DNA of 63,871 nucleotides, the filler included, from Neolecta irregularis DAH-3 (taxonomy: Eukaryota): the NCBI GenBank assembly GCA_001929475.1. It is 13 parts of 13 records of this genome, joined end to end, with 100 filler letters (N's around TTAATTAATTAA, not from the genome) between each part and the next. Parts side by side here need not be neighbours in the genome. Positions count along the whole stretch, not along the records: positions 33,996 to 45,254 come from LXFE01000917.1; 12 more parts are not named here. The stretch is one strand, 5' to 3'. The position numbers were made by a program, and so were the translations under genes. The notes beneath the pieces are model-generated. The model saw only the letters and a program-made list of their open reading frames with translations, was not told where the DNA came from and made no database searches. Shown here piece after piece: positions 1 to 63,871 of this stretch. Numbering within the stretch: position 1 is the first letter of the stretch; every line of letters starts with the position of its first letter.

Positions 1-316
1 CCGGCGGGAGAACCGCAACCGCCTGTTCAAGGCGGTGTTGAGCGGCAGCAAAGTCCATTTCGCGCTGATTGCCCGCCTGATCCGCCGACCTGGAGCGGCA
101 GGCACTGCCTGCGACACGTGGCACTGGCTGCATACAGGCACTTCTCCGGGCGGGCAGACAGCCGCCCGGGCAGCAGTTACATATATGCATATATACCAGA
201 CAGTGTATGCCGCAACTAGAGCGGTTGTTTGAATAGAACAAGCACCGGCGCCATCGCGTGCAGGGTGTTGCGCGACAACCTCCTATTATTCCGGCCGTCC
301 AATCCCATTCAGGACG

Positions 317-2145
317 ATGAAAAAGTACGGAAAATTCAAACAGGTGAGCATGGTCTGGGAGGCCATGGCTGACCTCGCAGTGGACTGGCGAAAAGGCACG
401 GGCGACCCTGGCGGTGGGAAACTGACTTGCCACAGCTCGGTTCGCAACAACGCACCTATGAATCTTCAGAGTTTAGAGAGCTGCAGAACGAGATGGCCAT
501 GCGCCAGGCCGGTATTTATCGGGCTCCACTCTGGGTTGACGCATATAGGGATGGACCGCCTCTTCTCCTCCATGCAGATATACATCAAGGTCATAAGTAG
601 AGCCTGTGTGTGGGTTTCACTAATCTCCAAGGCAAAAAGATAGAAGGAGACGACCGGGAGAAGACCCTTCCTGTCGACTCGCTGGGACAGTCCATGATAT
701 GCCACGGAGAAGAATTCGCCCAAGAATCGGCATTCGGACAAACCCTCCTCAAGCTGGGAGTGGCAGAACAGAAAATGTCGCGAATCCAGTCAAATCTCGT
801 CACTCGAACGACAGACTCGACACTGAATCAAATCGAACGGTCGTTGATTCAGATGAAGGATTATCAGGTGAGAGTATTACCTCATCACAAACTCACGAGG
901 TAGACAGCGAAGAAGAAACTAGAAAGTCGAAGATTAGCGTATGATGCTGCCTCGAACAAGACCAAGAATTCGAAGAAAGAAGATGCAAAGCTCGAAGAAG
1001 AACTCCGAACTGCAAAGACGAGATTCGAAGAGACCAGCGAAGATGTCCAGAATCGAATGGACCAGATCCAGGATTCGGAAGTACGCATGTATCTTGACCA
1101 GGTGCTAACAAACTAGTCGGATACTCTCTTCGCACTAACGGATTTCATGGAAGCACAACTTGAATACCATACTCGCTGCCAGTCGATCCTCCAACAACTC
1201 AAAAACGGCTGGGTCGAGTATGGTTACATATATCTGCACTTTACTAATACACAAGAGTCCCAAAGGACCTGGGCCGTGGCAAGACTCGTTCCGTACACCA
1301 AGCATTCACTGGAGCTAGAGACGATGAAGATGACGACGATACTCCTCGACCTGTAATCCACTCAAAGCTGCTCGCACAAGACCCTTCAGATCCTCTCTGC
1401 CTCCAGCAATTAAATATCACTCCTCGAGTTAGTCGGTCTACTAGTGCTCAAAATCCGTCGGCGGATAGCTCTCGACCGCAAAGCAGCTCTGCAGAGCCGC
1501 TCCTGAGAAGGACAGCTACAGAGCCAGTTTTGGCATGTTCTCGACCTTCCGGACCGAAAAAATTTGTCAAGGCGAATTTCGCATTCGATGCTGAAGCTAA
1601 TGAGGAATTAAGTCTTAATGTGGGAGACTTGATTGGCGTTGTTGATGAGGTTGATCCAGGCTGGTGGATTGGAGAAATCGTCGATAATGAAGGAAAACCA
1701 ACAGTTCCTGCAAAACAAGGACTGTACGCATTGCTTTATGTACAGCGATCTAACCTGTAGATTTCCTGCAAATTATTGTACTCCCGTTCCCCAGCCATTT
1801 TACCGTGCAATGCCGAAACTTCCACCTCGAACCGTGAGTGACGTCTTTCGGGATCCAGAATCCGCATCTCCTTCAGCCTCAAGTAAAGACAGTGCATTTG
1901 AATCATCATCGCCTTCAGTGCGGAGAGAATCTCCCGTTCGAACTTCAACTAATACACTCTCTAAACCAGCGGTATCAAAAGCCGTTAAAGCATCGCCCCC
2001 TCCTCCCCCCATTTCCAGAGCTAAAAAGTCGAGTGTACTTGCCACAAGGGTTGACGTTGGGACTTGTGGCGAGTGCGGTTGTAGTGACTACCAAAAAGAC
2101 TTTTTCAAAAAAGGGAGGTGTAATAATTGTTTCCATGAGCATTGA
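317..2145 (+). CDS. BAR-domain + SH3 adaptor protein (endophilin/Mug137-like), multi-exon
   Basis: Spliced N-terminus MKKYGKFKQWTGEKLGSQQRTYESSEF...LGQSMICHGEEF (fungal N-BAR); SH3 KANFAFDAEANEELSLNVGDLI...PGWWIG...FPANY; Pro-rich linker; Cys-rich C-terminus. Confidence 0.85.
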
Positions 2146-2330
2146 TGGGGATGATTTTTCGGGTGTTTTTATTTCGTTTCAAGACCCTGGTGATGGTTTG
2201 CATGGATATGTATGGAGATGCATTAGGCAGCATTTTAGCTGGAAACTAATTATGATATCGGCCGGATCTATTTAAAAGATTCCTGGTACCTAAAACTTTT
2301 GACTCCAACACCTTACTCCGGTTCAAATAA

Positions 2331-3828
2331 TCAAAAGCGAATCTCATAACTTCCCGCCTACTCGTCAATTACACAAAAATCGAGAAGCAAACCCTAGTCA
2401 TATATCTTACCCATTTGACACTATTGTAGTTACTTTTCTCAAAAACCTTGAGATAGCGAACGAGTAAGCCAGAACTAGTCCACATCAAAAGTGAAAAGTT
2501 CATTGATATAGGGGGCCGAGACCATGCTTTTCGATTTGTCATTTGGGTAAGATCGGCTTCTGCAGATAAGACATATTCCGATTGCCCCGTAAACTTTGTG
2601 ATCCTATCGTTAGTTTCGTCTGAAAGAAGTCGTACTTCCAAACCATATGATTTCCCGAAGGTTCGTATTTCGCTTTTCCTTGAGATGTCCGTATATTGAT
2701 ATTGGCTGTATTTAATGGGGTGGGTATCGTTACAACAACGTTATTAGCGCTTAACTTTGCAGGAAAATTTGCTCTTATGGCGATTTGATATTCTACTTTA
2801 GACTTTCCTAGTTCCTCAACTATAGGATGAACCTTGAACGGTAAAGTAACGTTGTCGGTAGCTCGATATCTATGATGTCAACCCCATCAAAGGGAATCAA
2901 TACTTCATTAATTCGAATTCACCATCCGAGGGAATGAAACTGATCACTCGGTCTGCATCGAACTTTCCTAATTTCACACATTGGTGGAATTGACAGTCTT
3001 CAAGGGTAACAGAACCTGCCGCAGCGTTTCCACCTTTTTTAGGATTGGAGGTATCTGTGTCAAAGAGGAGTCTGTCATTTAGACCAAATTTGCACTCTGG
3101 GGTCCCAGAAAGGTATGCTTTCATCATTATTGATCCAGAAACGTCTGTACGAAGAACGACTCCTTCAGAAATTAGTACGAGAAATTCAACCAAGATACCG
3201 GTTGTACTCATAAGTAGGTTAATATCTTCAATGACGTCGACAAAGGCTTCATTTTTGCGATACTTTATGTCTGTTCGACGCCAAGATATAGCTCCCGTTG
3301 CTTGCATTGTTATTGATTGGCCTTTTTCCTGAAAGTAAGACAACATTGGAGATGGAATATTTGCAATTGCCCGTTCGGTTTTTACACCTTCGGTTGTGAT
3401 GTACATCTTTAGTGTGTCTGCTTCACTTGTCTGTGGATATCCAAAGTCCAGAATCTCTATTCTGTTTAATTGAGTTCAGGAGACTCCACACCATCGAATA
3501 ATTCATAGACCATCACAAAGTTATCTTTAACGGCACTTTCATTGAACTTTCCAAAGTAGTTTCGACCGAGGCTGATCACCTTATACAAGAATTCAAACAC
3601 CAAAGCTGCATTGATGTTTTGCTTAGACACCGCAACAAGGTGGAGATTTTCATGGCGTAGATGAAAGAACGTTATAGAGCCGAGTGTAATTACCGGGGAT
3701 CGAACGTCTGGATTTGAGAGGACTTGAATTCGGAATAAATCGCCGACCGTTCTACGGATGTCCTGTCGGTAGATTCGGGAAATCAAGACTTCGCCTTTCT
3801 GGTTGAATATTAAAACCGAAGAGATCAT
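2331..3828 (-). CDS. APM4: AP-2 adaptor complex mu subunit, 6 exons
   Basis: MISSVLIFNQKGEVLISR, YELFDEILDFGYPQ, ISWRRTDIKYRKNEAFVDV, YLSGTPECKFGLND, SVKWVRYMTRAGSYEIRF*; five short introns traced. Confidence 0.95.
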
Positions 3829-4093
3829 GCTAGGCGAGTGGCGAATTTGCTTATTATAACTTGAATTGCTTCAGAACAAGAACATAGATCTCCTCAGGTC
3901 AAGTGTAATTGAATAGGAGATGGATTGTTCAATTGAAGGTTTGTGATTGAACGGTCGTCTAGTTGTACCGCAACTATTATACTTCATTTCCATCCCGGAA
4001 ATCCACTACCCAGAATACTCGGACGATAATAAAATAAAATCCGTGTGTAAGAAATAAATTCAGAATGAGAATAATGGTATATCTTGATTTTCA

Positions 4094-4233
4094 GATACTC
4101 TCTTCTCACTAACGGATTTCATTGAAGCAAAACTTGAGTACCATACTCGCTGCCAGTCAATCCTCCAACAACTCAAAAGCGGCTGGGTCGAGTATGGTTA
4201 CACATATCTGCACTATACTAATACACAAGAGTC
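4094..4233 (+). pseudogene. Duplicated exon+intron fragment of the BAR gene (copy of 1120-1259)
   Basis: About 140 bp near-identical to 1120-1259 with scattered substitutions, including the intron. Confidence 0.9.
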
Positions 4234-4454
4234 TTTTGAATATTAATAGAGACCGCATATCCATTTGATGACCAAATACGCCTCACAGAATAAGACCATC
4301 AAACTCAAAATGATGCCAAGCATATCGCAAAATATGCGATATTATCGAGTTTAGAACTTTTATCATCAGAAATCACCATCCGCCATTACTTTATCAAGCC
4401 AAATAGTTGCGATCACAAAACGACAACTCTCTCTCAAGCTTCAGGATCGATTCC

Positions 4455-4590
4455 ATCTCATCACTAACTTTCTCACCTCTTATTGTCGCCACTTTATTTG
4501 TGAATCTGCCGCAAACCTCTTCCGGCATACTTGCCCGGGTTGGAGTTATTTTTATCATGCTACTTTTCAACTGTTTCCAAGCATTCAGAA
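4455..4590 (+). pseudogene. Fragment of a PDR/ABCG transporter membrane domain
   Basis: LIVATLFVNLPQTSSGILARVGVIFIMLLFNCFQAF resembles the ABC2_membrane segment of fungal PDR transporters; no flanking exons. Confidence 0.65.
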
Positions 4591-4647
4591 CTTCCAGGCG
4601 TTATCGGGGAAGAAGCTTTGACGCGATTCTAATTGTAATAGGGTCAG

Positions 4648-4710
4648 TGTAACGTGTTGAGCTCTTGTGTACAAATAAGACTAGGTTATATTCCTTAATC
4701 TAAGCTTGTA
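4648..4710 (-). mobile_element. LTR-like 3' end, truncated by assembly gap
   Basis: Reverse complement ...ctagtcttatt...gagctcaacacgttaca resembles 41531-41565 (ctggtcttatt...gagcttcaacacttaca); ends in TACA. Confidence 0.5.
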
Positions 4711-4810
4711 NNNNNNNNNNNNNNNNNNNNNNNNNNNNNNNNNNNNNNNNNNNNTTAATTAATTAANNNNNNNNNNNNNNNNNNNNNNNNNNNNNNNNNN
4801 NNNNNNNNNN
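4711..4810. other. Artificial contig spacer (N44-TTAATTAATTAA-N44); also at 19282, 29789, 31937, 33896, 45255, 46694, 50714, 54723, 56688, 58723, 62731
   Basis: Identical 100-nt spacer with six-frame stop linker at every gap. Confidence 0.98.
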
Positions 4811-6735
4811 TGCGCCCCGCCCGCGCCTCGCCAGACCCTTCTCAGCTTCTCCCCGCCGGCCCGCCGCCCTCAAATTTGACCCCTCGTCATTTCCCCGCGA
4901 AAGCGACAACGTCGATGTATGCATCGTCGGCGGCGGGCCAGCTGGTCTATCAGCGGCAATTCGCCTCAAACAACTTGCTTCGGCAGCAAACCGTGAAACC
5001 AGAGTCGTTCTGCTCGAGAAAGGATCAGAGATAGGTACTCTTCTGCCCGCAGCGCCACACACATATACTAGGCGCCCATATACTCTCCGGGGCAGTCATC
5101 GAACCAACCGCCCTGAACGAATTGATACCAGATTGGAAATCCTGCAAAAACCCTCAAAGTCCATCAACTCCCGCCACAAAAGATCGCATGCGCTTTTTGA
5201 CTTCAAAATTTTCAATCCCCATTCCTGTGCCCCCTCAGATGCATAATAAGGGAAACTATATCATGTCCTTAAATAACCTTACCAAATGGCTCTCTGAGAA
5301 AGCAGAAGCACTCGGCGTCGAGATTTACCCCGGATTTTCAGCTTCCGAAGTCTTATACCACTCAAATGGAAGCGTAAAGGGCATCGCCACCGCCGACTCT
5401 GGAATCTCAAAACAGGGAGAACAAAAAGACGGATATGAACGTGGAATGGAATTTCACTCGAGAATAACGCTATTTGCAGAAGGTTGTCACGGATCGCTTT
5501 CCAAGAAACTTATTTCGAAATTTGATTTGCGGAAACAATCAGATCCTCAAACTTATGGAATCGGCCTAAAGGAAGTTTGGGAAATTGACCCAGCACGGTT
5601 TCGAGATGGCGAAATTACACATACTCTTGGATGGCCATTGAGTAAAGATACTTATGGTGGTGGCTGGATGTATCATTTCGGTGAGAATCTGGTAAGCTTG
5701 GGACTCGTGGTAGGTTTGGATTATCCAAATCCCTGGCTGAATCCGTACCTTGAATTCCAGGCAATTCTTTTCTAAAAAGTCATGGCCAATTGAATAGAGA
5801 ATGAAACATCATCCTTTGTACTCGCAGGTATTGAAAGGTGGGAAATGCATTTCATATGGCGCTAGAGCACTGAATGAAGGGGGATATCAGGTAATTTATC
5901 CTCCGTCCCTGTACTTACAATAGTCAATACCGAAACTCACATTTCCCGGCGGAGCATTAATCGGAGATACGGCCGGCTTTCTCAACGTACCCAAAATCAA
6001 AGGAACACATACAGCGATGAAATCCGGAATGCTAGCTGCGGAAGCTGCTTTTGATGCCTTGGAATCCGATTCATCCGGTCCTATACAACTATTCTCCTAT
6101 GAGGAAAGCCTCAAAAATTCATGGGTCTACAAGGAACTATACCAAGTGCGAAATCTCCGTCCGTCATTTCACAATCCCCTCGGCATATACGGGGGTATAC
6201 TTTATAGCGGTCTCGACGCATTCCTACTGAAAGGAAGAACCCCCTGGACATTCCATCACCCCTCAACAGACGCCGACGCAACGAAACCAGCCGCTGCTTT
6301 CCCGAAACCTGAACCGTTTAAACCAGATGGAGTTACAAGTTTCGATTTATTAACAAACGTGTCGAGAACAGGGACAAATCATGAAGAAGATCAACCTTCA
6401 CATTTGCAAGTTGACGATTGGCAAGCACACACACGAGCATCGTATCCCAAATACCAAGGTATCGAGACTCGGTTTTGTCCTGGTATATCGAGATTGAGAA
6501 AAATAAAATTTGACTAGTAGCGGGTGTATATGAGTACCTTGATGATGAAACCAGTGAAACAGGAAAAAAGTTCAATATCAATGCTCAGAACTGTATTCAT
6601 TGCAAGGTATGCTAAAAGATCCACTGCCGGTGTCGTTATAACTAATTGTAGACTTGTGATATTAAAGTTCCTACTCAAGATATCAACTGGCAGGTCCCTG
6701 CAAACGGTGGTGGTCCAAAATACATTTTAACTTGA
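4811..6735 (+). CDS. CIR2: Electron-transfer flavoprotein:ubiquinone oxidoreductase, 5' end lost in gap
   Basis: [19 protein letters not shown] motif, [40 protein letters not shown]...NCIHCKTCDIK Fe-S motif. Confidence 0.97.
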
Positions 6736-6965
6736 CTACCATTTTAAACCAAAACACTTGTAAATATAAATCTCTATTTGAAGTCACTAGTATTGTAACT
6801 AATTTGAAACACAGCTGATCTGAAAAACACCAGGGCATAAAATACAGTAAAGTGTCACACGGAGAAACATATATGCAAGTAACTAGAGTCTTTTTGGAAA
6901 GATACAAGTTGATTCAGGATAATTGATAGGCATGCACGCAACTAAAAATACCACACCAAACACCA

Positions 6966-7620
6966 ATGTCTAACGCTCTCAATTTTGCACCATATCAAGA
7001 TGATCCGCAGGAATCCAGAGGAAACTCGATCGTACCGCCTAGTCCAAATTTTCTCGAGAACCAGGGTGAGCGTATAAATAGTTTTGATACGAGTTTGCCT
7101 TTGAGATTAGATGTGGAAGGTTATTTTCCCCGACCCCCCCTTACCTCGTCCACGATTAACAGATACAGCTCTTCTCGCATATTTGTTCCCTCCCGGTATG
7201 ATTTTATGAAGGAAGCGTCTTGTTGAGATCTAGTTACTGGTGTGCTGTTATTGGTGTTTGAGCGTAAGAATGATTATGTGCGATTTCATGGCTGGCAGGT
7301 ATATTCCCAGCCCGTCCATTTAATATGCTAACTATTTTTTCCAGTCGGCTTTAGTGTTTTCCTGTCTTCTCGTATCTCTTAACTCAAGAATTATCCCATT
7401 AATAAGTTCAGGTCTTTCATCTAATTTTTTCCTTTTCGGCTTTCTTGTCTTGGGTTTTGTTTGTTGGCGATATCATGCTAATCGTATTCCTTGGGTCTCC
7501 TTTACAAGTATTCATGACTGATGTTGTAGATTTCACGCATATACTGATGCGCCCACATTAAACAGGTTTGAAGTTCCGTATATGGGACAACTAGCGAATG
7601 AATGGAACGATTATTTTTAA
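6966..7620 (+). CDS. Small conserved membrane protein (UPF0132/DUF4870-like), multi-exon
   Basis: FAPYQD N-terminus; GVLLLVFERKNDYVRFHGWQSAL; FHAYTDAPTLNRFEVPYMGQLA. Confidence 0.75.
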
Positions 7621-7631
7621 TCATATTTTAT

Positions 7632-8499
7632 TTATCTTCCGTACCTTTGTTTCGCAATCTCCTTGAACATCTTCATAGTTTCCTCCTCCTTCGTCAATAA
7701 TTCTTTCTTACGCACGCTTTTTTCCATTTCCCTTTCTCGCAAGCGATCTTCTTTCATTTCCTCTCGTTGTGCCGCCGCATTTTTCGAGATTGCAAGCTTA
7801 GCTTTAAAGTCATCGTCCCCGTATATATCTGATTCCTTGAGCTCCACGCCATCAGGTGACTTTTCCCTAAAAGATTTGAGCTTTTGATTTAATTCGCGCT
7901 TTTTCTCAAGTTGCCGTTCACGAGTTCCTGGTTCGGCTTTTGGAGCAAGTTCTTCCAATCTGTCTTTCTGAATACGACGGTCGCGTTTACGGGCAAGTTG
8001 GGCTTCTTGTTCCTCGTAGAGATGCAATTCCTGTTGTCGCTCTCCTTGTCAGCCGATTGATAGCTTTCATTTTACCTTTTTGAAGCTGGTTATCCTGTTG
8101 GGTTGGCATTGAAGGGCCGACGGTATATGAATTCCTTCGTATAAGGTTGGCTTTAGGTGGCATTTCGCTTGGGTACATTTCATAATATCGCTTTTCAACT
8201 AGTCCCTGATTCCTACGAGATCAGTGTTATAGCATACAATGTATAGCAGCACACCATTTCCTTACAAATCGCTTAAAATGACTGTAGGCTTCATCGTGAC
8301 CAAGTTCGTCAATGTTCATTTTCTTGTATCTGTCCAGATAAACAGCGAATAGCTTGTGCAGTTTGTCGAAATCATGTTTGGAGATATCTGGAACTTGTGA
8401 CGATTTTCTACGTGGGGAAGGAGACCGATTATGATGTTGATGACGTTTAGGTGATCGGGAACGGCGGTGAGGATGCCGAGGGAGGTTGGCAGAAGACAT
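7632..8499 (-). CDS. Conserved RS-rich nuclear protein (SCI1-like)
   Basis: RS/RH-rich N-terminus, FAVYLD...EAYSHFKRFVRKW, LEELAPKAEPGTRERQLEKKR coiled coil; one intron. Confidence 0.65.
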
Positions 8500-8596
8500 G
8501 ACCGAACGATGACATCGAACCAACTTGCATCCTATCAACATCTAATCTATTGGAAATTTGTACACCCATTTAAATACCATTGCAAAATACTCAAGA

Positions 8597-9837
8597 TCAC
8601 CATGCTTCGACACAACCAAGTAAATCCAAAATACCCATTCTCCTGTTTGGATTCACTTCCATCGTACCCCTGAGAACTTTGCGAAAATCTTCGTATACCG
8701 CCAGATCTTTCAACGCATCTGGTACAGCAACAATACGACTTGAGTCACCATTCTGGAGATATGAATTTCGAAATTCAATCGATCTTATCAGACTTAAATT
8801 TGCATCCTGATCCGTAACTAACACACGGAGAAGACACCCTAGAGCCCAGATATCTGCTGCGAATGCATCGTGATAGGGCAAATCTGACAAGTCGAGGCCA
8901 AGAGCCATCCTGCGGAAATATTCCCACAATTCTGGAGGAGCGTACCAGTCCGTCCCGTATAAAATTGTTTGGGGCGCTTGTTCTGAACCCATGTTTTGTT
9001 TCGAGAATCCAAAATCTGTCAACTTGGCAGTAAGACAAGACCCATCGCATTGAGACCGCATATGTTTTGCGTGTTGCACCTCATCTTTGAAAAGGAGGAT
9101 GTTTTCTGGCTTCAGATCAAGATGAGCGAAGCCTCGTCTATGCATTTCGAATACACCTCGAACAATTTGTTTGAAGATTTGCTTGCCGATTCTCTTTGAT
9201 ACCAGGAGGGCTCCACTCTTCCTGCGCTCGACGCCATCCCGATATCCATCGTCCTCTGTGGTTTCGTAAATGAAACTGATCAAATCACCAAAGTTGGCCA
9301 GGTCCGTGATGAGATATCGATATCCTTTTGAGGCTGTCTTGAGGCGACGATGCACCTGAATATTCTTGCAGCCAGCAAAGTTTTGAGAGACGTTGTAATC
9401 ATTGCGTAGATCAGTCACGTATGTCGTACATAAACTCTGCTCCTTCCCTGTTGTACACGACTTTGGTCCACGGACAATTTTGAGAGCAAATTGACCAATC
9501 TTGATCACAATAGCAGAAGAGCCGTAATTGACAACTCGATCAAATGGAGTTTGTTGTAACCAAGGGTCTTTTCTGATTATTTTAGTGAAGTTTTTGATTG
9601 CTTGTGGAATATCTGCGAAAAACCTGCAGTTTTGTTGAATCATTTCGTATGCAGAATTGATGATCGGTTCGAGATGGACATATTTCTCATTTCCAGTAAT
9701 GACGTTCTATTCCTTAGTACTTAGCAATTGAAATGCCATACCTGCGGAAGATATTTGACACGGAACTTTTGCAAATAAGGTACAGTTATCCCTTGCACAC
9801 GTTCGCCTTTATCACGCTTACAACACGCTTTGGACAT
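8597..9837 (-). CDS. Divergent Ser/Thr protein kinase, 2 exons
   Basis: FALK, HLDLKPEN, DFG, YAPPE, DIWALG; first exon MSKACCKR...LPQ joined by gtatgg...atag intron. Confidence 0.85.
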
Positions 9838-10274
9838 GTTGATCAATGCTTTGTAGTGATGGAAGTGTCGAGGCTGAGTGACTTTAGGTTGGCTTAAGTA
9901 GGCAGGATATTGCAGGCAATCATGGGCATTTACTGGTATCAGGTCTATGACGTATTCACTTCATTCTCCAGCGTGTGGAAGAGCTATGAACGTAGCTGAA
10001 ACTTTTGTGAACTCATACGCTAACCAGAAGGGTGCCCAGTTGCCTGCACGTACATTCCAGCACCCATGGCAGTCAAGTATGGCTCGGTAGTACTATTATA
10101 CATACATGCTCAAAATTTGGTCTATTGGAGCGTAAGCACATACTCGGCTTCAATGTTGAAATGACATCGGAAGAAGAAATGGGCAATTTACAAGGTTATC
10201 GACTCTATATACTTGCTAACAGATCCAAATGGTATTGCCAAGCAAGTCATTTGGAGTATTATATGAATGGTTTT

Positions 10275-11670
10275 TTAGATTCCCCGACCCCCAGTTACCT
10301 GCATATAGTGAATATGAGAATATTAAAAAGAAGGTTACCTCAAGAGTATGTCCGCTGATGTAACTTGCAAATGGAGAAGCCAGTAAAAGTATACCTCCGG
10401 CAGCATCAGTAACAGAACCTGATCTTCGAAGAGGTATGTCTTCAAGTCCTTGGACTGCACCACCGATAGCTTGTCCCGGAATTCCTAGTTTCACTTCTTG
10501 GTCACCAACCTTGATTGACTCGCCGGCCTCTTTGGCTCTCGTGAGGCCTAGCGTAAGTATGAATCAACAAAAATGCACACGAGTATCAATATATCCATAC
10601 GCCACAGTATTGGCTCTAACCCCGAATAAAGGACCCCACTCTTTGGCAATAGTTTTGGTCAAACCGACAACTGCAAGTAAACGATTGGACGCCAGTTTGG
10701 GAAACATACCCCCCATCTTTGCAGTTGCATAGTTGGCTTGGCCAGCGTTTCCATGGAGGCCACTCGTNNNNNNNNNNATTTGGTCAAACCGACAACTGCA
10801 AGTAAACGATTGGACGCCAGTTTGGAAAACATACCCCCCATCTTTGCAGTTGCATAGTTGGCTTGGCCAGCGTTTCCATGGAGGCCACTCGTGCTACTAA
10901 CGTTGATGATCACCTTGTTCTGCTCGTTTTTCTGGCGAAAATATTTCGCAGCAGATCGAACAACACGGAAAGGCGCTGTATTATGAACTGTTAACATAGT
11001 CTAAATGATTAATAAAAGGTGGAAAAAAAGAAGTCAAGGTACCTCCCATTGTTTGTCAGTCATTTTGTGGAGTACACTTTTGATTAGATATTGAACAGGA
11101 TAAGCGTACAGTACCCATCGTAAGTGAACCCTGTTGCGGTAAGCAAACAATTTTGTTAGAAAAGTTCCATACCTGCATTGTTTACGATAATGTTCAATCC
11201 TGAAAATCTTAGCAAGTAGTCCCCAAAAATCTTATGAAGATACCACCAAATTTTCGAACAGTCTCTTCAACCAGTTGCTCAGGAAACTTGGGGTCCATTA
11301 TATCTCCAGGTATCGAAATAGCCTTTCCACCTGCAGAGATAATCTCCTGCATAACAGCTTCAGCCTTTTCTAGATGATTAGACGAAAAGTCTGTCTGGAC
11401 AGCAATCATACTTGCATCAATGTCTGTCACTGTGACACTCGCTCCTTCCTGATGTTTCAGTCATCAATTCTGGCTTAGGAGCATACGTTTGCAAAAAGCC
11501 TAGCAGTTTCGGCCCCAATCCCTTTTTCATTAGGTATCCTGAGAAATTATATTTAAACCTTGGCCTGACCCTGTAACTATTGCGACCTGCCCTGCAAGCA
11601 TGCCATAAGGATATGTTGCTGAAGAAGCAGACGATAAATGTTTAGAAACTTGTTCTAGCCGTGCAGCCAT
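10275..11670 (-). CDS. Short-chain dehydrogenase/3-oxoacyl reductase-like with PTS2, many micro-exons
   Basis: AIVTGSGQGIG, NNAG, NVSSTSGLHGNAGQANYATAK (YxxxK), ISGHTLEVTGGRGI*; N-terminal RLEQVSKHL. Confidence 0.9.
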
Positions 11671-11886
11671 ATTTATTGTGGCAAGTTTATTCTGCTGAGG
11701 TTGTCTAATATGCGGGGAAAGTCACGATATTTCTGTGAGAACCAATCAGAGGTCAATTGCAGAATCCCAAATTGACATTCAGATAATCAGGGGGAAAATA
11801 GCAAAAAGAAACAAAGATAGAGAAATTTCCTATACAAAAATTCGAATACATTACACAATACATCTCACAAACTAAAGAACCTTTAG

Positions 11887-13155
11887 TCACCATTGTTCCA
11901 GCAGGTGTGCCAGTTCAAGACTATTTGATCTCAATCCAGGTTCCTCTCTCAAGAGACTTTTGATGATGGTTTTTGTAACAGCAGCACGATCACAGGCCTG
12001 GTCAATATATTTCAATATTCCGTCCAACTGGTAAGGCGTTTCAGAATAAAGATACCTCTTCCTCCATTCCAAATCATGAACAGTGTTTTTCAAACATTCG
12101 AACGGAAGTAGTAATATGCATAGAGTTAAGCCAAGAGCCCACATATCACAAGCAAAGACATCTGCCTGAAAAATAGCTTCGGATATAGCATAATTCACCC
12201 AGAGCTCGGGGGCACTCATTATTTGCGTCCCATAGCATGCAGACATGGGAGGATTCTTATCATGTGTCCGTGTATAGCTGTCGAAATCTGAAATTTTGGC
12301 GATGAGCCCATGAGATGATTTAGAGAAGTAAGGTGATTGAGATGCATGACCAACTACATAGTACACGAGAATATTATTCAGCTTGATATCTCCATGTGCA
12401 ACTCCTAGTTGATGCATATGTGCAATACCAGCAGTGACATCCTTGAATAAATCTCTTGTAATAGATGGATGCAATCTTGTGGGATCTTGAGGAGTAGGGC
12501 ATCGAAGGTTAGCAATAGGGTGTAGGCTTTTCCTGTTGTATCGGAGAACATCCAGGTCACAAAACGCCAAGCCAGTGACGATAAAAGACATGTCAGAGTA
12601 GCTATCAAAACGAAGATGTTTTTGAACATTTGGATGATGGCCCAAGAACTGGGAGATGCCCCACTCCCTCCTCATATCATATGACTCATCCAAGTAAGAG
12701 TTATTTCTCACAGCTGCTGAAGTATACTTGGGCAAGTTTGGAAGGAATTTAATTGCATATTGCACAGATTGCACAACAAAGCTTTTTCGAGAGTGACCAA
12801 TCACTTGCTGGAGTGGAGCAGTAGTAAGCCAGTCATCTCGTAAGAGAGCCTTCTCTAGACTTTGCTGGAGGAGCCTTTGCTGTGAAGGTTCGAGATTCGG
12901 AAAGTAAGAAAAATCTTTCCGGAAGAGCTCGCATATGTTTAAACAAATTACTCGACGAGTCTCTTGTGCCTGTGATTCAGAATGCTCACAAACGCCTGAA
13001 CGTCTGTTCCGAGCTGCTATTAACGTAGAGGCAGCTTGAAGTGCAGCGTTATGTGTCCTCACTTTCTCTCGGTCACCGTGAGGAAAAGCCACTAGTTTGC
13101 TGAGACTATTCGAGAGAGGCATGGCAATTTGAGTTCTGCTACCGGCCCGAGTCAT
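11887..13155 (-). CDS. Divergent intronless protein kinase (paralog of 8597-9837)
   Basis: YAIK, HGDIKLNN, DFD, SAPE, DMWALG in a 422-aa ORF. Confidence 0.8.
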   Translation of the reverse strand: MTRAGSRTQIAMPLSNSLSKLVAFPHGDREKVRTHNAALQAASTLIAARNRRSGVCEHSESQAQETRRVICLNICELFRKDFSYFPNLEPSQQRLLQQSLEKALLRDDWLTTAPLQQVIGHSRKSFVVQSVQYAIKFLPNLPKYTSAAVRNNSYLDESYDMRREWGISQFLGHHPNVQKHLRFDSYSDMSFIVTGLAFCDLDVLRYNRKSLHPIANLRCPTPQDPTRLHPSITRDLFKDVTAGIAHMHQLGVAHGDIKLNNILVYYVVGHASQSPYFSKSSHGLIAKISDFDSYTRTHDKNPPMSACYGTQIMSAPELWVNYAISEAIFQADVFACDMWALGLTLCILLLPFECLKNTVHDLEWRKRYLYSETPYQLDGILKYIDQACDRAAVTKTIIKSLLREEPGLRSNSLELAHLLEQW

Positions 13156-13360
13156 TAATAATGAGGGCTAGATAACAAGTCTTTGAACAGACGCTGGTGT
13201 AAAGTAAAGGTGGGTTGAGGTCTAGGATACGATCAATGGGTTTGATGAAGAGGCATAAATTTGGGGTTAACCAACAAATAGAATAGTACACCAACCACCG
13301 TCCTAAAATGCATAAATGTAAATGAATCCAAGAAATAAAATATAAAATCCAAGAACATTC

Positions 13361-16203
13361 CTAGGAGATTAATGATTCCCCTGCTTGCGTAACGATTTTT
13401 GCAATTTTATCGATTTCCCCTTGAGCGAGTATTAAATTGCGTTGATCGATAGCATCTAGCACCCCTGGAAAAGTAAAATTATTGCAGCCTAAAATATTCA
13501 CAAAGATGATGCAAGAATGATAATACCTGGCCAAACTTGAGGGCCGAAAATTACATGCTTGTACCATTCACGACCAGGGAGGCCTTTAGAATCTAGAAAT
13601 AATTTCTCAAATTGTTCCATTCGAATGTTGTAATTATACCGAGCCAGCATCACAAACGATGTTTCATATCCTTGACTGGACTGAACGAATGCAGCCCACT
13701 CTTGTTCCCAAAGTCGAAATATTTCGGCATTTTGCGTGAGACTCTAATTGTGAATGGCAAGAGAAAATATGCATATACCCTTGCGGCTTCGCGTAATTCA
13801 TCGAATTTCAGGTCTTTTGCGTCGTGGCTTAGAGCATAGCTTTCAAGCTGATTGATATACAAACTGATGCTGTTGCCATAACTGATAACATTGATGGGCA
13901 TAACGGCTTCGTCTGCTAGTTCAAGAATGAGCAAAGCCCACAATTGAGCCATGGCCCGGTGGTATTTGAACCCAGGGTCGCTGTAATATGAGAAAGCATC
14001 AGTCAAAATCTGTACCCAAAATTCTCTAGCCACCTTATCGAATCGTGAGCGGTATGATCAACACCTGTCCGACCTTTTCAGGTCAGTTTGTACGGCTCAC
14101 GATAATACCGTCAAAACTCATGTCCAAAGAGGCAACGCCGGCAAAGTCTTGAAAAGCAACATAATCCGAGTCTATGATTAGGGAAATTCAAATACGCGCA
14201 AACCAGCAGCAAGAGGACCCGGCACTTGATCTCCCCATTCTTCGAGCAGGGTTTTGTTGGAGTGGGGATCTTGCACGAGATCCATTATTCTCATCAAAAC
14301 ATCGTTGAGCAAAGGCGAGGCGTTGGCTTTGAATTTTGGACCAGCCACGGCGGTATCGACATTAATATCTAGCCGGTAAGGAGCTTCCACTTGATCTGAA
14401 CAAACATGCTACTCCGCCATTTTTCAAGGATAAAAGGTTATCTTCGACGTACTCTGTCGACCCAATTATATTATACTCCTTGGCATCCTATCATAAGCGA
14501 GTAGACTGCTTTATTTCGTACCCAGGAAGCGAAAATACTATTCATCAGCCAAATGATAATCAGGTATTCGTACATTGAGCGCCTTGGTCTCCATTTACTT
14601 TGTTTCACCAAGGAACCGAGAATTCTGGCAACTTCGAGCAGCACAGCTGTCCCGGAATGCGGGTTAGAAGCCCCAGGTCCCCAAGCGTCTCGATGATTTC
14701 CTACAATAATCTGTAAAGTGTTCTGCTCTCTTCCATCAATTTTGCCGATGATATTATTTATTTCCTGTTTCTCTTCTTCACGTTGCTCGTTGACAAGATT
14801 GACTCTCGGTCCAGTTGAATCCCCAGTCCACCACTCAACATCGGGAACACCTCCTTTCCACGGCTCTTCAAGTTTTTTTCCGCGGTTCTTCAATGCCTGT
14901 AAGAGAGGTTGAGCGTCGGACCAGGAGAGAGGTATACTCGGAATATTAACCAGCGCCGAATTATTATCCTTTGATATTCGTTTGGCCGATAGCGAGGCTG
15001 CATATCCAGGCGTTAAAACATCTCCAGGAGCGTGACTTGTCAAGGATACAGAACCCCGTTCGACGGAATACTGATCTCCCCAAATTCCATCCGGATAAAT
15101 ATCACCCTTTAGAAACCCGGTATCGGCGGGGTCGAAATAAATGATACAGCCAACTGCTCCGGCCTCTATATAAGCAAGAATATGTAGCGAATCGGTGTAC
15201 CTCTTGAGCAGCTTTTACTTTTGATGCCTGGCTGGATCGAGATTCCCCATTACGCACGAGGACAATGGATCCATTGACACTAATATTCCCAGCAACTAAA
15301 TACTCAAAATCCTCACGCGATCCGTAATTTGCGTATATGAGATGTCCAAACACATTGCCTGGATATTATTCCAAATATAATTCTTCTCTCGAACCTGCCT
15401 TTGAATGGCCATGAAAAACTAGCCCGTTAGAAGGGTAAACAGGAGACAGCGAACTTGGAGTAGGCGGTAATGTCACCAACGGCTCTCCTTCAGCCTCGCG
15501 TTCTCTAAGAGGTGCTTCATATTGCAATTCAGGCGGATCTACAATAGCGACCTTTCTACCATCTTCTTTTGGAAAATTAAGGTATACAAAGTACCTTTAA
15601 TCAACTGACGTATTGAGAAGAAGGATACTTTGACAAATTAACTTGATCCAAACCGTATGATTTCAACTGATCCTGGACATACAGAGTAACTTCCCAAGCG
15701 CTTTTCGTTCCCGGCATCGTATTTTTGCTGGAGAGGTAACTAATGTGCCGTCTCATTCGGCCAATACTCGGTGCTGTCAAGATATACCGTTGAATATCGT
15801 GTTTTTCCAAAGATTTACTATTCCAGGGGGGCAAAATATGCAGATAATTGAACAAGACGATAATCGATACACAGAATAAAACAAGCACTGCGTTTCTGAA
15901 ACTCCCGGTATTTGCGCAGATAGGTCTAATCGTATCTAGACAGGAGAAAACCCATTCTACTCTCTGTCGAAAGCGATAATATAAATATTTGACGTTTATG
16001 AATTTCTTGGGCGGGGAGAGGTCTTCTAGATCAAAAGACACTAATTCTCGATGTAAAGAATAAATAGAAGATGAAGATCGGGGGGAAGATTCTAGTGAGA
16101 GAAAGACATCCTGTTCAGATGAATGGTCTTGTAGGTCTCCTGACGAATGTGTGGCGTTTTCATAAGACGGCGGAAGAAGCGAGTTGTTTTGGGTATTGTA
16201 CAT
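13361..16203 (-). CDS. Glutamate carboxypeptidase II/transferrin-receptor-like type II membrane protein (Tre1/Vps70 family)
   Basis: PPSY motif, TM helix, PA domain YANYGSREDF, GDVLTPG, GNHRDAW, TFR dimer region KHVIFGP-like C-terminus; many short introns. Confidence 0.9.
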
Positions 16204-16331
16204 TCAAGACCCCGTGAATCTACGATACCAAATTAAAAAGAGCGATGTGGGGGATTCTGATGTGGCGCAAAATGGTGTTTGAGATGGAGACGCTCCGAAA
16301 ACTCCAAGTCATCTAATCCCCACCGGTTAAA

Positions 16332-17311
16332 ATGGCAGCAGAACAAAGGAGAATGCTCGAGGTTTGTGATGGATAAGCAAGTATACTAACAACCAGCAAC
16401 TAATGGGCGCCGATGCCTTTGGCGGAAAACCGTCTCGAGAAAATATAGCGTTCTTTGACCCCCGAGTGTGTAAAAGTTTTATAGTAGGAACCTGTCCCCA
16501 CGACATGTTTGTAAACACGGTACTGCCCCGCTCGACAATAACTAGTAATATTTTTCTAGAAAATGGATATCGGGGCATGTCCTAAACTCCACTCTGACAA
16601 ATTCAAAAACGAATACGAGATTGCACAAAAGACCAAGGACTATGGATTTGAATGGGACTATATGAGGGATTTACAAAAATATGTTCGTGAATGTGATCAG
16701 CGGATTGAATCGTCCGAGAAGAAATTAGATTACGCGCCCGACGAAGAAGCCAAATCGAATACTCTACTGAAAGAAATCGGCGAGATTGAAAAGACGATTA
16801 TTTCACAGTTGGAGGAAGTAGAAGTTCTTGGAGAGACAGGAGAAGTCTTGAAAGCAATTGAAGAATACCACAAAGTTGAAAAATACAAACAAGATCGTAC
16901 AGAGAAAGAAGTAATTCACCATTTATACCCTTTTGACAGTCTAGAAAGATCTCCGTGGAGTAACAGATAACCAAAATTCCAGCACGCAACAAAAACTGCA
17001 AGTCTGCGATATCTGCGCAGCCTATTTATCTCGACTCGACAACGACAGACGGTGGGCTTTTATAAATTAATCTAACAGTCAGACTAGCAGACCATTTCTG
17101 GGGAAAACTGCATATGGGCCATAAAATTATTCGCGAGACATATCAACAGTTGTCCAAAGAACTCTCCAAAAGGACCGAACCGCCTCGGGATTATCTCAAG
17201 AATGTGCAATACGATGATCGCCCGTCTAGGTACGATGACGATCGAGGGTACCAAGGTGGTCGTGGAGGTCGTCGCGGACGACCAAGAGGGGGAAGAAGTT
17301 CACGCTACTGA
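16332..17311 (+). CDS. LUC7: U1 snRNP protein Luc7
   Basis: MAAEQRRMLEQLMG, ZnF1 VCKSFIVGTCPHDMF...CPKLH, ZnF2 LQVCDICAAYLSRLDNDRRLADHFLGKLH; four introns. Confidence 0.95.
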
Positions 17312-17363
17312 TAATCGTGTAATACTAGAATACATTTAAAAACTGGAGGGTTACAAGTTATTA

Positions 17364-17660
17364 TCACCGAGGTTGTTGATTCCAGAAACCTTTTTCTACC
17401 ATCTGATCATCCTGTTTGTGACCGCCTACGATTTCTCTCGGATCGGTATCTAACCTGATGTTTTGTGTTGCTTCCTGTATGTTGGGCTTTATAGCTGGAT
17501 CGTCAGGTTTATTGCTATTGTGGTCTTTAGAGCGGTCAGGTTCGTGTCGCCCACGATGAAGCGGCCCTTGATCTTTTGCATCCTCGCCCTGACCAGCGCC
17601 AGAATCCTCTGACCCAGAAAAGAACCTTTGCGATCGTAAAATAGTTGGTTGTTTAACCAT
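17364..17660 (-). CDS. Small hypothetical protein, possible mitochondrial presequence
   Basis: 98-aa ORF beginning MVKQPTILRSQRFFS filling the gap between LUC7 and MCM10. Confidence 0.5.
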   Translation of the reverse strand: MVKQPTILRSQRFFSGSEDSGAGQGEDAKDQGPLHRGRHEPDRSKDHNSNKPDDPAIKPNIQEATQNIRLDTDPREIVGGHKQDDQMVEKGFWNQQPR

Positions 17661-17761
17661 ACGGGAGATATATCGGACAGTCAACATTTATGGTAGGAGT
17701 GGAGTGGACGTTTCCAGTTTACCCCAAATAAAAAACGCTTGACGTCATCGATTTACAAACA

Positions 17762-19281
17762 TTATACAATTTCCAATTCATCACTGCTATCGCCATCAAT
17801 TCCCACAGGACTAGTCCGCATGAATTCATCGAGAGTCATTTTTTTAGTGATGTCAGGGATGCTACCTACCCGTCTCCGAGGATCAAACCCGATTTTCCGC
17901 AACGCAATAGCAGAAAAGGGATTCAACGATTCGTCTAGCGGCACTGGATCTTGTTTACCAGCGTTAAAGTAATCGCTTGCAACTGAATTATTTTGAGATT
18001 GGAGTAATTTATGTACGACTTGTCGTTCTCGTTCGCGAGTAGCTTGTTGTTTGCGGAATTTAGCTAGACGGAGATGATTTGAATCTTTGCCGTCTTGATC
18101 AAACATTTGGTGTTTGGGTCCGACGACAAAAGTCTGACTTGAGGCTAGACGAATTTGAACGTCGGCGGTGCCGGCAAATGGGTTTTCGAGAAAATTGCTG
18201 GTGCCCGAGTAGCCTGATTTTCTGGCGGCAATGGATTTTGGAGGGGAAAACATGCGGGATCTAGAGTTGGCGCGAGGAGGGTAATGGCACGATACCCTGT
18301 AGCGATTTCCATTCGTTTGGATCTCGTCTTTTTCAGTCCAGCGTCCACGTGGAATTCGCAGTATTCCGTATGTTTTCTAGCGTTGGTATTGGAATTAGGC
18401 TGGAGGATACAAATCGACCCAAGTTCCACAGAGCTTTCCATCCTTTTTGACAGACTTGCAAAAACCCAGGTCCTTGGCTTTTCCAATCTCCAAGAGGGTA
18501 TCTTCTTTTTCCGACAAGTTTAGGGAAAAGGATTTACCTTGTTGACGGGGTTTGAGGAGGCCCGGGTTGAGCAAGGCGACGACCATTCCTGGTTGGACCT
18601 TCCAATGCCGTTCAAAGGCACCTCCGAAAAGGTAGAGCTCTATTTCCCATTTGAGGTCTGTGAGAAGGATGGCGCACCATTTTCCAGAGCCATTTTTTGT
18701 TTCGCGAGGGGGAGATTTGGATGCGACTATGCCGAGGACGACCCAGTCGCCGTCCACGTCTGGGGGGTCATATTCTGGCGAGGTGACTTGCTTGAGCAGC
18801 CTGTGCAGGGGAAAGAGATGTTTTCCGTGCAGCTGGTCATGGACGAGGGTTGGCGAAAGGAGTGCAGAGGACAAGGGGATGCCGGAGAAGGGCTCGACTG
18901 CCGGGAGGGGCAGCTGCGTGCAAGGCGAGCGTGAAGCAAGGCTGAAGCCCTTGGTTTGGTTGGTGCGCCTGCTTTCCTCCTTTTCGCGGGCGCGTTTCTC
19001 GAGATCCTGTGCTTCCTGGAGGCGTTGGGCGAACGACTTTAGAGGCCTCTGGGGGGAATTGAGGGAGGCGGGGAGGGGCAATTTTGGGGGCGATCTGAGG
19101 GAAATGTCTTTTGCAGTTTTTCCTGGTCTGTTGGCAGAGGGAGGGAGGGAGCGGACCTTTGTCGACACGGAGCAGGATCCTTGCGGGGGAGGAAGCAGCG
19201 GGCTTTGTCCTTTCTCTAGAGTCAGGCAGAGGCAGGCGGGAGGGGTACTGGGGGAGGGGGAGGGGCTTTGCGGGACGTGGA
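17762..19281 (-). CDS. MCM10: DNA replication factor Mcm10/Cdc23, 5' end lost in gap
   Basis: OB fold GDWVVLGIVASKS...LTDLK...LYLFG; zinc finger DLGFCKSVKKDGKLCGTWVDLKHTEYCEFH after splicing. Confidence 0.92.
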
Positions 19282-19381
19282 NNNNNNNNNNNNNNNNNNN
19301 NNNNNNNNNNNNNNNNNNNNNNNNNTTAATTAATTAANNNNNNNNNNNNNNNNNNNNNNNNNNNNNNNNNNNNNNNNNNNN

Positions 19382-19977
19382 TCAGGATATAAACAGAGTA
19401 GAGATATTTCTGCTCGGAATTCAGTTGCCTCTCTTCAAGCTAAACTTGACTCTCAACTCGGATTTTCAAATGAGGTTAAACCTTCCAAACAGCCCTCGAT
19501 CACCGCTACCCCAACCTCCAGTCCTGCTCCTCCCGCGTACGCTGGGATAGCCCAGGCAGAGGCAATGTACGCATACACAGCCACAGATCAAGGAGACCTT
19601 GCCCTAGTCCCAGGTGATAAAATTACAATCATCGAATACATTAATTCAGACTGGTGGAAAGGATCGTGTAATGGTCGTGAAGGCATCTTTCCAGCAAACT
19701 ACGTTCTTAAACTTGACTCGCAAAAAGAGAAATTTGGTACGCCTGCTCCATATGGAAATCCTGTATATCCCCAACCTGCTCCTGTTCCACAAGAAGAAGA
19801 AAATAAACTTGGTAAATATGGAAAGAGGTGCGGTTGTATCGCATATGGTGGCTGAATTTAGATACGGTGGAAAATTTACTGATGCAGCTGTTTTTGGAGC
19901 TGGTGCTACTGCCGTATTATCCCTCTTTTTAAACCTAAATTGTCTAGGGCAGTCATTTAATCAGTTCCATTTTTTAA
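19382..19977 (+). CDS. SH3 protein Lsb1/Pin3/Csh3-like, 3' part
   Basis: AEAMYAY...GDLAL...DWWKG...GIFPANYV; C-terminal GGKFTDAAVFGAGATAG...SSIF*. Confidence 0.85.
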
Positions 19978-20026
19978 CAAGTCTGCTTGCTGAGAAGGGT
20001 CATTATTGCATTTTCCATATTTCTTT

Positions 20027-20720
20027 CTAGTTTAAAAGAATGCTCTGTTCAAGAGGTTCTGGAACCTGCTCCCATGCCAACCAGTCACTAGAACTAGTAG
20101 GCAACAATCCCATACTCGCCGCCTTCCAAACTCCCAATCCAATTCCGGCAACCTGCAACAAAATAAAAACTAGTCGAGGTAGTATCAACCGTGTCCGCGT
20201 ATTTTTGTCTTGCAGAGGAGAAAAGTGAGCGGATACAGTAGTTAGCGCTTGTACCGGATTGAAAAACATCATAAAAGTCATCATCATGCTGAATATTTGA
20301 ACCGTGTTTCCAGACATGTACATCATAAACGCAGTCATCGGTAACCTTTCTCATCAACAAATCACAAAAGGAAGGAAAATTACTGTTTTGCAGGCGCAAT
20401 CGCAATTTCCCAAGCTTTCTAAAAGATTATACCTTGCTTTTGAGAAATCGATACCTTGACTTTCAATTCATCTCTAATTTCAGAAACATCCCGTTGTTCT
20501 CCCACAATACTACTTTTCACTTTCTAACCCGTTAGAAAACAATAATCAAGATAAAAGTACGCCAGGCATCCCCTTTTTCGATTGCACAGAAAAGCCAGGA
20601 GGGTTAGGTATACCGGTCTTTGATTCATTATTAATCCTTGCAAGTATTAGCTTGAGAAAGGGGGAGGGTAACGGTATACTTTTGTTGTTTATCGTAAATT
20701 TCCCAGTATTGGTGGTTCAT
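20027..20720 (-). CDS. EMC4: ER membrane protein complex subunit 4
   Basis: PNPPGF, KAWEIAIAPAK, PMTAFMMYMSGNTVQIFS, MGLLPTSSSDWLAW. Confidence 0.93.
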
Positions 20721-21653
20721 GGCAAAAGTTGCCACCCCTGCGATTCTGATTTTCTTATTTTCGTTTACCTTTTATCTACATGAAAGTGTTCTTGTTGTAG
20801 AGTAGCGTCTACCGTCAAGACGATATTGCTTTAGAGGTATCTGATAGTAGACACTATTATCTTTGACAATTTTACTGTAGCTCTGTTGTAGACATTTATT
20901 ACTTGCCACCTTGTCTTGATCTTAATCAAGTACTTACATATCTAATCACTGTATTCTTGGTTTTTATCAACTTTTGCCAACAATTAAGTAATATTCTCAC
21001 TTGTATTTACCATCATTCTGATTCTTTGTATTTACTGGTATCAGAAATAACCCTCTGCTGGATAGGAGAACACTGAGACTATAAATATGGACTGTAGGTC
21101 AAAGTATATATTCTTTAATACCTTCACATACAAACGAACCTCGCCTTGAAAGCCATGCATTCCTCGAATCTCCAAGTGAGAAAAACAGCCAAGTATCCAT
21201 GAATCTACCGAAATCGCAGCTTGCATGTTTCACACATCAACAAATGTTGCTGATATAACCCAGATTGTCTAGATCATCGTTTATGTGACCAGGCTAATTT
21301 TCTACAGGGATATTGGTTATATTAAATGAGATTGACAGAATGGTTCACAGCAGACAGGATAGCCTTTGAATTGTCCCACTAGTTGGTATTTAAAGAACAG
21401 AGCAGGGTGAATGAGTGTGTTAGATACAAGGACGGAGAATTAGAGGAAAGCGATATATATCAAGATAACCGTTAGTGTTTATTTGCCGCAAACAGAAACA
21501 TGCTTAATCTGGACCGATTCAAGCCCGATCTGTGATCGAGTATCAGATAATTTAATAAAGAATGTAGACTGCGGGAACGTGAATTTTGATTCCCTACAGT
21601 GGAGGTACGGAAGAAACGCCAAATAAATTAAAGAGAGAAATGACAAGATAATT

Positions 21654-23216
<1,563 letters not shown>

Positions 23217-24327
23217 GGTGGAGACGAAACTTGCGTCGGAAGATGTACAGGTTAATTTGTAAAGTGAAGTCGCCAATCGGCCGGGTTCAACCACCAGATG
23301 CGGCAAGTTAAGGTTCTCCGGATTCGCCTACCGTTATTCGCCGATTTTTTTCTAGCCCGCGGCAGACTCGTATCGTTTTGATTACCAAGTGGTAAGAACA
23401 AAAAGCGCAAACGCTGGTGTTATATACCCATAATCTCTCCCATGTTCTATTTTCGCAGACGGCTCAGCTTGCTCCTCCGGTTCCAAGTTCGCTTCGTGCT
23501 ATTGATAATTGGTAAGGCTAAGTGCCCTTGCCTATACCCTTGTCTTTAGTCATTTACAACCCCTTAATTAAATCCTATCAATTGCTTGTTGGCGATCCAT
23601 AATTGAACTACTCTCGGAACGATCAGTTTATTTCAGGCATGAAACAACAAAGCATTTTATTTATTCTCCTTACACCCAGACAAAAGTCTTTTATAAAAAT
23701 ATCATCAAAGGGAAGACTATTTAAGATCGTTAAATTTAGTAGCCATGTTTTGCTATAACCCTAGGTCTTCACAGAGATCAGAGTCTTTAAAGAACATTTT
23801 ATGATAATTAGCTATGAGACAGCTTCTCAGATCATGTATCTTGTTTTTCCAACGTGGTAGCAATTTTAGTAATAAAATTACTCCGATGGGTGTGCAACAT
23901 TGTTACGACATATTACAAAGTCGTCATCGTTTTCTTTGAACCGAAAATTACAGATTATCTATTCTTGTCAGACACTGTTCTCAAGGCCATTGCCGTTATC
24001 TTGACTTGTTTTCGCAAAATTTCTGTTCGCCCTCCTTGTATTGTTAATTAAACTTTGAAGAAAGCAAGGCAAGTCATTGTAGTATCGTCAGCTGTTGCAG
24101 AATTTATTTACCTAGCGCTCGTATGAACCATGCAAATGGTCGTTTTACCGAATCAAATAATATAGACATTTTACGTACTATATCCCCTGGATTATTCGAA
24201 TATTCAATCTGTCGTTGAACATCCTGTTATTTTCGAAGGAAGCATCATACTTGACGGCTGCACCATCGCACTCCATCATGATCTACCTTCCGTAAATAGA
24301 ATAATTCTAGACTTTACAATCATAGTC

Positions 24328-24960
24328 ATGTCAAATTCAAAACGCCATCTTCCTGTAACTCTAGTCCTTCTCTTCGATAGAGACAAAGATCAAATCCTTT
24401 TAGGTCTCAAAAAACGGGGATTTGGAAAGAACAAGTATGTCCATTCGGCACAGCTCGAGGTTTGACAGTAAAGATGGAACGGGTTTGGCGGGAAACTTGT
24501 GCCGGGGGAAACGGTCCTTCAAGCTGCAATGAGAGAAATGGAGGTGTTTGCTATCGTATCCGTCTGTGTTTAATTGATTGTAAGGAAGAATCAGGAGTTC
24601 TAGTTGAGGAATCCGATATGATCAAATGCGCACTATTGAAACTGGAGAATCAGAATGAAGTCTTGGAAATTCACGTTTTCAAAGCATACAACTGGAGAGG
24701 AAACCCAATTGAGTACCCTCCCGGAATTGAGATGTTGATTGAGTTATAGAACCGAAGAGATGGCGCCAAAATGGTTCTCAACGAAATCGATACCATATGA
24801 AGATATGTGGCAAGAAATAAGAATTTGGTTGCCTCAAGTTCTTGCGGGAAAAGCTATCATATTCCACGCTCTTTTCGAAACAAATACGCCGGAATTGATG
24901 GTCGATGATAACTGGGCGGTTATGACGGATTACGAGCTTGAGGTGGTAGATTTTATATAG
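24328..24960 (+). CDS. Nudix hydrolase, MTH1/NUDT1-like 8-oxo-dGTPase
   Basis: [41 protein letters not shown] Nudix box; ETEEMAPKWF, IPYEDMW. Confidence 0.9.
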
Positions 24961-24977
24961 ATTTCCACAGAGAATCT

Positions 24978-26451
24978 TTATGACTTTCCCCATTCCAAAG
25001 CTCTGGGTTTCATATACTCAAACACTAATTCTTTCGTCAATTGTTTCTTCTTGGCTTGAAAATCCCCAACAAATTCTTTGAGAACCTCAATACACATCTT
25101 TTTTAACTCGCCAGTCATAATTCTGCCATTCCTGTATCCCTGACCGAGTTAGTTTCCGATAGATAAGCAAGAGTTACCTGTCCAATTTCTTCTAGTTTTT
25201 CGTCGTCATCCATGAAAAATGACAAGTACTGATATGCTACGTCAACCTCAGTGTTTCCTCCAAATTCCTTTTGTTCTTCAAGTGTTGTTCGGCCGCCCGA
25301 AAAGGCATATTTGTTAATCTGAATGAGTCAATGACGTGTAAAGGATATGAATAATACCTTCTTTTCAATTTGCTTAGGTGTATCGTTCATGAATATAGCA
25401 GAGGTATCGACAGATGCAGACATTTTAGTCTGTGAGCCCTGCAAAAGGTGAGTTCATGTAAAGTCATGAATAAAACCTGTAAAGAGGGAAAGAACTTGGC
25501 ATGGATGAGCGCGGGCTTGGGATACTTGAGTTTTACGGCAACATCCCGCGTGAGTCTAAAGTAGGGGTCCTTGATCGTCAAACGACAGGTCAGTGCTACA
25601 TATACCTGATCGATTGCACAAGGGATCAGACAAGGTATGTCTTTCTTTTCGCCAAAAATATGGGGGAAGGAGTTCGAAAAACTGGGTGCGGCTTGAACTG
25701 CAACGAAATGATACTTTCCAACATTCGATCTATGCGTAAGATGGTCTTTCTCTCTGGAGTATGAACGAATTATCGAATCCAAAGGTTGCTTTAACTTGAT
25801 TGGCGGTAATAGCTCGAGCAAACCGAACAACGTTGTGGTAGAAAGGGCCGCCGACGAAGTCGAGATCGGAAAAAATAAAAGTCTTCCTCACGTCAAAGCC
25901 ACAGGCAATGATGTCCTTGGCATTCTCATAGGCGAAGCTGTGGCACTGCTCGAGGGTAAGTTCGGGCTTGAAGAGGAATTTCTCGTCGTCTGCTAGTTAG
26001 CAGGGCCACTGGAAGAGCATGGATGCCAGTTAGCTGAATAACGAGTGGGACGTCAAAAACGTCCTGCAACCATTTGCAGAAGACGAAGGGGACCATGTGT
26101 CCCAGATGCATGCTGTCGCTGCTGGGGCCTCTGCCGGTGTACAGATAGAAGGGTTTGCCTTGCTCGTAGCGGTCGAGGATGGAGGCGAGATCGCTGGGTT
26201 GGGGTCAGCGTGGGGTGATCGGGAGCGGCGCACCGGTGGGAAAAGAAGACGCCGCGACGCAAGAAACGGTGCGGCGGGCGGCCTGTAAGCGCGGCAAAGC
26301 GTTCGAGCAGGGCACTGTCGATAGGGCGAGTGCCGAACTGGGCGATAAGGCGGTCGTAGTCGATGCCGAGCTGCTGGCCGCCGACTGTTGCGCCGTGCAC
26401 TTCCCATGGCGTTACTGTCTGCGCCTGTTCGGCAGGCTGCTGCTCGGCCAT
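24978..26451 (-). CDS. WRS1: Cytoplasmic tryptophanyl-tRNA synthetase
   Basis: [49 protein letters not shown]. Confidence 0.97.
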
Positions 26452-26623
26452 CGGGGAAGTGTGATCAGACGGAGAAATGGCTGATCTGGCGGAAAATGGC
26501 CGATGAGAATGACGGACCTGGCGGAGAAATGACTGATCTGGCGGAGAAATTCCTTATCTGGCGATATTGGCTGGTGGTGAGTACGCGACCGCAACTCCAC
26601 TGCAACCCTTTGCTCTCACCCTC

Positions 26624-27358
26624 ATGGTAAAGTTCTTCTGCAGCCGCTACACCTACGAGTATGCGTGTTTCTGCCGCTGTTGCTGACTTTAGCCATCACT
26701 GGTCGACTGTCAGTCTCGCCTGGTTCCTACGCTACCCAAAGTGAACCTTCCTTAATCCACCCGCTGACCTTTGCCAGTCCGTATGCCGCCCATGTCGTCG
26801 CTGCAGATGTCATAGACCGCCATGTGGATGGCAAAGGCAGACTCCACACCACCAGACTGCTCCTGAAGAAGGGAAAACTACCCCACTGGGGCGCAAAGGC
26901 AGGCCATCCAAGAATACCCCGCACGCTGACTCGGCCAGTTTTTGAACTTTTCCCAGAGTTACATCCTCGAGCATTCTGTGGTCGATCCAGTAGCAAAGAC
27001 CATGCACACGCGCATTCGCAACCTCAACCATACAAGAGTAATGCAGGTGGAAGAGACACAACTATACATCGAAAATAGTGACAAGACGTACATCCCTGCA
27101 GCCCTAGTATTCCTTCTAATAATACCATAGGACAAGTTGCCTTGTCGAGGCAAGGTTCCTCTCGCCCTTTGGGTGGGGTGTAGCTAAACGCATTGAAAAG
27201 TTCGGACAGAGCAAATTTATTGAAAATTTACAAAAGGTATTTCCTTAAATTCCTTAAACTGACCCTTGAAGAGTCGAAGCGGAATGAAATTTATTCTAGA
27301 GCGGCTGCGCGAGAATGGATATCGGCTGCATGCTCTGCGAAATGCCGTACCACACTGA
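26624..27358 (+). CDS. UPS1: PRELI/MSF1 mitochondrial lipid-transfer protein (Ups1-like)
   Basis: MVKFF...WSTVSLAWFLRYPNPYAAHVVAADVIDR...TRLLLKKGKLP...SYILEHSVVDP...NLNHTRVMQVEE. Confidence 0.88.
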
Positions 27359-27564
27359 AACAGATTTTATTAGCCAGTTATGCAGGAGTTTAGGTGTTTG
27401 TGATATGGGAAATTTATACTGATCAGCTTGATTTTATATTGATCTACCTGTTTTTCTTCATTGGTTTATTTTTTAAAATTATCTGCTTTCACACTATCGA
27501 TGTGCGGTAAGATAATTTTTGTGGCAACTACGTCATTAGCTTCCATCTCGTTTTCCTCCATACC

Positions 27565-28287
27565 ATGTTCGGTCTTCGTTCAGTATCAAGATGGGTAAAA
27601 GGGATTCATCTGCAGTCTACCAGAGCCTATTCAAATGCTCCAAAAGCTATAACAATTAATCTTCACCCGCCAAAAGACTCGCATTCGCTCCCCCCGGAAC
27701 ACCAACTATATCCAACATGCACATCCGATCCCCCATTTGACCGTCATAGACCCACAGGCGAAAGAAATACAGTGTTCCCGAGAGCTCCTACAGCCTCTGA
27801 AGCTCCAGCTGGCAAGAAAGCTCTCGGTCCTGACTTTGTAGCTTCAGAGTTAGGTTCTCCCGCTGAGCGGAAGAGGAAACTTGATTCGTACTACGAAGGC
27901 CAACTGATCCACAGTAAAGTCGTCGAAGACGAAGTGGTTCAACCTATCAAGCGAATAAACGAAGCCACGGAAAACATGAGAGCCAGATTACTCTATCAAT
28001 CTAGAAAACGGGGAATTCTAGAGACGGATTTACTGCTGAGCACATTTGCGAGCAAGTTTTTGAAAGGATTTTCAAGAGACGAGCTACAAGAATATGACAG
28101 AGTAGATGTGTCTTTGTCATTGCTGATTTTTTAGATTCTTGATTGTCCAGATTGGAATATATATTACTGGGCTACTGGAAAGAAAGAACTCGCGGACGAT
28201 TTGAAGGGCAGTAAAATCATGGAGAAATTGATTGTTCATGTGAGAAATGAAGCCAGGGAAACGAGACGAATGCCTGATGTAAACTGA
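27565..28287 (+). CDS. SDH5: Succinate dehydrogenase assembly factor 2
   Basis: [29 protein letters not shown] in last exon; mitochondrial presequence. Confidence 0.93.
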
Positions 28288-28304
28288 TCGCTTTTACAAC
28301 CATC

Positions 28305-29040
28305 TCAGTGACAAATATTAATTACGCCTTTTAATATACCCCTGACAGAATTGAAAAGTAGTATTTCTTCTCCATGCTGAAGTCGTTCTTTGAAAACCTT
28401 TCCTTCAACAATTTTAACGCCCTTGATGGTTCCTTGGTCGAGTAGAGTTTTCCTCAACACTCCATCGAGCAAACCACACTCCAGTGGCGGAGTAATCCAC
28501 TTTAGCTTCCTTAAGACCGCAAAATTCGTTATACTCCCTTCCGTAAGTTCATTCCTTTCATTCCATAACAACACTTCCTGATTTCCCGTTATCTCGAAGC
28601 GTTCTCTGGCAGCGGTATAATGAGAGCGATAGGTAGTCTTGTTCTCTACAAAAGGACGAAAGTAATCGGGTATCGGCTCTGTATCAACAAACACCGTCCA
28701 AATGACATCGACCACCAGTGAAACTGGAAGCGGGGAGGAAGTAACTTGGATCGATGACTCTGAAACAACAAGTCTGAGCTATTTCTCTTAGAATTAAAGG
28801 GTAGAATGTGGTTCTAGCCTTACTACGTGTTGTTGGCGTTGTTTCTTCGAGCGTTTTCTTTACTTTATCAAGATCGATGTTATAATTTAGATTCTTTGCA
28901 GAATATAATAGCCGTTGAAGGTGAAGATGGAGTAAATAAAATGATTGTTCAAGTGAAGGGTCGTATAATATAGATTCAATCATAGAAAACTGTTTCTCTG
29001 AGAGCGCCTTTAGCACTTGGTCTTTTGAAGGAAGACCCAT
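28305..29040 (-). CDS. ABZ2: Aminodeoxychorismate lyase (PLP class IV)
   Basis: FSMIESI, LHLQRL, KTTYRSHYTAAR, EVLLWNERNELTEGSITN, TPPLECGLLDG, FNSVRG; start codon uncertain. Confidence 0.85.
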
Positions 29041-29138
29041 TGATGTGTGACTTGTCGATGAGGAAATATTTGATGTCACGTTTTCCCATTCGAGTGACCT
29101 TCTTCTATCCTCATCCCAGGTCAACGTGAGGTTTGATA

Positions 29139-29725
29139 ATGCCCAAGGTGCCGTTCTTTCTTGTCCTTGATTTGTATTAATCTCGCTGGATAGTTCTACT
29201 GTGATTACTGCGACGTTTACCTAACTCATGACTCTACCTCGGTTCGGAGAGCTCATAATCACGGAAGAGCACATATTCAAAATGTGATAGATTATTATCT
29301 GAGTAAGACATTCATTGGACCGTTTTGTGATATTGTAGAAATCAGTCAAGAACAGTTACAGTCAAAGATCGATTCGATTACTTCAGCTCACGATCTGAGT
29401 AAAACTCCTATCCAGCTTTATAATTTTGGTCAAGCACGTATGTTTTCACATTCCACTCCTTGAAAATATTTTGACTGGAATAAGCAAAACCAGGAAAACC
29501 ATTACCTCTTTCTCCGTTTACTATTCCTCGTATGTTTTCCTTTTGTCTTGAAGGCTACTGATAGTTTCAGCTGGGCCAGGCTTAGTTCCTTTTGGCTTTC
29601 CTACACCGCGACTTGGAAGCGCGATTCCCCCTCCTCCTTATCCTGGACAAGCACAGGCTACCTCGCAGATGCCTGTGGTAGGGGGCATGCCTATGCCAGG
29701 AGTAATACCGCAAGCCGGGTTTTAG
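29139..29725 (+). CDS. YHC1: U1 snRNP C protein (U1-C), 5 exons, absent from ORF track
   Basis: Spliced [38 protein letters not shown] matrin-type zinc finger; Pro/Met-rich tail PPPPYPG...MPMPG. Confidence 0.93.
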
Positions 29726-29888
29726 AAAATAAAAAGACAGCATATGTAACAAAGACCAATTTATATTAGCTATTTCTCGTCGTTAAAANNNNNNNNNNNN
29801 NNNNNNNNNNNNNNNNNNNNNNNNNNNNNNNNTTAATTAATTAANNNNNNNNNNNNNNNNNNNNNNNNNNNNNNNNNNNNNNNNNNNN

Positions 29889-31900
<2,012 letters not shown>

Positions 31901-32036
31901 GCTCCTTTTACTCTTTATTAGAATTCTGTCTTTAGTNNNNNNNNNNNNNNNNNNNNNNNNNNNNNNNNNNNNNNNNNNNNTTAATTAATTAANNNNNNNN
32001 NNNNNNNNNNNNNNNNNNNNNNNNNNNNNNNNNNNN

Positions 32037-33449
32037 GGGGTTTCGACCGACGAAATAATGGTGATGTTGAATGTAATTTGTGTTCGACGAGGATTCCTAG
32101 TATTGGGTAGATAAATATCAATAAAACCATTAAACCGAATAAGACAGTCAATGTCATTGGACGAAGGGGCCTAGAGGAGTCCGAATCAAACAACACATAT
32201 CTTGCATAAGGAAGCCCATTCATCACAGCTCCAGTACCAATTTCCTCAAAGGATGCAATGGTCAACAGTCCGTTGATGTATACTGATGGAGGAATGAACA
32301 ACATCATAATGGCCCATCCGTAACCCGGTGGAGCGAATTGGCTCTCAAGATATTTGGCCAGAAATCCAAAACAAGCGACGATGATAACTGCCAAGATCCC
32401 TGAGGTTGTTCCCTTTTTGAAGAAGGATGACAGGAAAAGACTGTAGGAGACCAAAACCAGCAATGTGAGGACATGTAGACTGACCAGGATAGAAGTTTGT
32501 GTGTAAGTGAAAACCTTTTTCGCGAGGATGAGACCGATTGCAAAATAGGCCGGGAGGTATGCTAGGACGATATAAAGCCACCAACTTGTGAATCTCGCAG
32601 ATGTGCGACAGCCCATTACATCCATCAGATATGTCAGACCAGCATCGCGCTCCTGACTGACAGAGCAAACAAGATGATAAACTGGTCCCAAGATTCCGAC
32701 AAAATATGCAAGGATGAGGAGCGTTTGAAAAGTAGACATGTAGCTTCGTTTATTGCGATGGGATCGTGCCTTATCCGATTCCTGAGTAAAAGAGTATTCC
32801 TCTGGGATGGATAGTTTCTTTCCTGTAACTGCTTCTACAATAGCCGATTCTACTGCATGTTGTAACGATAGAAGAACGGAAACTGGACCATTATGGTTGT
32901 TTACTCCCGAATTGTGAAGCAAGTAAGAAATTTGGATAAATGCTCCAGAGCCAAGAATTGTATAATTGTACATGTTCTCGGTGCGGTCCAAGTTTCGGAA
33001 TCTGACTGCAGCCAAACAATTTGATTCGATTCGATTCTCGGCGAGACAATCGGCGTATAAAGTTGAGTTGTCTTGTCGACGAAGTACTTCGATCTTTGAA
33101 GGGAAACTTTCTGTTATGATATCTCCGATTTCATAAGCAAGACTGGGGTTGTTTGAAGTGTCGATTAATAAAAACTTGCCAGAGTATCGATCAAGTAACT
33201 TGTAAAGAGGTTCTATCGCCTGGGAATTTCCAACTCCATTCTTTGAAGGAGAAGAAAAAAAACCCGGCGTGAACGACAGAAAGTAGAATAATCCTTTGAA
33301 TATCAACCCAGCATCACATCAGCCTTTAGATTACCAATGGGGATTAACAGACACCGAATAACATTAATGATCCATCGGTTTTTGAATACTAGTGCATTTT
33401 TTTGGGTCAATGCCCCAGTTTGTCTAAGAACATCCCTTAGATAACCCAT
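32037..33449 (-). CDS. ABCA-subfamily transporter, N-terminal half (3' end lost in gap)
   Basis: QTGALTQKNALVFKNR N-terminal motif, LQHAVESAI, ERDAGLTYLMDVMG, several TM helices. Confidence 0.85.
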
Positions 33450-33995
33450 CCTCGTTCCTTGGAGACTTGATTAATAAAAGAGGAAAAGAGAAAACGCCGA
33501 ACTCTTAAAAGAAAACCAGCCTGACATATTGGGACTTCCGGATTGGGAGATCATCGTTTCCGGGCAATCCAGATCCCACCCGTACCCTCTAATCCAAGCG
33601 CAAGCGGCAATACTTTTCTGGATTGCAGCGGCAATGCTTCCAAGAGACGCACCTCAATGGGCAGAATACATTGTCTCATTATTCAAATCATAAGCCTTCC
33701 GGATGCTGGGGTTGCTAATAATCATTTGATCAATAATGTACTGGTTCGGCTTGATCGGCTTGGACGCATATGGATACATTTTCTGAGTTAGGATTCTTAC
33801 TACCTTTTCGGGATTGGGAACTTGGTTAAGTATGCGCAGACTTGCTAACAAGTAAGCAAGTCCAATTCTGGACTTTGGACTTGCTTGCTTGCATANNNNN
33901 NNNNNNNNNNNNNNNNNNNNNNNNNNNNNNNNNNNNNNNTTAATTAATTAANNNNNNNNNNNNNNNNNNNNNNNNNNNNNNNNNNNNNNNNNNNN

Positions 33996-34384
33996 TGGCG
34001 CCCATCGAGGCGGTGAGCGCGGTCAAGGCGCGGCAGGCGCGGGAGGCGCGGGAGGCGGATAGCGGGAGGGATGGGAGAAATGGGAGGGATGGCGGTATCG
34101 GCGGGAGAGATGGGAGAGATGGGAGGGATGGGAGAGATGGGAGGATCTTTGAGAGAGATGGGATCTCTGGATCTACCGCCCGCCTGGGCATCGACTGCCT
34201 GCAGCGCGGCAGCAACGGTTCCGTCCCCGCCGCGCTCCGCTGACCGGCAGACATGCGCGAGGCCTTTGTCATCGACCCGCTGATCGGCAAGCGCCAGCAG
34301 CTGCTGCTGGCCACGCAGCTGTGCCGCATGGTGCTCAAGGTCAACGATGTCATTGTTGCAGGCCGCGGTGACGATGCCTATTAG
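33996..34384 (+). CDS. CCT5: Chaperonin CCT epsilon subunit, C-terminus
   Basis: [47 protein letters not shown]. Confidence 0.92.
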
Positions 34385-34419
34385 CAGTCTACACAGCTTG
34401 TCTGACCTCGATCTCCCTC

Positions 34420-34700
34420 TGATATACTCTCCCTCTGCTTCTCGCATCTCTACTCTCAGCATCTCTCTACTCTTCTCCCTACTCTATCTCCCTCTGCTCC
34501 TCTGATCTCTGTTCTCTGTTCTCCCTACTCTATCTCCCTCTGCTCCTCTGTTCTCTGTTCTCCCTCCATCTCCCTACTCTCTCCCTACTCACCCGCAGCC
34601 GCCGCCCTCATGTCGGTCTATAGCCGCCCTCATGTCGGTCTATAGCCTCATGTCGGTTTATATCCCTCATGTGCGGTTATAGCCTCGTGCGGCTATATTT
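34420..34700. repeat. CT-rich low complexity tract followed by degenerate cctcatgtcggtctatag tandem repeats
   Basis: Visible ctccctactc/ctctgttct repeats and 4-5 copies of an 18-22 bp unit. Confidence 0.85.
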
Positions 34701-34903
34701 ACACGTTCGCAGCTCGCGCGTGACTCGTCAGGTGTGCCCCCAAGCTCCATATAGCCGCCGGCCCTGCCCGAACCCCCCGTGCTTTTCTCGCCGCATCCTC
34801 GTTTCTTCCTCTTTCTTCCTCGTTCCTCCCACTCTCCCTCTGCTCTCCCCTACTGTCCCGTCTCTCACTCTCCTCTCCCTCTACTCTCCCCTGCTGTCCA
34901 GGC

Positions 34904-36303
34904 ATGCCTACTGCTCTCGCCGATCCCGTCCTCTCCCTCGCCGTCAACAACATCCACAAAATAGATGCAATAAACGCAGAGTGCCTCTCCAGCATGTGGA
35001 CCGGTACTGCCCTCCACCATCCCTCTAACTCCCAGTCTTCACAAAGTGCAAGGAAAACCTCGAAAACGGCCGCCGCCTCGAAAACCTGTCCTGGCGCCTC
35101 TGGTTCCGCGAGTCGCTGTCCTTTGACCTGCCCCCCGTCCTGCCCACAGACATCCTCCACCGCAACATCCTTCTCCCAGACCTCTCCTCTTCTGTAGACT
35201 CGGAAGACTCGGTCGCCGACATCCGCTCCGTTGACAACCCTCCCGCCACCCGCCCTCCCGCCCCCACAAGAACTCTCTCCTCCAGATCCAGGCATCTCAC
35301 CCCGGATCGCTTCCAGCGCCTCATCTCCGCTCTCGCCCCGCACTCCAGCGGTCCAGAGCGCTGGAAAGAGTTCAGACTCGACCACCCTGCAGTCTTTTCC
35401 GCCCCCGTAGAAAAAACAACAACCGTCGCGAAACCCTGTGCTCTCTCCCCCGCAGTCGATCTGCACCCCTCCTCCTCCTGTCCCCATGAAGCCTCCCAGC
35501 CCGTACAGCGCGCTTCAACCGCCGGCGCAACCAGGCCCCACGGCAGTGTCATCCACGGCTTTCAAATCATCCCCTCAGCCCCAACAGACATTCCCGCTCT
35601 CTCGCAGACCGCTGCTTTCTACCTCGGCGCTTCCTCATCGCCCCCAAACAACTCGGCTACCCCAAAAGCTTGTCCACCCTTGTCCCGCGTCTCCACTTTT
35701 GCAGACTTGATTGGCCCGCCTCAACCCCCCGTCGCTCTCGACACCACTGCCGAGGAGACCGATGATGAATGGGACTCTATATATACCTCCAGCGGCAATT
35801 CCAGCCCCACCGAGACCCAAATGTTTCCCAAAGTCGAAGGGCGTCCCCCTCTAGCCTCTAATCGCTCACTCCTCTCCTGCCTCCTCGAGAGCAAGACTTG
35901 CACCGCCAAGTCTAGCGCTGCTTTGTCGCGACTCGCAACACCTGACCCGTCACCCCGAAAAGTTACTGCTATTCTAAAAACAGCCCCTCTTCGTTCCCTC
36001 TTTCGTAAATCTTCTGCTTCAGCTCTTTCCGCGGCTTCTGCGAATGCCGCCCTTCAGATTTCTGCATCTCCCAGGACTACCCGGCGCAACATGCTCGCCA
36101 CAGAGCTCTCGGAAAGTCTTCGACGAAACTTGCTGTGGGAACGCCAACAAAAAACTATGACTTCGGCGGCCGTTCTCAAGCGACGTTACACAAGTACAGA
36201 CATTTCCAACCTAAGCGAGTTTCCAAACCCCAATTCTTTGTCCCCGGTATCGACCGGTTTTGACCAGGCTGATCATCACGAATACCATGCGGTCGGTTGG
36301 TAG
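34904..36303 (+). CDS. DUF1752 + DUF3295 fungal regulatory protein
   Basis: LSSMWTVFTKCKENLENGRRLENLSWRLW; SPRTTRRNMLATELSESLRRNLLWERQQK; YHAVGW*. Confidence 0.88.
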
Positions 36304-36478
36304 TATGCAAAATTGGTTTTTCTATCATTTGGGCACCTTATTTTTATTTGCGGCGTTCACATGCTTTATCATATACCAATGCCTTGATTAAATTGTACAG
36401 TCTTATTCTTCAAAGGGAATAAGCAATCAAGCTCTTATGTACAGTATGATGTTTAATTGACTACAAAAGGAAACCTGT

Positions 36479-38794
36479 CTAGAAGGCAAATAGACATCGG
36501 CTGTGAAGTACCCTGCTGCCGAGTAAATCCCACTCTACCTGGCCGATCCACATTTCAGTTGCTATTTTCAATTTACTTGTAACTGATCCGCCTTTCCACG
36601 CCAAGATCGTCGGGTCCATTTCGCGTGGTGGAGGCACTACCTGGATGTATGACGAATTCAGCATTGTTTGTAATCTAAAATGTAACTACTATGTTTGCAG
36701 ACAAGTGTACCTTGTTTCCAGCAGACGCGGAAACCCCGGCGCCATGCCACTTCCTCCAACAACAATAATCGACTCGTATAACCTGTTTAAGCGTTCCATA
36801 TTATTCACCGAAGCAAACTGAATACTTTGTGCAACAGCAACATCGACCGGGATAATCGGATATTCGGGCGACGTTGTCGGGGAGTCGGTTAGAGGTATGC
36901 CCAAGGGCTGTGTAACCACGGGTGTCAATTCGCGCTCAGGCGAGCCTCTCATTGAAGAGGCCGGCGTAAAAGTAACGCTAGCTGCCGCAGGTTGCTTGGC
37001 TGGGCTTGATTCTGTATTTGAAAGTGCAGCTACTACTGCTTTGCCAAGTAGCTTGTTTTGTGCAAGAGACTTGCTATCAGCACAACCCAACCAATTACAT
37101 ACTTCAGGTTCGTTCGTCGTATTATCGTATATATCTTGAGATATAGGAAACAGGGTATTCTTGTACGGAAGAATCTGCCCTCGCTCAAAACTCTGTGGGA
37201 AGAAAGGAGACTGTCAATGAGACACCATTCAACATGTAGTTACCATAGGCGCCATGATAACCTCGTCGTAGACTTTAAAAGTAAACTTTCGAGTAGCCTC
37301 TCCAGGCGCTCGAACAAAGAATTGGTACAGGTTGATGGCAATTTGACCTTCATTTGTCGTACAAAACTTTAGTTTCAATTCTTCGACAAGGAGCCAATCA
37401 TGCGATTGATTTAAATTGACAGACGAATACGGAAACGATGACCGGAGAAGCAACTTTGTGAAAAGTTCAGTGATATCGTCGCCGCCGTATTTCATATCAA
37501 TACTGTAAATGTAAGCGGATCAAGCCAGATCGATACCGAGAATCAGAAATACACATTCCTTCGTCAACGCATGAAATCGACGTCTTTTGGGCGCCAATGT
37601 CAACTACACACGCCGACGAGATTCCCGCTCCAAAAGTAACACTCACCGATTCCTGTTGTATGCATACCCTCGACAATCCAATTTCTCGCAACAGTAAATG
37701 AATAAGCTCGATTATACAAGTCCGGTCATATAAATCTGGGATGATTAGGACGGCCGAGTATTGACTGATGTCTCGTAATTTAATCAACAGTTCATCTTCA
37801 ATTGATTTTTCCAAAATTAAGCGAATGTCGCCGAGTAACGAGCGTCGGGTTTTGTAATCTTGTTCATTAAAGGAGCCGTGCTTGTACGGCCAAAATAGTT
37901 TGTATTCGGCATTATTTGACGGTAGCGAGAGCGCCTTTATCAGTGCGAATACAAGTTCCAACACACCTTTTGGCCAATGACATAGCTGGGCTTGTTGGAC
38001 ACATCCGTCCATTCTACTCGGTTTGGATCATTGTGGTCGGGAATCACCTCCACTTCTGATCGTTTATTGTAGCCAGCAGCTAGTTCGCGTGCATTCGGCA
38101 CAGAACGACGCTTTGCGGATCGTAAAAGAGATTTTACTTCGCCATCGAGAAGTGATACTATGGCTTCAAACTACCTTTCAGTAACGACGCTGGACGACTC
38201 ACTGATTCTCCAAACATTCCCTCTGGATTGTCCGGGTTGATTCTTTTAGGCACAATTTCACTGTCTTTAGGGTCCGTGTTTGGATCTACGCGCCGCGCAA
38301 TGACATTCGGCACAGTCTTGGGAAATGCATCGGAAGCAAGTCCAATTCGAAGATTTCTCGATCCAGGATGTATCACAATAATTCGCGAGCCAGCTTGCTC
38401 ATTCACAGTAGACTAGAGTTTCAACAAGGTATAAAAGTTGGGATACATCTTCGTCATCTTCATCTTCCATCGGCAAATCGTCTTGCACAGATTTCGCAAC
38501 GTCCTGGTTTCCTTCAGTCTTTTTAGCCTTTCGGGCATTCTCCTCGGCCAAATCAGCGAGAATCTTCCTGTTGACCCAAAACTAGAATCGTTTAGATGCC
38601 AGGTGCATCACAAAGGTACCTGGTCATCTTTCTTTAGATATTCTCTATACGGGTCAAGACGCAGGTGAAACAAACAATACCTACGTGTAGTAGTTTTTCT
38701 GGTTAATAGCTGGTATCGCAGGGACCGAAGTAAAACAATAATCATCTGGATTGTACTCGGGCCCGTCCAAGTTGATTTTTTTCTTGGGTGGCAT
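36479..38794 (-). CDS. ARP8: Actin-related protein 8 (INO80 complex)
   Basis: INQKNYYTEYLKKDDQ, IVIHPGSRNLRIGLASDAFP, ACVVDIGAQKTSISCVDEG, PPPREMDPTILAWKGG. Confidence 0.95.
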
Positions 38795-38988
38795 AATCTA
38801 GTGTAGTATCCAACGACTGCATTAATGAATCGATTTCTCACGTGATACATCCAACGGAGGCAAGACTTACAAATATGAAAATATACAGGATGCATCAGTG
38901 TGGTTTCAAGTAGCCATAACCAGCTTCCTATTACCTCGAATCTTATCAATCCTTTCGCCAGTCTCAATTTACAGCCTGTATATTAGGC

Positions 38989-39640
38989 ATGCGTCGCGTG
39001 AGCGGCAATGTAGGACGTTTTGGACAGAGACTGGTGAACACACGCTCTCTGCACGACAGAAAATCTTCAACAAAATTTTACGATTGTATGGGTTAAGATG
39101 TAATGACCTGATTTTCAAGTACTCCTTGAACAACCAGTTCTACCGAACGCGCACTTGAATAAAGATCAACAAGGGGACGACCGCAAGATTAGATTTTCTT
39201 CAAGGATGGATACACCGCCAAGTGTTCAAAAATCGAAGCAGGAATGGATTGAACTAGCGGATGGAATCAGAATCCCTGCCAAGCCTGAACCCCCTGACAA
39301 CTGCTGCATGTCGTGTGTTTTTGTTTCAAATAGGCTTGTTGCTGATGGTTTATAGTGGCTGCATGAAATGCGTTTGGGTTCTTTATCAGCAGGAAGTAGA
39401 TGAATGGATGGCCGCCATCGAAAATGCCAAGCATCAACTTGACGCTCTAGAAAAACCTGATCATCCTGGCACGCTAAAATCACGACAATTGTTGAGCAGG
39501 CAAGAGGACACGGCAGCCAGTATCGATCCCGGTTTGTCCTGATAAATGGGAGGGTATCTAAACTAGCAGGAATCCGCGCCTTTGTGACTTTAGAGAGATC
39601 GCTGGAATGGAAACGTGCCAGACGACTCGAGAATAATTAA
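38989..39640 (+). CDS. Mitochondrial oxidoreductase-like-domain protein (OXLD1/UPF0651)
   Basis: Arg-rich presequence; [35 protein letters not shown]. Confidence 0.85.
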
Positions 39641-39776
39641 AGAGGGGAGAGTGTAACGTATGATGAAAATAAGGGCAAGGAAACTTGCATCATTCAATGA
39701 CCCTCCCCTCCTCCAATGACGACAATCAAGCTATACGGCAAATGCCCGTTTCCGATTTCATCCGATCCTCAATTCT

Positions 39777-39784
39777 ATATAAAG
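39777..39784 (+). promoter_or_regulatory. TATA box of CipC-like gene
   Basis: TATATAAA about 35 nt upstream of the ATG at 39816. Confidence 0.55.
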
Positions 39785-39815
39785 CCCCTCTTACACCCAC
39801 GTCTCATCATCCAAC

Positions 39816-40260
39816 ATGTTCGGTTTTGACGAATCCAAAGAGCAGTACGAAAAAGTTTACAACAGCAACCACAAAGGAAACTTCACGCACGAGGTTCTCG
39901 CAGGTGCCGTTTCTTTTGAAGCGTTGAAGGCATTTGAAAATAAACAACGAAACAAGGGTATATCGATATCATGTAGAATACTAAGACTTAGGTGAAATTG
40001 TAAAGCACGCAATGGCAAAGGAAATTATTGCTGGATTTGCCGGAGCCGAAGCTGACAAGTTGTTCGAGTCCAAGGGCTTGGATTACCTTGATCGGTACGT
40101 TGATTATATCTCATGTTGACAAGTTAGTGAAATGGTCAAGAAGAAGGCGTCGGACAATGCCAAGAAGATGTACGAGTCTCATTATGAGTCCCAAGGGGAT
40201 GTCTATGATCCAAGTAGACATGCCGCGCCTTCTCAAATGGAGCAGTACAGAAGCTGGTAG
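39816..40260 (+). CDS. CipC-like protein (DUF3759)
   Basis: MFGFDE...HKGNFTHEVLAGAVSFEALKAFE...HAMAKEIIAGFAGAEADKLFESKGLD. Confidence 0.9.
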
Positions 40261-40288
40261 ATAGCGCAATACCGCCCAAGTAGTATAT

Positions 40289-40444
40289 ATGAAAAGCTTG
40301 TTTTTATACGTCCATGTGATAAATAGTAGTTCATCTATGAAAAGCATGGTTATACTTTTGATAAATTAGAATGACATGAAAAACATGGTTACGTCCGATA
40401 AATTAGTATGACATGAAAAGCATGGTTATACGTCCGATAAATTA
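40289..40444. repeat. Tandem repeat of a 37-39 bp unit (atgaaaagcatggttatacgtccgataaattag)
   Basis: Three clear copies from 40337 plus a degenerate upstream copy. Confidence 0.85.
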
Positions 40445-40481
40445 TTGTGAGATCAATCGATTAAAATCAATGCATAAATAA

Positions 40482-40553
40482 GGGTGCGTTCGCCAGCCAC
40501 TATTTTAACCCAAATATGACGTAATATTCCATATTCCATACGTTCGGCGCCAC
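40482..40553 (+). mobile_element. PIF/Harbinger-type terminal inverted repeat (orphan left end)
   Basis: TAA|GGGTGCGTTCGCCAGCCAC matches TIRs of 47924-48529; subterminal cgttcggcgccac at 40541. Confidence 0.7.
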
Positions 40554-41419
40554 AATTATTCCAATTTCATTTAAGAAACTAACAAAGATTGCAGCTATGA
40601 CAGGTCAAGAACCTCAAAGCTTTCCTAGCAGAGTTAATGCTCTTGTACATGCAGGATTAATGTACACTATTGAGTCTCTGCAATTTGACTGAAATTCCAG
40701 TCGAAAGGAAAAGTGTATTGCGGACGGAGCCAAAACCTTTCGTTATATCCCTCTCATATTATTCTTGCAACAGGTCAAAATGGCCAACCCATTATCCGCT
40801 ACATACCAGGTATTGAAGATTTTGAAGGCATTGTACACCATTCAAATCGACATACCACGGGAAAGATTTTTCCTGGAAGAAGGCTGTGGTAGTTGGATCC
40901 GTTAATTCGTAAGAAACTATTGACTAGACAAAGCTTTATGGTAGAGCGCATGACATAGCACAAGATTTTTACGAGCATGGAGCAGATACCACCATGATTC
41001 AAAGGTTAAGTACGCTGGTTGTAACCCTACAGTACGATCTACAAAGGCATATTTGATGGATGTAAGCATTTCCTGTCACAAAAGGCGAAACTGATAAATC
41101 AGCTGGTCCAACAACTGATGGACATTTCGTTAGCCGTTGTATGTTGCACAGGCTCACCAAAATTGTAATCATTGGATTAATGATGTGCCAAACGTTAGCA
41201 TTTTGTATTTCGTTTCAAGATTATTCTTGATCTGTGAAAGAACCATATGCAATGAGAATAGTATAGAGGATAGAGATTTTCCGATTATTTTTCCTGGTGC
41301 TATCTGATATCTGATATATCTGCTAGCGCAGACAAAATTACGAGATTGGTTCATATACTCTCAGGTAGAGCTTACCATTACGGAAGGAAGGCTTGTAATA
41401 ATATTCCGGCATTTTAAAT

Positions 41420-41565
41420 TGTATTATATAAAGTAGGTAGGCGTTCATTAGCCATTACCTAGCAAAGTTCAGTCACTTAGGCTAGGTATGTCCACGCGAA
41501 GTTCAGTCACTTGGGCTAGTATAATAAAACCTGGTCTTATTCGAACTCGAGCTTCAACACTTACA
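41420..41565 (+). mobile_element. LTR-like segment
   Basis: TGTA...TACA boundaries, TATA-like tatataaa, AATAAA, internal aagttcagtcactt repeat; similar 3' ends at 4648-4710 and 62831-62896; no TSD seen. Confidence 0.5.
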
Positions 41566-41657
41566 GGGTGAGACGGGAGAGCGAGGCGGGCGGGTGAGCG
41601 GGAGAGCGAGGCGGGCGGGTGAGCGGGAGAGCGAGGCGGGAGAGCGAGCAGGAGAGG
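41566..41657. repeat. Purine-rich minisatellite (gggtgagcgggagagcgaggc units)
   Basis: About three tandem copies; related GA/G-rich tracts at 42590-42800, 49420-49590, 50295-50700. Confidence 0.85.
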
Positions 41658-42192
41658 CGACCTACTAGTCAGTGCAGATGCAATCATCCGACTCACATCC
41701 GCTTCAGGGCCGACCAAGTACGAGAACCATTTCACCTAGAATGGTAGCCGGAAAGATGGTGAAGACCTGGTATTGAACAATTAGCCCTTGTAAAGGCAGT
41801 TTCAAGTTGGTTAAAGGGTCAGACATAGAGGACGCCACAAGCTGTGGGCGCCCTCCCAGTCCAAGACTTCTGATCCCCATGTGGAAAGTGTTCCACAGGG
41901 ACCAGTCAGATGATCTGACAGTGGCGCGCAAGGATGGGTATTTAGGCAGCGACAATTAATACCAACGGTTGTTACTATTAACGACCCTTGGCTACTAGAC
42001 GACCTAAAGACTCGCAGAGTACAGACCATAGCGGTCAGATACTCACAATGAGACTACACGTTGTCGGGAGAATGATATCCCATGAGACGGCATCCAAAAT
42101 CGTTAAAGTATCAAAAGGCCTGTTGTTTGTTTTTGCTGGATTAGTCGTCCTTGCCTCAGTTGCATGGTTCATACTTCCAAGTTGTACTTCGT

Positions 42193-42554
42193 GTATCGAG
42201 AGTACGGATCCTGCAAGTGAAGGTATATCGTGATAGTTCAATTACCAACGAAAGGTGTAGAAATAGATGTAACGGGTTGGTCGGAAGACCTATTTAGAGA
42301 ATTTTTGGAAAAAGTACATCCGGTATCAATCTCATTCGCTTTACTATGGCTGATATCCGTTAGCAGTTTCAAAGTATCGAGAGTACGGATCCTACAAGTG
42401 AAGGTATATCGTGATAGTTCTATTACCAACGAAAGATGTAGAAATAGATGTATCGGGTTGGTCGGAAGACCTATTGAGAGAATGGATGGAAAAAGTACAT
42501 CCGGTATCAATCTCATTCGCTTTACTATGGCTGATATTCGTTAGCAGTATCAAA
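42193..42554 (+). repeat. 181-bp tandem duplication within a decayed membrane-protein fragment
   Basis: Units start at 42193 and 42374 (gtatcgagagtacggatcct...ttagcagt), each containing an intron-like gtatca...ttag segment. Confidence 0.9.
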
Positions 42555-42814
42555 ATCGAGAACTTCGAAGATAAGGATGAGTATATTAATGGGTGAGGAG
42601 AGGGCAGTAACAGGCAAGGAGGGTGGAGCCATAACGGGCAAGGAGGACGGGCGAGGTGGGCAGGGCTGGGCGAGGAGGGCGGGGCGATAACGGCCAAGGA
42701 CGGTAGAGCAATAACGGGCGAAGAGGATGGGGCAATAACGGCCAAGGAGGGCAGCGCGATAACGGGAGAGGAGGGCGGGTCGGGATCAGGAGGGCGAGCG
42801 GCAGTTTGCATTTA

Positions 42815-43810
42815 GCCCTTAATGTTTCAAGACTTTGACGAACCACGGACTCAAGATCGGCAATCATCTCAACGTGGGTATCTTGAGCTCGCCCTTGAGC
42901 GCAGTAGTCTGCAGCTTCAAGATCCATACTAATGACCAAGCTCGCGAGCGATGGTTGAGGTGACCCGGGTGCTAACGTCTGCACCATGAACATTCAATTG
43001 TATTGGGGAGTTAGATTGCTGTTGACTCCACCCAACTTTTTATTGATTTTTAGAAAAAGATTACAAGCAAATTGCAGGGAAGCCTATCAGATCAGCCATG
43101 TGTTCAATCTATTGAGCAGAGGTACCTTCAAAACATTTCTTGTCAGAGCAACTTGGCACATAACTCCAAGGTCTATATCACAAGATCCCTTGATTCTATT
43201 ATACAGTTCAGTATTTCTAAAGGAGTAAAGGGAAAGAAAGAAATCAACAGAGGCCTTTTTGCCTGATCTTTGCCATGCAGAATTGCCGATGTTGTGTAGA
43301 ACAGTCGTAATATTTGTCTGTGCGTTTGCGTTTTCAATGATGGGAGATGTAACGTTAAATATCATGCCGCTCTCTCGGCCGCAGGGAGTCAACTAGTCAA
43401 CAAATCGACAGAGTTGTTCTGCGTTGCAATGACGTTGACTGTCGAGGATTACAATAGCCCAGTTATTTATGACTTTAGGCTAGATTGATGAGGATAACTC
43501 AAGGGCTGTAGGAACATACTTTGATGAATCTGATATGTTTGAGATCCCATTGTACATTATCCCGGATCTGGGCGCATTTGTTGCCAAACTGGACGTCAGG
43601 TTTGGGTAAAAGTCGTCCCTGGACAGAGATCATTTTCGTGTCGACCTGCAAGCCGTAGTGGCGAAGCATGGAGTTTTTAGATCGATCGATCAATCAAGTG
43701 AGTCGACATTTCTAGAAATCTGGGCTTTTCGATCATTAGGCCTCATTGCTGCGACTTTAATTAAAGTGCTTGTGATATCCTGGGCAAGAACTCCATTGTA
43801 GCGTTGACCC
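42815..43810 (-). pseudogene. Argonaute fragment (L2-MID-start of PIWI), disrupted
   Basis: GQRY, YGLQVDTKMISVQGRLLPKP, YNRIK...LGVMCQ, NLFLKINKKLGGVN, out-of-frame GADVS, PSLASLVISMD; introns retained; stops and frameshifts. Confidence 0.88.
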
Positions 43811-44599
43811 TAAGCTTACAGTCTTCACATCCAAGAATTATACGGGATGCATGATGCAGAACTCAAGAGGAAAAATAGATAGGCGAGGAAGTGGAGCGTG
43901 ACAGAGGACGGGGGTAGAGGCGGTAGAGGGGAGACCAGCGAGGCAGTGTACAGCGACACAGGAGAGGCGTCAGTAGCCTGCAGGCAATACCCGGTGAGCA
44001 GTGCGCAGACGAAACGGTGGTACTCGAAGATACGGCGGTCAGCAGGCACCAGCGGCTCCGGCAGAAACGGCTGGCAACCGCCCGGTGCTTGTAGAGCTCG
44101 AAGCGGCCATCGGAGGAGTGCTTACGCCTTGCCGGAGCGGGCGAGGTCTGTAGTTCGGGCGACCAGGTGCGCGAAACCGTAGTGCTGTGACTACGGGTGA
44201 GCCAGGCGGCTGTACGCAGCGCAGCTCGGGCGGCAGAAGACGGTGGCATGAGAAGGGCTCGCGGACGAGCACGGTAACGCAGAGCCCGCGTCTGCCTGGA
44301 TGTCTTCGCTGAGGGCCCGAGCGATATCACGCGGAGAAGCGACGGGGATGAAGAAAGCTGCCCAGAGGCGAAGAGCGACGGTTCAACAACGCCGGATCCT
44401 GCAGGAGCGCGCTGGGTGACAATGAGAGGAGGGATGAAAAGAAAGGGGAGGGTGGATCGGGGGAGGAGGCATCCGAGCAGATATAGTTTAGCAGGTCTGG
44501 GTGGTCGCCGTGGAGAAGCAAAGGCCGTAGTCGTGGGGGCAGGCAAAGTCCTGGGGGGCTTGAGATAGCAGCGGCTTGGTTCCTCAAGGTAGCCCTGCA

Positions 44600-44860
44600 T
44601 GTGCAGCAGGAGATTGAAGGCGAGAAGGAAATCGGAGTTGAATAGCACGCCTAGGACTCCTGTGCGCTGCCAGCCGTAGGTGTACTTTGACGACGTCTTT
44701 CTGCTCCAGGCAAGCTTTACAGCGTACAGCCCCTTGATGAATGAGAAAAACTCATTGATCATGCCAAATGAATTGGCAACCAGCGACAGGGAAGGGATCA
44801 TGTAGCCATAGATGATCTCAAACCCAAAGGAAACCAAGTCAATGGCCAGCAGGGTGGTGA
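44600..44860 (-). pseudogene. CDF zinc transporter (Zrc1/Cot1-like) N-terminal fragment
   Basis: FEIIYGY..SLSLVANSFGMINE...YTYGWQRTGVLGVLFN versus consensus SLALVADSFHMLND...YTYGWQRAE.LGAL.N. Confidence 0.8.
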
Positions 44861-45048
44861 TGTGGGTGGACCACAAAAGAGGCAACCACTGGGTGGGCCA
44901 AGTCCACTGAGTCCTCATACCACACTGGTATTTGGTCATTCTTGGTTGACTTGCATATAGAGTAAATCATTTACATACAGGTAGCTTATAGGTTGTGTAT
45001 ATACTTACACTAAGAGGTGGTCAGTTGCACTGTTTATCAGTCTATTAT

Positions 45049-45254
45049 TGTAAGCACTCCAAGGATCTGGGCAATCAGGTTACACAGGGCGATCGTGTTA
45101 CACGGTGGCGATTGGGTTACACGAATGGACTGGGTGGATCTGGAGTAACACTCAGAACTGGGATGCTAGCAAGCAACAATAAACAAGTCTACTATCTCAG
45201 TAGTTACAAAGTGAGAATAGTTAGGTATGGTGGTTAGCAAGCTATTTAAATAAG
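45049..45254 (-). mobile_element. LTR-like 3' half, truncated by gap
   Basis: On minus strand: tatttaaatagc TATA-like box, internal gtgtaac repeats, ends ...gcttaca. Confidence 0.45.
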
Positions 45255-45354
45255 NNNNNNNNNNNNNNNNNNNNNNNNNNNNNNNNNNNNNNNNNNNNTT
45301 AATTAATTAANNNNNNNNNNNNNNNNNNNNNNNNNNNNNNNNNNNNNNNNNNNN

Positions 45355-45452
45355 TGACATGTACTACAAGGCTTGTTTTTATCACATTTTGTCTTTCTTT
45401 GGCGGCATTTCTGACATGCAATCACGGTGCGAGTGCCAATTGGGGAGATCAT
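45355..45452 (-). CDS. Zn(II)2Cys6 transcription factor, N-terminus only
   Basis: MISPIGTRTVIACQKCRQRKTKCDKNKPCSTC then gap. Confidence 0.8.
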
Positions 45453-46338
45453 AGTTTTGAAAGACAGAGATGGGACGACGGTGGCGGATATTGAAAGAAG
45501 AGATGGACTATTGGAACGAAATTTTGGTTTCCTAGTATTATCATTGTTAGCTTTGGTTCTAACGGTCTGGGTCGAGAAACGAACAATATCTAACCTCAAA
45601 GTGGAAACCTGCTCCATAGGTTATTGTTGCGAATTCTCTTTTAGGAATTGTTCGGCTTCGGTCTGTTGAACACAAAAGCTAAGATCGTATGCGCTAATCG
45701 CAATGGTATGACCCGAATTTCTGGCAAATTGAAACTGGGATTAGATTGATACCTAGGACATACTTAGTGCTGATAGTATCTTATATCAGATAGATGCGCA
45801 ATCGCCATGTTCATTTCCACCAACTTAGAAAAATTTCAATTTAGTGTCAGAGGTTACTCATAAGTGGATTGATTAAATATCAAGTATTCAGAGATTCCAA
45901 TCATCCCTTACGGTCCCTATGCGTGTAGAAAGCCGTCAGTTTAGTGTCAGAGGTAGCTTATAAGTGAATCGATTAGATATTCATGCAGAAGACCGATATT
46001 CCAACCGTCCCTTACCGTCCCAACTCGCGCCAGAATGCGGTTGACAAATTCGTTGCTGCCTTTTATCAATTGATCTTCAAATGCAAGGTAGAGATAAACT
46101 ATGGCGCCCTTAGCGATTCCTTCATATTTGATTTTGGTGTGCGCTCCTTATTAGTTCGTGTCAATTTTGTATCTTTCAAATTTATTTGCTGAAGCCACTT
46201 CTTGACCAGGCCATGAATGGTCTCAGGGAAAATTTGACGCTGGCTAGAATCCACTAGACAAGGGCCTAAATTTCCGCTTTACTCGTATTTACAATTGCGA
46301 GAATTTGGGGATTTCCAGATAAATGGCGTACTGCAATA

Positions 46339-46470
46339 CAGTGATGGCAACAGCGTTCCTAACCGACTGGACCAAATAGACCGTCCAAGTAGACCAGACC
46401 AGACCGGCAATAATTTTGGTCCAGACGGACCAGACCAAAGGTCAAAGTCGGTCTGGACGGTCTGATAGAC
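46339..46470 (+). mobile_element. hAT-like element left end with subterminal GACCA repeats
   Basis: CAGTGATGGCAA terminus resembling other CAGTG ends; clustered agaccagacc/ggtctgg motifs. Confidence 0.55.
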
Positions 46471-46793
46471 TTAATAATTCATATACATAGTTAATAGTTA
46501 AGAATAAATAGTAGAAGAGAAAGGGTACTTGGTTAAGGGAATCTTGTAGGAGCGAGGCAAATTGAAGTTGGCTTTAGCAGTGAAGAAAATCTCAAAATTG
46601 GTAGTGGCGGTGGTAGTGGTGGTGGGGGTGGCGGTAGTAGGAGTAGTGGTAGTAGCGGTACCTTGATCTATATTGCACCTCTTTGACTTCAGGNNNNNNN
46701 NNNNNNNNNNNNNNNNNNNNNNNNNNNNNNNNNNNNNTTAATTAATTAANNNNNNNNNNNNNNNNNNNNNNNNNNNNNNNNNNNNNNNNNNNN

Positions 46794-47306
46794 GCATGCA
46801 TCCTTGACGGATGTGAACCAATGCGAACGGCATGGCGGGCAATTCCGTCAACCTATAACAAACATCGATACAGGATGAGATCTTCATTGGATGAATTGGT
46901 GAATACATTTTAGCAGAGTTTAAGTAACTGCTAGTACTCAATTCAATCTCCTTCCAAGTATCAACAGGAGGCAATCAATATTATCGCAAAACTTGCAGCT
47001 GCAGAGGGTTGTTCAATAGCTTTGGCAAAAACGAAACTTTTAGACGCACTGCGACCTCTTGGATATTCAGCAAAACAATTGACAAAAGGGCTCAAGGTTA
47101 TCCCTTGGTCAAAACCCAATGATGCATCATTAATACTTCATACCGCTAAAATCTTCAAGTCTACACCAGAATTGTCCACTCCTTTGTTAGAGCACCAAAC
47201 TGTTCGCGAACAATCAGCATCTGTAGCAACAAATCACTATGCGAACGTTGTCCGCCATAGTGGAAATGAAAAGCAGCAGGAACAAGTATTTACACCACCT
47301 TTCTGA
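46794..47306 (+). CDS. Hypothetical protein, 3' part
   Basis: Open frame CILDGCEPMRTAW...DEL joined by a 36-nt gtgaat...ctag intron to YSIQSPSKYQQEA...FTPPF*. Confidence 0.4.
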
Positions 47307-47923
47307 AATTATCAAATGGAAAACGGATAGTCGAACCAAGTTCTTGCTCCCATCATACTTTCACACCGATATTCCCTAATAAGATAGCCAAATGTTGAGT
47401 ATACATCAAATGTAAATATTTGGCAAAACATAATCAACAAAATATATTTTACAAAAGAGTAGTCTATAATTTCCAGATCCTCAAGCGAATAATAGAGTTA
47501 GGGTTAGGGTTAACAAATCGAGATCAGCGCAACTTGACCCGAACAGAGGAACCAAGATCAAAAATCAGGAAGGTGGCCCGTTCCCTTAATGACTCAGGAG
47601 TTCACCGTACGGGCAGGAGGGGCGTCGCTCGGGGTCCCAGCCATTACCACACATAATTTAGACAGAACAAGTACGATCGATGTTATACAGACTAGGGCGT
47701 TCATGTTTGAGTATTTGAAATCAAGAAACAACTCCAGTTTCCGTCCCTTTTATCACCTTTTTAGGCACCTCTATGATCGGAACGATCTTGCATTTTCATC
47801 CGGATTTGGTAGCTGGATCCTAATTAGGCATGTGGTTAGTTGGAGGCGTTCTTCCAAACTCTTCCGAAATAACCCAAAGAAGGCATCGGTACCCTCCACA
47901 TTCTCTACTAGTGTGAAATGTAA

Positions 47924-48529
47924 GGGTGCGTTCGCAGCCACAAGATTGACCCACTGCACCAAAGCAAGTTCACATAAAGACAACGTAGCAGATACTGAGT
48001 TCCAATACCTTTGTCGAAACGAGAAAGAGCATCGCACCAATTTATTCATGTAACTGAGATCAGTTTAAGAATCTGTCGCACGGCCAACGTAATACAGTCG
48101 AACCTGCTAATAACGAATGCGGCGTTCAAGGGTTAAATTCATTATAAATTCGTTCTGTCTGACATAAATATTCCTCGTACTAATTAATTTTGAAAACCAG
48201 AGTCCATTATCAGTAATAAACGACGAGTCGTCAACCACTGTCGCTCCATTTGCAGCGTTTATAAGATCATCATGTCTCCGTTTTGCTGTGGTCATATTGG
48301 GAAGAGTAAGAGTACCTTCCGTTGCCGGGTGTAATGCTGCACGGTGGATTGCTAACCAGTCCATCAACCCAGGCGCCGCATCTTGCCGGTGAGGATATGG
48401 ACGAGCAGCATCCACAAGCACTTTTGCGAGCCAAAGTTGCGATGAATGATTGACGTATTGGTTTGAAGTACGATATCCCCTGTTTTAGAAAATGGAGATA
48501 TTCTTTTTGTGTGGCTGGCGAACGCAGCC
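47924..48529. mobile_element. Non-autonomous PIF/Harbinger-type element, 606 bp
   Basis: TIRs GGGTGCGTTCGC-AGCCAC / GTGGCTGGCGAACGCAGCC flanked on both sides by TAA. Confidence 0.85.
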
Positions 48530-48666
48530 TAAACTAGTTTGATATTCAAAAGTTTTAAACTTGTTGGATTAACTCCCAAAACTCCTTGGCAACTGAATCC
48601 ATATCACTTCTTTAACAAAGTGTAACAAGAGGAAGTGGTCAAGTGGGAGAGAGGGGTGAGGGCAAG

Positions 48667-48828
48667 CAGTGTTGGGGATGGACCGCGCCAGTGGCTTGGT
48701 CCTAGCACCCATGGGCATTAATAGGAAGTGTGATCAGGGCAGTTGCCTAAGCTGCCTGCTGGCCCATTGTCAATTCAGGCCCATGGGCGCTACGCCCAAG
48801 CCACTGGCGCGGTCCATCCCCAACACTG
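48667..48828. mobile_element. hAT-type MITE, 162 bp
   Basis: Perfect 33-bp TIR CAGTGTTGGGGATGGACCGCGCCAGTGGCTTGG; 8-bp TSD AGGGCAAG at 48659-48666 and 48829-48836. Confidence 0.95.
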
Positions 48829-48899
48829 AGGGCAAGCAGGTGTATGGCATCTGTGGAGGGCAAGGATCAAATGGCAGAATGGCTGGAGGAGGTGGGTAT

Positions 48900-49358
48900 A
48901 GCAGGGTTGGGGTTGGTGTTGGTGTAGCACAGAGGATGGGCGTGGGAGAGGCGACGGGAGGAGAGGTCTGGGCGGGGGCCTCGGGGAGGAGTTGGGAGTC
49001 TTGAGAGCGGTGCCTGTGGCCTGGCCGACCTGGACATAGCTAAAGGCATTGGTCTCGTTGCCGCACATGTCTGAGGGATAGCCGGGACATGGCCGGGAGC
49101 AATCTTCAACGGGCTGCGCAGGGCGGGAAACAGGATGTAGCACCAGCACTGCGGGCCCTAGATGATCGCAAAGGCCTCGGCGATGCAGGTCTGGGTGCAG
49201 GCCCCAACGGACTGGAAGACGGAGAATGAGGCATTTCCGGTGGACGTGTTTTGCGAGGAGCAGAAGGGGAAGTACTCGGCGCCCAGGGGCAGCGCCGCAG
49301 CGGCTGGAAGAGTAGCAGGAGGACAGTGGGCGGGTGCATCGGACGGACGGCAAGCGTA
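48900..49358 (-). pseudogene. WSC-domain (Wsc1-like sensor) gene fragment
   Basis: FCSSQNT...FQSVGACTQTC...FAII*GPQCWC then frameshift to CSRPCPGYPSDMCG; Ser/Thr/Pro tail. Confidence 0.8.
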
Positions 49359-49419
49359 AGTTGTTGAACCTAATCCTTAACGGTCTGGTGGTGAGCAGCC
49401 ACGCAAAGCGAGATAGGTG

Positions 49420-49682
49420 CGCGAGGCGGGAGAGACGGGCGGGTAAGAATGGAGAAGCGGGCGAGGTAGGAGCGAGAGGTGGAAACGGGCATGCCGCGTC
49501 TGGAGGGCGAGATAGGAGAGGCCGGCGAGACGCGCTGACGAGGCAGGTAGGCAGGCAGTAAGGGAGTAGACATGGGAGGAGAAGGGCTGCATAGTATTAT
49601 TTAGTATCACTTGAAAAAGCCCGTTTCGGCCCATCGGCCGATGGGCCGGGCTTTTAATGGGTCGGGCTCATTGCCAACACTG
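49420..49682 (+). mobile_element. hAT-like element right end with GA-rich interior
   Basis: Ends ...ttgccaacactg; subterminal GGCCC/GGGCC motifs; 49486-49604 block repeated at 50581-50713. Confidence 0.7.
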
Positions 49683-49778
49683 GACCTGTCAAACATTGAA
49701 TAATTGGTTGAAATCTAAAGTCTGTTTCTTGAACGGACTATCCATTCATGTATGCTTGACAGCTGGCCATGGTAGTTC

Positions 49779-49879
49779 GTCTTCATGGTGTAGTTGGGAG
49801 CATGCCAGACTGAAGTGTCTGTTCTCTTGAACGGTTATTTGCAATCTGTTGGTCGCTGGTTCGAACCCGGCTGAGGACA
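49779..49879 (+). tRNA. tRNA-Phe(GAA) with 28-nt intron (49816-49843)
   Basis: Acceptor GTCTTCA/TGAGGAC, D-arm TGGTGTAGTTGGGAGCAT, anticodon GAA 49812-49814, GGTTCGAACC B box, downstream T7 terminator. Confidence 0.93.
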
Positions 49880-50197
49880 GCTTTTTTTCTCTTATCCTTC
49901 TTTTTAGCAGGATAGATGGATGTTTATATTGAGTAGGCTACTTTGATCGAACAGGCGGATTGTGAATAAAAGAGTAAAGTATTTCATATACAGGTGGATA
50001 GGGATTTTTTATGCCACGTGTCAATGTCACATGTACATAAAATGGTTCCAAATCATTGATGCCAACGATGAAAGTACTCTAGCATTTGCGCAAAAGGGTT
50101 AGAAGTGACCCAGTAAGATTGATTAATGATATCCAGTGGATGTTTATTTTCCCATTTGAGTAAGAGAGATTGAAATATAATGCATCCCACACCCAAG

Positions 50198-50713
50198 CAG
50201 TGTTGCAAATGGACCAAAGTCTGGTCCATGGACTTCTCGGAGGGTAGGCCCAATCCATGGACTGGTCAAATGACTACCATTTTCCTGATAAGAGGAGAGA
50301 TGGGCGGGCGAGGCATGTGAGGTGGGTGGAATGGGCTGGAGACGGGCGAGACAGGAGCTCGAGATGGGAGGGGGGCGCGAGATTGGTGCTTGAGACTGGA
50401 AGGACGGGCGAGACGGACAAGCGGGACGGGCGGGACAGGAAGGAGGGACGGGCGAGACGGACAAGCGGGACGGGCGGGACAGGAAGGAGGGACGGGCGGG
50501 ACAGGAAGGAGGGACGGGTGGGATGGGAAGGAGGGACGGGTGGGATGGGAAGGAGGGACGGGTGGGATGNNNNNNNNNNGACGGGCATGCCGCGTCTGGA
50601 GGGCGAGATAGGAGAGGCCGGCGAGACGCGCTGACGAGGCGGGCAGGCGAGGCAGGTAGGCAGGCAGTAAGGGAGTAGACATGGGAGGAGAAGGGCTGCA
50701 TAGTATTATTTAG
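50198..50713 (+). mobile_element. hAT-like element left end with purine-rich minisatellite interior, truncated by gap
   Basis: CAGTGTTGCAAATGGACC terminus, ccatggac subterminal repeats, gggacgggcgggacaggaagga units, shares about 120 bp with 49486-49604. Confidence 0.7.
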
Positions 50714-50813
50714 NNNNNNNNNNNNNNNNNNNNNNNNNNNNNNNNNNNNNNNNNNNNTTAATTAATTAANNNNNNNNNNNNNNNNNNNNNNNNNNNNNNN
50801 NNNNNNNNNNNNN

Positions 50814-53800
50814 ACAGACACAGACATCGCGCATACAGACATCACAGATACAGACTTTGCGGATACAGACACAGACATCACGCATACAGACATCGCGGAT
50901 ACAGACACAGACATCAACATCAACACAAACATCCTCGTCGCAGCCACCGTCGACGGCTCGCTCTGCGCCATCCACAAACCATCCGGCGCGCTGCTCTGGA
51001 CTCGCCCCACGCCGCCGCTGCTCTCCTCCGCCCCGCTGCACCCGCGCGCCCCCTTCTGGATCGTAGAACCCGTCGACGGCGCCCTCTTCTACCTCGACCT
51101 CGACGGCCTGCACCCGCTGCCCCTCCCCATCCCCGCCCTCGTCGAATCCTCCCCCTTTGCCTTCGCAGACGCCAGAGTCTTCATCGGGAAAAAGTCCACT
51201 ACTATGCTCGCCCTCGATTTACTTACAGGCGCAGTCCTGCACTCATACGGCCATGCCGACCAGAACCCCCTCCTTCAAACTTGTGCAAATTCCCCCCATT
51301 CAGTCATAATAGGCCGCACCGGTATTCCTCCGCCCTATCCCCCTGACCAGTAGACTACCTCCTCACCATCCACTCGGCCGCAGATATCGTGTGGGAAACT
51401 AGTTATTCCATATGGCACCCAAATACCCTACCCTCCCCTCTTCCTTCTTCGTATCTCTTTTCTTGTTTGTCTCTGATCCCAGCTATGTCTCCTTGCATGA
51501 TGGCCGTCTCGTGAGTCGCGACAGAAATTGGATCGTTCATCTCGATTCCCCCGTCGTCGAAATGTTTGATGTTGTACAGCGCAGGAGTAATTATATCTTG
51601 CAAAGTGCAAGACCGAGATATTTTGGAAATGATTTGAATGGAAATGATTTGAATGGAAATGATTTGAATGGAAATGATTTGAATGATCATTTTGATTTGA
51701 ATGGACATTTCGATCATTCAAACTTCAATTCAAATTATTTCAATTCTCTCTTTCTTAACAAAACTAAAGATGGATCATGGTACGCCCTTTCAGAAAAATA
51801 TTTCCCTTTAAAGAGTGTGGAACAGGCGAAATGGTATTTATATCCGAGTGGCGGAGAAGGCGATTTAGTGGGCCTGCATTATTTAGGAAGAGGCCTTGTC
51901 GATAAAACTGGTTCCATCGATCATTTGGATGCTCGAAATGACAAGAGTTTAACTGAATTAATGGAATTTCGAAAAAATGTTGATTATTTTAAGAGTGAGA
52001 ATTTTAAAGATTCCATCGATCATTTGGATGCTCGAAATGACAAGATATCCGAATTAATGGAATTTCGAAAAAATGTCGATCGGGATCTTTTACACTCGCA
52101 AACTCGATCAGATATAATTCCGATTCCACATCTAATTCAACAAACTACCCCAAATCTAATTCAAGATTTAATCAACTTTCCTCCAACGTCACGCGACTTG
52201 ATTGATCCCACTCTCGGTCTAGACAGAAACTCCAAATTCATTCAATCACTATTTCCCGGACTCGTTTCAGACGATATTTTGGATCGGCAGGGTGTCAACG
52301 TCGTTCGAGATCAAGACGCAATTCACAGCGATATCCTCACTCAACCAGACTTTCACTTTGACCTCGACTTTTTGGACTTTCCTGTAACAATAGCAGCAAT
52401 CATCATCGCAACAATATTCCTCATCCGCCATCTCACAAAACGTTCCAGAGTAGACGTCGTCTCAAAACGCATAAAACGCGTTCGCATCCTCGACGAAGAA
52501 TCAGACTCGCCAGAACCGCTCACCGAAGATTCTCGCCCCCCAACAGCTGAACACCCGTCCGCTGACGAATCAGACGGCGTCGTAGAGAAACTGAAACGCC
52601 GTCGCAGAGGCGGTCGCGGTAAACGAAAACAAAAAGACGAAAAGGAGGATAAAAGGAAACTAAAGGACGATCAGAAAGTAAAGGACGATCAGAAAGTAAA
52701 GGACGAAAAGGAGGATAAAAGGAAACTAAAGGACGAAGAGGCTAAAAAAGTAACCCCCAAAGACATCTTCAAAATCGAAGATAAAATCCTCATCGATACA
52801 TTCCCCATACGTATAAACTCTCTTGAAATCACAGATGAAGTTCTCGGCAGAGGAAGTCAAGGAACAGTCGTCTACCGTGGATCCTTTGAAGGTCGTGCAG
52901 TAGCCGTAAAACGAATGCTCGTCGATTTCTACGATATCGCCTCCCATGAAGTCTCCCTTTTACAAAAAAGTGACGATCACCCCAACGTCATCCGATATTT
53001 CTGTAAAGAACAATCTGAACGGTTCTTATACATGGCTCTCCAATTATGTCCCGCCTCCCTTGCCGATGTCGTTGATAGACCCGCTGCCTTTCCAGACCTC
53101 TGCAGTTTAATGAGACCCATCGATGTCTTGTTCCAAATGATGAACGGATTAAAACACCTGCATTCACTTAAAATCGTCCACCGCGATATAAAACCGGAAA
53201 ATATACTCGTTTCAGGTCCCTTTGGCACCGCAAAAAGTCCAAAGGAATACGTTCGTATACTCATCTCGGACTTTGGCCTCTGTAAAAAATTAGAAGCGGA
53301 TCAGAGTAGTTGGTACGCTACTACTGCCAACGCTGCAGGAACTTCAGGCTGGCGAGCGCCTGAATTGCTCGTTGATAAAACTGACGACACTACACAAAAG
53401 GAATACTCCAATTCATCAAACTCCGAATGGACTGTAATCGATCCGCTATCGCAACGTCGTGTATCCAGAGCCATCGATATCTTTTCAATGGGATGCGTAT
53501 TCTATTGGTTTCTCACAAACGGTCATCATCCCTTTGGAGACAGATATCTCCGTGAAGCAAATATCGTCAGAAATCAACCCTCCCTCGCTTTTCTATCAAA
53601 CGATTCCGCTGAAGAAATTGAAGCAACGGATCTCATCGTGCAAATGATTCACTACAAGCCAAAATCACGACCGGATACATTTGCAGTCATGAACCATCCG
53701 TTCTTCTGGCCCCCTCATAAAAGGCTCAATTTCCTGCTCGACGTCTCGGACAGATTACAGCTCGAACAACGTGATCCCCCTTCCCAACTCTTACAGGCAA

Positions 53801-54158
53801 TAGAATCAAAAGCAGTAGAGGTGGTAGGCACAGACTGGTACAAAAGATTGCACGATCGTTCGTTTGTCGCGGATCTGGTCAAACGCAGAACGTACCAGGG
53901 CGATAAAGTAGAAGACCTCCTCCGCGCAATCAGAAACAAGGTACATCACTCAACACACATTACTCACTTTAGAAAAATCACTACCAAGAGTTGCCCCAGA
54001 GCGTTAAACTCATAGTCGGACCCCTTCCTGATGGCTTTTTGGAATATTTTACAACAAGGTGGGGTCGACTGTTATTGCATTCGTATAATATCGTTCGACA
54101 AAGCGATCTTACTACTGAATCGGCGTTTCGTACTTATTTTCCAATCTACAAGGTCTAG
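50814..54158 (+). CDS. IRE1: Ire1 ER-stress kinase/endoribonuclease, 5' end lost in gap
   Basis: Luminal ATVDGSL/WIVEPVDG/LVESSPF/IGRTDY; TM; LGRGSQGTVVY, SDDHPNVIRYFC, HRDIKPEN, SDFGLCKKL, GTSGWRAPE; KEN domain DLLRAIRNK|KNHYQE. Confidence 0.97.
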
Positions 54159-54822
54159 TGCGCTTAGAGTAGGATATAGAAATGTATAGACGAGGAATAG
54201 CATTGTGATTAGTCTGAACTAGACCCTCCCCTCACTATGCCAGTCTGGTCTGGTCTACTTAACATGCCGCCCATTGATAAGCCATGGAATCATCATTTCC
54301 GCGAGAAGTGTCTGGTACGGTCCGCTTATGGGTATGAAGTTGGGATTTAAACATTCATCTGATGTTCTCTAGTATCAAGAGTAATGCAAACACGCCTCAC
54401 AATCCCGATTTCTACCAGCTCAAGAAGTAGCTAATGCCAGACATATAGGATGTACTTCATCTGACAATATTGTAGGTAATTCAATGTATTTTCAGTTTAA
54501 TGACTACTTCCCACCTTCCAAACAAATAAGGGTTATCAGAGGATTCTCGTCCAATCTACCCAACCACTCTCCATCCTTATCAACTTCACTAATCGCCATC
54601 AAACTCCCTGATCTGGCTGGCCCAGAAGTTACAGGCGTAAGGATATGCTATTCTATTCCAGTTTTCTTGAGACTTCCTTGTGCATGCAACAGTATCAAAA
54701 AGATGCCATATTACAGATCCCANNNNNNNNNNNNNNNNNNNNNNNNNNNNNNNNNNNNNNNNNNNNTTAATTAATTAANNNNNNNNNNNNNNNNNNNNNN
54801 NNNNNNNNNNNNNNNNNNNNNN

Positions 54823-56321
<1,499 letters not shown>

Positions 56322-56465
56322 CCAGACGCGGGAAATACAAGATTCGGTGTTGTGTGTTGTCTGTGTTTCCGAGAGGACTCGAGTCGGGGATGTCACAAGT
56401 AAATGTCCGCTTGCCTCCCTTGCCTCCCTTGTTTCATCAGAATTGACATCCGATCTAACCATCAT

Positions 56466-56590
56466 TCATACATCCACTAGCATCATCCATAGCATCCATA
56501 GCATCCATAGCATCCATCCATAGCATGACATCCATAGCATGACATCCATAGCATGACCCATAGCATACATCCATAGTATGACATCCACCA
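56466..56590. repeat. Tandem catccatag / catccatagcatga microsatellite
   Basis: About ten 9-14 bp units upstream of CMK1. Confidence 0.85.
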
Positions 56591-56787
56591 GAATCGCCAC
56601 TTGGTGATGATCATTTCTTCTCATCAAATATCCACCTACTATCAAGGTCGCTACAAATAAATGCAAGTATTTTTAGATCTCTGACGTNNNNNNNNNNNNN
56701 NNNNNNNNNNNNNNNNNNNNNNNNNNNNNNNTTAATTAATTAANNNNNNNNNNNNNNNNNNNNNNNNNNNNNNNNNNNNNNNNNNNN

Positions 56788-58722
56788 GCGACAATTTCCA
56801 ATCGTTGTTTTTGTTGTTGAATAGTAGTGTCCACGTCTCTTTTCCAAAGGACAATATTGCCATCTGCCTCTGTTCCTACAAAAGTTGTTTCGTCAATGGG
56901 GAAGGTAGCGGTCATCCACATTGCGCCGTAGTCCTTTGCAATTTGTTCTATTTTCGACGTGGTGGGGTTGAATTTATACAGGGCGATCGATTTCATTAAA
57001 TCGCCTACTAGGATTAATTCTCGATATACTGAAATCGAGAGGGCTAGCGTGCTAGTTTGGCAAGTTGACAGCAAAAACATTTTGGTGTCAACTATATCGT
57101 ACAAATGCAGCTTGAAAATCAGCCGGCATCACGAACGATGCGTACGAAGGAATTGACAGCGCAGATTATGCGATTTTGCACTGGTTCTAAAGCGTAACAC
57201 GTCCCTTGAATTCCAGTCTCGCCTACGAGTCGCAATTTTTGCTCAGAGTTGATTTCGAAGAGGAGGATACGGCCTTTTGAACTTTCATCTTCGTCCGGGT
57301 TGGTGTATCCTGTTCCCACGAATACTTTTTGTTTAATCCAGTTGATGCAGGATATGTTTTCATCTTGATCAAGTTCGAATGAATGAATTTCTGTTTGTTA
57401 GTAGAGTGGAGGCGGGATGTACCATTAAACAGGCCATCTTGTAGAATCTTTACAAAGGTGCGTTGATATTCTTGACCTGTTTCCCCGCGGACTTGTAATT
57501 GAACAACACCGACGACCCAGACTTGGCCTGTAAAAACGATGCGTCGAGGCAAGCCATCCATTGGGAACGATTTAACATGAATTTTCTGGGCGTTTTCAAC
57601 GGTTGCAAAGATCATGCCCGAGTTGTTTACGATGACCAGTGAATCCTTGAATCCGGAAAAGTTGCTCACGAAATTTGAATCCTACGTGTTAGCAGGCTTT
57701 TTGAGGGGAATACCGAGATATTTGTGCTGGACCAAGTTATTTTGCCTGCCTGGATTGTGAATATTCCGGAACGGTCTGAAGAGGCCCAGATGGCAGGCTG
57801 TCCATTCATTTCTATAGAATGTAATTTTACAGGCGTTTGGGCGATGTTTAGCGATTTTTTGCCAACGAGTTTGTTTGCGTGTATTGAAAAGGTATAGACT
57901 TTTCCGTCGCCCAACGAGACGATTAGATGATCAGCGAGTATGGCGATTGAGCGGGGTATTGAGTCTGAGGGGAGGGATTCGGCTATAGGAGTGGACTTGT
58001 CCAGGGGGATGATGTGGATTGAAGGGCGTGTCCAGAGACCGAGGAGGATGGCAGAGGGTGTCAGTGCGAGACAAGAGATTTCGCTGGAAAAGGAGTATTC
58101 ACTGGAGTCAGAAAAGAATGGGAAAGAACTACGCGATGATTTGCAGAGCAGGAGAGAACTGGATGACTGAGCCTGACTGAGTGGCGACGATGATAACGGA
58201 CGCGTTCGAGTCTGCGTGTGAAATGTAGAGTCCGGCAGGAGGATGCCATGCAGCCAGAATGGATTCGCGGCGTGAAACGAGGACAGAGTCTCTGGTGACG
58301 TGAACGAGTGAGCTATTAATAGTGCCGGCAAAGATTGTTTGTTTGTTGAAGGGGATGCCGGGGAATTCAGGGAGCATTTCGAGCTCGTCGTTGGTAGACT
58401 GTAAAACCCTAGTTTCGGACGAAAAGGCGAGGACGAGAAGGCTATTGTTGGTGAGAAGGAGAAGGAGAGATACCCGTTGTGGAGGTCCCAGACGGCCTGG
58501 ATGCCCTCGAGATCGACGGAGCCGAGTTCCTCGACGGCGATGCCGTTGCGGACAACGCGGATGGAGCCATCGCTGTAGCCGCCGGAGCAGGTGACGACGG
58601 CCTTTGACGAGCCCGAGTCGTGGACGCAAAAGTCTGAGACGGGGGCGATGTTTGTGAGGGCGTGGAGGGAGCGGGCAGCGGCCGCGGATATCTCGAGGAG
58701 GTGGGAGTCGCCAAAGTGGGAG
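56788..58722 (-). CDS. DDB1: DNA damage-binding protein 1 (DDB1), internal part between gaps
   Basis: SHFGDS, TNIAPVSDF, VTCSGGYSDGSIRVVRNGI, EISCL, IPRSI, VSLGDG, VGTGY...KGRILLF, ILVGDLMKSI. Confidence 0.93.
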
Positions 58723-58822
58723 NNNNNNNNNNNNNNNNNNNNNNNNNNNNNNNNNNNNNNNNNNNNTTAATTAATTAANNNNNNNNNNNNNNNNNNNNNN
58801 NNNNNNNNNNNNNNNNNNNNNN

Positions 58823-61800
58823 AGGGCGGAAATGAGGATTGTCGTTGTAACGGGAAAGTGAAGAAAACTAGTGTTTCCATGTTAATTGTGACATGCTCCC
58901 CTCTAGACATCGACTGCGCTGTTTAGTTTACTGACGCAGGCGATGTCGGCTACTCCAGATCCGGGCATTAGAGTCCGAGAAAAATATCTTTTCAGTCGCC
59001 GGCCGTTGACCTTTCGCGGGTATAACTGTCCATTTTCGTTCGCGATCTTATATGTGTTTCCCTCGTGTACAGAGACAATAACGTAGCGTTCCTTGTAAAA
59101 CAGGGGGGCGAACTTGTTCTGGCGAGATTGGGAAGTTGCTAACAGGATGATTTGACCAGTCTTGAACGTAGTTATAGGATTGTAAGTGTCCAGTGCTTCC
59201 GCTCTGAGGTCATAGACTTGTTCCGTAATTTCAGCATGTCGGGTGAGCCGCTGTTCATTTGACATCATCTGAGATGCGAATCGAAGAACTGGGTCAAAGG
59301 AAGGGGACCAGATGCCAAATAGGATCTCGTATGGGGAGTACGGCAGGTTGCTCAGTTTCCTCGTCCTATAAAAATATAGAAATTCGTTAATATACATGTC
59401 CCAGTTCTGCAGATTTCCACATACCATAATCTTCAAATGTTTCATCAACGTACCATTAAACCGTTCCATAAGTCCGTTGCATTGCGGGTTATAAGGGGTG
59501 GTAAGAGCGAATCTGGTCTTGATATTTTCACAGAGGGTTCTTATCACTTCATTGTTGAAATGACGTCCATTATCAGTGATGATACGGGAGGGAGGTCCAA
59601 AGAAGCAAACAACTGAGTTGTAGAGAGTTTCAGCGACAACTGCGGAGTTGTCACAGGGGAGGGCAAAAGCAAGCGGAAACCAAGAAAAATGTTTGACGAT
59701 AACTAAAATATGATCATTGCCACTTGCTGATTTAGGGATTGGTCCTATAAAGTCAAGGGAAAAGGTATCAAATAATTTTTCGGGGAATATTGTGTATTCA
59801 TTTACCAGAGCATCAGAGTTGACTGGGCGAAACAGTTGACAAGTGTGACAACTGTTCAGATGGGATTTGATATCTCCGTACATGTTTGGCCAATAATAGA
59901 GGGTCCTTGCTGGATAATATGTTGAGTCTGTAGCAAAATGTCCTGCCAATTCATGCAGTTGAAAAAGTATTGCTTGTCGCTCCGATATCCATGGTACGAG
60001 TAAAAGTCCTGTGTCCGTAACACTCCTACTTCGCGATTGGCGCCTAAGGTACAATTTCCCAGAAATAATGGCATATTTGTGCAGATACCGGCAGAATTTC
60101 GATACCTGTGGGTTTGTTCGAATATGAAAAGGGGCTTGAAGGAATAAGTAGATGTCCGATAGGAGTGGTTCGTAGTCTGGTTTTGATTCTTCCACCAAAA
60201 ACCCCACTTCAGTCCTTTCTTGCTCAGAAACCGCAGATTCATCTTCATCGTCATCTGTTCCCATCGGCCGTGAGAAGAAGTCAGCGAAGGTGTTCTCCTT
60301 TCCTTGGATATGGTGAATTTCGAGGTCGTAGTCCTGTAGTCTCATGATATATCGAGAATGTCGAGCGGATAGGTCTGTTTTGTTGAATAAGTACGTGACT
60401 GACTTGTTATCGCAATGGAGATGAACTTTCTGTCCGAATAGGTAGCGATTATAACGTCTAAGGCTGTAATCTATTGCAAGGAGTTCTTTGTCGAGTATGG
60501 GGTAATTAAGTTCCGATTTCCCGAGTTTTTTGGAGATGAATGAAATTGGATGATGGATACCCTGCTGGACTTGGGTGAGTGCCCCGCCAATCACATATTC
60601 TGATGCATCAGTGTATAGGTGATATAGCGCATTGGTGTTTGGCCAAGCCATAATTCGCGTACCAAGGTTTTCAACTTCTGCTTGGAGTACGTCAAATTCT
60701 TCTATCATTTTAGTATTCATTGAGAATCTCATCGAGAGAGAGAGGGATCCAGTGAGTGCGAGAGTTTTTGAGGCAAAATTCGGGATCTTGTCCCTGTGGA
60801 ACCAGACAAGGTGAATAAAGGATCGCATTTCTTTTCTCATTTTGGGAAGGGGGGAGTTCCGGATCTTATCTATTAGCTGTTGTGCAGCTCTAATTCCGTC
60901 CTTGGAGATGATGTGTGCAAATATTTCCAGATCTTGTTGTAGTAACTTCGTTTTGTCTGGTCTTAAGGTAATATTCGCATGCCGACACCGGATAAGAAAA
61001 TCTTCAATAATCTGGAGGTGTTTTTCGATTCCGTCTGTCATGTTAGAGTGAGCTATAATATCATCAAAGTAAACTGAAATATTATTGAGGTCGTGTAAAT
61101 GGAGGTGAGTGGCTCTTGCCCAGGTTGCTGGGGCATACTTGGGACCGAATTGCATTACATTCGTTCCAAAGTGTCCCTATGGGGTCGCCATTACCCATAC
61201 TTCCTTTGCCCGGTCAGTAGTTCGAACTTACTGGTACGCCTTTAGGACATCAAACCCTGAGAATAGATCGGAGCATCTCATGGTCTCTATTGTTTGTCGT
61301 ATGTCTGGAATAAAGAAGCCATTTTTACTTGTGCGCTTATTCAATTCTCGAACATCCCAAACAAGTCGATATTCATCAGTCTTTGGTTTTCGGACTATCC
61401 AGATTGGAAAACCCCAGCGGACAGGTCCATGGATTCGAAAGAGGAGTCCTGATTCAATCTGCCTCGATATTTCCTTTCTTCCGAATTCCTCAAGGGTATA
61501 AGGTAATTTCCTTGGCTTGACATAAATAGGGGACGAGTTTCCAGTATCTATGTCGAATTCAATTTCCGAGATATATTTCCCTTGTATGTCATCAAAGGAA
61601 GTTCCAAAGATATCGTGGTAGCTCATTAGTAGGTCCTTCACCATTACCCGATAGCCAGACAATGGCTCAGGGATCATATTAACTGCATTGTTAACATGCT
61701 GGAAAACATCTCCCGTATTGGCTTTTGGCCGATTGTCGTTATCTTCGGGGAGGGGAATGATACAAAACACTTCTTCCACCTCAGTTGAACCAGAAATAGG

Positions 61801-62730
61801 TAGCTCTCCGATAAGGTATTCATCATCTTCTTCTTCTTTATCGCTATCTTCACTCGATGAATTATTTGCTTCAATTGATATTTGGTCTAATTTCTTTGGT
61901 ATTCATATGGCGTCATTGTGCGATGTTCCCTGATAGTTGATTTGGAGTGGTAAATGGGTGGGGCCGTAGAACCACTTATTGCTTCCCCACGAGGTGGTGA
62001 TTTTAAATTCAGTAAGGCTTCGTCGTCCGATGAGCATGGGGTATTGGAGCTGGGGTATAATTTGAAATTCAGAGCAGCAATCTGTTATACCAAGTTTGAA
62101 CCGAAGGGGTGTTCGTCCAATTGCTTGCACTGTCGGTCCCTTGAATGGGGCAAGCTTCGCAGTACTATGACAAACTTCCTCGATTCCAAGATGTTTTATA
62201 AAATCGAGAGAAGCTAAATTAGTACTTGCTCCACCATCAAGTAGGCAGTTGACATTGAGTCTGGGGAATTTTACCCAGGTGCAAGGGCAGGCGAGCGATA
62301 GGATGGCTTCAGACTGAGGGTTTTCAGAGGTGAGTAATTCCACAGATTTCGGTTTGGTCTTTCTTCTTGCGGTTAACTGTCTTTTAACTTCGGAAGAGAT
62401 GGCGGGGGAGAAATCACAGATGTCCCCAAGGCAAGAATTAACTGGGACTGTTCTCAGGAGTTTGTTGATGAAGATCTGAAGATGAGGGTTAGGTTCGACC
62501 TTTTGACTGTGCTTCCTTTTGGTATTCTTTGGTATTGCCGGATTAGTTTCTGCTTGTATGGGAACCTGCGCTTCTGACTCCTTGGGGACTGGGACTTCAT
62601 CTGGCATCCCGGTATCTGATTGGCCTTCAAGAAGATCTTCAATCCGAACCCTTTTACTTGGCCTCTCATTTGTAAGGAGTGCGCTCTGGTGGTTAGTATG
62701 AACACCAGATGCGGTCTAGTGGCGGAAGGG
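58823..62730 (-). mobile_element. Ty3/Gypsy LTR retrotransposon, disrupted; PR-RT-RH-IN, PPT and start of 3' LTR
   Basis: Protease LLDGGASTN; RT YFDDII; RNase H TDASEY; integrase HHCC and DFIGP/DNG/ERFN; PPT AGAGGGGAGCA 58894-58904 next to LTR TGTCAC at 58893; stops at 61177 and 61228. Confidence 0.95.
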
Positions 62731-62830
62731 NNNNNNNNNNNNNNNNNNNNNNNNNNNNNNNNNNNNNNNNNNNNTTAATTAATTAANNNNNNNNNNNNNN
62801 NNNNNNNNNNNNNNNNNNNNNNNNNNNNNN

Positions 62831-62896
62831 GAAGTACGTCTGCTTAGGCTAGTTATAACACTTGGTCTTATCATACTTCTAAGCGTATAGCTTACA
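62831..62896 (+). mobile_element. LTR-like 3' end
   Basis: cttaggctagttataa...cttggtcttat...cttaca similar to 41510-41565. Confidence 0.45.
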
Positions 62897-63001
62897 CTAT
62901 CTATATCAGGGCTCCTCTTTTAACAAGATCTATTGAACCGAACAAAGCTTCAATATATGATCTGAGACATGCGTTTTCTAACACGTCCATTAAAATCGTT
63001 G

Positions 63002-63871
63002 ATGATGTCGTCTTATACCCGGATACGAAATCCAGGGACTTGTGAAATATTTCCTATTTCACTGAAAAAGTCATATTTACGCATCGCTCACTTCTTTGGA
63101 GTTCTCCTCTTCATTTTCATGATAACGTTCTAGTATTGTTTACGCGCAAACCAGTCTATGCTAAGTATCTAGTTCCATTTTCCTCCATCGACAGACCTTC
63201 TCTAGGTCATTGCTGATAACAAACTCTACCTTGGGTTTTTCTCACATCTACGTCATCATAGCCAAGCCTGAACGGGCCGAATATGTCAATCCCATTTTGA
63301 AATATCACAATCTTGACTACGAAGTGTTTCATGCCTATACAAAAGACAGCGACATTGTCAATACCACAATATCGGAACTGTGGGCAAAAGGTCAGTCATT
63401 GGACCAACCAAGTATCTGGGGGTTAGTCGGTTGTTGGGCTTCTCATCGAGCTGTATGGATGGACGCTCTTGAGAAGAGATATACCTCTTTTTTGGTGCTC
63501 GAAGATGATGTCGATGTTCATGTGGACTTGAGAAGGATCCTTCAAGCTGGATGGAATAATATTACTGAGCCATGGGATATGTATATTCCTGGTCCTTGTT
63601 TCCCAGTATTCGTTGAGGGTTGGACCGGTCCTTTGAAGAAATTGTCACACATGGCTTGCGCTCATGGTTATGGAATACATGCACGCATAGTCACCAAGAT
63701 TCTCGAATGGAGCGCTGAACAACCTGCTGTTGGAATCGATCTACAAATTATGACAGGGCCAATTCATGGTGGTCTGCTCCAAGCGTATGCAATTGACCCG
63801 CCGGTAATCATTCAACGACCTCTTGATGCCCATCACCTGTCTGCAATTAACGGAGTCGTCAAGGATGATGC
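63002..63871 (+). CDS. Glycosyltransferase family 25, type II membrane protein, runs off window; absent from ORF track
   Basis: TM helix, intron gtattg...ctag, NSTLGFSHIYVI, GCWASH, LVLEDDVD, WDMYIPGPC. Confidence 0.85.

Follow-up and report, generated by a model that had tools for sequence, protein, structure and literature searches.

Gene fragments, including a piece of an Argonaute gene, in the repeat-rich end of a short Neolecta irregularis contig

The right end of an 11,259-bp contig of Neolecta irregularis DAH-3 is, in our judgment, probably a decayed and rearranged copy of dispersed repeat DNA that holds captured gene scraps and lies at the edge of gene space. It contains an unprocessed piece of an Argonaute gene and the 5′ part of a zinc transporter gene, among other unrelated pieces (Table 1). 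The contig belongs to a window of 63,871 nucleotides, the whole stretch of DNA analyzed here, in which 13 small contigs are chained by artificial linkers (N44-TTAATTAATTAA-N44). The contig is a real assembly contig with a linker on each side, and position 45254, at the right end of the mosaic, is where the contig stops and a linker begins. The earlier note had described a gene-fragment mosaic. A patchwork of unrelated pieces at the DNA level was indeed found, but matching LTRs do not bound it.

Table 1 Features of the contig and of the patchwork at its right end
Feature	Position	Strand	Remarks
Host contig	33996..45254		Left 6.5 kb single-copy gene space, right 4.7 kb repeats
Left high-copy repeat, ~147 bp, TG...CA	41420..41566		From depth; first "LTR-like end" of the earlier note
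G-rich minisatellite 1	41567..41660	+	TRF: 25-nt unit, 3.6 copies, score 145, 92% matches
Sequence without family match, short ORFs on both strands	41661..42192		Made of repeated sub-pieces
Tandem duplication, 181 bp x 2	42193..42561	+	93.7% identical
G-rich minisatellite 2	42587..42804	+	TRF: 24/48-nt unit; adjoins the Argonaute 3′ break
Unprocessed Argonaute pseudogene fragment	42799..43876	-	tblastn with relative P0001, residues 329-657
Purine-rich tract 3	43873..43946	+	At the Argonaute 5′ break
GC-rich (0.58-0.65), G-skewed stretch	43947..44572		Holds purine tract 4 (44403-44481)
5′ fragment of ZnT1/ZnT10/Zrc1-type CDF transporter, decayed	44573..44966	-	Start codon to just past TM3
Right high-copy repeat, cut by the contig end	45008..45254		From depth; second "LTR-like end" of the earlier note

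The contig end and its high-copy repeats

Two contig sets from two sequencing runs of one study, X1 and X2, were compared with the window. X2 is cDNA-like, and its contigs lack 32-43-nt GT..AG/CT..AC introns at 35.0-39.4 kb. Neither set is on record as RNA, and the contigs carry no strand information. Positions 35181-40505 are spanned by one DNA contig with 0 differences at a depth of 396, which is the single-copy reference. The summed contig depth, in which the parent gene is included, is a rough guide and not a copy number; for X1, it is ~1.0k-1.1k at 40388-41139, in comparison with 396 for single-copy genes, 1.7k-4.2k at 41892-43771 (4-10x single copy), and 0.5k-0.75k at 44148-44899. The region of ~40.5-43.8 kb, which includes the Argonaute piece, lies at 2.5-47x single-copy depth. 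X2 covers 30 of 30 bins, with a depth of 46-82 even over the non-genic 40388-41139. Since non-genic DNA is also covered, the 71.5-deep X2 contig at 43720-44876 is no proof of specific transcription.

This X2 contig is colinear with the window with 0 differences, as are three X1 contigs (42692-42876, 43848-44452, and 44479-44824), and the right half of the mosaic is contiguous. The check is not an independent one, since X1 is possibly the assembly's own source data and both runs come from one study. Most of the left half (41349-42691) is covered by none of the 16 contig pieces listed, beside which there are 651 more.

Both flanks of the mosaic are high-copy, with summed depths of 12.9k-23.8k against ~396 for single-copy genes. 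The left repeat reaches 55.9k at 41526, and the bin that holds the right repeat (44900-45254) is at 23.8k. The right edge of the left repeat is sharp, as six X1 and four X2 contigs continue differently past 41565-41567, while its left edge (41420) is placed from bin depths only. The repeat has an internal 34-bp duplication (41449-41516) and sits inside a larger repeated block starting near 40.5 kb; one sibling contig skips 41410-41816. Contigs over the right repeat break at 45008, 45041, and 45048, and an 18-nt tandem at 45069-45123 includes three units containing GTTACAC.

These two repeats had been taken for LTR-like ends facing each other. Each is a high-copy repeat, but their mutual similarity is no better than chance. 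When the left (41400-41566) was aligned with the right (45008-45254) in both orientations, the scores were 16 and 15, and shuffled sequences averaged 16.7-16.8; 202 and 254 of 300 shuffles, respectively, did at least as well. The repeat search gave no pair formed by the two ends. No gag, pol, or transposase family of Pfam was detected in the ORFs scanned (18 and then 58 ORFs; 69 of the 86 ORFs of at least 35 aa were covered). No terminal or internal inverted repeats were found in 40300-45254, the longest inverted pair being 24 nt at 75%, though terminal inverted repeats may sit beyond the contig. There is no target-site duplication at 41420/41566, where the flanking 4-5 nt differ (TAAAT versus GGGTG), and no TGG-type primer site after the left repeat; the purine-rich array beside this repeat lies on the side opposite to the one that a 3′ LTR in + orientation would require. 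A search with the last 14 nt of the left repeat, allowing 3 mismatches, found 8 sites (5.9 expected), and the only exact one is the repeat's own. The sole match to a 20-mer from the same end, metagenome locus L001, was rejected as a chance match with only 21 nt shared. An element bounded by inward-facing LTRs is thus not supported: the ends are unrelated, the right one is truncated where the contig stops, the left one belongs to a larger repeated block, and the ORFs scanned contain no gag/pol.

BLAST of 41000-45254 against the whole window found only the 181-bp tandem and minisatellite self-matches, with no other copy. Rfam (E ≤ 0.1, 40000-45254) gave 0 matches, and ARAGORN (33996-50713) gave 0 genes. 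A second mosaic was sought on six other stretches of the window, using 109 of 126 ORFs of at least 55 aa (the 17 left out overlap a long kinase gene), and only ordinary gene parts were found there: MCM10, an Ire1-type kinase, DDB1/CPSF-type propellers, and Zn-cluster. The ORF scan of the G-rich contig at 46794-50713 found nothing. Among the titles and abstract openings listed for Neolecta with transposable elements or Argonaute, none is on Neolecta repeats or RNA silencing. A term search of the main text of the Neolecta genome paper (PMC5309816) gave no mention of transposons, RNAi, scaffolds, RNA-seq, or Illumina.

Gene fragments and the sequences between them

The Argonaute piece (1.08 kb) runs from the last part of PAZ/L2 through MID to the middle of PIWI, and the MID/PIWI fragment recognized earlier is thereby confirmed, P0001 residues 329-657 running from 43876 down to 42799. 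Pfam ArgoL2 matches at 43499-43693 (E = 4.9e-10; 39.9 bits, cut-off 33.3), and Piwi matches weakly at 42589-42993 (18.1 bits, below the cut-off of 28.9). The alignment with P0001 consists of six in-register blocks of 69-90% amino-acid identity. P0001 is the only close relative, the next best match, from Saitoella, being 38% identical; the sequence comparison suggests that the piece originated within the lineage.

The positions of the lesions in the piece should be noted. An in-exon TAG stop lies at 43395-43393, the frame changes near a GATC repeat at ~43690, and P0001 residues 581-599 are unmatched, including the GADVTH stretch, which we take to carry a catalytic Asp. A functional Argonaute gene was rejected on these grounds together with the partial extent of the match. 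The piece still has introns at 43810-43846, 43480-43519, and 43083-43124, the latter two of which are spliced out in X2 contigs. The presence of such very short introns indicates that the piece was copied as genomic DNA.

A longer, spliced Argonaute copy is present among the cDNA-like X2 contigs. One X2 contig, which lacks the 42-nt intron, matches the piece at ~93% identity (over 43126-43291, 12 of 166 nt differ), and another continues in frame past 42804 into PIWI-like sequence, as translated by hand. Up to three distinct variant contigs were found per Argonaute site, and every aligned contig differs from the window at several of these sites, e.g., 43161 and 43232. The Argonaute piece and the sequence to its left are multi-copy in the genome. 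Comparison of the piece with the X2 copy gave 15 variant codons, 8 synonymous and 7 non-synonymous; at 5 of the 7, the residue of P0001 is present in the X2 copy and has been lost from the piece. Judging from these codons, the piece appears to be under relaxed constraint and to decay like neutral DNA. No RIP-type signature was detected in it: TpA/ApT (0.63) and CpG observed/expected (0.78) are close to the whole-contig values (0.78 and 0.92, respectively). In the same check for RIP or CpG loss, lower values were obtained for two short sequences, the CDF piece (0.39) and the right repeat (0.46).

The CDF zinc transporter fragment of the earlier note also stands. Pfam Cation_efflux (E = 7.8e-13; 49.1 bits) matches residues 40-120 of the ORF at 43866-44966 over profile positions 5-84 of 198. 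Solved ZnT10 and ZnT1 chains match over TM1-3 (query residues 37-127; E = 1.4e-7 and 5.7e-7, respectively), and GC by codon position is 0.41/0.42/0.67. In TM2, DSFHMLSD of ZnT1 is aligned with NSFGMINE, so that the H and D of FHMLSD are replaced by G and E. A functional CDF gene, with six TMs and the TM2 metal site H/D-x3-D, was therefore rejected, the profile match being partial and the metal site lost. No further CDF piece was found in any frame scanned, and a word-based protein search with the piece gave 0 relatives at E ≤ 0.001 among 101 candidates.

The GC-rich stretch between the two gene pieces shows no coding signal, no GC3 periodicity, and no Pfam match, and an Atlas search with its ORF part gave no lead (best score 0.79, recognition 920). 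It probably represents one side of a skewed GC island; a comparable island is present at the left end of the contig, where the skew changes from G to C at ~34396. The order Argonaute/GC-rich/CDF is carried by the single X2 contig at 43720-44876. The GC-rich and CDF parts are near single-copy and hence may not belong to the amplified unit.

Between minisatellite 1 and the tandem duplication (41661-42192), contigs depart from the window at 41779, 41818, and 41951. No ORF there matches a Pfam family at or above the cut-off, including the ORF at 41690-41955 that had been listed as unknown. What had been called a duplicated membrane-protein fragment is a tandem duplication, with a unit length that is not a multiple of 3, but the membrane protein has no relatives: the ORF at 41982-42230 has one hydrophobic stretch, and an exhaustive HMMER search with it gave 0 relatives in 1.84 billion representatives.

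G-rich tracts at the joints

Five G/purine-rich tracts lie in the mosaic (41563-41664, 42587-42684, 42740-42804, 43873-43946, and 44403-44481), all on the + strand. The mosaic holds 5 of the 18 + strand tracts of the window and none of its 8 C-rich tracts. These tracts contain 6 of the 33 G-quadruplex-type motifs of the window, all on +, two of them in minisatellite 1 and three in minisatellite 2. The Argonaute homology ends at 42799-42804, the end of the tract 42740-42804, and begins at ~43876, the start of the tract 43873-43946. The X1 contig at 42692-42876 carries the joint of minisatellite 2 with the Argonaute piece. The claim that purine tracts on the + strand mark the junctions thus holds for both Argonaute ends and for the strand of all tracts, but not for the 3′ end of the CDF piece (~44573), which is ~90 nt away from the nearest purine tract.

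Minisatellite 1 has copy-number variants among the contigs and shares a 14-mer with an array at 49421 on another contig, and arrays with a similar G-rich motif were seen on another contig and also terminate several contigs. Since such minisatellites are common in the window and often at contig ends, they are a genome-wide feature rather than a signature of this locus.

Origin of the patchwork and comparison with known systems

Two unrelated high-copy repeats thus lie at 41420-41566 and from 45008 on, and the assembly broke within the second. A mobile repeat, or one that amplifies in some other way, would have captured the Argonaute piece and multiplied it (transduplication), and the copy described here may have been broken further after the amplification. 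The joints could have been made by break repair at G-rich, quadruplex-prone minisatellites, which may be frequent in the genome within strand-skewed GC islands; repair of this kind in skewed islands would account for the common strand of all the tracts and for the position of both Argonaute breakpoints on tracts. The locus is most likely inert, and no function is needed to explain its structure.

According to PMC6710886, fungal DNA transposons have transduplicated host genes, with histone H3 carried by hAT elements in Pseudocercospora and Pyrenophora, and a silencing gene can be amplified accidentally, as in Zymoseptoria tritici, where a DNA methyltransferase gene has reached tens of copies. 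As in the cases given there, host gene sequence occurs here in several dead copies inside repeat DNA, and as in Zymoseptoria the amplified gene belongs to genome defense. Unlike in those cases, only an internal third of the gene, introns included, is present, no carrier transposon and no RIP-type signature were found, and a related copy is still among the cDNA-like contigs.

The mosaic also shares its retained introns, stop, frameshift, gap, and lost metal site with non-processed pseudogene fragments that lie in DNA rich in repeats or heterochromatic. It differs from usual ones in that both Argonaute breakpoints are exactly on G-rich tracts and all tracts are on the same strand.

Pack-type elements (Pack-MULE and Pack-PIF) string together fragments of several host genes. 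Abutting unrelated gene fragments copied at the DNA level with introns, in multiple copies, are common to them and the mosaic, but here no terminal inverted repeats or target-site duplication were found, and neither the CDF part nor the GC-rich part is far from single copy. An unlikely origin is a cut-and-paste transposon of a non-autonomous kind (Pack-type hAT, Harbinger, or Mutator) with Argonaute cargo, whose ends are outside the region examined or too decayed to be recognized. The multi-copy state of the Argonaute piece and its left neighborhood, the retained introns, which DNA-level capture predicts, and a 162-bp MITE-like palindrome with 56-nt arms on a neighboring contig agree with it; the lack of terminal inverted repeats in 40300-45254 and of a transposase in the ORFs scanned does not. 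When 1 mismatch is allowed, the 9-mer that starts the MITE-like arms, CAGTGTTGG, occurs 13 times (11.5 expected), and none of these sites is in the mosaic contig.

Joining of unrelated repeats by the short-read assembly through common G-rich minisatellites is very unlikely. The joints do lie in low-complexity G-rich arrays, which also terminate several contigs, the contigs listed are short with none over 41349-42691, and all aligned contigs differ from the window at, e.g., 43161 and 43232. However, the Argonaute/GC-rich/CDF order and the joint of minisatellite 2 with the Argonaute piece are each carried by a contig with 0 differences.

A working small-RNA source, in which both-strand transcripts of the Argonaute copies act on the expressed Argonaute as host feedback or counter-defense, is highly doubtful. 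The several copies, the X2 cover of the stretch, and the ~93% nucleotide identity to the spliced copy, which means that small RNAs from the piece could in principle target the X2 copy, are consistent with such a source. A plant precedent is miR820, which is carried in CACTA transposons of rice and targets the host methyltransferase gene OsDRM2 (PMC3459959). In both cases, sequence of a host silencing gene resides in repeat DNA, from which RNA able to act on the gene could arise. However, miR820 has a defined hairpin, and its processing and target regulation have been shown, whereas the mosaic has no inverted duplication able to fold as a hairpin and no sign of selection, the piece decaying as neutral DNA would; moreover, the flanking repeats are mutually unrelated and X2 cover is similar over non-genic DNA. 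We regard as scarcely probable the wider proposal that a dispersed repeat family carries ~1 kb of the host's expressed Argonaute (~93% identical), that its RNA feeds back on Argonaute as a brake on silencing carried by repeats, much like miR820 and OsDRM2 in rice, and that it was built by break repair at quadruplex-prone G-rich minisatellites that preferentially capture stray DNA.

Subtelomeres typically contain gene scraps, minisatellites, and a terminal repeat in very high copy number. A subtelomeric patchwork, with the chromosome end to the right and the G-rich tracts as degenerate telomere-type seeds from break healing, is nevertheless very improbable: the G-rich strand is + in five of five tracts and the three GTTACAC-containing units of the right repeat resemble the fission-yeast telomere unit, but no short-unit telomere-type array occurs anywhere in the window, and the tract units are 24-25 nt and unlike each other. 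Literature matches for a Neolecta telomeric repeat have neither term in the title or abstract.

The result is mainly a correction, in that the window joins unrelated contigs end to end and an apparent gene-capture element with defined bounds is the ragged end, rich in repeats, of one short contig, which we read as probably decayed repeat DNA with captured gene scraps. It also indicates that a piece of Argonaute, a silencing gene, has been multiplied in the Neolecta irregularis genome. If the coincidence of breakpoints with tracts is true across copies, it would tie G-rich minisatellites to DNA breakage and ectopic repair.

Contig frame and the depth of the mosaic

The window is split by 12 identical spacers (44 N, TTAATTAATTAA, 44 N; Table) into 13 contigs, which are unrelated pieces and not a single chromosome segment. 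Since the spacers are artificial, any feature or skew apparently crossing one is an artefact. The mosaic, a patchwork of gene fragments at 41420-45254, is the right end of the contig at 33996-45254 (11,259 bp). A spacer follows directly after position 45254, and therefore any statement on a "right end" refers to a truncated sequence.

Public contigs from two runs of one study, X1 and X2, were aligned over this whole contig. One X1 contig spans 35181-40505 with no differences at a depth of 396, and X1 behaves as genomic DNA. The X2 record is labelled "DNA?". Among the joints listed for X2, 10 within 35.0-39.4 kb excise 32-43 nt with GT..AG or CT..AC ends and are absent from X1, and X2 contains processed transcripts. 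The introns of this contig, as given by the X2 joints, are very short (32-43 nt), in keeping with an origin from Neolecta irregularis. The single X1 contig and the intron-removing joints of X2 mark 34-40.5 kb as normal, expressed gene space. A 37-nt tandem repeat (2.8 copies) lies at 40337-40444, approximately 60-170 bp left of 40505, where the single-copy X1 contig ends and repeated DNA starts.

Variant contigs accumulate rightwards from about 40.5 kb. The summed X1 depth (Table) is not a copy number and serves only to sort repeated, near-single-copy, and very-high-copy parts; by this measure, the mosaic has a repeated left part, GC-rich and cation diffusion facilitator (CDF) parts close to single copy, and flanks of very high copy number on both sides. 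As for contiguity, an X2 contig at 43720-44876 holds the order Argonaute, purine tract, GC-rich stretch, and CDF with no differences, and an X1 contig at 42692-42876 likewise holds the joint between a G-rich minisatellite (42587-42804, + strand) and the Argonaute piece, though both runs come from a single study and the assembly may have been built from X1. None of the 16 pieces listed (of 667) covers 41349-42691, so the order in most of the mosaic's left half is putative. The X2 contig is 1,217 nt long, of which 1,157 nt match 43720-44876 and the terminal 60 nt depart from the window sequence. Read on the minus strand, this break (44876/44877) comes after a pyrimidine run ending in TG and could reflect either a splice acceptor or a different copy.

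Features of the window and summed X1 depth along the mosaic and its left flank
Feature	Position	Strand	Remark
Spacers 1-6	4711-4810, 19282-19381, 29789-29888, 31937-32036, 33896-33995, 45255-45354		N44-TTAATTAATTAA-N44
Spacers 7-12	46694-46793, 50714-50813, 54723-54822, 56688-56787, 58723-58822, 62731-62830		N44-TTAATTAATTAA-N44
DUF3295/GATA_AreA-type gene	35029-36300		Pfam
Actin-like gene	within 34-40.5 kb	-	Pfam
Argonaute block 1	43876-43847	-	80% aa identity to P0001
Argonaute block 2	43809-43693	-	79% aa identity to P0001
Argonaute block 3	43690-43520	-	74% aa identity to P0001, different frame
Argonaute block 4	43479-43126	-	69% aa identity to P0001
Argonaute block 5	43083-42997	-	90% aa identity to P0001
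Argonaute block 6	42972-42799	-	83% aa identity to P0001
Similar-motif G-rich arrays	49408-49589, 50287-50698		on another contig
G-rich arrays near contig ends	19051-19268, 34032-34163, 46599-46660, 50398-50698
Summed X1 depth	40388-41139		1.0-1.1k
Summed X1 depth	41140-41891		12.9-18.8k
Summed X1 depth	41892-43771		1.7-4.2k
Summed X1 depth	43772-44147		1.2k
Summed X1 depth	44148-44899		0.5-0.75k
Summed X1 depth	44900-45254		23.8k

The Argonaute fragment and a longer copy

The earlier note had read the mosaic as unrelated gene pieces strung together, one of them an Argonaute MID/PIWI fragment. The patchwork is real, as given by the Argonaute and CDF matches and a tandem duplication, and the fragment is confirmed. 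Pfam finds ArgoL2 in ORF 43499-43693 (-; E 4.9e-10); its Piwi match in ORF 42589-42993 is weak (-; 18.1 bits, under the cut-off of 28.9). A word search with ORF 43090-43392 returned one protein, P0001 (676 aa, on a 3,680-nt contig), with 74% identity. Residues 340-657 of P0001 as a query gave 14 hits, the closest being a Saitoella protein (38%); Saitoella is in the same subphylum as Neolecta, which also fits that origin. In tblastn, P0001 residues 329-657 align from 43876 down to 42799 in six blocks (Table).

Short introns separate the blocks at 43810-43846, 43480-43519, and 43083-43124, and the X2 joints 43479>43520 and 43082>43125 (CT..AC on the + strand) remove the last two exactly. The piece is an unprocessed DNA-level copy of L2, MID, and half of PIWI; a retrocopy origin is ruled out, since the introns are kept. 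The copy is dead because it has an in-exon TAG (43395-43393), a frame change at a GATC repeat near 43690, and a TGA (42996-42994), and P0001 residues 581-599 are unmatched.

The X2 contig lacking the 42-nt intron has 12 listed differences from the window in 43126-43291 (approximately 93% identity), with 63 further differences across the stretch beyond those listed. A second X2 contig matches the window to 42804 and then diverges, and its loose end, manually translated in the fragment's reading frame, gives more PIWI-like sequence. Applied to the window codons, 17 listed X2 differences, which need not all come from a single X2 contig (depths 353, 159, and 162), alter 15 codons, 8 of them synonymously. 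In five of the seven non-synonymous codons, X2 has the P0001 residue and the fragment differs; of the remaining two, one has the P0001 residue in the fragment and the other has a different residue in each of the three. The codon comparison and the PIWI-like continuation indicate that the cDNA-like contigs hold a longer, better-conserved Argonaute copy, from which the fragment has drifted.

The CDF stub and the flanking repeats

The CDF zinc transporter of the earlier note is reduced to its 5′ part. In a 367-aa ORF (43866-44966, -), the Cation_efflux match (Pfam, E 7.8e-13) is limited to the first third, residues 40-120 corresponding to only 5-84 of the 198 profile positions, and solved ZnT10 and ZnT1 chains align to residues 37-127 (TM1-3). 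"DSFHMLSD" of ZnT1 is aligned to "NSFGMINE", with Gly and Glu at the His and Asp positions. The GC contents by codon position in the CDF piece (44573-44966, -), 0.41/0.42/0.67, have coding-type periodicity. The rest of the ORF has no such periodicity, no Pfam family match, and no Atlas lead, and the word search found no close CDF relative. The CDF piece is a diverged, truncated 5′ stub. Stop codons are scarce in GC-rich DNA, which best accounts for the long ORF that follows the stub; 43600-44800 is GC-rich and G-skewed, and looks like one flank of a strand-skewed GC island.

What had been called a duplicated membrane-protein fragment includes a tandem duplication (42193-42561, 181-bp unit, 93.7% identity between copies), but ORF 41982-42230, with a hydrophobic stretch, has no relative among 1.84 billion representatives. 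Within 41661-41960, contigs diverge at 41779, 41818, and 41951, so this part is itself patched together from repeated sub-pieces. Neither Rfam nor a tRNA scan gave a match over the mosaic.

The proposed frame of inward-facing LTR-like ends is unsupported. The left repeat (41420-41566; TG...CA, approximately 147 bp) and the right repeat, which begins around 45008-45049 and is truncated where the contig stops, have no similarity above chance; no inverted or direct pair linking them was found, nor gag/pol in the ORFs scanned between them with Pfam. The left repeat is genuine and ends sharply on its right side: past 41565-41567, six X1 and four X2 contigs continue unlike the window and differ from each other. 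The summed depth is 55.9k at 41526, and no matching flanking duplication was seen. Since repeated sequence is already present from about 40.5 kb, and 41409 is joined directly to 41817 in one X1 contig, the left repeat looks like part of a larger repeated block, not the mosaic border. In the right repeat, 45069-45123 contains three 18-nt units, each with GTTACAC; this resembles the fission-yeast telomere unit, probably by chance.

G-rich tracts and the nature of the patchwork

Purine tracts had been described at many of the junctions, all on the + strand. Under a fixed definition of a tract (purines 80% or more and G 45% or more per 40-nt window), 18 lie on the + strand of the window and 8 on the other; 41563-44481 holds five of the former, none of the latter, and 6 of the window's 33 quadruplex-type motifs, all on +. 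The Argonaute homology ends at tract borders (42799-42804 and about 43876), as does the left repeat on its right side (41566/41567), but the CDF breakpoint lies elsewhere. Such tracts are not peculiar to the mosaic, since similar arrays occur on another contig, one of the two sharing a 14-mer with the mosaic tracts, and near several contig ends (Table). A GC island at 33996-36400 (GC 0.57-0.66) opens the contig. At about 34396, a short distance upstream of the DUF3295/GATA_AreA-type gene, its GC skew switches sign (+0.21 to -0.44); minisatellites to the left of this point are G-rich and those to the right CT-rich. Given the apparent island flank at 43600-44800, regional skew is a simpler reason for the one-strand bias. 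This flank also suggests that breaks at G-rich arrays may have been repaired with stray DNA.

A MITE-like palindrome of 162 bp (48667-48828) has 56-nt arms, 91% complementary, that start CAGTGTTGG. A 22-mer related to it is present at 50194, and the 9-mer with which the arms begin recurs at 49674 (-). A tRNA gene at 49779-49879 (Rfam 43.8 bits; no call by ARAGORN) probably has an intron, because it is 101 nt long.

No function is indicated, and no hairpin-forming inverted copy was found. X2 covers every bin, with similar depths over the mosaic (71.5) and over non-genic DNA (46-82), and the X1 and X2 contigs are unstranded; a small-RNA role of the mosaic is conceivable at most. Pack-type elements are among the nearest known cases. 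Others are host-gene copies in fungal repeats, described in PMC6710886 as transduplicated (histone H3 in hAT elements) or accidentally amplified (a Zymoseptoria methyltransferase gene). For the speculative small-RNA reading, the nearest case is miR820/OsDRM2 in rice, as outlined in PMC3459959. Titles and abstract openings of the papers listed yielded no publication on repeats or RNA silencing in Neolecta, and a term search of the main text of the Neolecta genome paper (PMC5309816) gave no mention of transposons or RNAi.

Although real, the mosaic is an ordinary patchwork of pseudogene pieces within repeat DNA at the end of a contig. The details worth retaining are the multiplied Argonaute fragment and the breakpoints on G-rich arrays.
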